Source: Chloroflexota bacterium | GTDB lineage: Bacteria > Chloroflexota > Anaerolineae > J102 | Assembly: GCA_013152585.1 (NCBI GenBank) | Contig: JAADGC010000177.1 | Coordinates: forward strand, 1-55,900 | DNA: 55,900 nt | Reading direction: 5' to 3' | Shown here: piece by piece, positions 1 through 55,900 of the stretch | Numbering within the stretch: the first letter of the stretch is position 1 | Layout: every line of letters begins with the position of its first letter | Position numbers and translations under genes: made by a program | The notes under the pieces: model-generated | What the model saw: only the letters and a program-made list of their open reading frames with translations | Told to the model about the DNA's origin: nothing | Database searches by the model: none

Positions 1-1216
1 TAGGGGTCGCCGTGGGGGTGGGGGGAATGCGGGCCATCGAGACTTCCAGGCGCAGTCGGGCCTCGGCGGGGTCGATGTCGGGCACATTGACCGCTTTGGC
101 ATAGTAGTCGGTTGCCGCCTTGGCTTCACCCTCCGTCATGGCGGCGTCGCCCAGCCCGAGATACGCGGTATACAGGTCCCGATTGATGTGTTGGCCCAGC
201 ATGTCATGCGGCTGCTGTATGATTTGCTCCAAGAGGGGCGTGGCGGTGAGGTAGTCCTGTTGTTGCAAAGCGTTCAGAGATTGTTTGTACAGTGTCAATC
301 GGGTCACCTGATCCAGAGCAATACGATTATCGGGATCAAGCCGGATGCGCTTGCGAATGAGGTCGATGGCATCATCGACCAGGCTGGGGGTCAGGATGTC
401 TGCCTTCAACCCGGCCTGCGCCAGATTGGTGTAAGCCTCGGCAAGGTGTGCCTTGACGTTTCTCTCGTGGAAAGTAGCATCGATGGTCAGTATCTGTTCA
501 TAAGCAGTGACAGCCTTTTGCCACTCTTGGCGCTCATAGGCAAACTCGGCAGCGTAGAAAAGTGCTTCCATTTGCACTTGCTCGTGAATCTGGGGCAGCA
601 GTTCGTCGACATTGCTGTAATGTGGCGACAGCTTCTGAATTTCCAATAGGAGCTGCTCCGCCTCGGTGTAGTTCAGGTTGTCGGTCGCCTTGAGGGCCTG
701 CTCGTACTTTTGGGCGACGTCGATTTTGGTGCGTGCCCGACTGATGGCCGCTTCGATGTCCGCATCTGCAGGGCCACTTTCCTGCGCCTTGAGATAGGAG
801 TCCATGGCAGCCTGATAGTCACCACTGGCATAGGCCTTATCCCCCTCGGCCAGCAGTTGCGCCATCTCCGACGCCTCGGCCTGGACCTGGAACCGGGGCT
901 GCAGCAGGCCCCTGTTGATCGACAACACGAGGTAGAGGATAATGCCGATGACGGCCAGACCAATGGCCCAGCGCAGCAGGCGGGCGCTATTGACCTGCGG
1001 CCAGCGGGCGGTTAACGCAGCGAACCTGGAGGTCCAGTAACTGTTCAGCTTGGATTTATAGCGAATATCGCTGGCCAGCGCCTGTAGCTCTGTGTCATCG
1101 GGGTATTGAGCCTGTAACTGTGCCAGCAATTCCTGCGCATGGGTCCAATCGCCGCGTTGCATGGCATTGAGCATCGTTTCGTATTGGGGATCTTGCATAG
1201 GTGAATTTGTGGTCAT
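1..1216 (-). CDS. TPR-like helical-repeat protein with one TM helix; last gene of the tad cluster. Partial: the C-terminus runs off the left window edge
   Basis: It is absent from the ORF track because there is no in-window stop. The ATG at 1216 has a GGGAGAA Shine-Dalgarno (SD) just upstream and lies 18 nt after the tadC-like stop. It opens a minus-strand frame that stays open to position 2: MTTNSPMQDPQYETMLNAMQRGDW...LLRWAIGLAVIGIILYLVLSI (TM)...GDYQAAMDSYLKAQE...NYTEAEQLLLEIQKLSP...WQKAVTAYEQILTIDA. The frame was hand-checked at 839-841. Confidence 0.6.
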   Translation of the reverse strand, partial: MTTNSPMQDPQYETMLNAMQRGDWTHAQELLAQLQAQYPDDTELQALASDIRYKSKLNSYWTSRFAALTARWPQVNSARLLRWAIGLAVIGIILYLVLSINRGLLQPRFQVQAEASEMAQLLAEGDKAYASGDYQAAMDSYLKAQESGPADADIEAAISRARTKIDVAQKYEQALKATDNLNYTEAEQLLLEIQKLSPHYSNVDELLPQIHEQVQMEALFYAAEFAYERQEWQKAVTAYEQILTIDATFHERNVKAHLAEAYTNLAQAGLKADILTPSLVDDAIDLIRKRIRLDPDNRIALDQVTRLTLYKQSLNALQQQDYLTATPLLEQIIQQPHDMLGQHINRDLYTAYLGLGDAAMTEGEAKAATDYYAKAVNVPDIDPAEARLRLEVSMARIPPTPTATP

Positions 1217-1234
1217 TCGGGTTCTCCCTGAAAA

Positions 1235-2857
1235 TCAGAATTTGCTCATCATCTCCACAAAACGGGGAATGGCAGGGCCCAACACCACGGCCATGGTGGC
1301 GGGCAAGACGAACATGGAAAGCGGAAGGAGCATTTTGACAGGTGCCTTATGGGCTTCTTCTTCGGCTCGCTGACGACGACGCATGCGCATCTGTTGGGAC
1401 TGGCTTTTGAGCACATTGCTGAGAGGAACGCCCAGACGGTCGGCCTGGGCCAGCAGTGCCACCAGGCTTGCCAGATCGGGGATATTGGTGCGGTCGGCCA
1501 GATGCCTTAGCGCTTCCACGCGTCGTACTCCCACCCGCATCTCATGCAATACGTAGCGAAACTCCTGGGCCAGTGCGTTCTCCCAGTTGCCGGCCACACG
1601 CTGTAGTGCCGCATCGAAGCCCAGGCCCGCGCCTACGCAGATGGTGAGCATGTCGAGCGCGTCGGGCAGCGCCCGTTGGATCTCTTTTTGACGTTTGCGT
1701 ATCTGGCCCTTGAGCCAGTTGGTGGGGAGATAGATGCCCAGCGAGAAACCGACGATGGTGAGCAGAATGCGGTTGATGCCGGGGGCCAGGGGTAAGACGC
1801 CCGCGAGCATGAACATACCCACGCCCATGACGGCACTGGCAATCAAGCGCAAACCCAAAAAGTCCGTTACTCCCATGTTGTGAGGGCGTCCGGCCCGAAT
1901 GAGTTGCTTTTGCATTTCGCGAATCTGGTCGGCTGGCGTGATCTGGGTGCCATAACCACGAATGCGTTGCCACAGGGGCTGCACGATACGTTCCTGCCAT
2001 GGTTTGGCCAGTTCCAGCGCCTCCATATCAGGCAGTTCGCCCGGCCGCCATGTGGCCAGCAGTGCCTCTGCCTGACTGACTTCGCTCTGGTTTTGACGCT
2101 GCAAACCGATGACAACCATGAGAACGGCCATGCCCGTCAGTGCCGCAGCCTCTAGCTGTGGAGGAATCTTGACATTAAATAAATGAACGGTCTGCAAGCC
2201 AAGTGTGAGGATGGCGAAGGTGATCCCAACCACCACCAGCAAGGCGCCATGAACAGCGACCACTGCCAATAATGTGCGGCCCCGGCTCAGCTTGCTGATT
2301 CCGCTGAGCACGGGATGGAGGATGAGCAAGCTCCAGACAGACACGACAAGCCATAAAGTGATGAAGATAGGCCGGAAAAAGGGTACCTCACCGACATGTA
2401 GGACATGATCGGCTATCTGAACGCCGAACCAGGGGATATTGAACAAGGCCGAGGGCAGCGTGGCCCAGGCGATGGTGCTGCGGGCCCCTTCTTGTGATAT
2501 CTGCCCGCCCAAGCGGGTGACCGCCGTATCGAGCAACATGGCAACCGCATTGAGAATCGGAATGCCGAACACCAATCCGATAGCCAAAGGCAGAATCATA
2601 TCCTGCATCACCGGCCCGCTTCCCTGTTCGGGCAACAAGAGCCCGGCAATGACAACAGCAAACGCTGTACAGGAAAAAATAGCAATTAAATTGGTGGATT
2701 GGTAGGGATCCCGTTCGATGATTTCCTGGATCTGTCGGGGCCGAAATAGGGCAGTCAGCCACCGATTGGATGTTTGGGAACTGGTCGTCATGGTTGTTTC
2801 TCTCATTTTCATGATCGCTATGGGCGTCTGGCAAAAATTGATTTCGTGGTTTGACAA
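1235..2857 (-). CDS. tadC: TadC-like T2SS-F-domain platform protein with an extra ~240-aa polytopic N-terminal membrane domain
   Basis: The C-terminal half matches the TadC/GspF-type pattern (LIRAGRPHNMGVTDFLGLR...ALPDALDMLTICVGAGLGFDAALQRV...SQQMRMRRRQRAEEEAHKAPVKMLLPLSMFVLPA). The N-terminal half is several hydrophobic helices with Yip1-like appearance. The track start at 2857 is a TTG; in-frame ATGs at 2812, 2806 and 2791 are alternatives, so the start is uncertain. Confidence 0.75.
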   Translation of the reverse strand: MSNHEINFCQTPIAIMKMRETTMTTSSQTSNRWLTALFRPRQIQEIIERDPYQSTNLIAIFSCTAFAVVIAGLLLPEQGSGPVMQDMILPLAIGLVFGIPILNAVAMLLDTAVTRLGGQISQEGARSTIAWATLPSALFNIPWFGVQIADHVLHVGEVPFFRPIFITLWLVVSVWSLLILHPVLSGISKLSRGRTLLAVVAVHGALLVVVGITFAILTLGLQTVHLFNVKIPPQLEAAALTGMAVLMVVIGLQRQNQSEVSQAEALLATWRPGELPDMEALELAKPWQERIVQPLWQRIRGYGTQITPADQIREMQKQLIRAGRPHNMGVTDFLGLRLIASAVMGVGMFMLAGVLPLAPGINRILLTIVGFSLGIYLPTNWLKGQIRKRQKEIQRALPDALDMLTICVGAGLGFDAALQRVAGNWENALAQEFRYVLHEMRVGVRRVEALRHLADRTNIPDLASLVALLAQADRLGVPLSNVLKSQSQQMRMRRRQRAEEEAHKAPVKMLLPLSMFVLPATMAVVLGPAIPRFVEMMSKF

Positions 2858-2951
2858 GTCATTTTATAGCCGCAGATACCACCGTTTTCTGGCTGCATCC
2901 CTTTGATTCTGTGAGAACCTGTGGTTGAAATAGAAAAGTCGACTGTCCAGA

Positions 2952-3902
2952 TCAAAAGTCCAGTTTGAGCATTTGCCGCATGATCAGATAGCCGACCACT
3001 GTCATGAGTGTGGCTGTGATGGGGATGAGGATTGGCCAGCCGGGTTGAAACATACCCATCATGTATTCAGGATTGATGAGCATAAACACGGTGCCCAATA
3101 TGAAGGGCAGGGCCGTGAGAACGGTGCCCGACATGCGCTGTTCTGCGGTCAGCGTTTGGATCTCGCCATTGATGCGAATGCGTTCTAAGATAGTCTGGCT
3201 GATGCTCTGCATAACCTCTGCCAGGCTACCCCCCACTTCGTTCTGAATACGAATGGCAGTCACGATGAGCGCCAGATCATCGCTTTGCACACGGTCGACA
3301 AGGTGATTCAGGGCATCGTCAAGGCTATACCCCAACTGGGATTCTTTGATAACGCGACCGAATTCGGAGGCAGAGGGATCGGGCATTTCCTTGACGATGA
3401 TACTCAGGGCTTGTTGCAGGCCATAGCCGGCCTGCAGCGAGCTCACCATCAGGTTGAGCACATCGACCAATTGCGTATCGAACATTTTGCGGCGATTATT
3501 GCGGCGATTGCGTACATAAAGCTCGGGGACAACCCACCCGGCGATGGCGAGCAATATGCCTCCTAAGGGATTATGGGCAACGAGCCACCCCGCGGCCAGG
3601 CTCAACAAAACAATGGCCAGTCGTATGACCAGATATTCGTAAACGGTGACATGGAGCCCGGCTTGCAGCAACTGGTGACGAATTCCGCCGAAGTATTGCG
3701 TCTTGCTCAGACGCTGCTGGAGATCGTCCCGCCGCCCTGCCGTCGGTACTCCCCAGCCATCCATGTTGCCGCTCTGCATCGAGATCTCAAAGCGCTCGTC
3801 GATTTCGCGCGTCCACGTCAGCCATTTGTAGAGGCCAATGAGGACAAAAAAGATGGTGAAGGAGAAGATCAGTGATATGGCGACCAGAGGATTCAGGAAC
3901 AT
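2952..3902 (-). CDS. tadB: TadB-like T2SS-F-domain platform protein
   Basis: ATG preceded by an AAGGAGG SD. Motifs LQAGYGLQQALSIIVKEMPDPSASEFGRVIKESQLGYSLDDALNHL...EVGGSLAEVMQSIS, with terminal TM helices. Confidence 0.85.
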   Translation of the reverse strand: MFLNPLVAISLIFSFTIFFVLIGLYKWLTWTREIDERFEISMQSGNMDGWGVPTAGRRDDLQQRLSKTQYFGGIRHQLLQAGLHVTVYEYLVIRLAIVLLSLAAGWLVAHNPLGGILLAIAGWVVPELYVRNRRNNRRKMFDTQLVDVLNLMVSSLQAGYGLQQALSIIVKEMPDPSASEFGRVIKESQLGYSLDDALNHLVDRVQSDDLALIVTAIRIQNEVGGSLAEVMQSISQTILERIRINGEIQTLTAEQRMSGTVLTALPFILGTVFMLINPEYMMGMFQPGWPILIPITATLMTVVGYLIMRQMLKLDF

Positions 3903-3915
3903 GATATGGCCTCCT

Positions 3916-4623
3916 TTACGAAAGGGTGTGTGCTTGCTGCATCAAGACAAGCCAGGCGCCAAGCGCCAAATACGGTGCGTAGGCGATAGACTGTTTGGCA
4001 TGAATACGGCGTGTGACGAGGAGGACACCAGCGGCCACCCCGCCGGCGATGATCCCCAGAAGCAACGCGATGAGAACTTGGGGATAGCCTGTGACAAAAC
4101 CGATCCAGACGGCCAATTTGACATCGCCCATGCCCATGGCGCCGCGACCGATGACTGCCATCAGGCCAAAGAGGACCAGGCCGAGCAGGCTGCCTGCCAG
4201 GGCCATCGGCAAAGAGGGGAGCAAGCCCACCAGACTAAGGCCCACTAAAATGGGGGCCGACACAACCAACACCCGGTTGAGAACCAGATGATGATCGAGA
4301 TCAATGAGGGCGATCAGGAGCAGATAAAGGCCTATACCCGCCAGGGTGAGCTTTTGGGCCAGCGTGTCGGCAGAGGTGGCCTGCCATAAAACAGCAAAAC
4401 TTGCTATCCAGACGGCAAGAATGCGCAGGAGCCAACGGGTAGGGGGAAAACGGGATGGGTGGGAAGGGGGAGTTGGCCCCATGGGATCGCCATGGGAAGG
4501 CCACATCTGCTGCCAGGCACGGGACAGGTTTTGCGTTGTGGGCAGATAGTGCGCCATGAGATTGATCACAAGCGCTGCTATCAGGCTGATGAAAGAGAGG
4601 AAAAGAAGGGTGAGATTAGCCAT
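3916..4623 (-). CDS. tadV: A24-family prepilin peptidase (CpaA/TadV type)
   Basis: Polytopic membrane protein with IDLDHH and GRGAMGMGDVKL aspartate motifs. Its ATG overlaps the stop of the upstream tadZ-like gene (ATGGCTAA, 8-nt overlap). Confidence 0.8.
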   Translation of the reverse strand: MANLTLLFLSFISLIAALVINLMAHYLPTTQNLSRAWQQMWPSHGDPMGPTPPSHPSRFPPTRWLLRILAVWIASFAVLWQATSADTLAQKLTLAGIGLYLLLIALIDLDHHLVLNRVLVVSAPILVGLSLVGLLPSLPMALAGSLLGLVLFGLMAVIGRGAMGMGDVKLAVWIGFVTGYPQVLIALLLGIIAGGVAAGVLLVTRRIHAKQSIAYAPYLALGAWLVLMQQAHTLS

Positions 4624-5821
4624 GACGATTGAAGGCTATCGAGCCCAGATGAAAGGAACGGGATGATGTATTCGTGTCGGCTTCCTCAGTTTCTTCGGTG
4701 CGGGGAAGCAGCTTTTCGGCCATCTCGAAGATACCGCGGCTCAGGCGCGAACGGGGTTGGCTGAGGACAAAGGGAATACCGCTGTTCATGGCCAGGGTTG
4801 CCAGAGCGGGATCATGGGGTAGTTGTTGATAGATATCTTTGCCAAGGCGTTCCTTGATATACCGTTCGGAAATGCCGCCCGGCATTCCCAACTGGTTGAT
4901 CAGCAAATGCGGATCCACTTGCAGGTTTTCGTCGCCCTGGATAGTGTCAAATAGATCCAGGGCTCGACGTAAACTAGGCACCTCGGGGGTCGATACGATC
5001 ATCGTCATATCTGATTGGTCCAGTACTTCCGACAGTACCAGATCGGGCGTAGGAGCCGTATCGATGACCACGATGGGAGCCATTTCATTCACACGAATCA
5101 GGATCTGATTCCAGACTTCCTGGCTCAACTCGGCCATCTCACTCACATTGAGTGTATTAGAAAGCACATAGATACCGCTCTCGTGCTTCTGCAGCAAGGA
5201 TTTCACCATTCGGGTATCGACTTCGGCGGTATCGACCAGATCGTTGAGCGTATGCCGGGGCTGAATGTTTAGCATCAGGGCCAGATCACTAAGATTGTTG
5301 TGCGCTTCTACCAGAAACACATCTAACTTGCTAAGCTTATGAAAAGCCACTGCCAGATTGACGGCGACGGTGCTTTTGCCCACCCCACCTCTCAGCCCGG
5401 TGATGGCGACGCAAAGCGTGTGGTGGGATATTTGTGTTTCTTCGGTCTTATGGTCCAGCAGGATGCTTTTCACCACGGCAATAAACTCGGTCGCTACGAT
5501 GGGATGGCGCACGAAACCGCGGGTGCCTGCCAACATGGCGCGTTGTAATTCGCCAAAACGTTCGGGGGTGGCCAAAGCCAACAAGGGTAAGTCGGGCAAA
5601 GTCTTCGTGGCTTGTTCGATCAGGTGCAGAGCATCCAGGTTGGCCAGATCGATGAGAGCGAGATCAGCCCGCTGTTGCGCCAACGACGCCAGTTCGTATT
5701 TTCGGCCTACCTTGGCGATCACGCGCCAACCTTCGGTCTCGGCTACTCGCCGAATGGCATCGACCGTATCATAGTTGGAAGAAACGACTGCCAGGCGAAT
5801 GATTCGTGAAGACTTTTCCAC
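4616..5821 (-). CDS. tadZ: CpaE/TadZ-like pilus-assembly ATPase (atypical receiver domain plus MinD/ParA fold)
   Basis: The N-terminal domain is receiver-like but lacks the acidic DD pair (LAVVSSNYD...DLALIDL). A deviant Walker A follows (GLRGGVGKSTVAVNLA). GTG start 15 nt after the cpaB stop. Confidence 0.8.
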   Translation of the reverse strand: MEKSSRIIRLAVVSSNYDTVDAIRRVAETEGWRVIAKVGRKYELASLAQQRADLALIDLANLDALHLIEQATKTLPDLPLLALATPERFGELQRAMLAGTRGFVRHPIVATEFIAVVKSILLDHKTEETQISHHTLCVAITGLRGGVGKSTVAVNLAVAFHKLSKLDVFLVEAHNNLSDLALMLNIQPRHTLNDLVDTAEVDTRMVKSLLQKHESGIYVLSNTLNVSEMAELSQEVWNQILIRVNEMAPIVVIDTAPTPDLVLSEVLDQSDMTMIVSTPEVPSLRRALDLFDTIQGDENLQVDPHLLINQLGMPGGISERYIKERLGKDIYQQLPHDPALATLAMNSGIPFVLSQPRSRLSRGIFEMAEKLLPRTEETEEADTNTSSRSFHLGSIAFNRHG

Positions 5822-5836
5822 TATCCACGCACATCC

Positions 5837-6637
5837 TTAGGGTGAGACCAATATCTGATAGCGATCTATCAAATAGTTTTGATCGACGGGAACGGTTTGG
5901 GCAAGACCCTGGTTATCCGGTGCTCGTAAGGCCAGATCTAGTATGCCACCTATATCCAAGATATGTCGTAATACTAACGCATCTTGCAGGTCAACGGCAA
6001 TAAGGATGGATTGCTCGCTAGGCTTATCCGTGCGGAAGGTGCCGCTTTCATCTGCGCTACCAGCCGCGGTTTTATCGGGGTTGAGCTGTTTGGGAATAAT
6101 GATGGCGTGGACTTCGACGTCTTGCAGGGTGGCAATGCTTTCATCCTGGCTACCAGAACCACCGGCGACAGTCAGTTCAGCGGAAAAGGTGCCAATGATG
6201 TCGATGTGATCGCCAGGCCGAACCAGACGATTGCTGAGGAGTACGGAATCCATCTGCACCGCCATGACGACCTTATTTTCGGGCACCGACAGAGCCAGTT
6301 TCCGGGTGACGATATCCGGCGTCACCAATTTAGGGATCATGAGCGGCTCTCCGGCCAGAATCGTCTCGCCGGACATTTTTCCCAGGACCTGATCCATGTT
6401 GGTGGCAGCGCCAGCGGGCACTGTATCCACAGGGAATTTTTTCAATTGCAGTTCATTTTGGGTGATGGAACGACGTGAGGGGATGTCGGTGGCAGCCACC
6501 ACTACGAACTGGCTCACCAGAGACTGATCGCCATTGTCGATGGGGGCGGCTGTCGTCAGCGTCTGATAGGTGACAAGCCCGGCCAGGGCTGCCAGGATGA
6601 CAGCTCCGATCCACCAGATAAAGCCAGTTGATTTCAT
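5837..6637 (-). CDS. cpaB: CpaB/RcpC-like Flp pilus assembly protein (N-terminal TM, SAF-like domain)
   Basis: AAGGAGA SD. MKSTGFIWWIGAVILAALAGLV TM helix, then VVVAATDIPSRRSITQNELQLKKFPVDTVPAGA...GEPL, typical of the CpaB SAF plus RcpC regions. Confidence 0.8.
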   Translation of the reverse strand: MKSTGFIWWIGAVILAALAGLVTYQTLTTAAPIDNGDQSLVSQFVVVAATDIPSRRSITQNELQLKKFPVDTVPAGAATNMDQVLGKMSGETILAGEPLMIPKLVTPDIVTRKLALSVPENKVVMAVQMDSVLLSNRLVRPGDHIDIIGTFSAELTVAGGSGSQDESIATLQDVEVHAIIIPKQLNPDKTAAGSADESGTFRTDKPSEQSILIAVDLQDALVLRHILDIGGILDLALRAPDNQGLAQTVPVDQNYLIDRYQILVSP

Positions 6638-6651
6638 TGCAGGTATTCTCC

Positions 6652-7587
6652 TTACTTACTGATGTACAGGATCGAAATGCCATAGTCGCCGTCATCGTCA
6701 TCGCCTACTTCGCCATCTGTCTTGATGGTTTGAATAAAATAGCCTTCGATCCATTTGTGACAACCATGGAAATTAAACCCCGTGAGGACAAATTCGGCAA
6801 AGCCACAGACCTGGTAGGTGGCGTTATTGCCATTGCCGCTAATACTACTGTACAGGGGGATCGTGACATGATGGCCCATCCATGTGTTGAGAGCAGATAT
6901 AACCTGACTACTGCCCTTCACGCCAGGAGCACTGGGGACGGCATCGCCAATATGCCAATAGCCGCTATTGGAAGGATGTAAAATATTATCGGCCAACTCG
7001 GGGGTGCTGGGAGAACCGCCGTTCCAATCCAGCCAACCAAAATTGCCGTGGCCATCCGAGTCGTGATCATCGCCTCCATGTCCCCCTCCATGTCCCATGC
7101 CTCCTGATTCTTTTTCCCACAGGGTGTAGGTCTCGCCGGGCGTGCGCTCTGCGCACGGGGCAGTCATGGGCAACATATTGTCGGCGCTGGCGGCGACGCC
7201 ATACGCGGCCTCGCTCACAGCTCGGGCCGTCATCGTGTTCATGCCAAATAGCTTGGCAAAAGCAGTATCGAAGGTTTCTTCAGCCTGCACTTCGATTGCC
7301 TTCCCACTTTGCGTAAACTGCCAGCTCACCTCTTCGGCACCATTAAGAGTGGCAAATTTGTTGATTTCGTTTTGGATCACCGAATTGCTGCCTCCCAGGG
7401 CAGCCATTCGTGCTCCTGCCAGTGCGGCGGCATCAGCAGCATTCTGCATGCGCCGTTGCTGGACATAGGCGTTACTCCCATCAAGGGCAATCGCCCCAAA
7501 ACCCAAAATCACTACTAAAAAAAGGGCAAAATAGACGAGAATAGAGCCTTGTTCAGGATGGTTGTTTACAATCTTTTGCGTATACAT
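6652..7587 (-). CDS. TadG-like (Tad N-terminal domain) minor pilin / pilus-associated protein with a His/Gly/Asp-rich insert
   Basis: GGAGGAA SD. The N-terminus EQGSILVYFALFLVVILGFGAIALDGSNAYVQQRRMQNAADAAALAGA has the TadE/TadG-like pattern. Internal GMGHGGGHGGDDHDSDGHGN tract. Confidence 0.7.
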   Translation of the reverse strand: MYTQKIVNNHPEQGSILVYFALFLVVILGFGAIALDGSNAYVQQRRMQNAADAAALAGARMAALGGSNSVIQNEINKFATLNGAEEVSWQFTQSGKAIEVQAEETFDTAFAKLFGMNTMTARAVSEAAYGVAASADNMLPMTAPCAERTPGETYTLWEKESGGMGHGGGHGGDDHDSDGHGNFGWLDWNGGSPSTPELADNILHPSNSGYWHIGDAVPSAPGVKGSSQVISALNTWMGHHVTIPLYSSISGNGNNATYQVCGFAEFVLTGFNFHGCHKWIEGYFIQTIKTDGEVGDDDDGDYGISILYISK

Positions 7588-7800
7588 CGTGCAGTTCCTC
7601 CGACGGAAAGCCCAGGGGGGGCCGACGGATTGAGATTTAAATTCAAGCCAGGCCTTCGCCTGCGACCATCTTATGCAGACACCGGGTGTGAATGCCTGCG
7701 CTTACTCTCTGCCGAACTGCTCGATTCTGTACTGTTAAGGGTGATTGCTTCTATCAACTATACGTGCGTGTACTCGTAGCCCTTTCTGATCGTCGTCTAT

Positions 7801-8184
7801 TCAAATTGCAGGCATGCTCACCGAAATGTCAAGAGGGATGGTGGAAAAGGGTAAGAACCCAAAGAGAAGTGGATAATCGTAATTGATGGAGACACTCACC
7901 GTCTCGCCGCTTTCACCAGGTGTAGCACTGATGGTCACATCATCGATGGAAATGCCGCGATCCGTCAATGCCTCTTCAGCCCGCTCGGTGGCTCCGGCTG
8001 TGTCGTAAGGATGGGATGCCAGATAACGAGAGGCCTCACGGGCGCCGTTCATTAGGATCAAGTTAACCGAATACACTCTGCCCAGATCAGCCACTCCCAG
8101 GGTGATCATCAAAAGCATGGGAAGAATGACTGCGAATTCAACCAGACTTGCGCCTCGTTGACGACGAAGTGGATTATCTTTCAT
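7801..8184 (-). CDS. tadE: TadE-like pseudopilin
   Basis: GGAGGT SD. N-terminus RGASLVEFAVILPMLLMITLGVADLGRVY (TadE motif). Confidence 0.8.
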   Translation of the reverse strand: MKDNPLRRQRGASLVEFAVILPMLLMITLGVADLGRVYSVNLILMNGAREASRYLASHPYDTAGATERAEEALTDRGISIDDVTISATPGESGETVSVSINYDYPLLFGFLPFSTIPLDISVSMPAI

Positions 8185-8258
8185 CCTTGTACCTCCGTCT
8201 TCATCCTGGCGAGTGTTACGAATGAAAAATAGGTATCACACGGAGATGATGTGAACAT

Positions 8259-8291
8259 GAGCAGGGGAGCTGATGGTAGCTCCCCCTGCTC
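8259..8291 (-). terminator. Strong hairpin about 50 nt downstream of flp; candidate attenuating terminator or mRNA-stabilising stem
   Basis: GAGCAGGGGAGCT / AGCTCCCCCTGCTC: a 13-bp stem with one bulged C and a 6-nt loop. No clear U-tract follows on the minus strand. Confidence 0.45.
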
Positions 8292-8342
8292 AATGTTGCA
8301 TCATATGGGAGTTGTGCGGGGTATGGATTCGTTACGGGTGGA

Positions 8343-8543
8343 TTATTCGGCAGCGTTGCCAATAGTGTTGCCCACGCTGGTGAGCTGGTCACTGATGCCA
8401 CCGCCCAGGACGCCCAGGGCTACGATGGCGGCTACGGCCACCAGGGCCAATACCAGGCCATACTCGGCCAATTCGGCGCCTTTCTCGTCATCGACAAACG
8501 TGCTCAAAAAGAACTGCATAGTGGTAAAAAGTTGCTGAAACAT
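8343..8543 (-). CDS. flp: Flp-family type IVb major pilin
   Basis: 66 aa with a GAGGAGA SD. Leader ...DDEKG followed by AELAEYGLVLALVAVAAIVALGVL, matching the Flp G/xxxxEY cleavage motif and hydrophobic core. Confidence 0.9.
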   Translation of the reverse strand: MFQQLFTTMQFFLSTFVDDEKGAELAEYGLVLALVAVAAIVALGVLGGGISDQLTSVGNTIGNAAE

Positions 8544-8633
8544 GGTTCTGTCTCCTCGCTACAAGAGCTGAAAGTGAGAGGGTTGGGATTATTAAAAGCT
8601 GCAAATTAGGTGCGTTATTTTACAGCTTGTTCA

Positions 8634-9032
8634 CTAGGAAGTCATGCGGGCGCTCGCATGGAGAGTCAATGATGCGGCGTTGGAAAGCTGGGCCATGACC
8701 GGCGTAATAAACTGATACTCGTACGTCAACGTTACTTTTACTTCCTGGTCGTCGGGGTGGGTTACTGTGATCTGGAGTTCACTCGTATCCACGCCTACTA
8801 AATTTGCGGTAACTGCTGCTTCGATGCCTGCCGTGTCATAAGGGGCCGTTATGCCATAACGAGCGCCCGCCTGAGCGGCAGCTTCCAACGATGTGGAAGC
8901 GTACACGACTCTTGACAAATCGATGAGCCCGAAGATCATCATGGAAACGATGGCAAAGACCAGAGAAAATTCAACTAGGTTGCTACCTGTTTCTGATCTT
9001 AGATTGTGGCGGAAAGTGGCCAGTAATCTCAT
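8634..9032 (-). CDS. tadE: TadE-like pseudopilin (second copy), first gene of the cluster
   Basis: GAGGAGA SD. N-terminus ETGSNLVEFSLVFAIVSMMIFGLIDLSRVVY. Confidence 0.8.
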   Translation of the reverse strand: MRLLATFRHNLRSETGSNLVEFSLVFAIVSMMIFGLIDLSRVVYASTSLEAAAQAGARYGITAPYDTAGIEAAVTANLVGVDTSELQITVTHPDDQEVKVTLTYEYQFITPVMAQLSNAASLTLHASARMTS

Positions 9033-9234
9033 TGCTCATCTCCTCAAGCCTTCTCAATGTCAGTGATAGGATACAGCCTTCTGCTGATGGTATCTATGCA
9101 CAACCCAACACGTTTCTGTGCTCAATGCGTGTTGAAAGGCCATAGAAACGTGCGTTTGCGTGCGTCGCCTCCGTATCCCTGATAATACGCCCGGCCAAGC
9201 TGTCTTTTCGGGGCCTGACATGTATAATAACACC

Positions 9235-11700
9235 ATGAGCCGTCGTCGTTCGCGGCCGCTGCGGTCCGGCCCCTCCCTCGATTTCAGCGCCATCGCCCTC
9301 TTGCTGGCGCTGGTGATCCTGCCTGTCTATTTCAATATTCAGAGCAGCATTAGTTTTGAACCAGACAAGAGTGCACTTTATCGCACGTTGGCGCTTGTCG
9401 CTTTGCTGGCGCTGCTGCGTCCAAACCGGGATTTCTCATGGAGGCATGTTGGCGCTGCTTGGGCTCGCCTGCCACTGGGGATAAGATGGATGTTTGGCCT
9501 GGTGTTGATCATGGTCGTCGCCACACTCATTGGCGTGGACCCCGTCACCAGTTTTTGGGGCAACCACGAACGCGGCTTTGGCCTGCTCAGCCTGGTTTCT
9601 GGCGTGATCATGGCTGTCGCTGCCTATCGTCTGGTGCGTAGCGGTCAGGTCTGGTTGCTCATCGATGCCATTATAATAGCAGCCGTGCTGCCGGCATTGT
9701 ACGGAGTGCTGCAGGTGCTGGGCACCGATCCCGTCACCGGCCAGGCGGTGAGCTTTGCACTGGGCCAACGCGCTTCCTCCACGCCGGGCAATCCTCTCTT
9801 TCTGGCCGACTTTCTGCTGCTGGCCCTGCCGCTGGCAGGCGCCCGCCTGATCCTGGCTCCCCCCCCTACCCGGGCCGCCCGGCTGGGTCTGGGGATGATT
9901 ACCACGCTGCTCGTGTTAGCCCTCATCGCCACTGGCAGCCTCACGGCGCTGGGCGCAGGGATGGCCGCGGGCGCGTTCGGGCTGGTGGCCGCGGGCCGAC
10001 AACAAGGGTCGCGACGATGGACGGGGCTGGGTCTGGCGATTCTGGCCGCGGGTTTGCTGCTGCTGCTCGTATCATGGGTGGCACCGACCCTGCTGCCGGC
10101 ACGGCTGGGTGAGATATTTGCCAGCGGTGGCAGCGGCGGCCAACGCCTGCTGTTCTGGCAGGCCGTGGTGGACCTGTTCCGGCACGAGCCGCGCTGGCTG
10201 CTGACGGGTCTGGGGCCCGACACTCTGCCCCTGAGACTCCCCCCCTATCTTCCCCCCACCATCGCTCATTTCGAGGTCGATTGGGCGTTCCGCATCCCCG
10301 ACCGCGCTCATACCTGGATGCTGGATACCCTGAGCATGGGCGGGGTGCTGGCCGTGCTCTGTGGGCTGATGGTGTGGACGGTGGTCGTGGCGCCACTGGC
10401 CGCCGCAGCCTCCTCCCCGCGCTGGCGCACGATGCTGCCCCCCCTGGCTGGCGCCGTGCTGGGCGCATCGGCCGGGACCCTAGTAGTGGGGTTGGGAGCA
10501 GCGCCGGTGGGGTTGACCGCCGGCTGGTTGGCGGGGCTGCTGTTCCTCTTCTGGCAACAAAGCCCTCAGGCCCGTGCCCACACCAACTTCTCCCTGACCC
10601 CACCCTTGCTGGCTGCACTGGTAGCGCATTGGGTCTTTCTCACCTTCAGCTTTCGCACCCATGCCTCCGATTTACTGGCCTGGGCATTGCTGGGCGGCGC
10701 CATAGCCCTGTGCCAACCGACAGCCCCCCCCGCCAGGCCTGTGGTCAGCCCTGATACTAAACTCATGCCGATGCTGGCCGGCGCGGCCGCGGCCGCATTG
10801 GGTTTTAGCCTCAGCGCTGCCTGGCCGCAGGCCCTGCCGCTGTGGCTGGCCGGGCTGGGACTGATGGCCGGGTTGAGCTGGCTGCTGGCACCCACGGCCA
10901 TGTCGCGGCACTGGGGCTGGTACCTATTCCCCAGCACCCTCCTCTTTCCGGCCATGGCGCTCAATCGTCTGGCCGGGATCACAGCCTGGCTGGCCTATGC
11001 CTGGTTGCTGGTCTGGCTGCTACTCCTGCTGTGGCTGTTGGCGCCACGTACGCCCGGCCGCAACCGGCTTTTACTGCTGGCCCTGCCCCTGGCCCTGGCA
11101 CTCAATCTGCCCATGTTCGGCGACATCGCTTACAAGAGCGCCCTGCTCACTCCCTACGATGCCGGCGCCCGCCAGACCCTCATGCACCGGGCCTTGTTGC
11201 TCAGCCCTTTCGATCATAATCTGGCTGCGGGCATTGTGGGCACGGAGATGCTCAGCTTCCCCCCCGACGCCACGCTGACATCCCCCCCGGCCCAACGTGT
11301 GCGCCAGCTTTACACCACCGCCATGCAGGCCCAACCGCAGGCTGTGGAGCCGGTGGCGGCCTATGCCGAATGGCTGCGTCAACGGGCGCTCGTCGATCCC
11401 GCCGCCACGCCATTGGCCTTTCGCCTGTTCGATCAGGCCTTGCAGATGTCGCCCCACGATATCGAAACCCGCAATCGGCTGGCGCTGCTGCGCTGGCAGA
11501 GCGGGAACGTGGCCGAGGCACAGGATGATCTGCAAAGGCTGTTGCGGCAGGACCCGCTGTATGGCCCCACGTACCTGCATCTGGCCCAGGTGCAACAGGC
11601 GCAAAGCGATGTAGACGCGGCGCGGGCCACGTTGCAGGCAGGAGTCGAGCACGTGCCATGGTGGCCGACCCTGGTGCAGGCTTTGGCCGGATTGCCCTGA
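9235..11700 (+). CDS. O-antigen-ligase (Wzy_C)-like polytopic membrane protein with a C-terminal TPR domain
   Basis: More than 12 hydrophobic helices, then TPR-like repeats (ALQMSPHDIETRNRLALLRWQSGNVAEAQDDLQRLLRQDPLYGPTYLHLAQVQQAQ). The track start at 9160 is GTG. I prefer the ATG at 9235 because TATAAT (9223-9228) lies 6 nt upstream (leaderless pattern); the ATG at 9220 is also possible. Confidence 0.65.
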   Translation: MSRRRSRPLRSGPSLDFSAIALLLALVILPVYFNIQSSISFEPDKSALYRTLALVALLALLRPNRDFSWRHVGAAWARLPLGIRWMFGLVLIMVVATLIGVDPVTSFWGNHERGFGLLSLVSGVIMAVAAYRLVRSGQVWLLIDAIIIAAVLPALYGVLQVLGTDPVTGQAVSFALGQRASSTPGNPLFLADFLLLALPLAGARLILAPPPTRAARLGLGMITTLLVLALIATGSLTALGAGMAAGAFGLVAAGRQQGSRRWTGLGLAILAAGLLLLLVSWVAPTLLPARLGEIFASGGSGGQRLLFWQAVVDLFRHEPRWLLTGLGPDTLPLRLPPYLPPTIAHFEVDWAFRIPDRAHTWMLDTLSMGGVLAVLCGLMVWTVVVAPLAAAASSPRWRTMLPPLAGAVLGASAGTLVVGLGAAPVGLTAGWLAGLLFLFWQQSPQARAHTNFSLTPPLLAALVAHWVFLTFSFRTHASDLLAWALLGGAIALCQPTAPPARPVVSPDTKLMPMLAGAAAAALGFSLSAAWPQALPLWLAGLGLMAGLSWLLAPTAMSRHWGWYLFPSTLLFPAMALNRLAGITAWLAYAWLLVWLLLLLWLLAPRTPGRNRLLLLALPLALALNLPMFGDIAYKSALLTPYDAGARQTLMHRALLLSPFDHNLAAGIVGTEMLSFPPDATLTSPPAQRVRQLYTTAMQAQPQAVEPVAAYAEWLRQRALVDPAATPLAFRLFDQALQMSPHDIETRNRLALLRWQSGNVAEAQDDLQRLLRQDPLYGPTYLHLAQVQQAQSDVDAARATLQAGVEHVPWWPTLVQALAGLP

Positions 11701-11701
11701 C

Positions 11702-12697
11702 ATGGAACCACCTCTGGCGCCCCTTCCCCTGGTGACGGTGGCGGTGCCGTTGTTGAACGAAGCCCCGCGTTTTCCCGCCCTTTTACAGGCACTCCTGGCC
11801 CAAACCTACCCCGCTCAGCGTTTGCAGGTGCTGTTGTTGGATGGCGGTTCCACAGATGGCACCCTCGAACTAGCGCGAGCGGCAGCGCAGGCCCATGCCC
11901 ACATCAGCGTGCACGAAAACCCGGGGCGGTCGGCGGCGGCAGCCCTGAATCTGGCCCTGACCCTGACACACGGCGTCCTCTTCGCACGCATCGATGCCCG
12001 CTGCCGTCCCGCCCCCGATTATGTCGCCACGGCAGTGGCACGCCTACAAACGGGCAGGTGGGCTGGCGTGGGGGGGCCGCAGGTGGCCACGGGCGCCAGT
12101 TGGCCGGGCAAAGTGGTGGCGGGGATGCTGAATCATCCCCTGGGCACAGGGGCGCCTCGTTATCGCCGCACGATCAAGCCCCACCCCAGCGAGACGCTGT
12201 TTTTGGGCGCCTATGATCGCGGCTGGCTGGCGAAAGTGGGGGGATGGGATGAGCGCTTTGCCGCCAATGAGGATTTTGAGCTGAATTGGCGCCTGCGGCA
12301 AGCAGGGGGGCAATTGCTGGTAGATCCGGCCATCCGCAGCCGCTACGTGGTTCGCGGGGACTTGCGGGAACTGGGACGGCAATATGCCCGTTACGGCGCC
12401 TGGCGCCTGATCACCTGGCGCCGACATCCCCGCAGCATTCGCCTGCGACATGTGGCTCCGGCACTGCTGGTACTGGCCCTGACCGGCGGCTTGCTGGCCC
12501 TGCCTTTTGCGGCCTGGCCCTTGCTGCTGGGGGCAGGGGCGTATCTCGGCCTCGTGCTGGCGGCCGCACTTGATCTCAGCCGCCAACTGGGCCCGCGCGC
12601 CCTGCCACGAGCGGTAGCGGCATTGATGACGGTGCATCTGGCCTGGGGGATCAGTTTTTGGCTGGTGGCGCTGGGCCTGCGGCAACCGCCCCGCTAA
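11702..12697 (+). CDS. Family-2 glycosyltransferase with C-terminal TM helices
   Basis: VTVAVPLLNEAPRFPALLQALLAQTYP...LLLDGGSTDGT motif. The start lies 1 nt after the stop of the upstream gene (TGACATG). Confidence 0.8.
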   Translation: MEPPLAPLPLVTVAVPLLNEAPRFPALLQALLAQTYPAQRLQVLLLDGGSTDGTLELARAAAQAHAHISVHENPGRSAAAALNLALTLTHGVLFARIDARCRPAPDYVATAVARLQTGRWAGVGGPQVATGASWPGKVVAGMLNHPLGTGAPRYRRTIKPHPSETLFLGAYDRGWLAKVGGWDERFAANEDFELNWRLRQAGGQLLVDPAIRSRYVVRGDLRELGRQYARYGAWRLITWRRHPRSIRLRHVAPALLVLALTGGLLALPFAAWPLLLGAGAYLGLVLAAALDLSRQLGPRALPRAVAALMTVHLAWGISFWLVALGLRQPPR

Positions 12698-12713
12698 AAC
12701 AAAAGCGTCTGGG

Positions 12714-13577
12714 TTATGCCGGCTGCGGCGACCGTCGTAGGCCGTAGAAAGCCCGTTGTCGTCCCTCCATCGTGGCCCGGAAAAAGCTGTCGATGGTGTA
12801 GCCCTGGGCGAAGAGCTGTGTGAACAGCTCGCGGGTATGCAGGCGCCATGCCAGCGCCAGGCTCGCATCGGTGCGCTTGAGATTCTGAAAATCGGGTGGG
12901 ATTTCCACCAGCACTTGGGAAGAGGTGGGTGACAGGGTGACCGTGGCCGGGTGGGGCCAGGGGTGACCGGATTGGCTGGGATTCAGCAGGTGCGGCAGGG
13001 TGGCGGTGGCCGCCGGCGGCGGTGGCGGCTGCTGCCGGCGCCGGTCCACGCGCGGCGAAGCGATCCACCAGTCCACCTGAAAGCGATCACTGGGTAACCC
13101 CATGTTGAGCGCATCGGTCATGGTGCCGTAAAGATTCTGCAAATAGCTGTGGCACACAGTCCCCAGGCGGGCGATGTTGAGATGGGCGTTGCGAGCTTCC
13201 AAGGGATCGTAAGTCCACGTGATCAGCTCGATCCCTTGGTGCAGCACGTATTGGCGCTGCGCCCATTTGAGCCTCATGCCGATGTGTTGATTACGGTAGG
13301 CAGGTAGAATGGCCAGCATGTGGGAACAGTGTTTCAGGCGCGGCCCCAGCCCGGCACCGCCTGAGGTCGGACGTGTGCCCACAAAGCCGAATACAAAGCC
13401 CACCAGGACTTCAGCAACGTAAGCGCCCAATACCAGGCCGCCGTTGTGCGCGGCCGTCAACAGCAGGTGGGAGGGGACGATGGAGGTGTTGTCGCCCGGC
13501 CAGACTTGGCGTTGCACGGCTTCCACGGCGTGCATTTCGGCGCTATTTTGCAGGAAGCGAATACTGATATCTTTCAT
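12714..13577 (-). CDS. GNAT-fold acyltransferase-like protein (uncharacterised family) with a Pro-rich insert
   Basis: HMLAILPAYRNQHIGMRLKWAQRQYVLHQGIELITWTYDPLEARNAHLN resembles a GNAT core. There is an RRRQQPPPPPAATA linker. The family assignment is from memory of similar proteins and is not verified. Confidence 0.5.
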   Translation of the reverse strand: MKDISIRFLQNSAEMHAVEAVQRQVWPGDNTSIVPSHLLLTAAHNGGLVLGAYVAEVLVGFVFGFVGTRPTSGGAGLGPRLKHCSHMLAILPAYRNQHIGMRLKWAQRQYVLHQGIELITWTYDPLEARNAHLNIARLGTVCHSYLQNLYGTMTDALNMGLPSDRFQVDWWIASPRVDRRRQQPPPPPAATATLPHLLNPSQSGHPWPHPATVTLSPTSSQVLVEIPPDFQNLKRTDASLALAWRLHTRELFTQLFAQGYTIDSFFRATMEGRQRAFYGLRRSPQPA

Positions 13578-13631
13578 CTTGACATACCATGTGGGTTGAC
13601 AGGTGACATGAGCTGCGATTATGTGAATCGC

Positions 13632-14120
13632 CTAAGGTAACGTTTTAGGCGTGATGTGCCACATCAAAATCCCTCGCCCCGGCCGGATGGCGGACCACTC
13701 ATCCACAGCCAGCTCGATGCCGACAATGGCGGCCGTGGACATTTGTACGGAGGTGCGGGTGAGCGCAGTAACACAATCGCTGAAGCCGGGATTATGCCCC
13801 ACCAGCAGCACGCTCGCATACACGTCTGCGATCTCGCCGATCACATCGAGCAGGGACTCGAGATGGGCTGCATAGATGCGCCGCTCCCAGGCGACCTCGC
13901 CGCTATAGCCCAGGCGCTCTACCAGCCCGGCCACGGTCTGGCGAGCGCGCTCGGCCGGTGAACTGAGGATGAGCTCGGGCATGATCTGGGATTGCAGCAG
14001 CCACGCTCCCATGCGGGGGGCATCACGGCGGCCGCGCCGGTTCAGAGGCCGCTCGAAATCTGTGGCGTAGCTCGGACCCCAGGCGGATTTGGCATGACGC
14101 ATCATCAAAAGCTGTTTCAT
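13632..14120 (-). CDS. sixA: SixA-type phosphohistidine phosphatase (histidine-phosphatase RHG superfamily)
   Basis: 162 aa with LLMMRHAKSAW (RHG-type motif), RPLNRRGRRDA and LLVGHNPGF. It lies 20 nt downstream of the response-regulator stop. Confidence 0.75.
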   Translation of the reverse strand: MKQLLMMRHAKSAWGPSYATDFERPLNRRGRRDAPRMGAWLLQSQIMPELILSSPAERARQTVAGLVERLGYSGEVAWERRIYAAHLESLLDVIGEIADVYASVLLVGHNPGFSDCVTALTRTSVQMSTAAIVGIELAVDEWSAIRPGRGILMWHITPKTLP

Positions 14121-14140
14121 AGCAGGCTCCGGTGCGGACG

Positions 14141-15214
14141 TCAGGGCAGGGGCTGGCCCCGTAATGGTGAGGTGACAGCCAGGAATTTGGCCACGGCCGC
14201 GGCCCGGCTCTTGACTCCGAGCTTGGCGAAAAGTGCCAGGGTGTGGCGTTTGACGGTGTTGGGGGAGATGACGAGGCGTCGGGCAATGTCTTTGTTGCTC
14301 AGACCCTGGGCCAACAGTTCCAGGACTTCGCGTTCGCGGGGGGTGAGGGCCGCCAGCAGGGGGGCGGGCGCCGCTGCCAGTGCCTGCGCTATCACATGCA
14401 GGAATCCCCGGCGATCGAAGTGCTGTTTTTCGAGAAAGTTGTGAATGGCGTAGGTATCGTAAATCTGCTCGATCTCACGGGGGGAGGCGATGCCACTAAG
14501 CACCAGCATGGGGATGTGGCGCTGCTGCATGTTTTGCAACAAGCGGTAGCCGCCTGCGGTTTGTTCGTTGCGTGAGGCCGGGCTGAGGGCCAGATCGACG
14601 ATGGCCAGATCGATGTTTTGGCTCTGCAGCACAGCCAGGGCCTCACCGTAGCCGCGACATGCTGCTACCCGATGTCCGGCATCTGTAAGGATTTCACGCA
14701 GCACGCTGCGCCAGCCGGCATCGTCGTCGACCACGAGGATGTGGGCTGAGACCGACTCTTGGTTGTTGCTGGCTGCGATGACTGGAGAAAGGGAGGGGTG
14801 GTTGGTCTCAGAAGGCATCAGGGGCGGTTGAGCCATTATCTCGCGGATGAGCTGGCGAAAGTGGTGGCGGCGAAAGGTTTCTTTGCGCAGACAAGTGGTG
14901 GCGCCGTATTCGTTGAGCACGCTCACCGCCAGCTCGACCGTGGCAAAGCCCGTGAGCAACAAGGTAGTGCAGCCGGGATCGCTTTCTCGCACTGCGGCCA
15001 GGATATCGAGGCCGTCGCGGTTGCGATGGTCGGGCCCGGCCAGGGAGAGATCGATGACGGCCAGGCGGTGAGGCACAGCCCGCAGGCTGGCCAGGGCAGA
15101 GCGGGCATCGGCCGCACTATCGACATGAAAGCCGGCATCCGTGAGGAGTTCGACTAATATCTGCTGCCAGGCCCGGTCGTCTTCGACCACGAGGGCGCGG
15201 GGGATGCTGTTCAT
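14141..15214 (-). CDS. Response regulator with two receiver domains and a LuxR-type HTH
   Basis: REC1 [10 protein letters not shown]...LAVIDLSL; REC2 [10 protein letters not shown]...LAIVDLALS; C-terminus [45 protein letters not shown]. The ATG at 15214 overlaps the kinase stop (ATGA). The longer track ORF to 15319 is an extension into the kinase gene. Confidence 0.85.
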
Positions 15215-17448
15215 GTGCTCACCAGGGGGAGTTGTAAGATGAATTCGGCGCCATGCTGGCCGTCGCTTTCCACCCACACCCGTCCCCCGAAACGGGCCAT
15301 CAGGGTTTTGACCCACCACAGACCAAAGCCCAGCTTGCCACTGCGCTGATCGGCGCTGGAATAATTGAGTTCGAAGATGCGCTGGTGCAGGTCGGGATCG
15401 ATACCGGGGCCGGTATCCCGCACGCTGATCTGCACCCAGCCATTGCTCTGGCGCCCGCTGACATGAATTTCACCCTGCCCGTGCATGGCAGCGAGGGCGT
15501 TTTCCCAAAGATTGGTGAAAACAAAGGCCAGGCGGCGCTGACCCGCCCGCACTGCCGGCAGGGTATCGAGGCCGTCGAGGTGGAGGCTGACGTCCGGGGG
15601 CAGGATGATCTGCTCGCGGGCGCTGGCCACGGCCGCGGCCACATCAACCGCAGCCAGTTCGATGGGGCGCAGGTAGCTGAGGCTTTCGCTCATGATCTGC
15701 ATGGCGTCGATGGCACTGCGTTCGATTTCGTCCAGGTTGCGGGCCAGATAGGGATGCTGCACGAGGGCATTTTCGGCTTTGTCGCGAATGCCTTCGACCC
15801 GCACGGGGATGATGCCGATTTTGTTGTTGAGTCGATGCAACAGGTTGGCTGCCAGATCGCCCACGGCGGCAAAGGTCTCGACAATGGCTTGTTGTTCCTG
15901 GGCCTGGCGCAGAGCGCGCTGATGGGCGCTATGGCGTACGGCCAACGCCGCGTGATGGGCCAGCAGGGTGAGGACTTTGAGGGCCCAGTCGTCGGGCTGA
16001 AAGCGTTCGTCACTGCTGTAAACACTGAGCGCGCCCACAGCCTCTTCGTCTTCCCCGGCCAGCAGGGGGACGATGAGCGCCTGCCGCCAGCCTTGCCGCC
16101 GGGCCAGTTCGGGCCGGGCGAAATGGGGGTCCTGCTGGATGTCGGGGCAGAAGATGGTTTTTCGTTGCAGCAGCGCCTGTCCCGTCAGGCTATGGGCGAT
16201 GTCGATACGGTCGCTGGCAGGGCGCCCGCTGTCACCTGCCTGCAATACCAGTTCATCGCCCTGTCGTAGCCACAGGGCGCTGGTGGCTGCATCCAAACGC
16301 TCGCTGGCAATGGCGACAATGCGGGCGAAAACCTGGGCCGGGGGCTCTGTGAGCAGGCGGCGGGAGACTTCCTGCAAGGCGTCGAGCAGGCGCACTTCCT
16401 GAATGGCGATCACGGCCTGAGTGGCGAGGCTTTGCAGGAGGATGCGATCATCTTCGCTAAACGCCCCCACCGTGGGACTTTCGAGGTTGAGCACGCCTTC
16501 GAGCCGGCCCGTGGCGTTGATGAGGGGCACGGCCAGTTCGGCGCGCATGGTGAGCTCGCGGTCCAGGGGGTAATAGAGTGTGCCCCAGGAGCTATGAGCA
16601 ATGTCGGGGATAAGCAGGGGATGGCGGTGCACGGCCACCCAGCCGGTGATGGTGTTTTCGTCGATGGGCAGGGCTTCGACCGCCGGCTGTGCCAGCCTAT
16701 CGCCGGCAACTGCCTGTGTGATCAGTTGCTGGCGCTGGCGATCGACCAGGCGGAAGATGCCGTAGCGAGCGTCGGTGACTTCGAGCGCCATTTGCAGGAT
16801 GGCTTCCAGGGTTTCTTGCAGGCGCAGGCGAGACGAAAGGAGCAGGTTGGCGCGACGCATTCGTTGCAGTTCTTCTTCTTTGCGCTGCAGGTGACGCTGC
16901 ACCTGCCCCAACTGCTGGATCTGGTCGATGGCGGTGGCTGCCTGTTGGGCGAAATTGTCGAGCAGGAGCAGTTCCAGGGCGGTAAGCTGACGGGCGTCGT
17001 GCAGATAAACATAGAGGGTGCCCACGGGCCGTTCGGCGACGATGAGGGGATAGCAAACGCCCACGCGGGCGCCGATCTGTGCCCAGGTGGGATGAAGCTG
17101 CAGGTCTGCCTCGCGAGTGCTGAGGACGCGTTGCCGGCGCTGCATGGCGCGGCGTCCCAAACCCTGCGGCCGTGGTAGATCCGATTGGTCTGTGTCGGGC
17201 GTGCGACCGACTGCCACACGTGATTCTAACTCGAAGGCATCGGTGGCGGCGTCATAGGTATAAATCACGGAAGATGCCACACCCGATCCCCCTTGTTGCG
17301 TGACCAGGGTGATGGCGCTGCGACCGATCAGGCGTAGAATGTCGGCGATTTCCCGCTGCTGAGAGCGAGCGCGATTGATGGCCGCACCGATCTCGTTCAG
17401 GCTGTGCAGGGCATCGAGCAGATGGGAGGGCAGTGGGGAACTGGACAT
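15211..17448 (-). CDS. Multi-GAF sensor histidine kinase
   Basis: Three GAF-like segments, an H-box-like [12 protein letters not shown], an N box [13 protein letters not shown]1 [11 protein letters not shown] and G2 [10 protein letters not shown] chose the ATG at 17448 ([14 protein letters not shown]...) because it lies 6 nt after a TGGTATAAT element. The track ORF to 17598 is an extension. Confidence 0.85.
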
Positions 17449-17454
17449 AGCTGC

Positions 17455-17463
17455 ATTATACCA
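17455..17463 (-). promoter_or_regulatory. Extended -10 element (TGGTATAAT) 6 nt upstream of the kinase ATG; candidate leaderless promoter
   Basis: The minus strand reads TGGTATAATGCAGCTATG, with no SD between the element and the ATG. Confidence 0.45.
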
Positions 17464-17472
17464 AAGGTTGGC

Positions 17473-17503
17473 GGATTGGTGGATTGGTGGATTGGTGATT
17501 GGG
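17473..17503. repeat. Short tandem repeat GGATTGGT x3 plus a partial unit (CCAATC-type on the minus strand)
   Basis: GGATTGGTGGATTGGTGGATTGGTGATTGGG lies in the divergent kinase/DUF123 intergenic region. Confidence 0.9.
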
Positions 17504-17613
17504 CAAGGTTGGATACCATAATCCTGGCATGGCCCTGGCTCGAGCCCTCTGCCTTTGCTGTCTTTGCGGATCTGCGTTATAAATCCTCTACACCCCAAAA
17601 TCTTACTGCTACC

Positions 17614-18126
17614 ATGTCACTCCCTCCCGGCGCCAAAGGCACCTACGCCCTGTTTTTTATGTCCCCCACTCCGCAGACCGTGCCTGTTGGCCGTCTGGGA
17701 AGCAGGTCTTTGCCCCAGGGCTGCCTGGTCTATGTCGGTTCGGCAATGGGATCAGGAGGCCTGAAGGCCCGGCTAGCCCGTCATTTCCGGACGCACAAAC
17801 GTCTGCATTGGCACATCGATGCGCTCAGCACGGTGCTGCCACCGGTGGCGGCAGTCCTCCGCTGTGGAGACGAGCGCTGGGAATGTATGTGGGCGCAACA
17901 ATTGGCCCAGACGCAGGGCGCCCAGATCCCTGTGTCCGGCTTTGGCAGCAGCGATTGTCATGCCGGTTGCCGTGCGCATCTCATCGCTTTTCCGGCATCC
18001 CACCACCCATTGTCTACCCTGCTGTTGACAAATCCCCCCCATTCCCTGCTATACTGCGAGCGTATGCCGATCTTGTCTCTGCATCGAGACAGCATCCAGC
18101 TCCATCGTATCGCCTGCCCGGTGTAG
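17614..18126 (+). CDS. DUF123-type GIY-YIG superfamily protein (predicted nuclease)
   Basis: KGTYALFF...VGRLGSRSLPQGCLVYVGSAMGSGGLKARLARHFRTHKRLHWHIDAL matches the DUF123 pattern recalled from memory. The ATG at 17614 was chosen; the track ORF from 17404 is an extension across the repeat region. Confidence 0.6.
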   Translation: MSLPPGAKGTYALFFMSPTPQTVPVGRLGSRSLPQGCLVYVGSAMGSGGLKARLARHFRTHKRLHWHIDALSTVLPPVAAVLRCGDERWECMWAQQLAQTQGAQIPVSGFGSSDCHAGCRAHLIAFPASHHPLSTLLLTNPPHSLLYCERMPILSLHRDSIQLHRIACPV

Positions 18127-18169
18127 GCTGGCAAAACGTGCCACCACCGCCGACAAATAGGAAGGTATC

Positions 18170-19333
18170 ATGAAATTGACACGTCACATCCTGGAGCAAC
18201 GCGAGGCTCAGACCCTGGAACCATGGGGTATGAAGAGCGCCGACACAGGCGGCCGCGTGTATGCGGATGATGAGGCCGATTATCGCACCGTCTATCAAAA
18301 AGATCGGGATCGCATCATCCATACCACAGCCTTCCGGCGCCTGGCCTACAAGACCCAGGTTTTTGTTTACCATGAAGGCGACCATTATCGTAACCGGCTC
18401 ACGCACACCATCGAGGTGGTGCAACTGGGGCGGACGCTGGCGCGGGCGCTGGGCGCTAACGAGGATCTCACCGAGGCCATCTGCCTGGCGCATGATCTGG
18501 GACATCCTGCCTTTGGCCACACGGGCGAACATATCCTTAATCAATTGATGAAAGACCATGGCGGCTTCGACCACCAGCGACAAACCATGCGCATCCTGGA
18601 AAAGCTGGAGCAACGCTATCCCGGCTTTCCGGGGCTCAATCTCAGTTACGAGGTGCGTGAGGGCGTTGTCAAGCACGACACTGATTACGATGTCACCAAC
18701 GCTGTTGGCTACGAGCCCCAGTTGGCCGGCACATTAGAATGCCAGCTCGCCAATCTCGCTGATGAGATGGCCTGGAATACCAGCGATCTCGATGACGGGC
18801 TGTACGCCGGCATCCTGCATATCGAGGATCTCGCCCTACAGCCGCTTTGGCAGCAAGTGATGGATTCGTTGGGCGAGCCCTACGCGCCGAGGGATCTGGA
18901 TTCGCTGTTGCGTGCGCGCATTATTCGGCGCCTGGTGGGCCTGGAAATGAAAGATGCCATCGAGTACACGTACTCCCAGCTAGAGGCACACCAGATTCAA
19001 TCGGTGGCGGATTTGCGGGCGCAGGGACGGAATCTGGCCGGATTTAGCCCTGAAATGCAGGCGGCGAACGCTGTGCAAAAAGAGCACCTGTTCAAACATT
19101 TCTATCGTGGTTATCGGGTGATGCGCATGGCAGCCAAGGCCGAACGCATTTTGTTCCCCCTCTTTGAGGCCTATATCTCCGAGCCCAAACAGCTTCCTCC
19201 TTCTACCCTGGCAAAGGTGGAACATTCGGATGAAGGCCTGCATCGGGTGGTGAGCGACTATCTTGCAGGGATGACCGATCGCTACGCTATCCAGGAATAT
19301 AAGCGTCTGTTTGACCCCGAAGAAAGGGTGTAG
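18170..19333 (+). CDS. dgt: dGTPase-family dNTP triphosphohydrolase (HD domain)
   Basis: AGGAAGG SD. DRDRIIHTTAFRRLAYKTQVF, NRLTHTIEVVQLGRTLA and LAHDLGHPAFGH motifs. Confidence 0.85.
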   Translation: MKLTRHILEQREAQTLEPWGMKSADTGGRVYADDEADYRTVYQKDRDRIIHTTAFRRLAYKTQVFVYHEGDHYRNRLTHTIEVVQLGRTLARALGANEDLTEAICLAHDLGHPAFGHTGEHILNQLMKDHGGFDHQRQTMRILEKLEQRYPGFPGLNLSYEVREGVVKHDTDYDVTNAVGYEPQLAGTLECQLANLADEMAWNTSDLDDGLYAGILHIEDLALQPLWQQVMDSLGEPYAPRDLDSLLRARIIRRLVGLEMKDAIEYTYSQLEAHQIQSVADLRAQGRNLAGFSPEMQAANAVQKEHLFKHFYRGYRVMRMAAKAERILFPLFEAYISEPKQLPPSTLAKVEHSDEGLHRVVSDYLAGMTDRYAIQEYKRLFDPEERV

Positions 19334-19345
19334 GGGCGAACGGTT

Positions 19346-20770
19346 TTACCACGATGGCCGGGCGACGCTGCTGACGCCATCTTTTTCGCGGCCAACCAGC
19401 AGCAGTTCCACATAGCGAATCGTGGGGCGGTCTTCCAGAGACGGGCTGAACTCCACGCGGCGTACTTGCCCCACCACTTCCAGCCCCTCGGTCTCGAGAT
19501 GGATGGTGGCACCGGGCTCGAGGGCCACGGGGATAATATCACCATCCAACAATTCCTGGCGTAACGTGGCGTTGCCGTAGACTTGCGGCGGCATGAGTGC
19601 GGCGGTCACGGTACGGATATCCCTCTTCTCGAACAGCCATACTTCCATGGTCAGAACTTGATTCGGATTATCGGCCACGGTCTCGCCCACGCCCATACCG
19701 AATTCGCCCAGATACTCTCCTTCTTTTTCGATGGCAAATATCTGATTATAGTAGGGATCGCCTTCAAAGACGAAGTGCTCGGCATCTTCACCCACTTGCA
19801 AGGGCTGGGCTGGCGGTTGGGGTTCAGACAGGACATCGGGGCCTGGTTCGGGCTCTGACGCCGCGGGTTCTTCGGCCTGGGGCTCCTCGTCTTCCCCGGC
19901 AGACTCTTCGGGCTCTGGCGCGGGTGGGGCGAGTGGCGGCGGGCTGACAAGGTCGGGCTCTGGCAGGCTAGGCTCTTCATCAGCGACCTCAGGAGATGTT
20001 ACTGCCAAATCAGCTTCCTCGAAGGGAACTAAATCCTCATACTCCTCTTCATCCCACTCCTCATCCTCGTCATCTACAATCAGTGGCGCCGCCTCGCCGA
20101 TGGGCGCGGCCGGCCGATCAGGCATGTCTGCATCCTCTGTTGTGTTTTCATCCAGCATATCCTGCAGGCTCATGCTGGGCTCTTCAGCGACGGCGTCCGG
20201 ACGCAGACGGCCGGGCAGATGGAGGGCGCGCGCAATCAGCAAAGCCACGATGATCAACAGGGTAACCAGCAAACCCACGCGCACCTGCACTGTGCCCAAC
20301 AACGAGGCAGTGCCGCTGCCGGACGAAGACGACGGCGCCGCGGGCTGTCCGGCGACCACGCCTTCGGGGGACAGGCGTAGCAAAGTGGCTATTTGCTGCA
20401 ACCTATCGGCCACCGCCGGGTTGATAGTTTCCATTTTGATGGATTCTTCGTGCAACATGGGCCCCAGCTCTTCGGGAGTCCAATACTTGAGCCGCTGGGC
20501 AGTGAGGCCGATATCCTGCGTGGCCGCGTAACTTTCGGCCACCATGCGGAAGTATTCACTACGAGCGTCCGGGCGGAGTTCGTTGGGATAGACTGCTGTA
20601 TAACGGACAGGCACCAGCCACCAGCCCAGCACGAACCAGCCCACCAATATCCCGGCCATGAAGATCAGAAAATAGCGAACGCCTTGCGCCGAGACGTTGT
20701 TCTGACTTTGCAGTTTCCGGTACCGCTGTTGGATCCAGGAGTTGTTGGTGTGTTCACTCATAGGTTTCAC
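19346..20770 (-). CDS. Hypothetical two-TM protein with a long acidic low-complexity linker and a conserved-looking C-terminal domain
   Basis: A GTG at 20770 (3 nt after the xerC stop) or the ATG at 20761. TM helices YFLIFMAGILVGWFVLGWWLV and VGLLVTLLIIVALLIARAL. D/E/P-rich region (DDEDEEWDEEEYEDLVPFEE...). No motif I recognise. Confidence 0.6.
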   Translation of the reverse strand: MKPMSEHTNNSWIQQRYRKLQSQNNVSAQGVRYFLIFMAGILVGWFVLGWWLVPVRYTAVYPNELRPDARSEYFRMVAESYAATQDIGLTAQRLKYWTPEELGPMLHEESIKMETINPAVADRLQQIATLLRLSPEGVVAGQPAAPSSSSGSGTASLLGTVQVRVGLLVTLLIIVALLIARALHLPGRLRPDAVAEEPSMSLQDMLDENTTEDADMPDRPAAPIGEAAPLIVDDEDEEWDEEEYEDLVPFEEADLAVTSPEVADEEPSLPEPDLVSPPPLAPPAPEPEESAGEDEEPQAEEPAASEPEPGPDVLSEPQPPAQPLQVGEDAEHFVFEGDPYYNQIFAIEKEGEYLGEFGMGVGETVADNPNQVLTMEVWLFEKRDIRTVTAALMPPQVYGNATLRQELLDGDIIPVALEPGATIHLETEGLEVVGQVRRVEFSPSLEDRPTIRYVELLLVGREKDGVSSVARPSW

Positions 20771-20773
20771 CCG

Positions 20774-21727
20774 TCAGACTGAATCGAATGAAGGGGGTGT
20801 GGCGTCGGGTAGATGGCCCTGCGCCCGGGGATGGGCATGATCGACTACGCTGCGCAGGTGGCGCAGGGTCACGTGGGTATACAGGGTCGTCGTTTGCAGG
20901 TCTTCGTGCCCCAATAATTCCTGGACCGAGCGCAGATCGGCGCCGCCCTCCAGGAGATGGGTGGCAAAGGAATGGCGGAGGGTGTGCGGCGTGACGCGAC
21001 GGGGCAGGTCTACCATCGCCAGATATTTATCGAGGATGTTGCTGACTGTCTTGGGCGAGCTGATGGGGTGCCCGAAGCGGTTGAGAAACAGAGTCAGGCT
21101 GGGGCGAGAGTGGGCGCTCTGCCGGCACTGGGCAAGGAAGGGTCGGCCCACTTCGATGTAGCGTCGTAATGCCAGGGCCGCGGGGTTGCCCAGCAGGGCG
21201 ATGCGTTGTTTGCTGCCTTTGCCCCACACACGCAACTGTTTTTCGGTCAGATCGACGTCTGCAACTTGCAGGGCCAACAATTCGCTGCGGCGCAATCCGC
21301 CACCATACAGCACTTCCAGCATGGCGGCATCACGCATGCCCAATGGCTGGCTCACATCCGGGGCGCCAAGCAGCTCGAAAACCTGCGCGACGCTGAGATA
21401 TTCGGGCAGCGTGCGCGGGGTTTTGGGGGGCAAAACCTGCGCCGCCACGTTGGTGCTCACAACATTTTCACGTAGCAGATAGCGCAGACAGGAACGCAGC
21501 TCGTAAAGGCGCCGTGCTATCGACTGCGCCTGGTATCCAGAGTGATGTAAATGCGCCATCCAGGCGCGCACCAGCCCAACATCAACATCAAGCCATTGCC
21601 GCACGTCATGCCTGATGGCAAAGGTGACAAATTCTTGAATTTCGGCGCCATAATTGCGTAACGTGTACGGCGAAGCGCCACGTTCTGCCCGCAAATAGAG
21701 CAGATATCGCTCAAGCGAAGATTGCAT
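20774..21727 (-). CDS. xerC: Tyrosine recombinase XerC/XerD
   Basis: LYLRAERGASPYTLRNY, HTLRHSFATHLLEGGADLRSVQELLGHEDLQTTTLYTHV. Confidence 0.85.
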   Translation of the reverse strand: MQSSLERYLLYLRAERGASPYTLRNYGAEIQEFVTFAIRHDVRQWLDVDVGLVRAWMAHLHHSGYQAQSIARRLYELRSCLRYLLRENVVSTNVAAQVLPPKTPRTLPEYLSVAQVFELLGAPDVSQPLGMRDAAMLEVLYGGGLRRSELLALQVADVDLTEKQLRVWGKGSKQRIALLGNPAALALRRYIEVGRPFLAQCRQSAHSRPSLTLFLNRFGHPISSPKTVSNILDKYLAMVDLPRRVTPHTLRHSFATHLLEGGADLRSVQELLGHEDLQTTTLYTHVTLRHLRSVVDHAHPRAQGHLPDATPPSFDSV

Positions 21728-21777
21728 ATAAGTGATCGGGGGAACGGGGGAATTCGATCAGAGATGCAAATAGTATA

Positions 21778-24159
21778 TCACACTTTAGCAGGTGTGGCAG
21801 CAAGCTGTTTGAGGGCTTCTTTGAGAGGCATGGTGAAATCGCAATCGGAATTGGCGCATTTGGCCACGCGCCCGGCCTTGGTCAAAACGCTGCCGCACTT
21901 GGGACATGGCATGGCGATGGGTGCGTTCCAGGATACAAAATCGCAGTTCGGCCAGTTTTCGCAACCATAAAAGGTGCGGCCTTTACGACTACGTTTTTTG
22001 ATAATGCGTCCGCCATCCTGAGGGCACGGCACTCCGGTATCTTCGACGATCTGGCGCGTGTATTTACATTCGGGGTAGTTGGAACAACCGATGAAGCGAC
22101 CATAGCGTCCTTCCCGATAGATGAGATCGTGCCCACAGTCCGGACATGCTTCCCCCACTTTCTTGGGTTCGATCTTTTGGCGCTGCATGTTTTCCTGCGC
22201 ATGCTCCACTGCTTGCTGGAAGGGGGCATAGAACTCTCGTAACACCTCGACCCAATCGGTTTTGCCATGAGCGATGTCGTCGAGCACAGCCTCCATACGG
22301 GCAGTGAAATCGACCTGCAGGTAACGATCAAAATGTGCCGTGAGAAGGTCGTTGACGATTGTCCCTAATTCGGTGGCGTACAGCCGTTTTTGCTGGCGTT
22401 CGACATAGCCCCGATCCTGAATCGTGGATAAAATGGAGGCATAGGTCGAGGGGCGGCCAATGCCGTATTCTTCCAGGGTTTTGACCAGGGTGGCTTCGCT
22501 GTAGCGGGGTGGGGGCTGGGTGAAGTGTTGTTCTGGCAACAATTTCAAGAGATCAAGCTGTTCGCCAGGCGCGAGATCAGGGATGATGATGCCGGTATCA
22601 TCTTTGCTGGTGTCGTCCTCCCGGGTTTCCTGATAGACTTTGAGATAGCCGGGGAAGCGCAGGATGGAGCCGGTGGCCCGGAAGAGATAGGGCTTGAGAC
22701 CCGTGGCGGGGCCGGCTTCGATATCAACCGTGAGGGTGTCGAACACGGCCGGCTTCATCTGGCTGGCCACAAAGCGCTGCCAGATGAGGCGGTACAGTCG
22801 GTATTGTTCGGGTTTGAGATGAGAGCGAACCCTTTCAGGAGTGCGAAAGACTGAGGTGGGACGAATAGCCTCGTGGGCCTCCTGGGCCAGGCGGGATTTG
22901 GTGCGGTAGAAGGGCGGTTTGGCGGGCAGATAGTCTTCCCCAAACGCCTCGCCGACATAGCTTCGAGCTTCGGCCTGAGCCACTTTCGATACCTGGGTGC
23001 TGTCGGTACGCATGTAGGTGATAAGACCTACCGCCCCCTGGGCGCCCAGCTTGATGCCTTCATAAAGCGACTGGGCCGTGCGCATGGTACGGCGGGCACC
23101 GAAGTTCAGGCGGCGCGAGGCTTCCTGTTGCAAGGTGCTGGTGGTGAAAGGGGCCGCGGGGGAACGCTTGCGTGTGCCCTTCTTGACCTTTTTGACCTGC
23201 CATTCCGCTTGTTCCAAATCGGCGACCAGGGCCTGCGCCTCTGCGCCTGAGGCAATGGCGAATTCTTTTCCACGGATGCGCCATAATTTGGCCTGGAACG
23301 CTTGTTTTGCGGCGTCCTGCTTGGCCAGATCGGCGGCAATCGACCAGTATTCTTCGGGCACAAAGGCGTCGATCTCGCGCTCGCGCTCGACAATCAGACG
23401 CAGGGCAACGGACTGCACCCGGCCAGCCGACAGGCCCCGACGCACATTGCGCCATAACAAGGGGCTGATCTTGTAGCCCACAAGCCGATCCAGGATGCGC
23501 CGGGTTTGCTGAGCGTCGACGAGGCTCATATCGATGTGACGGGCATGCCGGAATGCCTCGGTGACAGCATTTTCTGTGATCTCATGAAAAACAACGCGTT
23601 GCGTCTGTTCCGGGGCCAGACCCGTTGCCTCGAGAATATGCCAGGCGATGGCTTCGCCTTCGCGGTCGGGGTCGGTGGCGAGATAAACTTCCAGGGCATT
23701 GTCAACGGCTTGTTTGAGCTCTTTGACGATTTTCTTTTTGTCGCGAGGCACGATATATTTCGGCTGGAAGTCGTGATCGACATCGACCGATAATTTGGAC
23801 TTATAGAGATCGCGCACGTGCCCCACCGAAGCTTTGACGGTGTAGCCCCGGCCCAAGAACCGGCCCACGGTGCGGGCTTTGGCCGGCGATTCGACAATGA
23901 CCAGTTTGCCGTGCGGCGTTGAGGTCTTTTTGTTTTTAGAACCGGCTTTGGCAGTGGCTTTGCGCCGCGTGGTTTTGGCCCTCGCCACGGGTGCGGGTTT
24001 TTCCAGACCTTCGTGGGCAGGGGTGGCACCCATGCGGAACAGGCCGGTGCCGCAGACCGCACACTGGCCGCGGGTTGCCGGGGTGCCGGTTTTGGTGAAT
24101 ACGGCCTGGGGATTGACAACTTCTTGTTTTTTCTTACACTTGACGCAATAAGCTTCCAT
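21778..24159 (-). CDS. topA: DNA topoisomerase I with an extra N-terminal CxxC...CxxC zinc ribbon and a Lys-rich linker
   Basis: Toprim LVIVESPAKARTVG, active-site ITYMRTDS and three C-terminal Zn ribbons (CPDCGH, CPQDGG, CPKCGS). The N-terminus is MEAYCVKCKKKQ...GQCAVCGTGLF. Confidence 0.9.
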   Translation of the reverse strand: MEAYCVKCKKKQEVVNPQAVFTKTGTPATRGQCAVCGTGLFRMGATPAHEGLEKPAPVARAKTTRRKATAKAGSKNKKTSTPHGKLVIVESPAKARTVGRFLGRGYTVKASVGHVRDLYKSKLSVDVDHDFQPKYIVPRDKKKIVKELKQAVDNALEVYLATDPDREGEAIAWHILEATGLAPEQTQRVVFHEITENAVTEAFRHARHIDMSLVDAQQTRRILDRLVGYKISPLLWRNVRRGLSAGRVQSVALRLIVEREREIDAFVPEEYWSIAADLAKQDAAKQAFQAKLWRIRGKEFAIASGAEAQALVADLEQAEWQVKKVKKGTRKRSPAAPFTTSTLQQEASRRLNFGARRTMRTAQSLYEGIKLGAQGAVGLITYMRTDSTQVSKVAQAEARSYVGEAFGEDYLPAKPPFYRTKSRLAQEAHEAIRPTSVFRTPERVRSHLKPEQYRLYRLIWQRFVASQMKPAVFDTLTVDIEAGPATGLKPYLFRATGSILRFPGYLKVYQETREDDTSKDDTGIIIPDLAPGEQLDLLKLLPEQHFTQPPPRYSEATLVKTLEEYGIGRPSTYASILSTIQDRGYVERQQKRLYATELGTIVNDLLTAHFDRYLQVDFTARMEAVLDDIAHGKTDWVEVLREFYAPFQQAVEHAQENMQRQKIEPKKVGEACPDCGHDLIYREGRYGRFIGCSNYPECKYTRQIVEDTGVPCPQDGGRIIKKRSRKGRTFYGCENWPNCDFVSWNAPIAMPCPKCGSVLTKAGRVAKCANSDCDFTMPLKEALKQLAATPAKV

Positions 24160-24192
24160 AAATTTACTGATGGGGAGGGGGATGAGAGTGAT

Positions 24193-25305
24193 TTAGTCGA
24201 TGCGATAAACCGGGCCGGACTCGCGGGCGAGAACATATTGCATGCCCCCGACCTGTCGTACCATACCCTTGAGTTCCAACATCGCCAGGGCACTGGCGAC
24301 TTCGGGAGCGGGCAGTTGCATTATGCGCCCGATTTCATCAATATGCAGAGGTTCTGCCGAGAGTTTTTCCAGTAATTGGGCTTCGGTGGGATCGGTGGGC
24401 AGGATATGACGGGCGTCCAGTTGCTGGGTGACCTGGGTAAGATTGAGGGCTTCGAGGATGTCGTTGGCGCTGAGAGCAGGGGTGGCGCCCTCTTTGAGCA
24501 GGCGGTTGGGACCTTCGCTGGATTGGGAGAGGATGCTGCCGGGTACGGCAAAAACTTCGCGGCCCTGTTCCAGCGCTTGTTTGGCGGTGATGATGGCGCC
24601 CGAACTCCAGCGGCCTTCGACCACAACGACGGCGAGACTGAGGCCGCTGATGATGCGATTACGAGCCGGGAAATGGCGGGCTTCGGGGTGCACGCCCAGG
24701 GCGTGTTCGCTAACCAGGGCGCCCCGCTGGACGATTTGTGCGGCCAATTGCCGGTGTTCGGACGGATAGATGGTGTCAAGGCCGTTGCCCAGCACGGCGA
24801 TCGTGCGTCCGCCGGCTTCAAGGGCGGCACGGTGGGCAATGCCATCGATGCCGCGAGCCAGGCCACTGACAATGGTAACGCCGGCTGCTACCAGGTTCTG
24901 GCTCAGGCGCAAGGCGCATTCGCGGCCATAGACGGTAGAACGCCGGGTGCCCACGATGGCCACGGCGTATTCGTCTTCGGGCAAGAAATCGCCCTTGAAA
25001 AAGAGCAGCGGCGGGGGAGAGGGAATCTGTTTGAGATAGGAAGGATATGCGGGATCGTCCCAAGAGATGAGTCGGACGCCAGCGGCCTGTGTGCGCTCGA
25101 GTTCGGCATCCAGGTTCAGTTGCGAACGGGCAGCCAGGAGGTTGTTGAGTGCCCTCTGTTCCAGGCCCAACTCGGCCAATTCGTGGGCAGGAGCTTGCCA
25201 GGCAGCTTGTACAGAACCGAAACGATTGATGAGACTTTGCAGGCGCCGGGCGCCAATGCCGGGGGTTTTATTGAATCCGAGCCAGTATCGCAACATGTCA
25301 GACAT
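24193..25305 (-). CDS. dprA: DNA-processing protein DprA
   Basis: IGARRLQSLINRFGS (SAM-like), VAIVGTRRST.YG, GLARGIDGIAHRAALEAGG.TIAVLGNGLD and a C-terminal winged-helix-like region. Confidence 0.9.
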   Translation of the reverse strand: MSDMLRYWLGFNKTPGIGARRLQSLINRFGSVQAAWQAPAHELAELGLEQRALNNLLAARSQLNLDAELERTQAAGVRLISWDDPAYPSYLKQIPSPPPLLFFKGDFLPEDEYAVAIVGTRRSTVYGRECALRLSQNLVAAGVTIVSGLARGIDGIAHRAALEAGGRTIAVLGNGLDTIYPSEHRQLAAQIVQRGALVSEHALGVHPEARHFPARNRIISGLSLAVVVVEGRWSSGAIITAKQALEQGREVFAVPGSILSQSSEGPNRLLKEGATPALSANDILEALNLTQVTQQLDARHILPTDPTEAQLLEKLSAEPLHIDEIGRIMQLPAPEVASALAMLELKGMVRQVGGMQYVLARESGPVYRID

Positions 25306-25322
25306 TTACAAATACAAAGGTA

Positions 25323-25343
25323 CGCCCGCCACAGAGGCGGGCG
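25323..25343 (-). terminator. GC-rich hairpin between the small ORF and dprA
   Basis: CGCCCGCC acaga GGCGGGCG. T-rich sequence flanks it on both strands (TTATTTTTT on plus, TACCTTTGTATTTG on minus). Confidence 0.4.
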
Positions 25344-25420
25344 GGGCGACGTTATTTTTTCAGCATACCGACTCTGCCACACTTTGTCAAATCCCCCCGC
25401 AGCTCACCAGCAATGTGAGT

Positions 25421-25672
25421 TCAGCCGCCATTTGACGTGGGCGTGCTAAAAAGTTGTTCGGCTGGCACCGGCGTCACGGAGGGCTCGCCCAGGACTTCAT
25501 CCAGATGGAGCACGGTGAGCCAATCATCGAGGGTGTAGTCTGCCCAGGCTGCGGTCTGTGCCTGATACCTGCCGTCGATACGTTTGTGCGTCTCGTAGAT
25601 CGCGGTCAGGGCAATGAGCAGAGCCAGGAGAAAGATGAGGGCATAGCCCCGGTTAAACCGACGTGTGCGCAT
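25421..25672 (-). CDS. Possible small single-TM protein
   Basis: The internal ATG gives MRTRRFNRGYALIFLLALLIALTAIYE.... There is no convincing SD. The hairpin downstream is the only supporting context. Confidence 0.3.
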   Translation of the reverse strand: MRTRRFNRGYALIFLLALLIALTAIYETHKRIDGRYQAQTAAWADYTLDDWLTVLHLDEVLGEPSVTPVPAEQLFSTPTSNGG

Positions 25673-25724
25673 AAAAGGTGGGAGGTTCCAGAGAGAGTTG
25701 CGGCGCGGGCCGTACGAGGTCAGC

Positions 25725-25776
25725 GGGGAGAGGGGGAGATGGGGTGATGAGGAGATGGGGAGACGGGGTGACGGGG
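25725..25776 (+). other. Six closely spaced G4-5 runs; G-quadruplex-forming potential (C-rich on the minus strand)
   Basis: GGGGagaGGGGGagatGGGGtgatgaggagatGGGGagacGGGGtgacGGGG, with internal GAGATGGGG and GACGGGG repeats. Confidence 0.5.
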
Positions 25777-25938
25777 TCGGTTCAGGTCGGCGCATTCGGC
25801 CCCCGGTCTACCGGTTTCCCAAAAAGGTTCATGGCCATCGGCATCTTCGTCAAAGTGAACCGCTTTGGTTGGGGTTATGCCGCCCGGGCAGGGTGCAATC
25901 GCCGGTATTTGCATCGTAGCCGATTGGCTGCTAAAATC

Positions 25939-25967
25939 TTGCAAGATACCGGCCCTTATGGCATACT
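25939..25967 (+). promoter_or_regulatory. Sigma-70-like promoter for tRNA-Val
   Basis: TTGCAA, 17 nt, CATACT, ending 12 nt before the tRNA 5-prime end. Confidence 0.5.
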
Positions 25968-25979
25968 TAAAAACAGCAC

Positions 25980-26053
<74 letters not shown>

Positions 26054-26058
26054 CTCCG

Positions 26059-26089
26059 CACCGCAGTTGCAAAGCTGCGGTGTTTTTTT
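26059..26089 (+). terminator. Rho-independent terminator after tRNA-Val
   Basis: CACCGCAG ttgcaaag CTGCGGTG followed by TTTTTTT. Confidence 0.85.
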
Positions 26090-26120
26090 GTGCCTTGGGC
26101 ACGAAGAGAATTTTTCTCGA

Positions 26121-26154
26121 TACAAAAGCAGACCGGCTCACGGAACCGGTCTGC
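26121..26154 (-). terminator. Terminator for the small basic protein gene
   Basis: GCAGACCGG / CCGGTCTGC 9-bp stem, followed on the minus strand by TTTTGTA. Confidence 0.6.
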
Positions 26155-26180
26155 CTGACTGACAACAAATAGGGGCGCTA

Positions 26181-26465
26181 TTAAACCGCTAAAAAGTTCA
26201 GTACCAACAACGTCACCACCATGATGCCGGTGACCACGACCATTTTGCGTAGATCGGACACGACGTAATGATACTCGGAGGCGAAATCAACTTCCTGGCG
26301 TTTAGGCGGCACCGCCGCAGTGGCTTTGGTACGGGATGGTGTACGGGATGATGCCTTTTTGGCTACCACCGGGCTATTGCTGGGACCGGTGTAGTTAGGG
26401 ACGTTGGGACGGCGTTGTTTTCGTTTCCGTTGGGAAGCGCTTTTAAATTTCCTTGTTTTGGCCAT
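26181..26465 (-). CDS. Small Lys/Arg-rich protein with a C-terminal TM helix (hypothetical)
   Basis: MAKTRKFKSASQRKRKQRRPN...VVVTGIMVVTLLVLNFLAV. A terminator lies downstream. The track start at 26477 is a GTG. Confidence 0.45.
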   Translation of the reverse strand: MAKTRKFKSASQRKRKQRRPNVPNYTGPSNSPVVAKKASSRTPSRTKATAAVPPKRQEVDFASEYHYVVSDLRKMVVVTGIMVVTLLVLNFLAV

Positions 26466-26623
26466 GTTTCTACTCACTTGAGATAAGAACGTAACTGCTG
26501 CATCTTAGCACAGAAAGGAAGGGATGGGCAAAATGTGGAAGGGAAAGAGAGTCCAGGAACAAACGGTCATTGGCACTCAGGGGGTGACAAGGGCGACGCG
26601 GGGGATGGGGCGAGAGTCCGGAA

Positions 26624-28039
26624 TCAGTCGGCCTGGGGGTTGTGATCCCCGAGATAATTGTGCCACAAAGTCTCCTGCTCGGCCACCGGTAAATCAGTCA
26701 GGGTGCTGCCCTGGCTGCGAGCCTGCGCCGCCACCGCTTCGAACTGGGCTTTGAGGGCGCGGCAAGCCGAGCGCAGGGCGGATTCGGCGTCGAAGCCGGA
26801 GGCGTGGGCCGTTGCAACCAGTTGCAGCAAGGCCTGTGCCAGTTGGTCGGGGTTCTGGAGGCGCGGGGATGACAGGGGGTAGCCCACGCGGCTGAGCCGC
26901 GACAGATAGCCTTGCGCCAGGGCCAGCGCTGGCAATGCCTCGGGCATGCCAGCAAGCAAATGCCGGGAAGCCGGGCTTTTGTTCTCGGCTTCAGCCTGCC
27001 GGCGTTCGCCCTGCTTGATGGTTTCCCAGTTCCGGGCTACGTCGGCGGCGTCTTGCACCGTGGTATCGGCAAAGACGTGGGGATGGCGGCGGATCAGTTT
27101 TTCGACCACGTGCGAAATCACATCCTGCAGCCGAAATTCGTCTTCTTCGGTGGCAATCTGCACATGCAAAGCGACCTGGATTAACAGATCTCCCAACTCT
27201 TCGGCCAGGGACTCGCTATCACCCCGGTCCAGGGCATCAAGCACTTCGTAAGCTTCTTCCAAAAGAAAGGGGCGCAGGCTTGCGTGCGTTTGCTGGCGAT
27301 CCCAGGGGCAGCCATCGGGCGCCCGCAAATGGGCGATCAGCTCCTGCAGCGCCTCATAGCTGGAGGCGTAGGGCAGCGGGGGAATCCATAAAGTGGTCAA
27401 ATCATCGAATACATCTTGCCGATCCAGGGCAAATAACGACATCTGGCGCAGCTTCATCTGATCGGTGCCGGCGCCTGAGATCAACGTTACCGGGTGATCC
27501 GCGGGATAGGCGTTCATGAGCGTGAGCTTGACATCACCGGCCAGCAGGCGGCTATACAGTTGCACTGCAATCACGCCCTGTTCGGTGGCGCCCAGGGGAT
27601 GGTACATCTGCGCCAGGCTGGTGGCATCGATAACCTGCACGCCGCGGATGGGATCTTCACCCAGGGCCGCAAAGGTGGGTTCCAGAAAACTGACGCCTGG
27701 TTGCAGCTCGACGGCAATGCCCTGGGCCGCGGCCAGGGCCCGGATGTGACGCGGCGTTGCCTCAGCCACGGAGGGATCGCCGGGCACTGCGTAGATGATA
27801 TTCTGCTGCTGTCCGCGTTCCACGACATCGGCGGCAATGGCCGCGTAAACGGCGGCAAAGTCGTCATGGCGCTCGTAAAAAGCATCATAACTGTGCACCT
27901 GCGTGACCTGCTCCACCGCGGCTACGGCGGGATGTTGGCGTGTACGGACGAAGATCTCGGGCGCATGGGTCAAAAGGCGCCAGGTGCGGCGGGTAATGAG
28001 TTCGGGGTCACCTGGCCCCAGGCCTACAATCGTAATCAT
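26624..28039 (-). CDS. mazG: YabN-like fusion: tetrapyrrole-methylase-fold domain plus MazG nucleotide pyrophosphohydrolase
   Basis: MITIVGLGPGDPELIT (TP-methylase N-terminus) and MazG EEAYEVLDAL...ELGDLLIQV...RRHPHVF. The track ORF to 28222 runs through the tRNA-Arg gene and is rejected. Confidence 0.8.
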   Translation of the reverse strand: MITIVGLGPGDPELITRRTWRLLTHAPEIFVRTRQHPAVAAVEQVTQVHSYDAFYERHDDFAAVYAAIAADVVERGQQQNIIYAVPGDPSVAEATPRHIRALAAAQGIAVELQPGVSFLEPTFAALGEDPIRGVQVIDATSLAQMYHPLGATEQGVIAVQLYSRLLAGDVKLTLMNAYPADHPVTLISGAGTDQMKLRQMSLFALDRQDVFDDLTTLWIPPLPYASSYEALQELIAHLRAPDGCPWDRQQTHASLRPFLLEEAYEVLDALDRGDSESLAEELGDLLIQVALHVQIATEEDEFRLQDVISHVVEKLIRRHPHVFADTTVQDAADVARNWETIKQGERRQAEAENKSPASRHLLAGMPEALPALALAQGYLSRLSRVGYPLSSPRLQNPDQLAQALLQLVATAHASGFDAESALRSACRALKAQFEAVAAQARSQGSTLTDLPVAEQETLWHNYLGDHNPQAD

Positions 28040-28072
28040 ATCTGTCCCCTGAAAGCATGAGAGATGGATCGT

Positions 28073-28108
28073 GCGAAAAGAAAAGCCGCGGAATGGCATG
28101 AGATTCCG
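28073..28108 (-). terminator. Rho-independent terminator after tRNA-Arg
   Basis: On the minus strand, GCGGAAT ctcatgcc ATTCCGC followed by GGCTTTTCTTTTCG. Confidence 0.7.
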
Positions 28109-28126
28109 CAGCTCCTTCTGCTGGTA

Positions 28127-28199
28127 GCACCCTCGGAGGGATTCGAACCCCCAACCTACGGTTCCGAAGACCGTCGCTCTAACCGTTGAGCTACGAGGG
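28127..28199 (-). tRNA. tRNA-Arg (anticodon TCG)
   Basis: Hand-folded: acceptor ACCCTCG/CGAGGGT, D arm GCTC/GAGC, anticodon stem ACGGT/ACCGT with loop CTTCGGA, T loop TTCGAAT. 73 nt, CCA not encoded. Confidence 0.8.
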
Positions 28200-28227
28200 T
28201 AAGGGGGGAGGGGCCTCCCCACGTCTC

Positions 28228-28256
28228 AAGTATAGATTTCTCTGCTGTGCCTGTCA
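28228..28256 (-). promoter_or_regulatory. Near-consensus promoter for tRNA-Arg
   Basis: On the minus strand, TTGACA, 17 nt, TATACT, ending 28 nt upstream of the tRNA. Confidence 0.65.
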
Positions 28257-28350
28257 AACTATGGACAGGCGCAGTAGCACTTCTCAATTGGGCGTTGGCA
28301 TGATTGGAATACGTTCCGGTTCAACCGCATCTCATGGGGGCTCGCCGTGG

Positions 28351-28412
28351 CCTCCGGGAGGTGGCCGGAATATTCTTGCCCCAACAGAGTGTTTTTGGCC
28401 ACCTCCCGGAGG
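28351..28412. repeat. Perfect 16-bp inverted repeat with a 30-nt spacer
   Basis: CCTCCGGGAGGTGGCC ... GGCCACCTCCCGGAGG. Each arm is itself nearly palindromic. It lies between the solute-binding-protein (SBP) gene stop and the tRNA-Arg promoter. Confidence 0.9.
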
Positions 28413-28441
28413 TTTGAATGACGCCCCCCAGACTTTGACGC

Positions 28442-29245
28442 CTAATCGGGCAGCTCGGGGCGAGGTGGCTGGGTGGGGAAATAGCGCTGCGTCAATTGCT
28501 CCCACACACCCACGGTGCGCAGCGCCAGCAACGTCTCATCCACCATCTGCGCCAATTTGGGCGCTGCCGGAGAAACGACCATCACATAGGGCTCAGAAAC
28601 CAGCGGGGGCGAGTGCAAACGCAGGTGTTTTGGCGCGTCCAGGGCTGCTGTCACCGCATCCACCAGGGCCACATCGGCCTCGCCCACAGCCACGGCTTGC
28701 AGGGCAGCTCCGGCGCTTTCGTGGCGGTCAATCGTCAATCCCTGGGCCCGGGCCCAGGCGTCGCCCTCACTTCCCCACTCGACTGCCACGCGCAAACCGG
28801 CAAAAGCCGCGGGCGAGGCAATGCCGCTGTCGCTTCTTGTCACCCAGATCAGGCCGGCTTCGAAATACGGGGGGCTATAGTGCACATCCTGCGACAGCCG
28901 CGGGTCCAGCGGAAAGGCCGAGATCACCACGTCGGCCTTGTCGGCCAGCACCGCATCCACCAGACCATCAAAAGCGATGGCACGAAAAGTGACCGGCACC
29001 CCCAGGCGTTGCGCCAATGCCCGCGCCAAATCCACATCAAACCCCTGCACCTGCCCCTGGGCATCCAGGCTCTCGAAAGGAGGAAAGCTGGGATCGAGGG
29101 CGACGCGCAGGGCGCCCCCTCCCTGCAATCTGGCCCAGGTGGCATCCTGGGGACGCAACCAGCCCCTGACAACCAGCCCGGCCAACAGAGCCCCCCCTAG
29201 CACGCCCATCCATAACCAACGCCGATCGGTCAGCAGGCGTTTCAT
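28442..29245 (-). CDS. Family-3 (amino-acid type) extracellular solute-binding protein
   Basis: Signal/anchor helix, then LRVALDPSFPPFESLDAQGQVQGFDVDLARALAQRLGVPVTFRAIAFDGLVDAVLADKADVVISAF. The ATG overlaps the stop of the upstream hydrolase (ATGA). Confidence 0.8.
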   Translation of the reverse strand: MKRLLTDRRWLWMGVLGGALLAGLVVRGWLRPQDATWARLQGGGALRVALDPSFPPFESLDAQGQVQGFDVDLARALAQRLGVPVTFRAIAFDGLVDAVLADKADVVISAFPLDPRLSQDVHYSPPYFEAGLIWVTRSDSGIASPAAFAGLRVAVEWGSEGDAWARAQGLTIDRHESAGAALQAVAVGEADVALVDAVTAALDAPKHLRLHSPPLVSEPYVMVVSPAAPKLAQMVDETLLALRTVGVWEQLTQRYFPTQPPRPELPD

Positions 29246-30363
29246 GGCCCGGCTCCGGCGGTCAACGCCCGCTGTACCTCAAGATAAATGGGTTTCGGCT
29301 GCAAGTCGGGCGTGACAAAGGTGTAGTAATCGCGCACATTGTGTTCGGGCCACGGATAGCGAAACGCCCACATCGAAAGGCTCTGCACCCACGGCCATTG
29401 CTTCGCCATTTCGTAGGCCTCGATGGTGTAGCGAATACGTTGTGCGGGGCGCACGGCCCGCGTCCAACGCGGATGATCATTCCAGCCTGCTTCTGTGATG
29501 AACACGGGCTTAGCGGCGTCGCCATTGGCGACCATCACCTGACGCAACAATTCCACGCGACGGAAGTTGATCACCTCGGCGTCGGGGGGATCATCGGGCG
29601 GAAAGGTGAGGCCATAGCTGTGCGCGGCCAGGGCATCGAAATAAGGGGCGGCGCCGGCATCGTACATGGCCTGCAAAAACGCCAGATCGCTCATCCCCAG
29701 CTCGCCCGTGGCATCCCCGAGCGTGGGCGCCAGGGCACCGGCCAAAAGCTGGACCTGAGGATTGACCGCGCGCACGGCCGTGGCCGTCTGCCGCAGCAGC
29801 GCCACATAGCCCTCGGGGTCTGGGCGCCGATAGCCCCATTCCAGGCTGAGGTTCGGTTCGTTCCAGAGGATGATGACCTGCACGCGCCCCTGAAAATGCG
29901 CCGCAAACGCCGCCGCATAGCGGGCGAAGTCGGCATAATGCTCGGGATCAAGATACGATGAGGTGGTGTCCGCTGGCCGCGCCCATGCCGGCACCAATCC
30001 CAGGCGGGCAATAACCGTCAGGCCCTGACGATTAGCATGGTCTACCACCAAATCGGCATGACTCCAGTCGTAACGGCCGCGACGTGCTTCGCTAAAAGCC
30101 CAGGGGAAATACTCTACCACCCACGGCGTCCCCATCTCGCGCACCATCTCCAGGGTGCGTTTGATTTTCCAGGGCTCGACTTCGTTTTCCAGCCGGGTAT
30201 GGACGCCAGCCTTGCGGTTGGTGGTCAGCACGGTTCGTTGCGGGCCCAGGGGAACCTGCACACGCTGCTGGCTCCACCATCCTGCCAGCACCAACGCTGC
30301 CAGTGCCGGTAACACGAGCAACAGGTGGATGCCCAGAATGCGTAAACGATGACGAAGCATCAT
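29242..30363 (-). CDS. Membrane-anchored clan GH-A (TIM-barrel) glycoside hydrolase
   Basis: MMLRHRLRILGIHLLLVLPALAAL anchor. ILWNEPN (acid/base NEP motif) and FITEAGW (nucleophile-type motif). The track ORF to 30567 is an upstream extension. Confidence 0.65.
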   Translation of the reverse strand: MMLRHRLRILGIHLLLVLPALAALVLAGWWSQQRVQVPLGPQRTVLTTNRKAGVHTRLENEVEPWKIKRTLEMVREMGTPWVVEYFPWAFSEARRGRYDWSHADLVVDHANRQGLTVIARLGLVPAWARPADTTSSYLDPEHYADFARYAAAFAAHFQGRVQVIILWNEPNLSLEWGYRRPDPEGYVALLRQTATAVRAVNPQVQLLAGALAPTLGDATGELGMSDLAFLQAMYDAGAAPYFDALAAHSYGLTFPPDDPPDAEVINFRRVELLRQVMVANGDAAKPVFITEAGWNDHPRWTRAVRPAQRIRYTIEAYEMAKQWPWVQSLSMWAFRYPWPEHNVRDYYTFVTPDLQPKPIYLEVQRALTAGAGP

Positions 30364-30420
30364 CGAGGGCGTAGAGAGCAAATGAGGGGCCTGAGGGCGG
30401 CAAGGCGGGGGGGACGGGGC

Positions 30421-30448
30421 TTGCCCGAAGGTATGGGCTGTGCTATAC
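30421..30448 (+). promoter_or_regulatory. Sigma-70-like promoter for the small plus-strand ORF
   Basis: TTGCCC, 17 nt, TATACT (with TGc extended -10). Confidence 0.5.
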
Positions 30449-30496
30449 TCCCTGCCAGCTTCATCCATCTGCCCCACCTTCCAGCCGAACCCCACC

Positions 30497-30733
30497 ATGA
30501 ACGCATCCGATCCACGTCTGAATCCTGTGACTGAACTATCATCCGACACATTGCTCGATGCGAACACCGAAGAGCCGGTGGTGGAGATAGAACGAGGGCT
30601 GGGATTTACGGATGGCTTTCAATTTGGATGTGGCTTTTGGGTGGCAGCCGTGGTGACCGGTATCGTTGTCGGCCTGCTGGGGACGGTGATTCTGTTTGTG
30701 CTGTCGAGTGTGGGCATTCAGTTATTGGGCTGA
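30497..30733 (+). CDS. Small hypothetical protein with a C-terminal TM helix
   Basis: MNASDPRLNPV...FGCGFWVAAVVTGIVVGLLGTVILFVLSSVGIQLLG. A promoter lies upstream and a TCCGGC cga GCCGGA hairpin downstream. No clear SD. Confidence 0.45.
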   Translation: MNASDPRLNPVTELSSDTLLDANTEEPVVEIERGLGFTDGFQFGCGFWVAAVVTGIVVGLLGTVILFVLSSVGIQLLG

Positions 30734-30773
30734 TCACAGAGTCCTTAATCCGGCCGAGCCGGACTCAAGCATC

Positions 30774-31382
30774 TCACTCATCGGGCTCGTTAATATGATG
30801 CGCCAGGATGATGGCGTCGGCCACTTCACGCATGGGTTTGCGGAAATTCATCGATAGCTTTTGAATACGTCGGAAGGCTTCGGCTTCGGTCATGCCTTTG
30901 CGATCCATGAGCAGGCCCTTAGCTCGGTCCACGGCCTTGCGGGTATCGAGGGCCTCCTGCAGGCTTTCGGCCTGTTGTTTGACGTCATCAAACTCCTGAA
31001 AACGGGCGAGTGCCGTCTCGATGGCCGGGGTCAGATCGGCTTCGGTGAAAGGCTTGACCAGATAGCCCACAACGCCGGCTTCGCGGGCGCGGTCGACGAG
31101 ATCACGCTGGCTGTAAGCGCTGAGCAAGAGCACCGGGGCGATGCCTTCGGTCGTCAGCTCGCGGGCAGCGTCGATGCCATCGTAGTCATCTCCTTCAAAC
31201 TTAATATCCATGATCACCAGGTCGGGCACAAGCTGGCGCGCCATTTGCACAGCAGCGCGGCCCTCGCCGGCTTCGCCGACCACCAGATAGCCCTGGTTGC
31301 TTAACATCTCTCGTAAATCGCGACGGATGAGGGATTGATCGTCGCAAATAATGATGCGCTTACGTTCGGGGGTTTCAGTCAT
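30774..31382 (-). CDS. pdtaR: Response regulator with an ANTAR RNA-binding output domain (PdtaR-like)
   Basis: REC RIIICDDQSL...DLVIMDIKF. ANTAR LDTRKAVDRAKGLLMDRKGMTEAEAFRRIQKLSMNFRKPMREVADAII. Confidence 0.85.
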   Translation of the reverse strand: MTETPERKRIIICDDQSLIRRDLREMLSNQGYLVVGEAGEGRAAVQMARQLVPDLVIMDIKFEGDDYDGIDAARELTTEGIAPVLLLSAYSQRDLVDRAREAGVVGYLVKPFTEADLTPAIETALARFQEFDDVKQQAESLQEALDTRKAVDRAKGLLMDRKGMTEAEAFRRIQKLSMNFRKPMREVADAIILAHHINEPDE

Positions 31383-31530
31383 AACGATTTGGCTCCAGAA
31401 AAAGCTTTAGGGAAAGTCACTACAACTTCCTCAAAGAATGGCACTTTCGTGCTGAGTGCAATCACAGATGGCAGAGACAGCTCAGTTTTTTTGTTACTCA
31501 TCTGTAAAATCTGTGGTTGACGAGGAGTGC

Positions 31531-33042
31531 TTAGGTGTACCTGGGGAAACGGACAATCGCCTGGGTTCCGGCGCCGATCTGTGGGATCAGTTCAAATGTC
31601 CCGCGCAGATCTTCCTGCACCAGGGTGCTGATAATGTCCAGCCCCAGGCTACTTTCTTGATCAAGTGAAAATTGGCTCGGCAGACCGCGACCATTGTCGC
31701 TGACTGCGAGCTCAATTATACCATCTCGATCCGCTAATTGCACCTCGATGCGCCCGGTTGTGTGGGCATCAAACCCATGTTCCAAGGCATTGAGCAATAG
31801 CTCGTTCAGGACCAGGGCGCAAACAGTGGCCTTGGCCGTGGGTAACATGACGGGATCGGCCTGGGCCAGCACAATGTGCACCTGGCCTTGGGGTTGCAAT
31901 ACGCCGGCCTGCACCTGGCTGATCACCCGCTCGATCACGGCCCGCAAATCCAGGATTTGATCTTCGCCCAAAGACAGGGCTTCGTGGATCACGGCAATGC
32001 TCATGATGCGGTTCGTGGTGTCGTGCAGCAGTTGGCGGGCTTCTTCAGTTTGGGCGCGGCGAGCTTGCATGCTGGTGATCGAGATCAGCATCTGCAGATT
32101 GTTCTTGACCCGATGATGCACTTCTTTGAGCAGCATGGCCTTCACTTTGAGTTGGCGAGCCTTGTGGCGTGACTCGGTCTCATCCTTGATCAGGAGCAAG
32201 GCGCCGTAGCGATTGTCATCGGACAGTTTGCCAAAGAATTTTTCGCTCAGCCATCGTTGAGGGTTGCCAAACAGGGGAATGGCACTACGCAGCAAAATGC
32301 GTTCCTGCACGGTATCTTCCGAGAAAACACAGCGTCTTTCATTCCAGGCTTGTTTGACAATACGCCAGTCTCCGGCCCCAACCTCCTTCAACGCCCGCCC
32401 CCGCAGATCATCCAGATAGCCCAAACGTCGGTACGCATTCGACGCCTGCCCGCTGAGATAGCGGTATCTGCCGGCGTGGTCGACGAAGATAATGCCGTTT
32501 TGTTCGGTAAAGGGGGGGATTTCGTCGCTGCCGGCAATGGCGCCCTGGCTGAGCATGCGCAAAAACTGAGCCAAGGCCCGCTGAAAGGCCGAGTCACGGC
32601 GCCGGTGCCGCTCACGCTCGATGGCATTGGTATACACGCCCACAGCCGCGATGGGGCGCTCTTGGCCCATGACCGGCCAAAATTGCTGGCTCACCTGCGA
32701 GCGCTGATCAGGCATGTCATCGATCAGGCGTTGTGTGCGTTTACCCTGATACACGGTGCGCCACAGCCAGCGCCGTTCCGAAGCCGGGTAGCACACGCCG
32801 GCGACGGCATCATCATACAACGAAGCCATCGAATGCGGTCGCGCATGGACGGCCACACAGATGCCGTATGCCTGCCCAGGAATAAGCAGCATCACATCCG
32901 AGCGGCTAACATCGGCGGCCAAACCCATGGCGTCGCGCACTCGTGTCAAAAGTGTCCGGTCTTCTTCTGCCAGACCGGCCACATAAGGCTCCCATAATTC
33001 GAAAGCCACAGTCACATTACGTACCTGATGAATGATCGGCAT
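31531..33042 (-). CDS. pdtaS: Cytoplasmic sensor histidine kinase, HisKA_2 type (PdtaS-like)
   Basis: H box LKEVHHRVKNNLQMLISI, N box LNELLLNALEHGF, G1 VSDNGRGLP, G2 SSLGLDII. No TM helix. The ATG at 33042 was chosen; the track ORF to 33156 runs into tRNA-Pro. Confidence 0.85.
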   Translation of the reverse strand: MPIIHQVRNVTVAFELWEPYVAGLAEEDRTLLTRVRDAMGLAADVSRSDVMLLIPGQAYGICVAVHARPHSMASLYDDAVAGVCYPASERRWLWRTVYQGKRTQRLIDDMPDQRSQVSQQFWPVMGQERPIAAVGVYTNAIERERHRRRDSAFQRALAQFLRMLSQGAIAGSDEIPPFTEQNGIIFVDHAGRYRYLSGQASNAYRRLGYLDDLRGRALKEVGAGDWRIVKQAWNERRCVFSEDTVQERILLRSAIPLFGNPQRWLSEKFFGKLSDDNRYGALLLIKDETESRHKARQLKVKAMLLKEVHHRVKNNLQMLISITSMQARRAQTEEARQLLHDTTNRIMSIAVIHEALSLGEDQILDLRAVIERVISQVQAGVLQPQGQVHIVLAQADPVMLPTAKATVCALVLNELLLNALEHGFDAHTTGRIEVQLADRDGIIELAVSDNGRGLPSQFSLDQESSLGLDIISTLVQEDLRGTFELIPQIGAGTQAIVRFPRYT

Positions 33043-33068
33043 TGATCTGCCAATAAAAGCTTGGGGAT

Positions 33069-33104
33069 GAAAAAGAGGGCCGATGGATGGTGGTCCATCG
33101 GCCC
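33069..33104 (-). terminator. Rho-independent terminator after tRNA-Pro
   Basis: On the minus strand, GGGCCGATGGA ccacca TCCATCGGCCC followed by TCTTTTTC. Confidence 0.8.
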
Positions 33105-33111
33105 ATCGCCT

Positions 33112-33188
33112 TGGTCGGGGCGGGGCGATTCGAACGCCCGACCTCTTGAACCCCATTCAAGCGCGCTACCGAGCTGCGCTACGCCCCG
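33112..33188 (-). tRNA. tRNA-Pro (anticodon GGG), CCA encoded
   Basis: Hand-folded: acceptor CGGGGCG/CGCCCCG, D arm GCGC/GCGC, anticodon stem CTTGA/TCAAG with loop ATGGGGT, T arm GGGCG TTCGAAT CGCCC, then A-CCA. 77 nt. Confidence 0.9.
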
Positions 33189-33200
33189 ACGGCATTTGCA

Positions 33201-33229
33201 AGTATACTCAGATCGGAGTCAGAAGGCAA
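33201..33229 (-). promoter_or_regulatory. Promoter for tRNA-Pro
   Basis: On the minus strand, TTGCCT, 17 nt, TATACT, ending 12 nt before the tRNA 5-prime end. Confidence 0.6.
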
Positions 33230-33259
33230 ATTGGCGAGCACAGCGAACGCTGGCATCGA

Positions 33260-34423
33260 TCAGGGCATCAAACGGCGGATGCGCTCGACTGCCCGTTTCA
33301 GGTCGTCCATGCTGGTGGCATACGAGAAGCGGACGTGTCCCTCACCGGCCTGCCCGAAAGCAATGCCAGGCGTGGCCGCGATCTCGGCGTCTTCCAACAG
33401 GCGGTTGGCAATCTGCAAAGAATCGTTGCCCAACCCCGGGAAACGAACAAACAGATAAAAGGCTCCCTGCGGGTTGGTGCATTCGACACCCGGAATTGCA
33501 TTCAAGGCATCCACCATAAAATCACGGCGCTCTTGATAGGCACGGCGCATGGTTTCCACCTCTTCGTCCACTCCTTCCAGGGCCACAACCCCGGCTGACA
33601 TCGTAAACGAGGCCGCCGATGTAACAGACTGGCTTTGCAGCTTAGCGGCCAAACCGATCACGTCGGCCGGGCCGGCTGCCCAGCCCAGGCGCCAACCGGT
33701 CATGGCATAGGCTTTGGAATGACCATTCACGGTGATGGTGCGCTTGGCCATGCCGGGCAATGAGGCCAGGTTGATGTGCCGGCCTTCATAAATCAGCTTT
33801 TCGTAAATCTCATCCGAGATGACATAGAGATCGTGCTCGAGCGCTGCCTGCCGGATCACTTCTGCTTCGTCCGGGCTCAGGACGCGGCCGGTAGGATTGT
33901 TGGGCGAATTGACCAGGATCGCCTTGGTGCGAGGACTGATGTGGGCAGCCAGCAGCTCGGCCCGAATGCGAAAATTATCGGCGGCGGGCAAAGTGATTGT
34001 CACCGGTATGCCGCCCACCAATTTCACAATGGGTACGTAGGAGACCCAGTAAGGCTCAAAGATGATGATCTCGTCGCCGGGATTGGTCAGAGCCGCCATG
34101 ATGGCATAGATAAGGAACTTGGCCCCAGGGCTGACCAACACCTGGCGGGCGGGGTCCACTTCCATGCCGTACTCCCGGGCGCATTTGTCGGCCACGGCCC
34201 GGCGCAGGGCCATGGTGCCCCGCGAAGGGGGATAATGGGTATCACCAGCCTTCAGGGCGGCGATGGCGGCCTCGACGACGGTGGGCGGGGTATCAAAATC
34301 AGGGTCACCGCCGGCCAAAGAGATGACATCCCGGCCGGCAGCTTTGAGTGCCTTGGCTTTATCGTTCACTGCCAGGGTGGCGGATGGAGGAATACTGCTT
34401 AAAAGCTGCGATAAGTCTTTCAT
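33260..34423 (-). CDS. Class I/II pyridoxal-phosphate aminotransferase (aspartate-aminotransferase-like)
   Basis: MKDLSQLLSSIPPSATLAVNDKAKALKAAGRDVISLAGGDPDF and the PLP-lysine motif NGHSKAYAMTGWRLGW. The track ORF to 34630 is an extension. Confidence 0.85.
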   Translation of the reverse strand: MKDLSQLLSSIPPSATLAVNDKAKALKAAGRDVISLAGGDPDFDTPPTVVEAAIAALKAGDTHYPPSRGTMALRRAVADKCAREYGMEVDPARQVLVSPGAKFLIYAIMAALTNPGDEIIIFEPYWVSYVPIVKLVGGIPVTITLPAADNFRIRAELLAAHISPRTKAILVNSPNNPTGRVLSPDEAEVIRQAALEHDLYVISDEIYEKLIYEGRHINLASLPGMAKRTITVNGHSKAYAMTGWRLGWAAGPADVIGLAAKLQSQSVTSAASFTMSAGVVALEGVDEEVETMRRAYQERRDFMVDALNAIPGVECTNPQGAFYLFVRFPGLGNDSLQIANRLLEDAEIAATPGIAFGQAGEGHVRFSYATSMDDLKRAVERIRRLMP

Positions 34424-34745
34424 AAGGGGTGATCTCCGTCGTGATGACTGGAATGGTGCAACAGCAAAAGAGCAGGCGAACAGGTGCTGCGAGGGCACGA
34501 TGACCGGCAGCACGGATGTATGCCTGTATCTGGCGCATTGTACCCCCGGCGGCCATATTGGCGCAATGTCTGCCACAGACGAAAAGTGATCGGGGAAGCG
34601 AATTCGCCGTCTGCCCGGGGCCAAGTGCACGCGTCAATAAAGGTGCGGTTCCGCTGGCACCGACCGCCCGGCGGCCGCAGGCCCCCTAGCCCCGATTTCA
34701 ATCGGTGGGACTCATCCAAAATCTTGCCCCACACACCCATAATCA

Positions 34746-34774
34746 TTGCTTCACCTCGCCAGAGACGCTATAAT
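34746..34774 (+). promoter_or_regulatory. Sigma-70-like promoter upstream of rel
   Basis: TTGCTT, 17 nt, TATAAT, ending about 73 nt before the rel ATG. Confidence 0.55.
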
Positions 34775-34847
34775 GAACGCAGAGATGGCATGTAGGTAGG
34801 TGCCGTCATATCTGTTTGATATCCTCTTCTGCACCCCATGGTGATCT

Positions 34848-37106
34848 ATGGCAGCGTATACGCCCCCCACAATTCAAGAATTGATGGCCAAGCTGACCTA
34901 CCTGGGGCCGGACGAGTTGATCCTTGTGCGTCGCGCCTATGATGTGGCCGAGCAAGCTCATCGCGGGCAGAAGCGCAGCTCGGGCGAAGATTACGTGACC
35001 CATCCCCTGGCTGTCACGGATATCCTGGCCGATTTACACAGCGACGCCGAAACCCTGGCCGCCGGCTTGCTGCATGATGTGGTGGAAGACTGCGAGATCA
35101 CGCCGGAACAACTGGAAGAGCAATTTGGCTTGTTGGTACGCCGTATGGTTGTGGGAGTAACGAAATTATCCAAGGACACGCGTCGTGAGCTTGAGCCCAC
35201 CGACAATCATGGCAATCGCGTCAGGGGTTTGGGGTCACATGGAGACAAGCTGCCACTGGCCCCCACGCGCCAGAACGAGTGGGCTGAGAACATGCGCCAG
35301 CTTTTCATGAGTTCGGTGGATCATCCGCTTATTCTGGTCATCAAGCTGGCCGACCGCCTCCATAACATGCGGACTTTGCAGGGGCACCCCAGGGAAGACA
35401 AGCGTCGGCGTATCGCCCAGGAAACAATGAACATTTTTGCGCCCGTGGCCAACCGTCTGGGGATGTGGCAGATCAAATGGGAGTTGGAAGATCTGGCTTT
35501 CCGGCATTTGCAGCCCGAGGTCTATCAGGACCTGAAAGATCAGTTGAATCAGAGGCGACGCCAACGCGAACAATTTGTGCAACAAGTGATCGAACTCATC
35601 CAGGCCGATCTGCAGGCTGCGGGAATCAAGGGCGAAGTGACCGGCCGCCCCAAGCATATTTATTCGATCTGGCGCAAGATGCAGCGTAAAGGCATCCCTT
35701 TTGAAAAGGTCTATGATATTCACGGCTTCCGCGTGCTGGTCGAAGGTGTCGGCGATTGTTACAGTGTTTTGGGCTTGATTCATAATCGTTGGATGCCGAT
35801 TCCCGGTGAATTTGATGATTACATCGCCCGCCCCAAAGAGAACGGGTATCAATCATTGCACACGGCAGTTGTGGGGCCAAGCAAGGTGCACATGGAGGTG
35901 CAGATTCGTACCCACGAAATGCACCAACTGGCAGAGCAAGGTGTGGCGGCCCACTGGCGCTATAAGGAGGGGGGGCAAAAACACTCTGCGGAATTCGCCA
36001 ACAAGGTGGCCTGGTTACGGGCGTTGATGAGCTATGAAGAGGATACGCCCAGCGCCGCCGAACTGATGGAAGATATGCGCGAAGACCTGTTTGGCGACCG
36101 CGTGTACGTGTTTACCCCCGCCGGTGATCTGCTGAGCCTGCCGGCAGGGGCCACACCCATCGATTTTGCATATCGTATTCACACCGAGGTGGGGAATCGC
36201 TGCCGCGGTGCCCGCGTGAATGGGAAATTGGTGCGGCTGGACCATCAGCTCAAAAATCGGGACCAGGTGGAAATTATTACCGCCAAACGCGGGGGGCCCA
36301 GCCGTGATTGGCTGAATAAGAACCTGGGCTTCGTGAAGACGCGACGGGCCCGCGCCAAAATCAAGGCCTGGTTCCGCAAACAAGACCGCGACCTGAATAT
36401 TGCCGCCGGGCGCCAGGCCCTGGACCGATTGCTCAAGCAGCTTAATCTGCGCTCGGTGAGTTTCGAACAGGTCGCCAAAGAGTTCGAGAATGAGTACGAT
36501 GATCTGGAAGATTTCCTGGCCGCCATCGGCTATGGCGACATCTCCATCGAACACGTGACCGGTAAAGTGCTGGCCAGCCAGAATAAATCTCGCGAGCTTA
36601 GCGCCGATGACCGCCTGGATTTACCAGAAGAGGCGCCAGCGCCGACGCCTGTGAACGGCACCGAAGTACGCGTATTGGGTGTGGAAGGCCTGCTGACCAG
36701 GTTAGCGCAATGCTGTAACCCGTCGCCGGGCCAGCCCATTATCGGTTATGTCACCCGGGGGCGGGGGGTGACGATTCACCGCGCGGATTGCCCCAACGTC
36801 ATCAATCGCGTTGAGCCCGAACGCCTGATCCATGTGGAATGGGGGGGAGTGACGCCCACGCATCCCGTGCCATTGTTGATCCAGGCCTGGAACCGGGCTG
36901 GTTTGCTGCGCGATATAGCAGGTGTGGTGGCAGCAGAAGGCGTCAACATCAGCACCACCAGCTCCGATGCCTCGCAGAAAAATCCCACAGCCCAAATTCA
37001 CCTGACACTTAATGTCAAAGATGCCCATCAACTGGCGCGGCTCATCACCCGGTTGGGCCGGGTGCCCAGCGTGATTTCCGTAGAGCGGGCCCGGTCGTCG
37101 CTCTAA
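34848..37106 (+). CDS. rel: Bifunctional RelA/SpoT-family (p)ppGpp synthetase/hydrolase
   Basis: HD hydrolase (HPLAVTDILA...LLHDVVED), synthetase (GRPKHIYSIWRKMQRK...HGFRVLV), and TGS and ACT-like C-terminal domains. Confidence 0.9.
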   Translation: MAAYTPPTIQELMAKLTYLGPDELILVRRAYDVAEQAHRGQKRSSGEDYVTHPLAVTDILADLHSDAETLAAGLLHDVVEDCEITPEQLEEQFGLLVRRMVVGVTKLSKDTRRELEPTDNHGNRVRGLGSHGDKLPLAPTRQNEWAENMRQLFMSSVDHPLILVIKLADRLHNMRTLQGHPREDKRRRIAQETMNIFAPVANRLGMWQIKWELEDLAFRHLQPEVYQDLKDQLNQRRRQREQFVQQVIELIQADLQAAGIKGEVTGRPKHIYSIWRKMQRKGIPFEKVYDIHGFRVLVEGVGDCYSVLGLIHNRWMPIPGEFDDYIARPKENGYQSLHTAVVGPSKVHMEVQIRTHEMHQLAEQGVAAHWRYKEGGQKHSAEFANKVAWLRALMSYEEDTPSAAELMEDMREDLFGDRVYVFTPAGDLLSLPAGATPIDFAYRIHTEVGNRCRGARVNGKLVRLDHQLKNRDQVEIITAKRGGPSRDWLNKNLGFVKTRRARAKIKAWFRKQDRDLNIAAGRQALDRLLKQLNLRSVSFEQVAKEFENEYDDLEDFLAAIGYGDISIEHVTGKVLASQNKSRELSADDRLDLPEEAPAPTPVNGTEVRVLGVEGLLTRLAQCCNPSPGQPIIGYVTRGRGVTIHRADCPNVINRVEPERLIHVEWGGVTPTHPVPLLIQAWNRAGLLRDIAGVVAAEGVNISTTSSDASQKNPTAQIHLTLNVKDAHQLARLITRLGRVPSVISVERARSSL

Positions 37107-37271
37107 GGAACTGGCGTCTGGCGAAAATGACACCGGCAGCTTCCCAAAGCATTTTTAGCCACAGATTTCGTCACTGTCTGGCGAAGCTTCGCCTCAAACC
37201 GCCAAGAGTGGGGACGCGGACCAGCGCCGAAACGCGGATAAATACAGACGTGCAACACGAACTATTCCAGT

Positions 37272-37300
37272 TTGCCTCCAGCGCCCGCCTTCGTTAAAAT
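37272..37300 (+). promoter_or_regulatory. Promoter abutting the mutS ATG (candidate leaderless transcript)
   Basis: TTGCCT, 17 nt, TAAAAT, then 7 nt to the ATG at 37308, with no SD. Confidence 0.5.
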
Positions 37301-37307
37301 CAGACCC

Positions 37308-39860
37308 ATGTCAACCCCCATGCGTCGTCAATACCTACGGATCAAAAAACAATATCCCGATGCCATTTTGTTCTTCCGCCTGGGTGACTTTTACGAAACA
37401 TTCGACGAAGATGCCAAGATCGTCGCCGAAGTAGGTGAGGTCACGCTTACCAGCCGCCCCGTCAGCAAAGGACAACGTGTGCCCCTGGCCGGTGTGCCCT
37501 GGCACAGCGCCGAGACCTACATTGCCAAACTCGTCAACGCTGGCTACAAAGTCGCCATCTGTGAGCAGGTGGGCGAGGTGGGCAATGGTCTGGTAGATCG
37601 CGACGTCATTCGCGTGATCACCCCCGGCACGCTGGTGGAACCCGGCCTGCTGGACGAGCGCAAAAACAATTACATTGCCGCCCTCATTTTCGAAGGCGGC
37701 CAGCGCGCCGGCCTGGCATACGCGGATATCACCACCGGCGAATTCGCCGTCACCGAGATCGGTGGCGCCGATGTGGCTCGCCGCGCCCAGGAAGAATTGG
37801 CCCGCCTGGCTCCGGCCGAAGTGCTCATTCCCGACAGCGGGGGCTACCCCGTCATCGCCGAACAGTATCACACCACGCCCTACGACGCCTGGCGCTACGA
37901 AACCGAGGCTGCCCGTCAGGCCCTGCTCGACTACTACGGCGTCAGCACCCTGGCCGGTTTTGGTTGCGAGGGCCTGCCGCCGGCGATTTCCGCTGCCGGC
38001 GCTCTCATTGCTTATCTGCACGAAACCCAAAAGCAGGTTCTGGGTCAATTGCTGGCCCTGCACACGTACAGCATCGACGCCTACATGCTGCTCGATCCGG
38101 CCACCCGGCGCAACCTGGAGCTGGTGGAGACCCTGCGCGAGGGTCAGCGCAAAGGCTCGATGCTCTGGGTGCTCGACAGAACCCGCACCGCCATGGGCGG
38201 ACGTTTGCTGCGCCGTCGCCTCAGTCAGCCTCTGCTCAATGTCGAAGCGCTGAACCAGCGCCTGGACGCGGTCGAGACCTGGGGCAACGCCGGCATGGAG
38301 CGGGCCGAACTGCGCGAGCTGTTGCACCGGATCGGCGATATCGAACGCTGGACCAACCGCTGCATCCAGAAGATCGCCCTGCCGCGGGATATGGTGGGGC
38401 TCAGAGAAAGCCTGAACGCATTACCCAAAGTGCGGGAGATTGCCGAAAGGGTGGGGCAAGCCGCAGGACTGGACTTGTGCAGCGAGGCGTTGCAGTTGCT
38501 CGTGGCCGCCATCTCTGAGGAGCCGCCCGCCACGTTGGCCACAGGCGGCGTCATCCGTCCCGGCTATAACGCCGAGCTGGATAGCATCACTCTGGCCGCC
38601 AAGGATGCCCGCGCCTATATCGCAGGCCTGGAAAAACACGAACGCGAACGCACCGGCATTCAAAAGCTCAAGGTGGGTTACAACAAGGTATTCGGCTATT
38701 ATCTGGAAGTGACAAAGGCCAACACCTCTCTGGTGCCCGATGACTACATCCGCAAACAGACGCTGGTCAATGCCGAACGCTATATCACGCCCGAACTCAA
38801 AGAATACGAATCGCTGATCCTCAATGCCCAGGAACGCCTGCTCGATCTCGAAACCCAGATCTATCGCGGCGTTGTGAATCAAATAGCCGATATGGCGCCG
38901 CGGCTGCTGGCTATGGCTGCGGCCCTCGCCGCTCTCGACGTGCAGAGTGCCCTGGCCGAGGTGGCGGTGAATAATCGCTATGTGCGCCCGCAGTTAAGCG
39001 ATGATCTAATCCTCGACATCCGCGGCGGCCGACATCCGGTAGTGGAGCTGACGCAACGCTCCCAAGCCTTCACCCCCAACAATACTTATCTCGATGCTGA
39101 CAGCGCCATCATTATCCTCACCGGACCGAATATGGCCGGTAAATCGACTTTCCTGCGCCAGGTTGCGCTCATCGCCCTCATGGCCCAAATCGGCTCTTTT
39201 GTTCCTGCTGACGCCGCCCACATTGGCCTTGTGGACCGCATCTTCACCCGCATCGGCGCTCAGGACGAAATCCACAGCGGTCAGTCTACCTTTATGGTGG
39301 AAATGGTGGAGACCGCCAATATCCTCAATCACGCCAGCGAGCGCTCTTTACTCATCCTCGATGAACTGGGCCGCGGCACCAGCACCTACGACGGCATGGC
39401 CATTGCCTGGGCTGTGATCGAATTCATTCACAGCCACCCCAAGCTGCGCTCTCGCACCCTCTTTGCCACGCATTATCACGAGCTGACCGCCCTGGCCGAA
39501 CGCCTGCCGCATGTCGTCAATCAGCATGTGGCCGTGGCCGAGCAGGGGGACACGGTGGTTTTCCTGCACGAAATCCGTTCCGGCGGCGCCGACAAGTCCT
39601 ACGGCATCCACGTGGCCCAACTGGCTGGCTTGCCCAAGCAGGTCATCGTCCGCGCCAACGAGATTATGCAACAACTGGAGCGCCAGTCTGCCGAAAATGG
39701 CACGCTCAGCATCGAAGGCAGTCCCATGCAGCTCGATCTGTTCAACGAAGGCCCGGATGCCATCCGCCAGGAGATCGAAAACGTGGATGTGAACACGATG
39801 ACGCCGTTGGAAGCGCTGAATTTTTTGTACACCTTGCAGCAAAAGGCCCGGCGACAGTAG
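37308..39860 (+). CDS. mutS: DNA mismatch repair protein MutS
   Basis: FFRLGDFYETF mismatch-binding motif, Walker A GPNMAGKSTFLRQ, STFMVEM, DELGRGTSTYDG. The track start at 37272 is a TTG. Confidence 0.9.
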   Translation: MSTPMRRQYLRIKKQYPDAILFFRLGDFYETFDEDAKIVAEVGEVTLTSRPVSKGQRVPLAGVPWHSAETYIAKLVNAGYKVAICEQVGEVGNGLVDRDVIRVITPGTLVEPGLLDERKNNYIAALIFEGGQRAGLAYADITTGEFAVTEIGGADVARRAQEELARLAPAEVLIPDSGGYPVIAEQYHTTPYDAWRYETEAARQALLDYYGVSTLAGFGCEGLPPAISAAGALIAYLHETQKQVLGQLLALHTYSIDAYMLLDPATRRNLELVETLREGQRKGSMLWVLDRTRTAMGGRLLRRRLSQPLLNVEALNQRLDAVETWGNAGMERAELRELLHRIGDIERWTNRCIQKIALPRDMVGLRESLNALPKVREIAERVGQAAGLDLCSEALQLLVAAISEEPPATLATGGVIRPGYNAELDSITLAAKDARAYIAGLEKHERERTGIQKLKVGYNKVFGYYLEVTKANTSLVPDDYIRKQTLVNAERYITPELKEYESLILNAQERLLDLETQIYRGVVNQIADMAPRLLAMAAALAALDVQSALAEVAVNNRYVRPQLSDDLILDIRGGRHPVVELTQRSQAFTPNNTYLDADSAIIILTGPNMAGKSTFLRQVALIALMAQIGSFVPADAAHIGLVDRIFTRIGAQDEIHSGQSTFMVEMVETANILNHASERSLLILDELGRGTSTYDGMAIAWAVIEFIHSHPKLRSRTLFATHYHELTALAERLPHVVNQHVAVAEQGDTVVFLHEIRSGGADKSYGIHVAQLAGLPKQVIVRANEIMQQLERQSAENGTLSIEGSPMQLDLFNEGPDAIRQEIENVDVNTMTPLEALNFLYTLQQKARRQ

Positions 39861-39861
39861 C

Positions 39862-39887
39862 TTTTTAAGTGCGTCGCACGACCTGCT
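39862..39887 (+). repeat. Left copy of the 26-nt direct repeat bracketing the hydrolase cassette
   Basis: TTTTTAAGTGCGTCGCACGACCTGCT matches 40976-41001 at 23 of 26 positions by hand alignment. The core TAAGTGCGTCGCACG is identical and contains the palindrome GTGCG-T-CGCAC. Confidence 0.85.
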
Positions 39888-40009
39888 GGCGCGATGCACC
39901 AACCTACTAAACTTTTTGAATGTCGCTATTCCGAACTCGCACCCTATTTCGCGGCGTTGCCCATGGCGCAGCCATTCCACTTGACGCCCAATTGGGCGGT
40001 CATTTCACT

Positions 40010-40822
40010 TCATTGTAATTCATCACGAAGAACTCTATAAAACTTATCTTTCGCCTGTCGTTCGATCCAAGGCGTGTGTCCGCAGTTCCTGAGCAGGATG
40101 AACCGAAAGCCCTTGAGAGTAGCAGACAGAGGCTTTTGCACCCCTTCAGCCGGATGGGGATCGTAGTCTCCGTGAATCGCAATAACCGGACATTTGATTT
40201 GTTTTCCGAGTTCCAGAAGCTCCCCGCTCCTTCTCAACTCCGCCGCCTCCTTCCACACGCCCTGAAAGATATCACCCTGACTACCGACCAAACCGGATTC
40301 TTCTAATTCGGCTATGATTGGATCATACTCGTCGGTTTTTGAAGCTAATGCTCCAAGCCGCGCAAATAACGTGTCTTTATCCACGGTCGCAGGATCCGTT
40401 AAAGCCCTGATGGTAGACTCAAACTCTGTTCTTTCTTCTTCACTGAGACGGCTTAACCTGGTCTTTTGAAGTCTCGCAACATACTTCTCTTCATAGGGGC
40501 CACTGCTGACAAGGATCAGCTTCTTGATGATGGTGGGATAATGAGCAGCAACGATAAAACTGAGCCAGGCTCCCCAAGAAAAACCTATCAAGGTGACAGG
40601 AAGGTCTCCGTAGTTTTGCAGAACTGTTCTTAACTCCTCGACCTGTCCTTTAAGTGATGTCGCTGTTTGAATCGGTTCCAATACACCCCAGCCGGACGCG
40701 AGTCTACGGGCTACTGGGGCCATCTCTCCGCCGGCACCTGGTCCTCCGTGAATGACTGCAATTTTGCAGGATTCTTTTCCATATGTTCGTAAATTTTTCA
40801 ACTTTTCTTTATGCGTTTGCAA
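40010..40822 (-). CDS. Alpha/beta-fold hydrolase (proline-iminopeptidase-like)
   Basis: HGGPGAGG oxyanion-type motif, nucleophile elbow GFSWGAW, late HGDYDPH and GHTPW. The start is a TTG and the next in-frame ATG is 33 codons in. G+C is visibly lower than in the flanks. Confidence 0.75.
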   Translation of the reverse strand: MQTHKEKLKNLRTYGKESCKIAVIHGGPGAGGEMAPVARRLASGWGVLEPIQTATSLKGQVEELRTVLQNYGDLPVTLIGFSWGAWLSFIVAAHYPTIIKKLILVSSGPYEEKYVARLQKTRLSRLSEEERTEFESTIRALTDPATVDKDTLFARLGALASKTDEYDPIIAELEESGLVGSQGDIFQGVWKEAAELRRSGELLELGKQIKCPVIAIHGDYDPHPAEGVQKPLSATLKGFRFILLRNCGHTPWIERQAKDKFYRVLRDELQ

Positions 40823-40975
40823 ATTATTATGGTTTACCGCCTAACGATTTAAAGATTGACGTGGGGCGTGGCCAACACACGCCACCAAAAACATGGGACG
40901 CACCCTTGCCAGGGACACCGGTTGATCGCCGCCGCATTCAGCCATGAGCAACGGGCTGGAAGACGCCAGTGCCAG

Positions 40976-41001
40976 TTTATAAGTGCGTCGCACGGACTGC
41001 T
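40976..41001 (+). repeat. Right copy of the 26-nt direct repeat
   Basis: TTTATAAGTGCGTCGCACGGACTGCT abuts the stop of the convergent GT4 gene. Confidence 0.85.
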
Positions 41002-42213
41002 TTACGACGCTAACAGGCTCTCATACACCGCGATCGTCTGCTGCGCCACCCGGTCCCAGCCATACCGTGCCATCACGTGTTGCCGGGCGGTTTCGGCCCG
41101 ACGTTGGGCCTCGTGCGGATGGTGGAGCACCTGCAGGATGCCTGAGGCCAGTGTGTCGGCGCGGCCCGGTTCCACACACCACCCCGTGACGCCATGTTCG
41201 ACCACTTCCTGCAAACCGCCCACCTTTGTTACCACGACCGGTACGCCAGCCACCATGGCCTCCAGGGCCACGATCCCGAAGGGCTCGTAGCGGCTGGGGA
41301 AAACGGCCACGTCGGCGGCGGCATAAAAACGCTGCCGATCGGCGTCGCTGATAAATCCCGGAAGTACGACATGTGCGGCCAGATCCAGTTGGTCGATCAG
41401 GCGACGCAGATGCTCGTCAAAGGGGCCTTTGCCAGCCAGCACGGCCTTGGCGTCCGGAAAATGTTGTAAAATCTCGGGCATGGCCGCGAGTAGTAAATCA
41501 GGCCCTTTATCGCCCACCAGCCGACCCACAAAGAACAGCATGGGGGCATCGGCCGCGACCCACTGCCGGCGCCATGCCTGCAGGGCCGGATCGTGGCGCG
41601 TTTGGCGCAGCGCCGGCATGATATCCACCCCGTTGGGCACCACGGCAATCTTCTGCGCCGGCACTGCCAGAGCGTGGCTGATTTCCTGACGCATAAATTC
41701 GCTACAGGCAATGATCTTATCGGCATGTTGCGCCAGATAGGTCTCGGCCAGATGGATGCGCTGGCTGAGGGGGTTGGCGGACACACGACCATTCATGCGT
41801 CCGTGTTCGGTGGCGTGAATGGTGATCACCAGGGGCAGGCCAAAATTGCGATGCAGATCATTGGCCACATAGCCACTCAGCCAATCATGCACGTGCAGCA
41901 CATCGTAATGCTGTCGCGGCAATAACTGCCCCCGGATGAATTCGTTCAAACGGTCATTCATCTCCCACACCTGATGATCGAACGTTTCACCGGCCTGAGG
42001 ATGCTGTGCATCCACGCGATAAAGGCGGCCGTAACGCCCCAACGATTCCTCTGCTGCCCCCAGGCGCTCAAACTGTGGCACCACCAGATGCAGCGCCAGC
42101 ACATCGGCCAGGCGTGGGGCCAGTGCCACCACATGCGAGCCTAAACCGCCCACCTTATGCAGACGAAATTCACTGGCGATCATCAGCACATGGAGCAACG
42201 CACGATCAGTCAT
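41002..42213 (-). CDS. Family-4 (GT-B) glycosyltransferase
   Basis: MTDRALLHVLMIASEF...VGGLGSHV and the EX7E region SRYEPFGIVALEAMVAGVPVV. The ATG is at 42213 (or 42225). The track ORF to 42501 is an extension into the upstream gene. Confidence 0.8.
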   Translation of the reverse strand: MTDRALLHVLMIASEFRLHKVGGLGSHVVALAPRLADVLALHLVVPQFERLGAAEESLGRYGRLYRVDAQHPQAGETFDHQVWEMNDRLNEFIRGQLLPRQHYDVLHVHDWLSGYVANDLHRNFGLPLVITIHATEHGRMNGRVSANPLSQRIHLAETYLAQHADKIIACSEFMRQEISHALAVPAQKIAVVPNGVDIMPALRQTRHDPALQAWRRQWVAADAPMLFFVGRLVGDKGPDLLLAAMPEILQHFPDAKAVLAGKGPFDEHLRRLIDQLDLAAHVVLPGFISDADRQRFYAAADVAVFPSRYEPFGIVALEAMVAGVPVVVTKVGGLQEVVEHGVTGWCVEPGRADTLASGILQVLHHPHEAQRRAETARQHVMARYGWDRVAQQTIAVYESLLAS

Positions 42214-43162
42214 GACGGGCCTCATAAGGGATACAGCATTCGGCCCCTGCGCGCTGGAAAACCTGCACGGGGGGCGCTGCGATCTGCGACAGCGCTGCGG
42301 CCATGCGGGGGCGATCAGGGGCAGCAGGGAGCAGGCGCAATGCCTCGTCGGTGGCGGCATAGGCCAGCGCCGCCATGGGCGTGGGGGCCACGCCCGCCAA
42401 CTGTTGATACGCATCCGCCCAAGACGGTGGCCACGGTGTGGGCACGGCCATGGCCCACGGTAGATGATCGGCAGCATCGCCAGCCCAGGCGACGAAGGCA
42501 TCCTCCAGCGCTACAGACCCCGCGGCGACCACTTGCTGCGGCTGTTCTTGCAGGGATTGGGCCAATGTGTAGGGATCGCCCATCCATACCACCGGCCCGT
42601 CCCCGGGCGCCGAGTAGGCCAATGGGGCAGTGATGCCAACCGCCTGCAATGCCTGCTGCACATCCGATTCCCGCCCGGCAAACGGAGCCAGGGAGGGGGG
42701 CAGGGCATCCGGCTGGGGTACCAGGCTGAGGGTGGGGAGATGGGCCGCGGCCAACGCCGGCCAGGCGGCCCGGGCGGTGTGGCCTTGGGGCGGGCCCAGC
42801 ACCAGCACGATATCGGGATCGACGGCCAGTTGCGCCGCCAATGCCGCGGCCAGCGCCGGATCGCTGTCATCGTTCAGTGCGACCAGCTCGACCCGGGGAC
42901 TGGCGGCCGCCGCATTCCACTGGCTCAGACGCAGCTTGACCGCGTAGAGCACACTGTAACCCAGAGGCCGGGAAGGCCCTTCAAAAGGGGCGATGAGGCC
43001 GATCTTGACCACGGGCGGGCTGCTGGTCGGCAGGCAGGCGGCCAACGTCGCCAGGGCGATGATCCATATCCCCAGCTTCCACACCAGCCCCAGCCGCGAG
43101 GAATTGCCCCCCTGGCCGGGAGATGCGGTGCGGTGTGGCGCAGAACGGATTGAGTGCATCAT
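42206..43162 (-). CDS. LivK-type (periplasmic-binding-protein type I) lipoprotein
   Basis: Lipobox-like LATLAAC, then VVKIGLIAPFEGPSRPLGYSVLYAVKLRLSQWN. Its end overlaps the GT4 start. Confidence 0.6.
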   Translation of the reverse strand: MMHSIRSAPHRTASPGQGGNSSRLGLVWKLGIWIIALATLAACLPTSSPPVVKIGLIAPFEGPSRPLGYSVLYAVKLRLSQWNAAAASPRVELVALNDDSDPALAAALAAQLAVDPDIVLVLGPPQGHTARAAWPALAAAHLPTLSLVPQPDALPPSLAPFAGRESDVQQALQAVGITAPLAYSAPGDGPVVWMGDPYTLAQSLQEQPQQVVAAGSVALEDAFVAWAGDAADHLPWAMAVPTPWPPSWADAYQQLAGVAPTPMAALAYAATDEALRLLPAAPDRPRMAAALSQIAAPPVQVFQRAGAECCIPYEARHD

Positions 43163-43168
43163 GCTCGT

Positions 43169-44383
43169 TTAGCGTTGGTACGTTTGCACGTTGAGTTGGT
43201 GTTCGGCGCCAGTGACCGAGAACACATGCGCTCCGCCAGAGCTGGCGACAAAGTAGCAATAGTTGGTGTCTGCCGGCGAGATCGCTGCTTGTATCGATGC
43301 CAGGCCCGGGCTGGCGATGGGGCCAGGAGGCAACCCGGGATAGAGATAGGTGTTATAGGGCGAGTTGATCTTGAGATAGTCCTGCACATCGGGCACGGTG
43401 GGCCACCAGGTTTTTTGCTCGGAGTCGTAGCCCATGGCGTACTGGGCCGTGGGGTCGGCGGCCAGATAGCCGAATACTTCGTTGGCGCAGGTTTCGCCCA
43501 GGCGATTGAGATAGGTGGAGGCGATGATGGGGCGCTCTTCGGCCAAGGCGGCTTCGCGTTCGACAATGGATGCCAAAGTGAGCACCTGATGGAAGGTGCG
43601 GCCGCTGGCAGCGATCTTCGCCCGCATTTCCGCATCCACCTTCAGCTCCAGGGTATCGAACATGACGCCCAAAATATCGGATGGGGTGGCATGGACGGGC
43701 AGGCGATAGGTATCGGGGAACAAATAGCCCTCGAACGACAGGCCGGCAGGCTTGTCTTGCAGCAAGGGATAGTCGCCCAGCCCCAGCAGGGCCGTATCGC
43801 CGGTGCGCACAGCCGCCAAAAAGTCAGCAGCCACGACAATGCCTTCGTCCTCCAGCAACAAAGCGATTTCTTCGGCCCGCCGCCCTTCTGGGATACGCAC
43901 CAGCACGTCTTCGCCGCGGGCGTTTTGCAGGGCATCAGAGATTTCAAACGCGTTCATCGCCGGTGACAGTTGAAAATCCCCCGCTTCCAGCTTCTGATCA
44001 ATGCCGTTCAGCCGCATGTACAGGCGAAAAATGCCGGCGTTTTGAATCAGGCCCAGGTCTTGCAGACGCTCGGAGATATCGTACGCGGTTTCGCCCAATT
44101 CCACACGAAAGGCGCGGGGCTGGCCGGTAGGGTCCAGCGGCTGTTCGAGAGTAGAGCGATTGAGGTTCAGATAAAAAGACAGCGCCTGCTCTTCGATGGT
44201 GTCGGGATTGAGCTTACGCCAGGGAGCATCAACATAGCGCACTTGCTTGCTGCCGCTGCCTTCGTCCTGATACGCCACCGTCTGCTGCTGTGTCCAGGCG
44301 TGGGCCATCCAGGCCACGCCGGCGATGATGATCAACACCGAGGCAAAGATGAGAAAACGCATGAAAGTGCGGATGATTTTCAT
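43169..44383 (-). CDS. mltG: Endolytic murein transglycosylase MltG (YceG family)
   Basis: N-terminal TM, ASIVEREAALAEERPIIASTYLNRL, SPYNTYLYPGLPPGPIASPG, YCYFVASSGGAHVFSVTGAEH. Confidence 0.85.
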   Translation of the reverse strand: MKIIRTFMRFLIFASVLIIIAGVAWMAHAWTQQQTVAYQDEGSGSKQVRYVDAPWRKLNPDTIEEQALSFYLNLNRSTLEQPLDPTGQPRAFRVELGETAYDISERLQDLGLIQNAGIFRLYMRLNGIDQKLEAGDFQLSPAMNAFEISDALQNARGEDVLVRIPEGRRAEEIALLLEDEGIVVAADFLAAVRTGDTALLGLGDYPLLQDKPAGLSFEGYLFPDTYRLPVHATPSDILGVMFDTLELKVDAEMRAKIAASGRTFHQVLTLASIVEREAALAEERPIIASTYLNRLGETCANEVFGYLAADPTAQYAMGYDSEQKTWWPTVPDVQDYLKINSPYNTYLYPGLPPGPIASPGLASIQAAISPADTNYCYFVASSGGAHVFSVTGAEHQLNVQTYQR

Positions 44384-44427
44384 TGGATTGGGGATTGGAG
44401 AGTTGGGCGGGGAAGTTGCTAAACGGG

Positions 44428-44880
44428 TTATGACGAGTGGTCGGCGGCTGCCCGGGCAACGGCGGACCGCTGCTGATCGAGAAAGGCCTGCAGAAAAACG
44501 GCGGCGGCTACGTCATCATTGTGTCTTTTTTTGCCACCGGGTTTGCGGGGACGGTTTTGTTGCAAAATCTGATCGGCGGCAAAGGAGCTGAGCCGTTCAT
44601 CGACAAATTGCATGGGCAAAGGTACGTGCGTGATGAGCTGTCTGGCATAATTGCGCACACGCTTGGCCTGAGGCCCTTCGCTGCCATCCATGTTGTAGGG
44701 CAGGCCGACCAGCAGGGCATCGGCGCCTTCGTGAGCGGCCACTCGGGCAATCTCGGCAGCATCGGCGCGCTTGCTACGGCGTACGACGATGCTGTGCGGC
44801 CGCGCCAGCCAGGCGGCGCTATTGCCCACCGCCAGACCGATGCGTTTGTCGCCTATGTCCAGGGCCAACCAGGTTGTCAT
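44428..44880 (-). CDS. ruvX: Putative pre-16S rRNA nuclease / Holliday-junction-resolvase-like RuvX (YqgF)
   Basis: WLALDIGDKRIGLAVGN...ALLVGLPYNMDGSEGPQAKRVRNYARQL...FVDERLSS. Confidence 0.85.
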   Translation of the reverse strand: MTTWLALDIGDKRIGLAVGNSAAWLARPHSIVVRRSKRADAAEIARVAAHEGADALLVGLPYNMDGSEGPQAKRVRNYARQLITHVPLPMQFVDERLSSFAADQILQQNRPRKPGGKKRHNDDVAAAVFLQAFLDQQRSAVARAAADHSS

Positions 44881-44893
44881 GAATCAGATGCAC

Positions 44894-46462
44894 TCAGGGC
44901 GATTGCAGCACGAGGACGCGTATGCGGGTGGGGATGGTGGGCAAACGGCCGAGCCAGTTGGGTTCGAGCGTGATCACGGGCGGTTGTTCCAGGGCAAAGG
45001 CCTCTTGCAGGCGCCGGGAAGCAGCATGCAAAGGCACGCCCGCCAGCAGCGTCCGCACTTCGTTGACCTTGATGGGGACGAGCGTGTCGGCGCTGGCCGT
45101 GAGGGTCATGTCGACGGCCTTATCGCTAAAGCGCACAAAGGTGGGCGAACTGACCTGGATGGTTTCTTCCAGGAAAAAATGGTCGGCGGGAATGCTTTCG
45201 CGCAGGGAGCGTTCGACCAATGCCTGAGCACTGGTCACATCCACGGCCAGGCCTCGGGCCAGCAGTTGCAGTTGTAGCCCCAGGACATCGGCATGTTCAC
45301 CGGCAAAACGATCGTAGGTTTCGGCCAGGGTGAAGGTGCGTACGGTCTCGGGTGGGATCGCTTCCCCCTGCTGCAGGCTCTCGCCCAGGCGCGTATAAGC
45401 CTGTTGTTGTAATGCGGCCTGCAGCTTGCCCAGCAGGCGCTCTTTGTCGGCGGCGGTGACCACGGCCACCGGTTCGACCGTGCCGCCGGCCGTGGGGCTT
45501 TCGTTGCTAACCCGCAGCGAGAGGTTGAGCGGACCTTCGATCTCGTTGATGGTGAGGGCGGGGATGTTGCCTTTACGACCGGGCTTGACAGCCTCGATGA
45601 GAGCGTTGGCGCTCTGGCCAATGCCGGCCGTCACTGTGACGGCCTCGGTGATGCGAAAGCGCACATTATTGCCCGTGGTGGTGCGCAGGATGGTGGCCGT
45701 CGGCACCACGATCTCACGGCTGCTACGATTGATGAAGCGCACAATGCCGGTGGCTTTGCCCACTGGGGCTTCTTCCACGCCGGTGGTGGCGATGGTGTCA
45801 AAGGCTTCGACACGGGTCTGCACGTTGCGGGCGGGCACCAACAGGTTGAAATAGGAGGCGTTTTCGATGCCGACACGGGCCGTGATTTGCTCGGAGCTGA
45901 CAAAACGGGTGCGGGCGGGCACCAGCGTGACCGTTGCTTGCGGAATCAGCAGCACTGCCGCGCCTGCCGCCAGCCCTGCGATGACCACCAACAACAAAAG
46001 GTATCCCAGTGCCACCAGCCATACAGATCGTTTTTTGCGACGGGTGCTGCCCACAAGGATGGTTTTGTGAGGCAATGTGACGATGTCTGGAGCGTGGAGA
46101 CCAAGGCCTACGTCTGGTGGGGGAGAGGCTACCAGGGGTCGGACAGTGGCCGGGGAAGGCAGGGCTGGCGGGGCCGGTGGATAACGCCAGCGACGACTGG
46201 CCCTGGCGACCTTGCGAAAGGTGGGGATGCGGGCAGCGCGGGCATGATAGCGGACATCGGCATCATCTGTGACCAGACCGACTTGCACGCCCAAGGCGTC
46301 TGCCTGACGTCGCAGGGTTTGCAGGCGCACGACATGTGCCAGTTCATCCACCTGTGTGGGCAGTATGAGAAGCACCTGTGCACCCGGCTGAGCCTGCCGC
46401 AAAGCAGCCACTGCTGCAGCCAGGGTGGCGGGGGCATTCAATTGTACTTGATGTGGGGTCAT
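44894..46462 (-). CDS. Hypothetical single-pass membrane protein with a large extracytoplasmic beta-rich region
   Basis: Cytoplasmic about 140 aa (QVLLILPTQVDELAHVVRLQTLRRQADALGV), TM VWLVALGYLLLLVVIAGLAAGAAVLLI, then about 350 aa with no motif I recognise. It is tightly packed between alaS and ruvX. Confidence 0.6.
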   Translation of the reverse strand: MTPHQVQLNAPATLAAAVAALRQAQPGAQVLLILPTQVDELAHVVRLQTLRRQADALGVQVGLVTDDADVRYHARAARIPTFRKVARASRRWRYPPAPPALPSPATVRPLVASPPPDVGLGLHAPDIVTLPHKTILVGSTRRKKRSVWLVALGYLLLLVVIAGLAAGAAVLLIPQATVTLVPARTRFVSSEQITARVGIENASYFNLLVPARNVQTRVEAFDTIATTGVEEAPVGKATGIVRFINRSSREIVVPTATILRTTTGNNVRFRITEAVTVTAGIGQSANALIEAVKPGRKGNIPALTINEIEGPLNLSLRVSNESPTAGGTVEPVAVVTAADKERLLGKLQAALQQQAYTRLGESLQQGEAIPPETVRTFTLAETYDRFAGEHADVLGLQLQLLARGLAVDVTSAQALVERSLRESIPADHFFLEETIQVSSPTFVRFSDKAVDMTLTASADTLVPIKVNEVRTLLAGVPLHAASRRLQEAFALEQPPVITLEPNWLGRLPTIPTRIRVLVLQSP

Positions 46463-46509
46463 AACGGGGATACAGGTCGAATCTGAAGCGCTCAGGCGAC
46501 CAGAGTGTA

Positions 46510-49218
46510 TCAGGAAGGGAGCTGTTGGGCGATAGTGGCCGTGGCCGCGGCCAAGGCGGCGTCAAGCTTGCCGATGTCGCGACCGCCAGCCTGCGCCATG
46601 TCGGGACGGCCGCCGCCACCGCCGCCAATGATCGGCGCCAGCGCCTTCACCAGATTGCCGGCATGGGCGCCGCGTTGCACGACATCCTTGGTGGTGGCTG
46701 CCAGCAGCATGGGTTTATCGTTGAGCACGGCGCCCAACACGACGATGCCCGAGCCCAGTTTGCTGCGCAGATCGTCGGCCATGATCCGTAGATCGTGAAC
46801 ATTGGCTGCCTGCACCCGGGTGACGATCACGGGCACACCGGCCACATCGACTGCCTTTGCCACCACTTCGCGGGCCTGCTGGGCGATGAGTTGCTGGCGC
46901 AGCTTTTGCAATTCCCGATTCATGGCACTGAGATGATCCTGAAGCTCCTGCACTTTTTGGGGCACCGTCTGCGGCGACACATGCAACTCGCGAGCGATAT
47001 GTTCGAGGGTGGAGATATGATCGAGGGCGTAGGCTTCGGCGCCAAAGCCGGTCACCGCTTCGATACGGCGCACGCCGGCCGACACAGAGCCTTCGCCGGT
47101 GATGATGAATGACCCAATCTGGGACGTATTTTCGACATGGGTGCCGCCACACAGCTCATAGCTCCAGGGGTTGTCTTCGCTGCCCACGCGCACGGTGCGC
47201 ACGATATCACCGTATTTTTCGCCAAACAGGGCTGTCGCCCCCTCTTGCAGGGCCTCTGCCAGGGGCTTCGATTGGATGTGCACGGGATAATGGCTGAGGA
47301 TGGCCTCGTTCACGCTGTCGGTGATCTGGCGCAGCTCGTCTCCGGTCAGCGCCGCATCATAACGGAAGTCGAAGCGCAGTCGGTCGGGAGCCACCAGGGA
47401 ACCCGCCTGCTCGACATGCTCGCCGAAGAGATTCCGCAAGGCGCGATGCAGGAGGTGCGTGGCCGTGTGATTGCGCATAATGTCCCAGCGGCGGCGACTA
47501 TCGACGTGCACTGTGACCGCTGCTCCCACCTGTGCCCGACCGCCTTGTATTCGAGCACGATGCAGGATCAGGCCGGGAATGGGGCGGCGCACGTTGAGCA
47601 CTTCGGCCCGCCAGTTCTCGCCTTCGATCTCGCCGGTGTCGCTCACCTGACCGCCCGATTCGATATAAAAAGGCGTCTCGGCCAGGATCAAATCCACTTC
47701 CTGTCCGGCGGCAACGGTTTCTACCAGCTTGTCATGGGCCAGAATACCTAACAGTTGGGTGGTACGGCTGTGGGAACCATAGGGATCCTGACGGATACCG
47801 CTGTCGGGCAGGAAGCCCCGACGTTGCAAGGCTGCAAAGGCGGCGGTATAGACCTCGCTGCCCTGGGCATAGATGGCTTCGTTCAGGCGTCCCTGGCTGG
47901 TGCGGCGATGGGTGGCGTCGGCTTGCAGATAACCGGCCTCGTCCACCGTGTAGCCGCGTTCCTGGCAGATGTCGCGAGTGACTTCGAAAGGCAGGCCGTG
48001 GGTGGATTTGAGATCGAAAGCGGTTTTGCCCGCCAGAATGCGCACACCCCGGGCATCCAACTCGGCCAAAGCGCGTTCCAGCTCCACCAGCGCCCTATCC
48101 AGGGTGACGATAAACTGTTCCTCTTCCTGAGTGACGATGGTTTCGATCCATTTGCGGCGCTGGGGCAATTCGGGATACACATTGCCCATCTTGGTGATGA
48201 CTGCATCACACACGCGGGCGATAAACGGTTCGGTGAAGCCGATTTTGCGGCCAAAACGATGTGCGCGACGAATGACCATGCGCAGGACATAGCCGGGACC
48301 GTTGGCGCCGGGACGCACACCGTCGGCCACTAAAAAGGCCGCCGCCCGGGCATGGTCGGCGATCACGCGATAGCCCACCTGATACTGCCGGCGTTGGGCA
48401 TCGCTGTGCCCCAGCAACGCCTGCAGATGCGCCATGATCGGCACAAATAGATCGTTATCGTAATTGACCGGCGTATTCTGTACCACGCTGACGATGCGCT
48501 CCAGGCCCATGCCCGTATCTACGCCGGTCTTGGGCAGGGGCGTGCGCTTGCCGGTGGCGTCTTGATTGAACTGCATGAACACCAGGTTCCAGATTTCCAG
48601 CCAACGGTCGCAGCCGTTATCGAGCAATACCGAACAATCGGGATCGCCACAGGTGCAGGCTTCGGCGCCCCAATCGTAGTGGATCTCGCTGGTGGGGCCA
48701 CAGGGCCCGACATCGCCCATAGACCAGAAATTGGTCTTATCGTCCATGCGATACACACGATCGGGATCGATGCCCATGTATTGCGTCCAGATGGCAAAGG
48801 CCTCGTCGTCGTCCTTGTACACGGTGTAGACCAGGCGGTCGTGGTCGAGGTTGACGACGGTGGTGAGAAATTCGTAAGCAAAGCGACTGGCGTCCCGTTT
48901 GAAATAGTCGCCAAAACTGAAGTTGCCCAGCATCTCGAAGAAGGTGTGATGTCGGGGAGAGGGCCCCACATTCTCGAGATCGTTGTGTTTGCCGGAAACA
49001 CGCATACACTTCTGGGAAGTGGTGGCGCGGGTGTAGGGGCGTTTTTCCAGGCCCAAAAAAACATCTTTGAATTGCACCATGCCGGCATTGGTCAGCAGCA
49101 GGGTGTCGTCGTTGTACGGGATCAGAGAAGAGCTGGGAACACGTTGGTGCCTTTGCTCCTCGAAATAGTCGAGGAAAGCCTGGCGGATTTGTTCGCTGGT
49201 AGTTGGGTGCATAGTCAT
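46510..49218 (-). CDS. alaS: Alanine--tRNA ligase
   Basis: FFEMLGNFSFGDYFK, the editing-domain HTATHLLH and a C-terminal GGGGGGRPDMAQAGG. The track start at 49233 is a TTG; in-frame ATGs lie at 49218 and 49212. Confidence 0.9.
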   Translation of the reverse strand: MTMHPTTSEQIRQAFLDYFEEQRHQRVPSSSLIPYNDDTLLLTNAGMVQFKDVFLGLEKRPYTRATTSQKCMRVSGKHNDLENVGPSPRHHTFFEMLGNFSFGDYFKRDASRFAYEFLTTVVNLDHDRLVYTVYKDDDEAFAIWTQYMGIDPDRVYRMDDKTNFWSMGDVGPCGPTSEIHYDWGAEACTCGDPDCSVLLDNGCDRWLEIWNLVFMQFNQDATGKRTPLPKTGVDTGMGLERIVSVVQNTPVNYDNDLFVPIMAHLQALLGHSDAQRRQYQVGYRVIADHARAAAFLVADGVRPGANGPGYVLRMVIRRAHRFGRKIGFTEPFIARVCDAVITKMGNVYPELPQRRKWIETIVTQEEEQFIVTLDRALVELERALAELDARGVRILAGKTAFDLKSTHGLPFEVTRDICQERGYTVDEAGYLQADATHRRTSQGRLNEAIYAQGSEVYTAAFAALQRRGFLPDSGIRQDPYGSHSRTTQLLGILAHDKLVETVAAGQEVDLILAETPFYIESGGQVSDTGEIEGENWRAEVLNVRRPIPGLILHRARIQGGRAQVGAAVTVHVDSRRRWDIMRNHTATHLLHRALRNLFGEHVEQAGSLVAPDRLRFDFRYDAALTGDELRQITDSVNEAILSHYPVHIQSKPLAEALQEGATALFGEKYGDIVRTVRVGSEDNPWSYELCGGTHVENTSQIGSFIITGEGSVSAGVRRIEAVTGFGAEAYALDHISTLEHIARELHVSPQTVPQKVQELQDHLSAMNRELQKLRQQLIAQQAREVVAKAVDVAGVPVIVTRVQAANVHDLRIMADDLRSKLGSGIVVLGAVLNDKPMLLAATTKDVVQRGAHAGNLVKALAPIIGGGGGGRPDMAQAGGRDIGKLDAALAAATATIAQQLPS

Positions 49219-49542
49219 TTGTTGCTGAAGCAAGATAGACGGAAGGTCGTCGAATGGTCATTGCAAAATTTTATTCTACCGTCGATAGGGTCTGGGGTCA
49301 AACATGAGATCAGTTCGGGGTGCATCCCAGAATTTTGGGTGGGATTTGTGTTCTTCAGTTTTTGCTGCGCCGCCGAGCGCCAGCGTTGTCGTCCTTCTCT
49401 GCTCCTGTGTAGGGGCTGACGAATAAACTAGCGCAAAGGATCGTTTCAATGAATCCCACCGTTCATCTGCAGGTCACTAGCACAAAAATTAAAAATTCAT
49501 GAAAAAAGTGCATCTTTTTTCTGTCAATCTTATTTTCTCAAA

Positions 49543-49558
49543 TGTGATCTTAATCATA
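49543..49558. promoter_or_regulatory. CRP/FNR-family-like palindromic site
   Basis: TGTGA tcttaa TCATA versus the CRP consensus TGTGA-N6-TCACA (9 of 10 half-site positions). Centred at 49550.5 inside the AT-rich region. Confidence 0.4.
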
Positions 49559-49579
49559 CAACAATGAGAGTAAAGAGAG

Positions 49580-49585
49580 TATAAT
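49580..49585 (+). promoter_or_regulatory. Candidate -10 hexamer for the cytochrome gene
   Basis: TATAAT. No good -35 at 17-nt spacing, where the CRP/FNR-like site overlaps instead. Confidence 0.35.
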
Positions 49586-49699
49586 AAATTGTTTGTACTA
49601 TTATGTTGTGTGCAGGCAGATAATTTCACTGCAATATTCAGGTTCATGCATCCTCTGCCATGTTTCGCCCTTCGTTTCTGTGTTCAAGGAGTAAAACCT

Positions 49700-51922
49700 A
49701 TGAGGAAAGTCCTGCTCAGTACCGCCGCATTACTACTGGTCATAATGATTCTTGTGGGGGGAAGAGCCCAACAAGTTAACGCTGATGTACCAGGGGGCAT
49801 CTGCCCAGATAATCTGCAGCAAGATGGCTTGTCGTCGCCAGGGAATCCGTTCTCTGAACAGATCTTTTTACCCTTCCAACTATCGCCCTGTGGCCCTCCC
49901 GTTGTGATTCCTTTCTATGATCAGTGGGCGACCTCCGGGCACAACAACACCGCAGCCGCAGCTTTCCACCATTGGGATGCAGAGGGTGAAATTTCCACTT
50001 CCTGCGCCAAGTGCCACAGCTCGTGGGGCTACATGGACTTTCTGGGAGTTGACGGCAGCGCCGCCGGCGTTGTCGACAAAGCAGCTCCTATAGGATCGAC
50101 CATCGAGTGCGCTGCCTGCCACAATGACGCCACTCTGCAATTGACCAGCGTTACCTTCCCCTCAGGCGAAACCGTCAATAATCTGGGTGACGAATCCCGT
50201 TGTATGGTGTGCCACCAGGGGCGTGAATCCAAAGTCAGCGTCGATCAATACATTGTCGACAAAGGCGCTGACGCGGATGTCGATGCCGTCACAGCCGGCA
50301 TGAGCTTCCGCAATATCCATTACTTTGCTGCCGCAGCCACCCAGTATGGCACCCTTGCCAAGGGCGGCTACGAATATGATGGGATGGCCTACGACCTGAA
50401 ATTCCAGCATGTGCCGTCTTACGATCAGTGCATTGAATGCCATGATCCACACACGCTGCAAGTACAGGTCAATGAGTGTGCCACTTGTCACACTGCTGTG
50501 ACCACTGTGGAAGACCTGAAAGATGTGCGTATGAATGGGTCAAAGGTCGACTACGATGGCGATGGCAATACGACAGAAGGCATGTACTATGAGATAGCCG
50601 GGCTGCAAGAAAAGCTCTACGCCGCCATTCAGGCCTATGCCACCGAGATCAGTGGTACGCCCATTGTCTACGATGGGAGTTCGTATCCTTATTTCTTTAT
50701 CGACACCAATGCCAATGGCCAGCCGGATCCTGGCGAAACCAACTACGGAAACCGCTATAACGCCTGGACGGCGCGTCTGCTGAAGGCTACATACAACTAC
50801 CAGGTTTCCGTCAAAGATCCCGGCGCCTTCGCCCACAATTCCAAGTACATCATCCAGCTTCTGCATGATTCGATTGCCGATCTCAACACGATGCTCAGCA
50901 CGCCGGTTGATCTGTCCGGCGCCCATCGCAATGATGTTGCTCACTTCGCTGGCAGTACGGCCCCCTTCCGCCATTGGGATGGCGATGGTGAGGTGCGAGG
51001 AAGTTGCGCTCGCTGTCACAGCAGTGAAGGCATACCTACCTACCACAAGGAAGGCGTGACTATCTCAGCCCCGACCACCAATGGCTTCATGTGCTCCACC
51101 TGCCATGCCAACGTGGGCGGTGATTGGGCCCGCTACGTATTCGATGACGCTACCTTCCCCAGCGGCGCCACCGCAACCTTCGGCGCTGGTGAAGATGACA
51201 ATCTGTGTATGCAATGCCACCAGGGTCGTGAATCAGGCGTGAGCGTGGCCGATGCCATTGCCGGCAAAGATGTCGATACCGTCGCTGCGGACTTGCGCTT
51301 CATCAATGTCCATTATCTGGCGGCCGGCGCCACGCTATTCGGCAGCGATGTAACGGGCATGTATGAATACGCAGGTAAGAGCTACAATGGCCGGAACATC
51401 CATGTGGCTCCGTTCGATCAGTGCACCGAGTGCCATGGTACCCACGGGCTGCAAGTCAAGTGGGACGCCGTAGGGCTGAACTGCTCGACATGCCATCCTG
51501 TTGTAACCTCGGCCGATAAATTGCACGATATCAGGTGGGCAACCACGCCGGATTACGATGGTGACGGCAATACCACAGAGGGAGTCGCTGGCGAAATCCA
51601 AACCATGGAAGTTGCGTTGTATACAGCGATACAAGCTTACGCCGTGGCTACCCCTGGTGCCGATCCCATCATTTACAGCCCCACCTCCTATCCCTATTTC
51701 TTCAAGGACACCGATGGTAATGGTGTGGTTGATCCGGGTGAGGCGGTCTATGGTAACAGATATAAGACCTGGACACCACGACTCTTGCGTGCCGCTTATA
51801 ACTTCCATTATGTTATGAAAGATCCTGGTGGTTTTGCGCACAACAGCAAGTACATCGTCCAGACTCTCTTTGATACCCTCGACGATATGGGAGTTGATGT
51901 CTCTGGCATGACACGCCCCTAA
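49700..51922 (+). CDS. Secreted decahaem c-type cytochrome built from two tandem 5-haem modules
   Basis: AAGGAG SD 8 nt upstream of the ATG at 49700. Signal peptide MRKVLLSTAALLLVIMILVGGRAQQVNA. Ten CxxCH motifs: CAKCH, CAACH, CMVCH, CIECH, CATCH, CARCH, CSTCH, CMQCH, CTECH, CSTCH. The track ORF from 49589 is an extension. Confidence 0.85.
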   Translation: MRKVLLSTAALLLVIMILVGGRAQQVNADVPGGICPDNLQQDGLSSPGNPFSEQIFLPFQLSPCGPPVVIPFYDQWATSGHNNTAAAAFHHWDAEGEISTSCAKCHSSWGYMDFLGVDGSAAGVVDKAAPIGSTIECAACHNDATLQLTSVTFPSGETVNNLGDESRCMVCHQGRESKVSVDQYIVDKGADADVDAVTAGMSFRNIHYFAAAATQYGTLAKGGYEYDGMAYDLKFQHVPSYDQCIECHDPHTLQVQVNECATCHTAVTTVEDLKDVRMNGSKVDYDGDGNTTEGMYYEIAGLQEKLYAAIQAYATEISGTPIVYDGSSYPYFFIDTNANGQPDPGETNYGNRYNAWTARLLKATYNYQVSVKDPGAFAHNSKYIIQLLHDSIADLNTMLSTPVDLSGAHRNDVAHFAGSTAPFRHWDGDGEVRGSCARCHSSEGIPTYHKEGVTISAPTTNGFMCSTCHANVGGDWARYVFDDATFPSGATATFGAGEDDNLCMQCHQGRESGVSVADAIAGKDVDTVAADLRFINVHYLAAGATLFGSDVTGMYEYAGKSYNGRNIHVAPFDQCTECHGTHGLQVKWDAVGLNCSTCHPVVTSADKLHDIRWATTPDYDGDGNTTEGVAGEIQTMEVALYTAIQAYAVATPGADPIIYSPTSYPYFFKDTDGNGVVDPGEAVYGNRYKTWTPRLLRAAYNFHYVMKDPGGFAHNSKYIVQTLFDTLDDMGVDVSGMTRP

Positions 51923-51957
51923 CCCATCCCGACACCACATCCTTCATCTTACACGAC

Positions 51958-51990
51958 AAGCAGGGCGCCGGAGCGCCCTGCTTCCTTTTT
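51958..51990 (+). terminator. Rho-independent terminator after the cytochrome gene
   Basis: AAGCAGGGCGC cgga GCGCCCTGCTT followed by CCTTTTT. Confidence 0.85.
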
Positions 51991-52009
51991 CGTTGGGCTT
52001 TTCATCTAC

Positions 52010-54019
52010 TCAGGCGTTTGATTGTGCTCTGGCCTGTACTACTTCTTGCCACGCGCGCAGGACCTCGGCTACACTCCAGGCCTGGGCAATGCAGCCGCGG
52101 GGGCTGTAGGGGGCATCGCCGTCGAAGATCTCGCTGACGCTGCCCATACCGTGATCTGCCAGATGCTGGAAAAGCGGCTGCAGGAAGGTGGCGGCTTGTT
52201 CGGGGTCCTGGTACACCCGCAGGTGGGCGCTGACAAATGGCCCTATCAACCACGCCCACACCGTGCCCTGATGATAAGCGGCGTCGCGCAGGCGCTGGTC
52301 GCCACCGTAGTGCCCCTGATACTGGGGGTGGTTCGGCGCCAGGCTGCGCAGGCCGTGCGCTGTCAATAACTCGCGGGCACACACATCTACCACGGCCCTC
52401 TGCTGCCGGGAAGTGAGCGGGCTGTGGGGCAAAGAGACGGCCAGTAATTGGTTGGGGCGCAGGCTGGCGTCGGGGCCGCCGGCACCATCGATCACATCGT
52501 AGCAATAACCGCCTTCCTCGTACCAAAAGCGCTGGAATTGCTGCTGCACCTGCATGGCAGCGGTGAGAAAATCCTGTTGCTGCCGCGCATAACCCAGGCG
52601 TTCGGCAAATTCGGCCATGATGTGCAGGGCTTGATACCACAGGGCGTTGATTTCCACGGGCTTGCCCACGCGCGGGGTCACCACCCAGTCGCCGACCTTG
52701 GCGTCCATCCAGGTCAGTTGCACGCCCGGTTCGCCCGCATACAGTAGCCCATCGGCCGCGTCCACATGGATGAGATGTCGCGTGCCACGGCGGTGCCAGG
52801 AGATGATGTCGTTGAGCACGGGGTAGAGATCGGAGATGAGGGCGAGGTCGTCGGTGGCGTGCAGGTAGGCACGCAGAGCCACGAAATACCACAAGGTGGC
52901 GTCCGCAGTGTTGTACTCGGGGGCTTCGCCGGCATCGGGAAAGCGATTCGGCAACATGCCATGATCTACGTAGCGGGCGTAGGTGCGTAAAATGCTGGCA
53001 GCCACCTGGGGCCGGCCGGTGGCCAGGGTCAGCCCGGGAAGGCTGATCATGGTATCGCGGCCCCAATCGCCAAACCAGGGATAGCCGGCAATGAGCGAAT
53101 GGCCTTGTTCGCGGCCCGACCGTGAGCGGCAGACGACGAATTGATCCGCCGCCAACAGCAGTTGCCGGATCGCTGCCGGTGCCGACGCCAATTCGGGCGG
53201 AGCCTGCGCCAACAACTGCCGGTCCGCGGCCTGCCGCCTTCTTAGCGCTTCGTTGCCGTCCAGGATGGGAGCTGCCTCGGTGCTGGCCACCAGGGTCAGG
53301 GTCTGGCCCGGCTGCAAGACGTGCTCGACCGTGGCCGTGTGCAGATACGATTCGTACGCCGGCAGGCCGCGGTAGGCCTCCATCTGTAGATAATAATCGT
53401 AGTACCATTCGTGGGCTGCGGTTATAGCCGCATCGGCGCTGAGCAGATAGAAGGGAGTTGCCTGTTCGTACGCCTGCACGCTCAGGCCATGCGCCACCGC
53501 CTGCGTGTGCATGAGCAAATCGGGGGAGGTGCTGCCATGGTGGTCGCGATAGGTGGTCAGTAATTTCAGCGCCAGATGCACGGGCCCGGAGGCGCGCAGG
53601 AGGCGATATTGGATGGTGGTGGTATTGGCATCGGGCTGCATCCAGATGCGTTTTTCCAACAGAGCATCGGCACAGCCATAACGCCACACGGGTACCGAGC
53701 CTTCGAGACCAAAATACTGGATGTAGTGATAGCCCAATGGTTCGATGCGGCCGCTGGCCCAATGGTTGGCGAAAAGGGGATACGAGTGCCCATGCACCGT
53801 GAGCGTTTCGTCGATTTTGGCCAGCATTAGCACGCGTTTGACCGGGGGATCGAGCGCCGCCACCAAATAGCCATGATAACGCCGCGTGGGAATGCCGCAC
53901 AAGGTGCCCATGGCGTAGCCGCCCAGGCCGTTGGTCACCAGCCATTCGTTGCGGCCACCGCTGGAAACATCGGCACCGACGGCACATCCATATGTGATTC
54001 TCTGGTCACTATTTTGCAT
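52010..54019 (-). CDS. Amylo-alpha-1,6-glucosidase-family glycogen debranching enzyme (GDE N- and C-terminal domains)
   Basis: EWLVTNGLGGYAMGT, GYPWFGDWGRDTMISLPGL, WMDAKVGDWVVTPRVGKPVEINALWY, GTVWAWLIGPF. The ATG at 54019 was chosen. Confidence 0.8.
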   Translation of the reverse strand: MQNSDQRITYGCAVGADVSSGGRNEWLVTNGLGGYAMGTLCGIPTRRYHGYLVAALDPPVKRVLMLAKIDETLTVHGHSYPLFANHWASGRIEPLGYHYIQYFGLEGSVPVWRYGCADALLEKRIWMQPDANTTTIQYRLLRASGPVHLALKLLTTYRDHHGSTSPDLLMHTQAVAHGLSVQAYEQATPFYLLSADAAITAAHEWYYDYYLQMEAYRGLPAYESYLHTATVEHVLQPGQTLTLVASTEAAPILDGNEALRRRQAADRQLLAQAPPELASAPAAIRQLLLAADQFVVCRSRSGREQGHSLIAGYPWFGDWGRDTMISLPGLTLATGRPQVAASILRTYARYVDHGMLPNRFPDAGEAPEYNTADATLWYFVALRAYLHATDDLALISDLYPVLNDIISWHRRGTRHLIHVDAADGLLYAGEPGVQLTWMDAKVGDWVVTPRVGKPVEINALWYQALHIMAEFAERLGYARQQQDFLTAAMQVQQQFQRFWYEEGGYCYDVIDGAGGPDASLRPNQLLAVSLPHSPLTSRQQRAVVDVCARELLTAHGLRSLAPNHPQYQGHYGGDQRLRDAAYHQGTVWAWLIGPFVSAHLRVYQDPEQAATFLQPLFQHLADHGMGSVSEIFDGDAPYSPRGCIAQAWSVAEVLRAWQEVVQARAQSNA

Positions 54020-54159
54020 GGGCTTTCTCTCTGACAAAACGTCATGGTATGCTAAGATGGTGTGACGTCCGCCTGGTTTCGGACACAAGGGCGTCATACT
54101 CTTAGACGCCAACCATCCTCCATAGCTTACGTGACTCCGGCGCACTTGACAAGAACACT

Positions 54160-54903
54160 ATGAACAACTCCCTCTCTCCTTCGACACCCACTCTCCCCAT
54201 TCCCGCGCATTGGGCCGCCGAATTGGCCGCCTGCGATCAACGCTGGCAAGGCGGCGATGCCGCGGATGCCGGAGCTATCGACCACACTTTGCAGCAATGG
54301 CGTCAGCGCCTGCAGCGCCCGGCTTATCCCCAGGAAGAGTCCTTCGACATCGTCGATGCCAACGGCTCCCCCCTGGGCCTGGTGGCCCCGCGCTGGTTCT
54401 GTCATCTCACGGGATTGCGGCATCGCGTCATTCACATCTATCTCACCACTCCCCAGCATCTTCTCATCCTGCAAAAGCGCGCCCACACCAAGCCGGAATG
54501 GCCGGGATTGTTCGATACCACCGTGGGCGGCCACATCAAGGCAGGCCAAGACTGGATGAGGGGCTTGCTGTCGGAAATAGAGGAAGAAATCGGCCTGCCC
54601 GCAGCAGGGATCGACGATTGGCTGGGTACAGAACTCAGCCGGGTGGGAGCTCCCTTCCTCCGCTACGATGTAATTGATGCGGCGTTGCCTGTGCGCAACC
54701 GCCAGGTGAATCAGCTTTTTGCCGCGGGCATCAGCCCCTGGGGATTGGCCAGCCTGCGCTTTGCCGATGGCGAGGTGGAGGGTGTGTTTCTGTGCGAACC
54801 GGCCGAGGCCCGGCGCATGGTTGAGGACAATGACCGGATAGCACCCGGTTTGCGTTCGACATTCGCCTATTGGTGGCAATGGCACCAGCGCCAGAACGCC
54901 TGA
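54160..54903 (+). CDS. NUDIX hydrolase
   Basis: Nudix box GGHIKAGQDWMRGLLSEIEEEIGL. The N-terminal about 70 aa are unrecognised. Confidence 0.7.
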   Translation: MNNSLSPSTPTLPIPAHWAAELAACDQRWQGGDAADAGAIDHTLQQWRQRLQRPAYPQEESFDIVDANGSPLGLVAPRWFCHLTGLRHRVIHIYLTTPQHLLILQKRAHTKPEWPGLFDTTVGGHIKAGQDWMRGLLSEIEEEIGLPAAGIDDWLGTELSRVGAPFLRYDVIDAALPVRNRQVNQLFAAGISPWGLASLRFADGEVEGVFLCEPAEARRMVEDNDRIAPGLRSTFAYWWQWHQRQNA

Positions 54904-54937
54904 AACTCACTAACATCCCTTTCTCTCCAGGACTACT

Positions 54938-55759
54938 ATGCAACGACATCGTTTATTCACCATCCTTTCCCTTTTGTGGGGGCTGCTGGCCTTTGGCCTG
55001 CTCCCCGTGCAGGCGCAGGGCTCGCCGGCTCTGCCACCGTCTGGCTCACAGCTTTTCCTGCCCCTGATCGGGCACAAATCCCACACTGACACCACCTGCG
55101 CCCCTATTCCGGGCGCCAGCTTCGAGTCGCTGCCTGTACCCCCGCCCTCCAGCGACCGCCCTGCCGCCCAACATGCCGACCTGAATCTGTCGCTGCGCGG
55201 CTACACGAGCACGGATGCTGCCCGCACGCTGGTGTGGATCGATGGTCCCACCGATGTGATGGCGCCGCAGCTCTTCACCCTGTTTGGCGACCAACGAATG
55301 CCGCAGTTCAATGCAGTCTATCAGGTCTACGATTGGGATTGGGACTGCAACTGCCGCGGCGAGCCGCTGGCATCCCCCCAAGTGACCCTGGCCGCCTTGC
55401 AAACCACGCCCGGCGAAGTGCTGCTCACGCCCGCATCGGGGTATGACCTGGGCCGTGGCTATCAGGCGCTGGTGCTGTATGCCGATCCGCATCAGCTCAC
55501 ACTCAAATACACCCGTGACGATAATGTCGTTCTGGGCTACACCATTCATCTCAGCGGGCTGTGTGTCGATCCGGGGCTGGTGGCCACCTATCGTCAACTC
55601 GATGCTGATGGACGCAATCAGTTGCCGGCTTTGACCGCCAGCCAGGCCGTAGGCAGCGCCAGCAGCGATTCAGTGCTGGTGGCCATTCGAGATTCGGGCC
55701 GTTTTATGGACCCGCGCTCGCAGAAAGATTGGTGGCGCTTCCATCGCTGGCTGTTTTGA
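54938..55759 (+). CDS. Secreted hypothetical protein
   Basis: Signal peptide MQRHRLFTILSLLWGLLAFGLLPVQAQG. No motif I recognise. Coding-like composition. Confidence 0.55.
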   Translation: MQRHRLFTILSLLWGLLAFGLLPVQAQGSPALPPSGSQLFLPLIGHKSHTDTTCAPIPGASFESLPVPPPSSDRPAAQHADLNLSLRGYTSTDAARTLVWIDGPTDVMAPQLFTLFGDQRMPQFNAVYQVYDWDWDCNCRGEPLASPQVTLAALQTTPGEVLLTPASGYDLGRGYQALVLYADPHQLTLKYTRDDNVVLGYTIHLSGLCVDPGLVATYRQLDADGRNQLPALTASQAVGSASSDSVLVAIRDSGRFMDPRSQKDWWRFHRWLF

Positions 55760-55900
55760 GAATGGTCTCGTAGTCGTTAGTCCTTAGTGAGCGTCTAGAA
55801 ATGACCTTCCGTTGTGCTCTCGCTGACTGAAGTCAGGCTCTTCAGGCCTGCGGCCAGGAGTCGGCCTTCGCCGACTCTCCATGGGGTGAAGATCGGACGG

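Follow-up and report, generated by a model that had tools for sequence, protein, structure and literature searches.

A decahaem c-type cytochrome of two duplicated five-haem modules in an uncultured Chloroflexota bacterium, with a proposed role in extracellular electron transfer

Results and discussion

A decahaem cytochrome gene among housekeeping genes

The stretch of DNA analysed here (the window, 55.9 kb) comes from an uncultured Chloroflexota bacterium related to Caldilineae. On its forward strand, the open reading frame list and the sequence place at 49700..51922 a coding sequence for a 740-residue c-type cytochrome in which the CxxCH motif occurs exactly ten times (residues 102, 137, 168, 244 and 260, then 436, 465, 503, 575 and 595); a sequence scan of the 740 residues found neither CxxCK nor long-spacer haem motifs. 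An upstream start at TTG 49589 was rejected, as this codon lacks a Shine-Dalgarno sequence and lies a few bases from where transcription is predicted to begin; ATG 49700 is preferred because it has such a sequence and matches the length of the closest homologues. Residues 1-29 (49700..49786, forward strand) look like a signal peptide or N-terminal anchor, made up of MRK, a hydrophobic helix (residues 2-19 of the predicted model, after the charged start) and a predicted, cleavable-looking signal site, VNA|D. There follows a flexible tether (residues 30-67; 49787..49900, forward strand), modelled with pLDDT below 50 at residues 20-66, whose cysteines C35 and C63 are conserved in this subgroup only. 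Homologues carry low-complexity linkers at the tether position, in most of them following a lipobox Cys; the window protein lacks a lipobox and could therefore be released instead of tethered.

A preliminary description of this DNA had reported a signal peptide and ten CxxCH motifs in 740 residues, which the sequence and the model helix confirm, as well as the neighbours alaS and a glycogen debranching enzyme, the latter of which indeed has GDE_N and GDE_C domains. It had also seen no maturation, porin or partner gene next to the cytochrome, and among the scanned open reading frames of the 55.9-kb window we likewise found no gene for cytochrome maturation, a porin, a partner cytochrome or a quinol oxidase. 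It mentioned a pilus encoded by the same cell; nothing connects the cytochrome gene with the Tad pilus genes about 42 kb away.

Expression signals

The same description credited the gene with its own Shine-Dalgarno sequence, an AT-rich leader and a strong terminator, and all three hold. AAGGAG (49686..49691, forward strand) ends 8 nt before the ATG and is conserved in the alleles of two other loci, L044 and the syntenic L046. The intrinsic terminator (51958..51993, forward strand) comprises a G+C-rich hairpin (51958-51983) with an 11-bp stem (8 G-C pairs) and a 4-nt loop, followed by a T-run, and falls within the stretch shared with L044. The predicted fold of the 5' leader is no better than that of shuffled sequence (z = 0.57), and 49200-52100 returned no Rfam match at E<=1.

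Further upstream, a CRP/FNR-type operator, TGTGA-N6-TCAtA (TGTGATCTTAATCATA; 49543..49558, forward strand, centre 49550.5), with one mismatch to TGTGA-N6-TCACA, precedes a predicted -10 hexamer TATAAT (49580..49585, forward strand), AGTATAAT and the box being separated by the same distance in all three of the window, L044 and L046. From this -10 position, transcription would start at about 49592 and the operator would be centred at about -41.5, the arrangement of a predicted class II CRP/FNR-dependent promoter in which the start is estimated from the hexamer and a regulator would be expected to bind the box. L044 and L046 (the latter otherwise unalignable upstream of the gene) retain the box as well as its distance from the -10 hexamer, although the intervening sequence has diverged. 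A generic sigma-70 scan did not report the proposed promoter, so that the call rests on the conserved footprint. Upstream of homologues, TGTGA-N6-TCACA with at most one mismatch occurs at 8 of 19 loci (9 matches against about 1.2 expected); counted over the window alone, the same box is not significant (2 against 1.28). This conserved CRP/FNR-type box, about 41.5 bp before the predicted start, is a new finding here.

Two homologous five-haem modules

Sequence, self-alignment and the structural model divide the rest of the protein into module 1 (49901..50911, forward strand), with five CxxCH motifs, a long helix, a beta-hairpin and two more helices, and module 2 (50912..51919, forward strand), which has the same layout and is 47% identical to module 1. 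At the module boundaries of the preliminary description the two align end to end (BLASTP E 5e-98), which bears out the internal tandem duplication proposed there; in the DNA the duplication is visible as direct repeats about 1000 nt apart, the only real repeats found. The motifs quoted as common to both modules are all present, and 60 homologues keep most of them with little or no variation. Since equivalent modules of different proteins are closer to one another than module 1 is to module 2, the duplication is ancient. Its unit, about 330 residues long, carries five haems and combines a domain of three helices and a hairpin with a pair of Asp/Gly-rich loops.

Module 1 has five non-motif histidines (81, 207, 237, 251 and 379) that are invariant across phyla. 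Their equivalents in module 2 are 415, 538, 568, 582 and 714, of which 568 and 582 are just 51-68% conserved in distant homologues. A sixth conserved histidine, nearly invariant, lies within F(H/R)HWD in each module (H91 and H425). Judging from this conservation, the five non-motif histidines per module, invariant or nearly so, would suffice for bis-His ligation of all ten haems.

The two loop types are also conserved among the 60 homologues. The DxDxDG-type loop DYDGDGNTTEG (residues 284-294; 50549..50581, forward strand) and its module 2 counterpart (residues 618-628; 51551-51583, forward strand) share four invariant positions (D284, G289, E293 and G294; D618, G623, E627 and G628). In the EF-hand-like loop DTNANGQPDPGE (residues 335-346; 50702..50737, forward strand) and its module 2 counterpart DTDGNGVVDPGE (residues 670-681; 51707-51742, forward strand), D335 and D670 are invariant, and G340, E346, G675 and E681 are at least 90% conserved. 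Both loop types have the pattern Asp/Asn-x-Asp/Asn-x-Asp/Asn-Gly with a downstream acidic ligand, and the strict PROSITE EF-hand pattern fits neither of the two loops checked by eye (284-296 and 670-682); the motif suggests that the loops may bind calcium.

A large, unnamed family

Far from being an orphan, as first described, the protein has more than 5000 matches when sequences are clustered at 90%, and clustering at 50% identity gives 426 clusters with E<=1e-30. The family is large and very common, and it is unnamed and uncharacterised; most members are from uncultured Chloroflexota and Aminicenantes, and the ten haems are kept across the family. The database names that we met for it are 'hypothetical', 'cytochrome c3 family protein' and, in one entry, 'OmcB', and a partial literature survey found no experimental work on any member. 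The earlier view that it belongs to no named family has held up. Three Pfam models exceed their gathering cut-offs, PF14522 Cytochrome_C7 (50.1 bits; cut-off 24.8), PF14537 Cytochrom_c3_2 (36.6; 25) and PF02085 Cytochrom_CIII (33.7; 22.9), all of which recognise short haem-motif stretches and not the whole architecture, and no NCBIfam model passes its cut-off for the window protein. The doubled-CXXCH arrangement that had been suggested does not register in the corresponding profiles, as Paired_CXXCH_1 (PF09699) reaches 12.0 bits against 20.6 and TIGR01905 9.5 against 25.2. Searches of all PDB sequences with phmmer, and with hmmsearch using a 60-sequence family profile, found no relative; they returned just chance zinc-ribbon-like matches, and no cytochrome scored better than E 7.

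Predicted structure and the NrfA superfamily

The full-length model (pLDDT 85.6, pTM 0.81, modelled without haems) shows a pentahaem region, three helices and one hairpin, twice over. Its top Foldseek match is OcwA (PDB 6I5B; E 2.8e-3, probability 1.0, TM 0.23/0.34, rmsd 7 A), and OmhA (PDB 6QVM) is also matched, at E 0.14. The other multihaem matches (octahaem nitrite reductase, MccA and NrfA) are scattered among unrelated proteins, each at E>1, and the NrfA structures rank low, with E >6. OcwA and OmhA would thus appear to be the only meaningful structural neighbours, and the likeness is weak. Module 2 modelled alone has a lower confidence (pLDDT 72.9, with its N-terminal 75 residues poor) and again finds OcwA first, but at a non-significant E of 1.4; given this loss of confidence, the two modules probably need one another to pack.

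OcwA of Thermincola potens and OmhA of Carboxydothermus ferrireducens have cell-surface iron-reducing roles (PMC6703420, PMC7829351); they are multihaem terminal reductases of monoderm bacteria and make up clade 3 of the NrfA/c554/octahaem superfamily. The window protein may share their fold, in which a three-helix bundle follows a globular haem domain (PMC6703420), as it does in the model; like them it is exported, would lie on the outer side of a bacterium that has no classical outer membrane, and is proposed to reduce extracellular acceptors. It differs in several respects: there is no detectable sequence homology, even by family profile, and the TM-scores are 0.23-0.34; where OcwA and OmhA have 9 or 11 haems in c554-like and NrfA-like parts, it has ten haems in two duplicated five-haem modules; and it has the conserved DxDxDG-type loops and histidines enough for all-bis-His ligation.

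These resemblances raise the question of whether the protein is a catalytic enzyme of the NrfA/octahaem reductase/OcwA superfamily, with each module an NrfA-like pentahaem unit plus helical bundle and with nitrite, hydroxylamine, sulfite or tetrathionate reacting at a five-coordinate haem. Like NrfA, each module has five haems followed by long helices, and the spacing of its haem motifs (35/31/76/16 in module 1, 29/38/72/20 in module 2) is comparable to that of NrfA. The closing three helices are common to NrfA and OcwA, the multihaem fold matches beyond OcwA and OmhA (all at E>1) are such enzymes, and OcwA reduces nitrite slowly (PMC6703420). In OcwA and OmhA two haems are five-coordinate, with distal histidines that form no bond, so an open haem would be compatible with the histidine counts given above, and H91 and H425 could be distal histidines of this kind (PMC9250108). 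Against this stand the lack of CxxCK, the profile results (the NrfA, ONR and OTR models are below threshold, the best NrfB-like one reaching 23.5 bits against 184), the lack of sequence kinship to the solved enzymes, even with the family profile, and query-normalised TM-scores of just 0.11-0.21 against the octahaem nitrite reductase, MccA and NrfA-type structures. The five invariant non-motif histidines per module can moreover ligate all five haems, and homologues lie beside porins, MtrA-like decahaems and quinol-oxidase modules (see below), not in NrfH or NrfBCD-type operons. We consider a catalytic role of this kind improbable.

Comparison with MtrC and OmcA

Several features recall the outer-membrane cytochromes MtrC, OmcA, MtrF and UndA of Shewanella, which likewise have ten haems at about 70 residues per haem; MtrC has 671 residues and OmcA 735. 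The window protein, at about 74 residues per haem, is far sparser in haems than MtrA, as had been pointed out, but its density is about equal to that of MtrC and OmcA (going by the lengths just given), so that the contrast originally drawn with OmcA-type proteins falls away. Also in common with MtrC and OmcA are the internal duplication of a pentahaem and a haem-free part and, in most homologues, lipoprotein anchoring. On the other hand, MtrC has a four-domain layout (barrel I, pentahaem II, barrel III, pentahaem IV), and the haem-free parts of the model are helices and a hairpin with no counterpart of beta-barrel domains I and III. The full-length model found no MtrC-family structure in the Foldseek search, and the window protein has no match to TIGR03507 or PF22113 at E<=1, PF22113 being listed for some homologues in precomputed domain lists. 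The likeness to MtrC and OmcA is probably convergent.

Gene neighbourhoods and proposed role

In 14 Aminicenantes loci, a DmsE/MtrA-family decahaem cytochrome is followed by a haem-free protein of about 620 residues and then by the homologue. The decahaem scores 177 bits (E 3.6e-52) against TIGR03508, slightly below the 192-bit cut-off, and the haem-free protein matches outer-membrane beta-barrel families (DUF2490 in 8/9, OMP_b-brl in 6/9, Porin_4 in 3/9 and MtrB_PioB in 1/9). This is the arrangement of a porin-cytochrome conduit, in which the Aminicenantes homologue would occupy the place of MtrC; the gene order, however, is A-B-C and not C-A-B, and the window copy has no MtrAB-like neighbours. 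GSU2203/GSU2204, considered as a lead for these neighbours, were set aside; we found little literature on them. In Anaerolineae loci the homologue heads a cluster, followed by a membrane-anchored nonahaem protein, cytochrome b561 and a NapC/NirT-like heptahaem protein, together with NrfD, a TAT 4Fe-4S protein and an octahaem protein; the loci of Ardenticatenaceae and Caldilineaceae have it after an octahaem protein, a 14- or 15-haem protein and cytochrome b561. Conserved but sequence-divergent clusters of porins and multihaem cytochromes (MtrA-like, porin, and OcwA-like or MtrC-like) have recently been described in uncultured Acidobacteriota and Verrucomicrobiota, where they were deduced from the order of the genes and from structure predictions (bioRxiv 10.64898/2026.05.27.727921); here the phyla are Chloroflexota and Aminicenantes, and the window copy stands outside any cluster.

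From the genes adjoining homologues in other phyla and families, we hold it rather probable that the protein serves an extracellular electron transfer chain as its outer electron-transfer cytochrome, the genes for the partners lying elsewhere; its localisation, the direction of electron flow and the partners themselves we infer. The 'extracellular redox module' of the preliminary description thus remains the best reading, on the strength of the homologue neighbourhoods; the chain is assumed and not seen, since no partner gene is found among the scanned open reading frames of the 55.9-kb window. The protein would be exported by Sec, with its haems attached outside the cytoplasmic membrane, and the N-terminal helix and the tether of about 40 residues may hold it at or near the cell surface. 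Quinol-oxidising membrane cytochromes with genes elsewhere in the genome would supply the electrons, which would run along mostly or entirely bis-His haems and leave the protein, as the outermost element of the chain, for extracellular acceptors; Fe(III)/Mn(IV) minerals, humic substances and partner cells are examples. Transcription is predicted to depend on a CRP/FNR-family regulator bound at about -41.5, and in this lineage the gene behaves as an exchangeable cassette equipped with a promoter and a terminator.

Sediments, aquifers and bioreactors harbour abundant Chloroflexota (above all Anaerolineae and Caldilineae) and Aminicenantes, both of which have repeatedly been suspected of extracellular electron transfer. 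To our knowledge, no terminal reductase for this process has been identified in either group. In Ardenticatena maritima, the sole electroactive isolate to have been studied, no cytochrome exceeds seven haems (PMC5808234). The finding in the window is modest, as the protein is one ordinary member of a sequenced but unstudied family; the family, for its part, is a concrete, widespread and conserved candidate with a testable regulatory site and a confident structural model, and it could join the marker sets for iron and electron-transfer genes.

Electrons might instead flow inward, from Fe(II), minerals, cathodes or syntrophic partners, or the protein might be a diffusible shuttle or charge store and not a tethered terminal reductase. 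Mtr-type conduits work both ways, as in MtoAB and PioAB (PMC5566968), and the Chloroflexota isolate A. maritima carries out both anodic and cathodic electron transfer (PMC5808234). The predicted signal VNA|D in place of a lipobox would permit release, and the cytochrome is encoded alone, with no dedicated partner. The sequence itself sets no direction of flow, and the NrfD, 4Fe-4S, cytochrome b and NapC/NirT-like neighbours occur in both kinds of chain; the tether-like linkers of most homologues, however, favour attachment over diffusion. Inward flow or a diffusible carrier is in our estimation unlikely, and we retain the outward, surface-held cytochrome as the working interpretation.

Exchange of the gene as a cassette

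The cytochrome gene has a G+C content of 54.7% (not about 50%, as estimated by hand at first), against 60.3% for alaS and 62.0% for the debranching-type gene, and a GC3 of 0.61 against 0.72-0.74 in the flanks. The difference from the flanks that had been noted is therefore real, but as evidence of transfer it fails within the window, where the gene is no outlier (z = -1.2) and several other genes are equally low or lower; G+C alone was accordingly rejected as proof. Composition becomes informative only by comparison with other loci of the family: at 17 of them the gene and its flanks have the same G+C, and here the gene is 4-7 points lower.

The earlier claim of a self-contained, horizontally acquired gene is instead supported by comparison with relatives, which delimits an exchangeable cassette of promoter region, gene and terminator (49480..51987, forward strand). 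Over this stretch, nucleotide identity to L044/L045 is 86.8%, and the flanking genes are unrelated, so that the closest allele lies in another genomic setting. Against the syntenic L046, from a near-identical genome, identity is 94-98% in the flanks and 76-86% across the cassette, with 49309-49675 unalignable, and dS is 0.73 for the cytochrome gene and 0.10-0.20 for five flanking genes. The cytochrome gene occupies the same site in L046, and the next relative, L048, has no such gene at its alaS locus; the site is a break in gene order, at which one relative has a toxin-antitoxin pair and an alaS fragment instead. No transposon-like ends and no terminal direct or inverted repeats were found around the cassette. 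By these comparisons the gene behaves as an exchanged cassette, one allele having been replaced by a divergent one via recombination, which is a second new finding here.

Isolation among housekeeping genes, a position at a break in gene order and an allele replaced through recombination might also mark a stranded, functionless passenger, severed from its operon, in no pathway and decaying. The dN/dS of the gene, however, is 0.12-0.14 against the two closest alleles (0.12 against L046), comparable to that of the flanking housekeeping genes, and the gene is thus under purifying selection. The ten CxxCH motifs and all conserved histidines are intact, the box, the -10 hexamer, the Shine-Dalgarno sequence and the terminator are conserved across three diverged alleles, and the gene has been retained at the same site in L046. 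We regard decay as very improbable.

A functional, exchangeable outer cytochrome also admits a broader reading, possible though doubtful, in which the family is a new structural class of outer-surface decahaem cytochrome (two copies of a pentahaem unit with a calcium-stabilised helical domain, convergent with MtrC/OmcA). It would act as the terminal extracellular electron transfer reductase of monoderm Chloroflexota filaments in general and would take the part of MtrC in Aminicenantes porin-cytochrome conduits. Working as a plug-in outer module, it could be traded between strains as a single-gene, CRP/FNR-controlled cassette, and if this is true, such trading would tune which extracellular acceptors a lineage can use. 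The exchange agrees with a view of outer-surface cytochromes as the quickly changing, interchangeable terminus of such pathways; for the multihaem cytochromes of Geobacter, one study reports raised mutation rates and diversity (PMC12977616).

Gene and composition

The gene at 49700-51922 (+) encodes a decahaem c-type cytochrome and is real, intact and selectively maintained. The open reading frame was called as 49589-51922; we prefer the ATG at 49700, which yields a protein of 740 amino acids, because an AAGGAG Shine-Dalgarno sequence stands 8 nt before it and the closest homologues share that length. The protein contains exactly ten CxxCH motifs, five in each of its duplicated halves (residues 102, 137, 168, 244 and 260 in module 1; 436, 465, 503, 575 and 595 in module 2), and no variant haem motif, with only two of its 22 cysteines (residues 35 and 63) lying outside the haem motifs. 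The two modules align end to end with 47% identity (E 5e-98), direct repeats are found about 1000 nt apart within the gene, a strong hairpin followed by a T-run lies 3' of it (51958-51993), and it is flanked by alaS and by a glycogen-debranching-type enzyme with GDE_N and GDE_C domains (GDE). Since motif count, module alignment, repeats, hairpin and neighbours all check out, the gene of two tandem modules with its own ribosome-binding site and terminator that the preliminary description reported is a sound observation. Two of its quantitative remarks need amending. At about 74 residues per haem the protein is sparse beside MtrA and typical for MtrC and OmcA, so the contrast it drew with OmcA-type proteins is lost. 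The G+C content is indeed below that of both flanking genes (54.7% vs 60.3% and 62.0%), but it is not as low as the 50% or so first estimated, and it is only 1.2 standard deviations low among the 32 genes of the window, with the Tad pilus genes and an alpha/beta hydrolase gene equal to it or lower. It is that hydrolase gene (40010-40822 (-); G+C 0.485, GC3 0.469) whose composition stands out most within the window, deviating from the mean GC3 of 0.68 far more than the cytochrome does.

The surrounding genes are of a housekeeping kind: Tad pilus genes, topA, dprA, relA/spoT, mutS, a GT4 glycosyltransferase, yceG, alaS, GDE and a NUDIX hydrolase, as well as ruvX, assigned through synteny with the near-identical relative L046. 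The Tad/Flp-type pilus set (1235-7587 (-)) consists of two T2SSF-domain proteins, a ParA/CpaE-like ATPase and a TadE/G-like protein, has a G+C of 0.52-0.58, under the window mean, and, as had been noted, comes with no secretin among the scanned open reading frames of the window; nothing was found to link it to the cytochrome.

Family distribution and module structure

Far from being the orphan it was taken for, the window cytochrome belongs, as one ordinary member, to a large family known from sequence yet uncharacterised. A search of 5.8 billion clustered proteins gave more than 5000 matches, hundreds of them full-length (660-760 aa, 55-68% identity), and HMMER, run exhaustively against 1.84 billion 50%-identity representatives, gave 426 clusters at E<=1e-30. 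Most of the named matches are from assemblies of Anaerolineae and other Chloroflexota; the names given are 'hypothetical' or 'cytochrome c3 family protein'. A non-exhaustive scan of species-representative genomes with peptide patterns taken from the window protein found the family in metagenome-assembled genomes only, among them Ardenticatenaceae, Caldilineaceae, Anaerolineales, Aminicenantes, Planctomycetota, Myxococcales and others. In line with the preliminary description, which recognised no named family in the architecture, there is no specific model for it: Pfam returns only short c3/c7 haem-motif matches, Paired_CXXCH_1 stays under threshold, no NCBIfam model passes its cut-off for the window protein, and no solved structure is related to it by sequence, even when the family profile is used.

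All but one of 59 aligned homologues carry ten CxxCH motifs. Complete single-module relatives of about 360 aa also exist, with a signal sequence, five CxxCH motifs, the DxDGDG loop and an identical C-terminal '...RP' ending, as do 15-haem members (loci L022 and L032) and longer members of 1000-1290 aa, many with Big_2 domains. Among the compared homologues other than the most distant, module 1s resemble one another (46-63%) more than they resemble module 2 (34-50%), and the duplication is therefore older than the spread of the family. The protein is probably of a kind already known, an outer-surface multihaem cytochrome serving extracellular electron transfer; its architecture appears, from a partial check of the literature, to be an undescribed variant.

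Exchange of the cytochrome cassette

By its alaS sequence the host is an uncultured member of the Chloroflexota related to Caldilineae. The relative L046 has the same gene order, with 98% and 94% protein identity for alaS and GDE and 94-98% identity in the flanking DNA, while for the cytochrome protein identity falls to 85% and DNA identity to 76-86%. The synonymous divergence of the cytochrome is raised (dS 0.73, vs 0.10-0.20 for five flanking genes) and its dN/dS is 0.12, similar to the flanks; we conclude that the cytochrome allele was swapped in by recombination and did not diverge by fast adaptive change.

The closest allele overall, at 88% protein identity, is found at L044/L045 in an unrelated genomic context, with a b-type-cytochrome-like DUF4405 membrane protein and a DUF2202 protein on one side and UbiA, an FGE-sulfatase-family protein and a Crp-family regulator on the other. 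Its DNA similarity to the window is limited to 49480-51987, that is, to promoter, gene and terminator, and no transposon-like ends were found around this cassette. Sequence of the close relative is in scaffold_546 of ENA ERZ23498652, and that of the other allele in Logan SRR26701687 and SRR26701690. In L048, the next alaS relative (82%), the corresponding position holds neither cytochrome nor GDE and is occupied by a PIN/PhdYeFM toxin-antitoxin pair, an 88-aa alaS fragment and a DUF234 ATPase. The proposal of a horizontally acquired, self-contained module is thus supported, through comparison with these relatives rather than through composition. In most of 17 other loci gene and flanks have similar G+C, differing by no more than 3 points in 13 of them, and the L044 gene has 51% with surroundings alike; in the window and L046 the gene lies about 3 to 7 points under its flanks. 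Such cassette exchange among relatives is new here.

The neighbours of the L044 allele on its DUF4405 side (5740-7368 (-)) are divergently transcribed, and the DUF2202 protein is ferritin-like; the native membrane partner might be the DUF4405 protein. At L001 the Ni_hydr_CYTB cytochrome b adjoining a homologue matches DUF4405 weakly, under the threshold, a hint that the two may be linked.

A conserved promoter footprint

Also new is a conserved promoter footprint, which like the cassette exchange is concrete and testable. The upstream regions of the three diverged alleles (window, L044 and L046) share CAAATGTGA-N6-TCATA, followed after 21 nt by AGTATAAT, with identical spacing, although box and hexamer are separated by diverged sequence and no alignment is obtained for the L046 upstream region taken whole. 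In the window the CRP-type box lies at 49543-49558, one mismatch from the palindrome TGTGA-N6-TCACA, and the predicted -10 hexamer at 49580-49585, a conserved distance away. From the predicted transcription start the box would be centred near -41.5, a class II activator position, and the regulator would be of CRP/FNR type. While the palindrome is not significant in the window taken alone, 8 of 19 loci carry it with at most one mismatch in front of a homologue (9 sites, vs about 1.2 expected), all eight being loci with no other same-strand cytochrome gene directly upstream.

Structure model and haem ligands

A confident AlphaFold2 model built with a 60-sequence alignment (pLDDT 85.6, pTM 0.81) predicts an N-terminal helix (residues 2-19), a disordered tether (20-66) and two equivalent units, in each of which a haem-binding region poor in regular structure leads into a long helix, then a hairpin and a further pair of helices. 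Its top fold match in the PDB is OcwA of Thermincola potens (E 2.8e-3, probability 1.0, TM 0.23/0.34) and the only other meaningful one is OmhA, the S-layer undecahaem cytochrome of Carboxydothermus (E 0.14); octahaem nitrite reductase, MccA and NrfA rank lower, at E>1 and with unrelated proteins in between. Both are members of the NrfA/c554/octahaem superfamily with a three-helix bundle, and act as terminal reductases on the cell surface of monoderm bacteria (PMC6703420, PMC7829351, PMC9250108). Because the match is weak, and module 2 modelled alone, with lower confidence, finds OcwA first again at E 1.4, we regard OcwA and OmhA as the nearest known shape and not as the family.

Across 37 homologues from several phyla, non-motif histidines 81, 207, 237, 251 and 379 in module 1 and 415, 538 and 714 in module 2 are invariant and 568 and 582 partly conserved, and in 60 closer relatives all ten are invariant or nearly so. 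Ten such residues suffice for bis-His ligation of ten haems, which fits electron transfer over catalysis; with a sixth conserved histidine per module (H91, H425), an open haem as in OcwA remains conceivable. Strong conservation also marks the DxDGDG and D-x-[DN]-x-N-G-x-x-D-x-x-E loops, which, from their motifs, plausibly bind calcium.

Gene neighbourhoods and proposed function

Clustering of the open reading frames of 43 homologous loci revealed recurrent partners. In 14 Aminicenantes loci the order is fixed: a decahaem protein of about 285 aa from the DmsE/MtrA family (TIGR03508, 177 bits, E 3.6e-52, just missing the 192-bit cut-off), a haem-free protein of about 620 aa matching outer-membrane beta-barrel families (DUF2490 in 8/9, OMP_b-brl in 6/9, Porin_4 in 3/9, MtrB_PioB in 1/9), and the homologue. 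This is the layout of a porin-cytochrome conduit, with the homologue in the role of MtrC. At least seven Anaerolineales loci have the homologue followed by a nonahaem protein and a cytochrome b561; six of seven add a NapC/NirT-like heptahaem protein and an opposite-strand NrfD, and most of these six a TAT-exported 4Fe-4S protein and an octahaem protein. In Ardenticatenaceae and Caldilineaceae the homologue comes after an octahaem protein, a 14- or 15-haem protein and a cytochrome b561. None of the partners seen beside homologues (MtrA-like, porin, other cytochromes, NrfD, 4Fe-4S) occurs in the window.

Most homologues have a lipobox and then a repetitive linker (EVTRVVEV... or CPECPEC..., for example), as would suit a protein kept away from the membrane; the window subgroup has a predicted signal-peptidase-I-type site and two conserved cysteines in place of the lipobox. 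Taken with the homologue neighbourhoods, these features incline us to the view that the window protein would be an electron-transfer cytochrome at the outermost end of a chain for extracellular electron transfer, its localisation, partners and direction of flow being likewise predicted. Chloroflexota and Aminicenantes lack an identified terminal reductase, and this family makes a good candidate.

Two further features of these loci deserve mention. The Aminicenantes porin-like protein (8004-9866 in L028, and its equivalents) weakly matches the NCBIfam model 'GSU2204 family CXXCH-containing (seleno)protein' (E 1.2e-8), and its MtrA-like neighbour reaches 159 bits against the 325-bit cut-off of 'GSU2203 family decahaem', so that Geobacter sulfurreducens would seem to have a related pair of genes, on which little work exists. 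A histidine kinase and a LuxR-type response regulator lie directly upstream of the cytochrome cluster at L020 (7418-9631 (-)), with equivalents at L007, L015 and L041, suggesting a second regulatory layer in these Anaerolineales/Chloroflexota loci.

The alaS locus

Comparison of the window with L046, L048 and L049, a further alaS-locus relative, places a break in gene order at alaS (46510-49233). The run alaS, Baseplate_J-like protein, RuvX and YceG is kept in L046 and L049, and the other side varies, with cytochrome and GDE in the window, HSP20 in L049 and the toxin-antitoxin set in L048. Between alaS and the cytochrome gene, about 170 bp (49309-49479) align to neither L046 nor L044 and carry no recognised feature; they may be the leftover of a recombination junction. 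The 522-aa protein encoded between ruvX and alaS (44894-46462 (-)) has a weak Baseplate_J-like domain, and its position is conserved in related Chloroflexota (L046, L049), an odd home for a phage-baseplate-like fold given the housekeeping context. At its junction with RuvX (44701-45000), an indel-rich patch is only 62% identical to L046, with 161 gap columns, in an alignment that is otherwise 94-98% identical.
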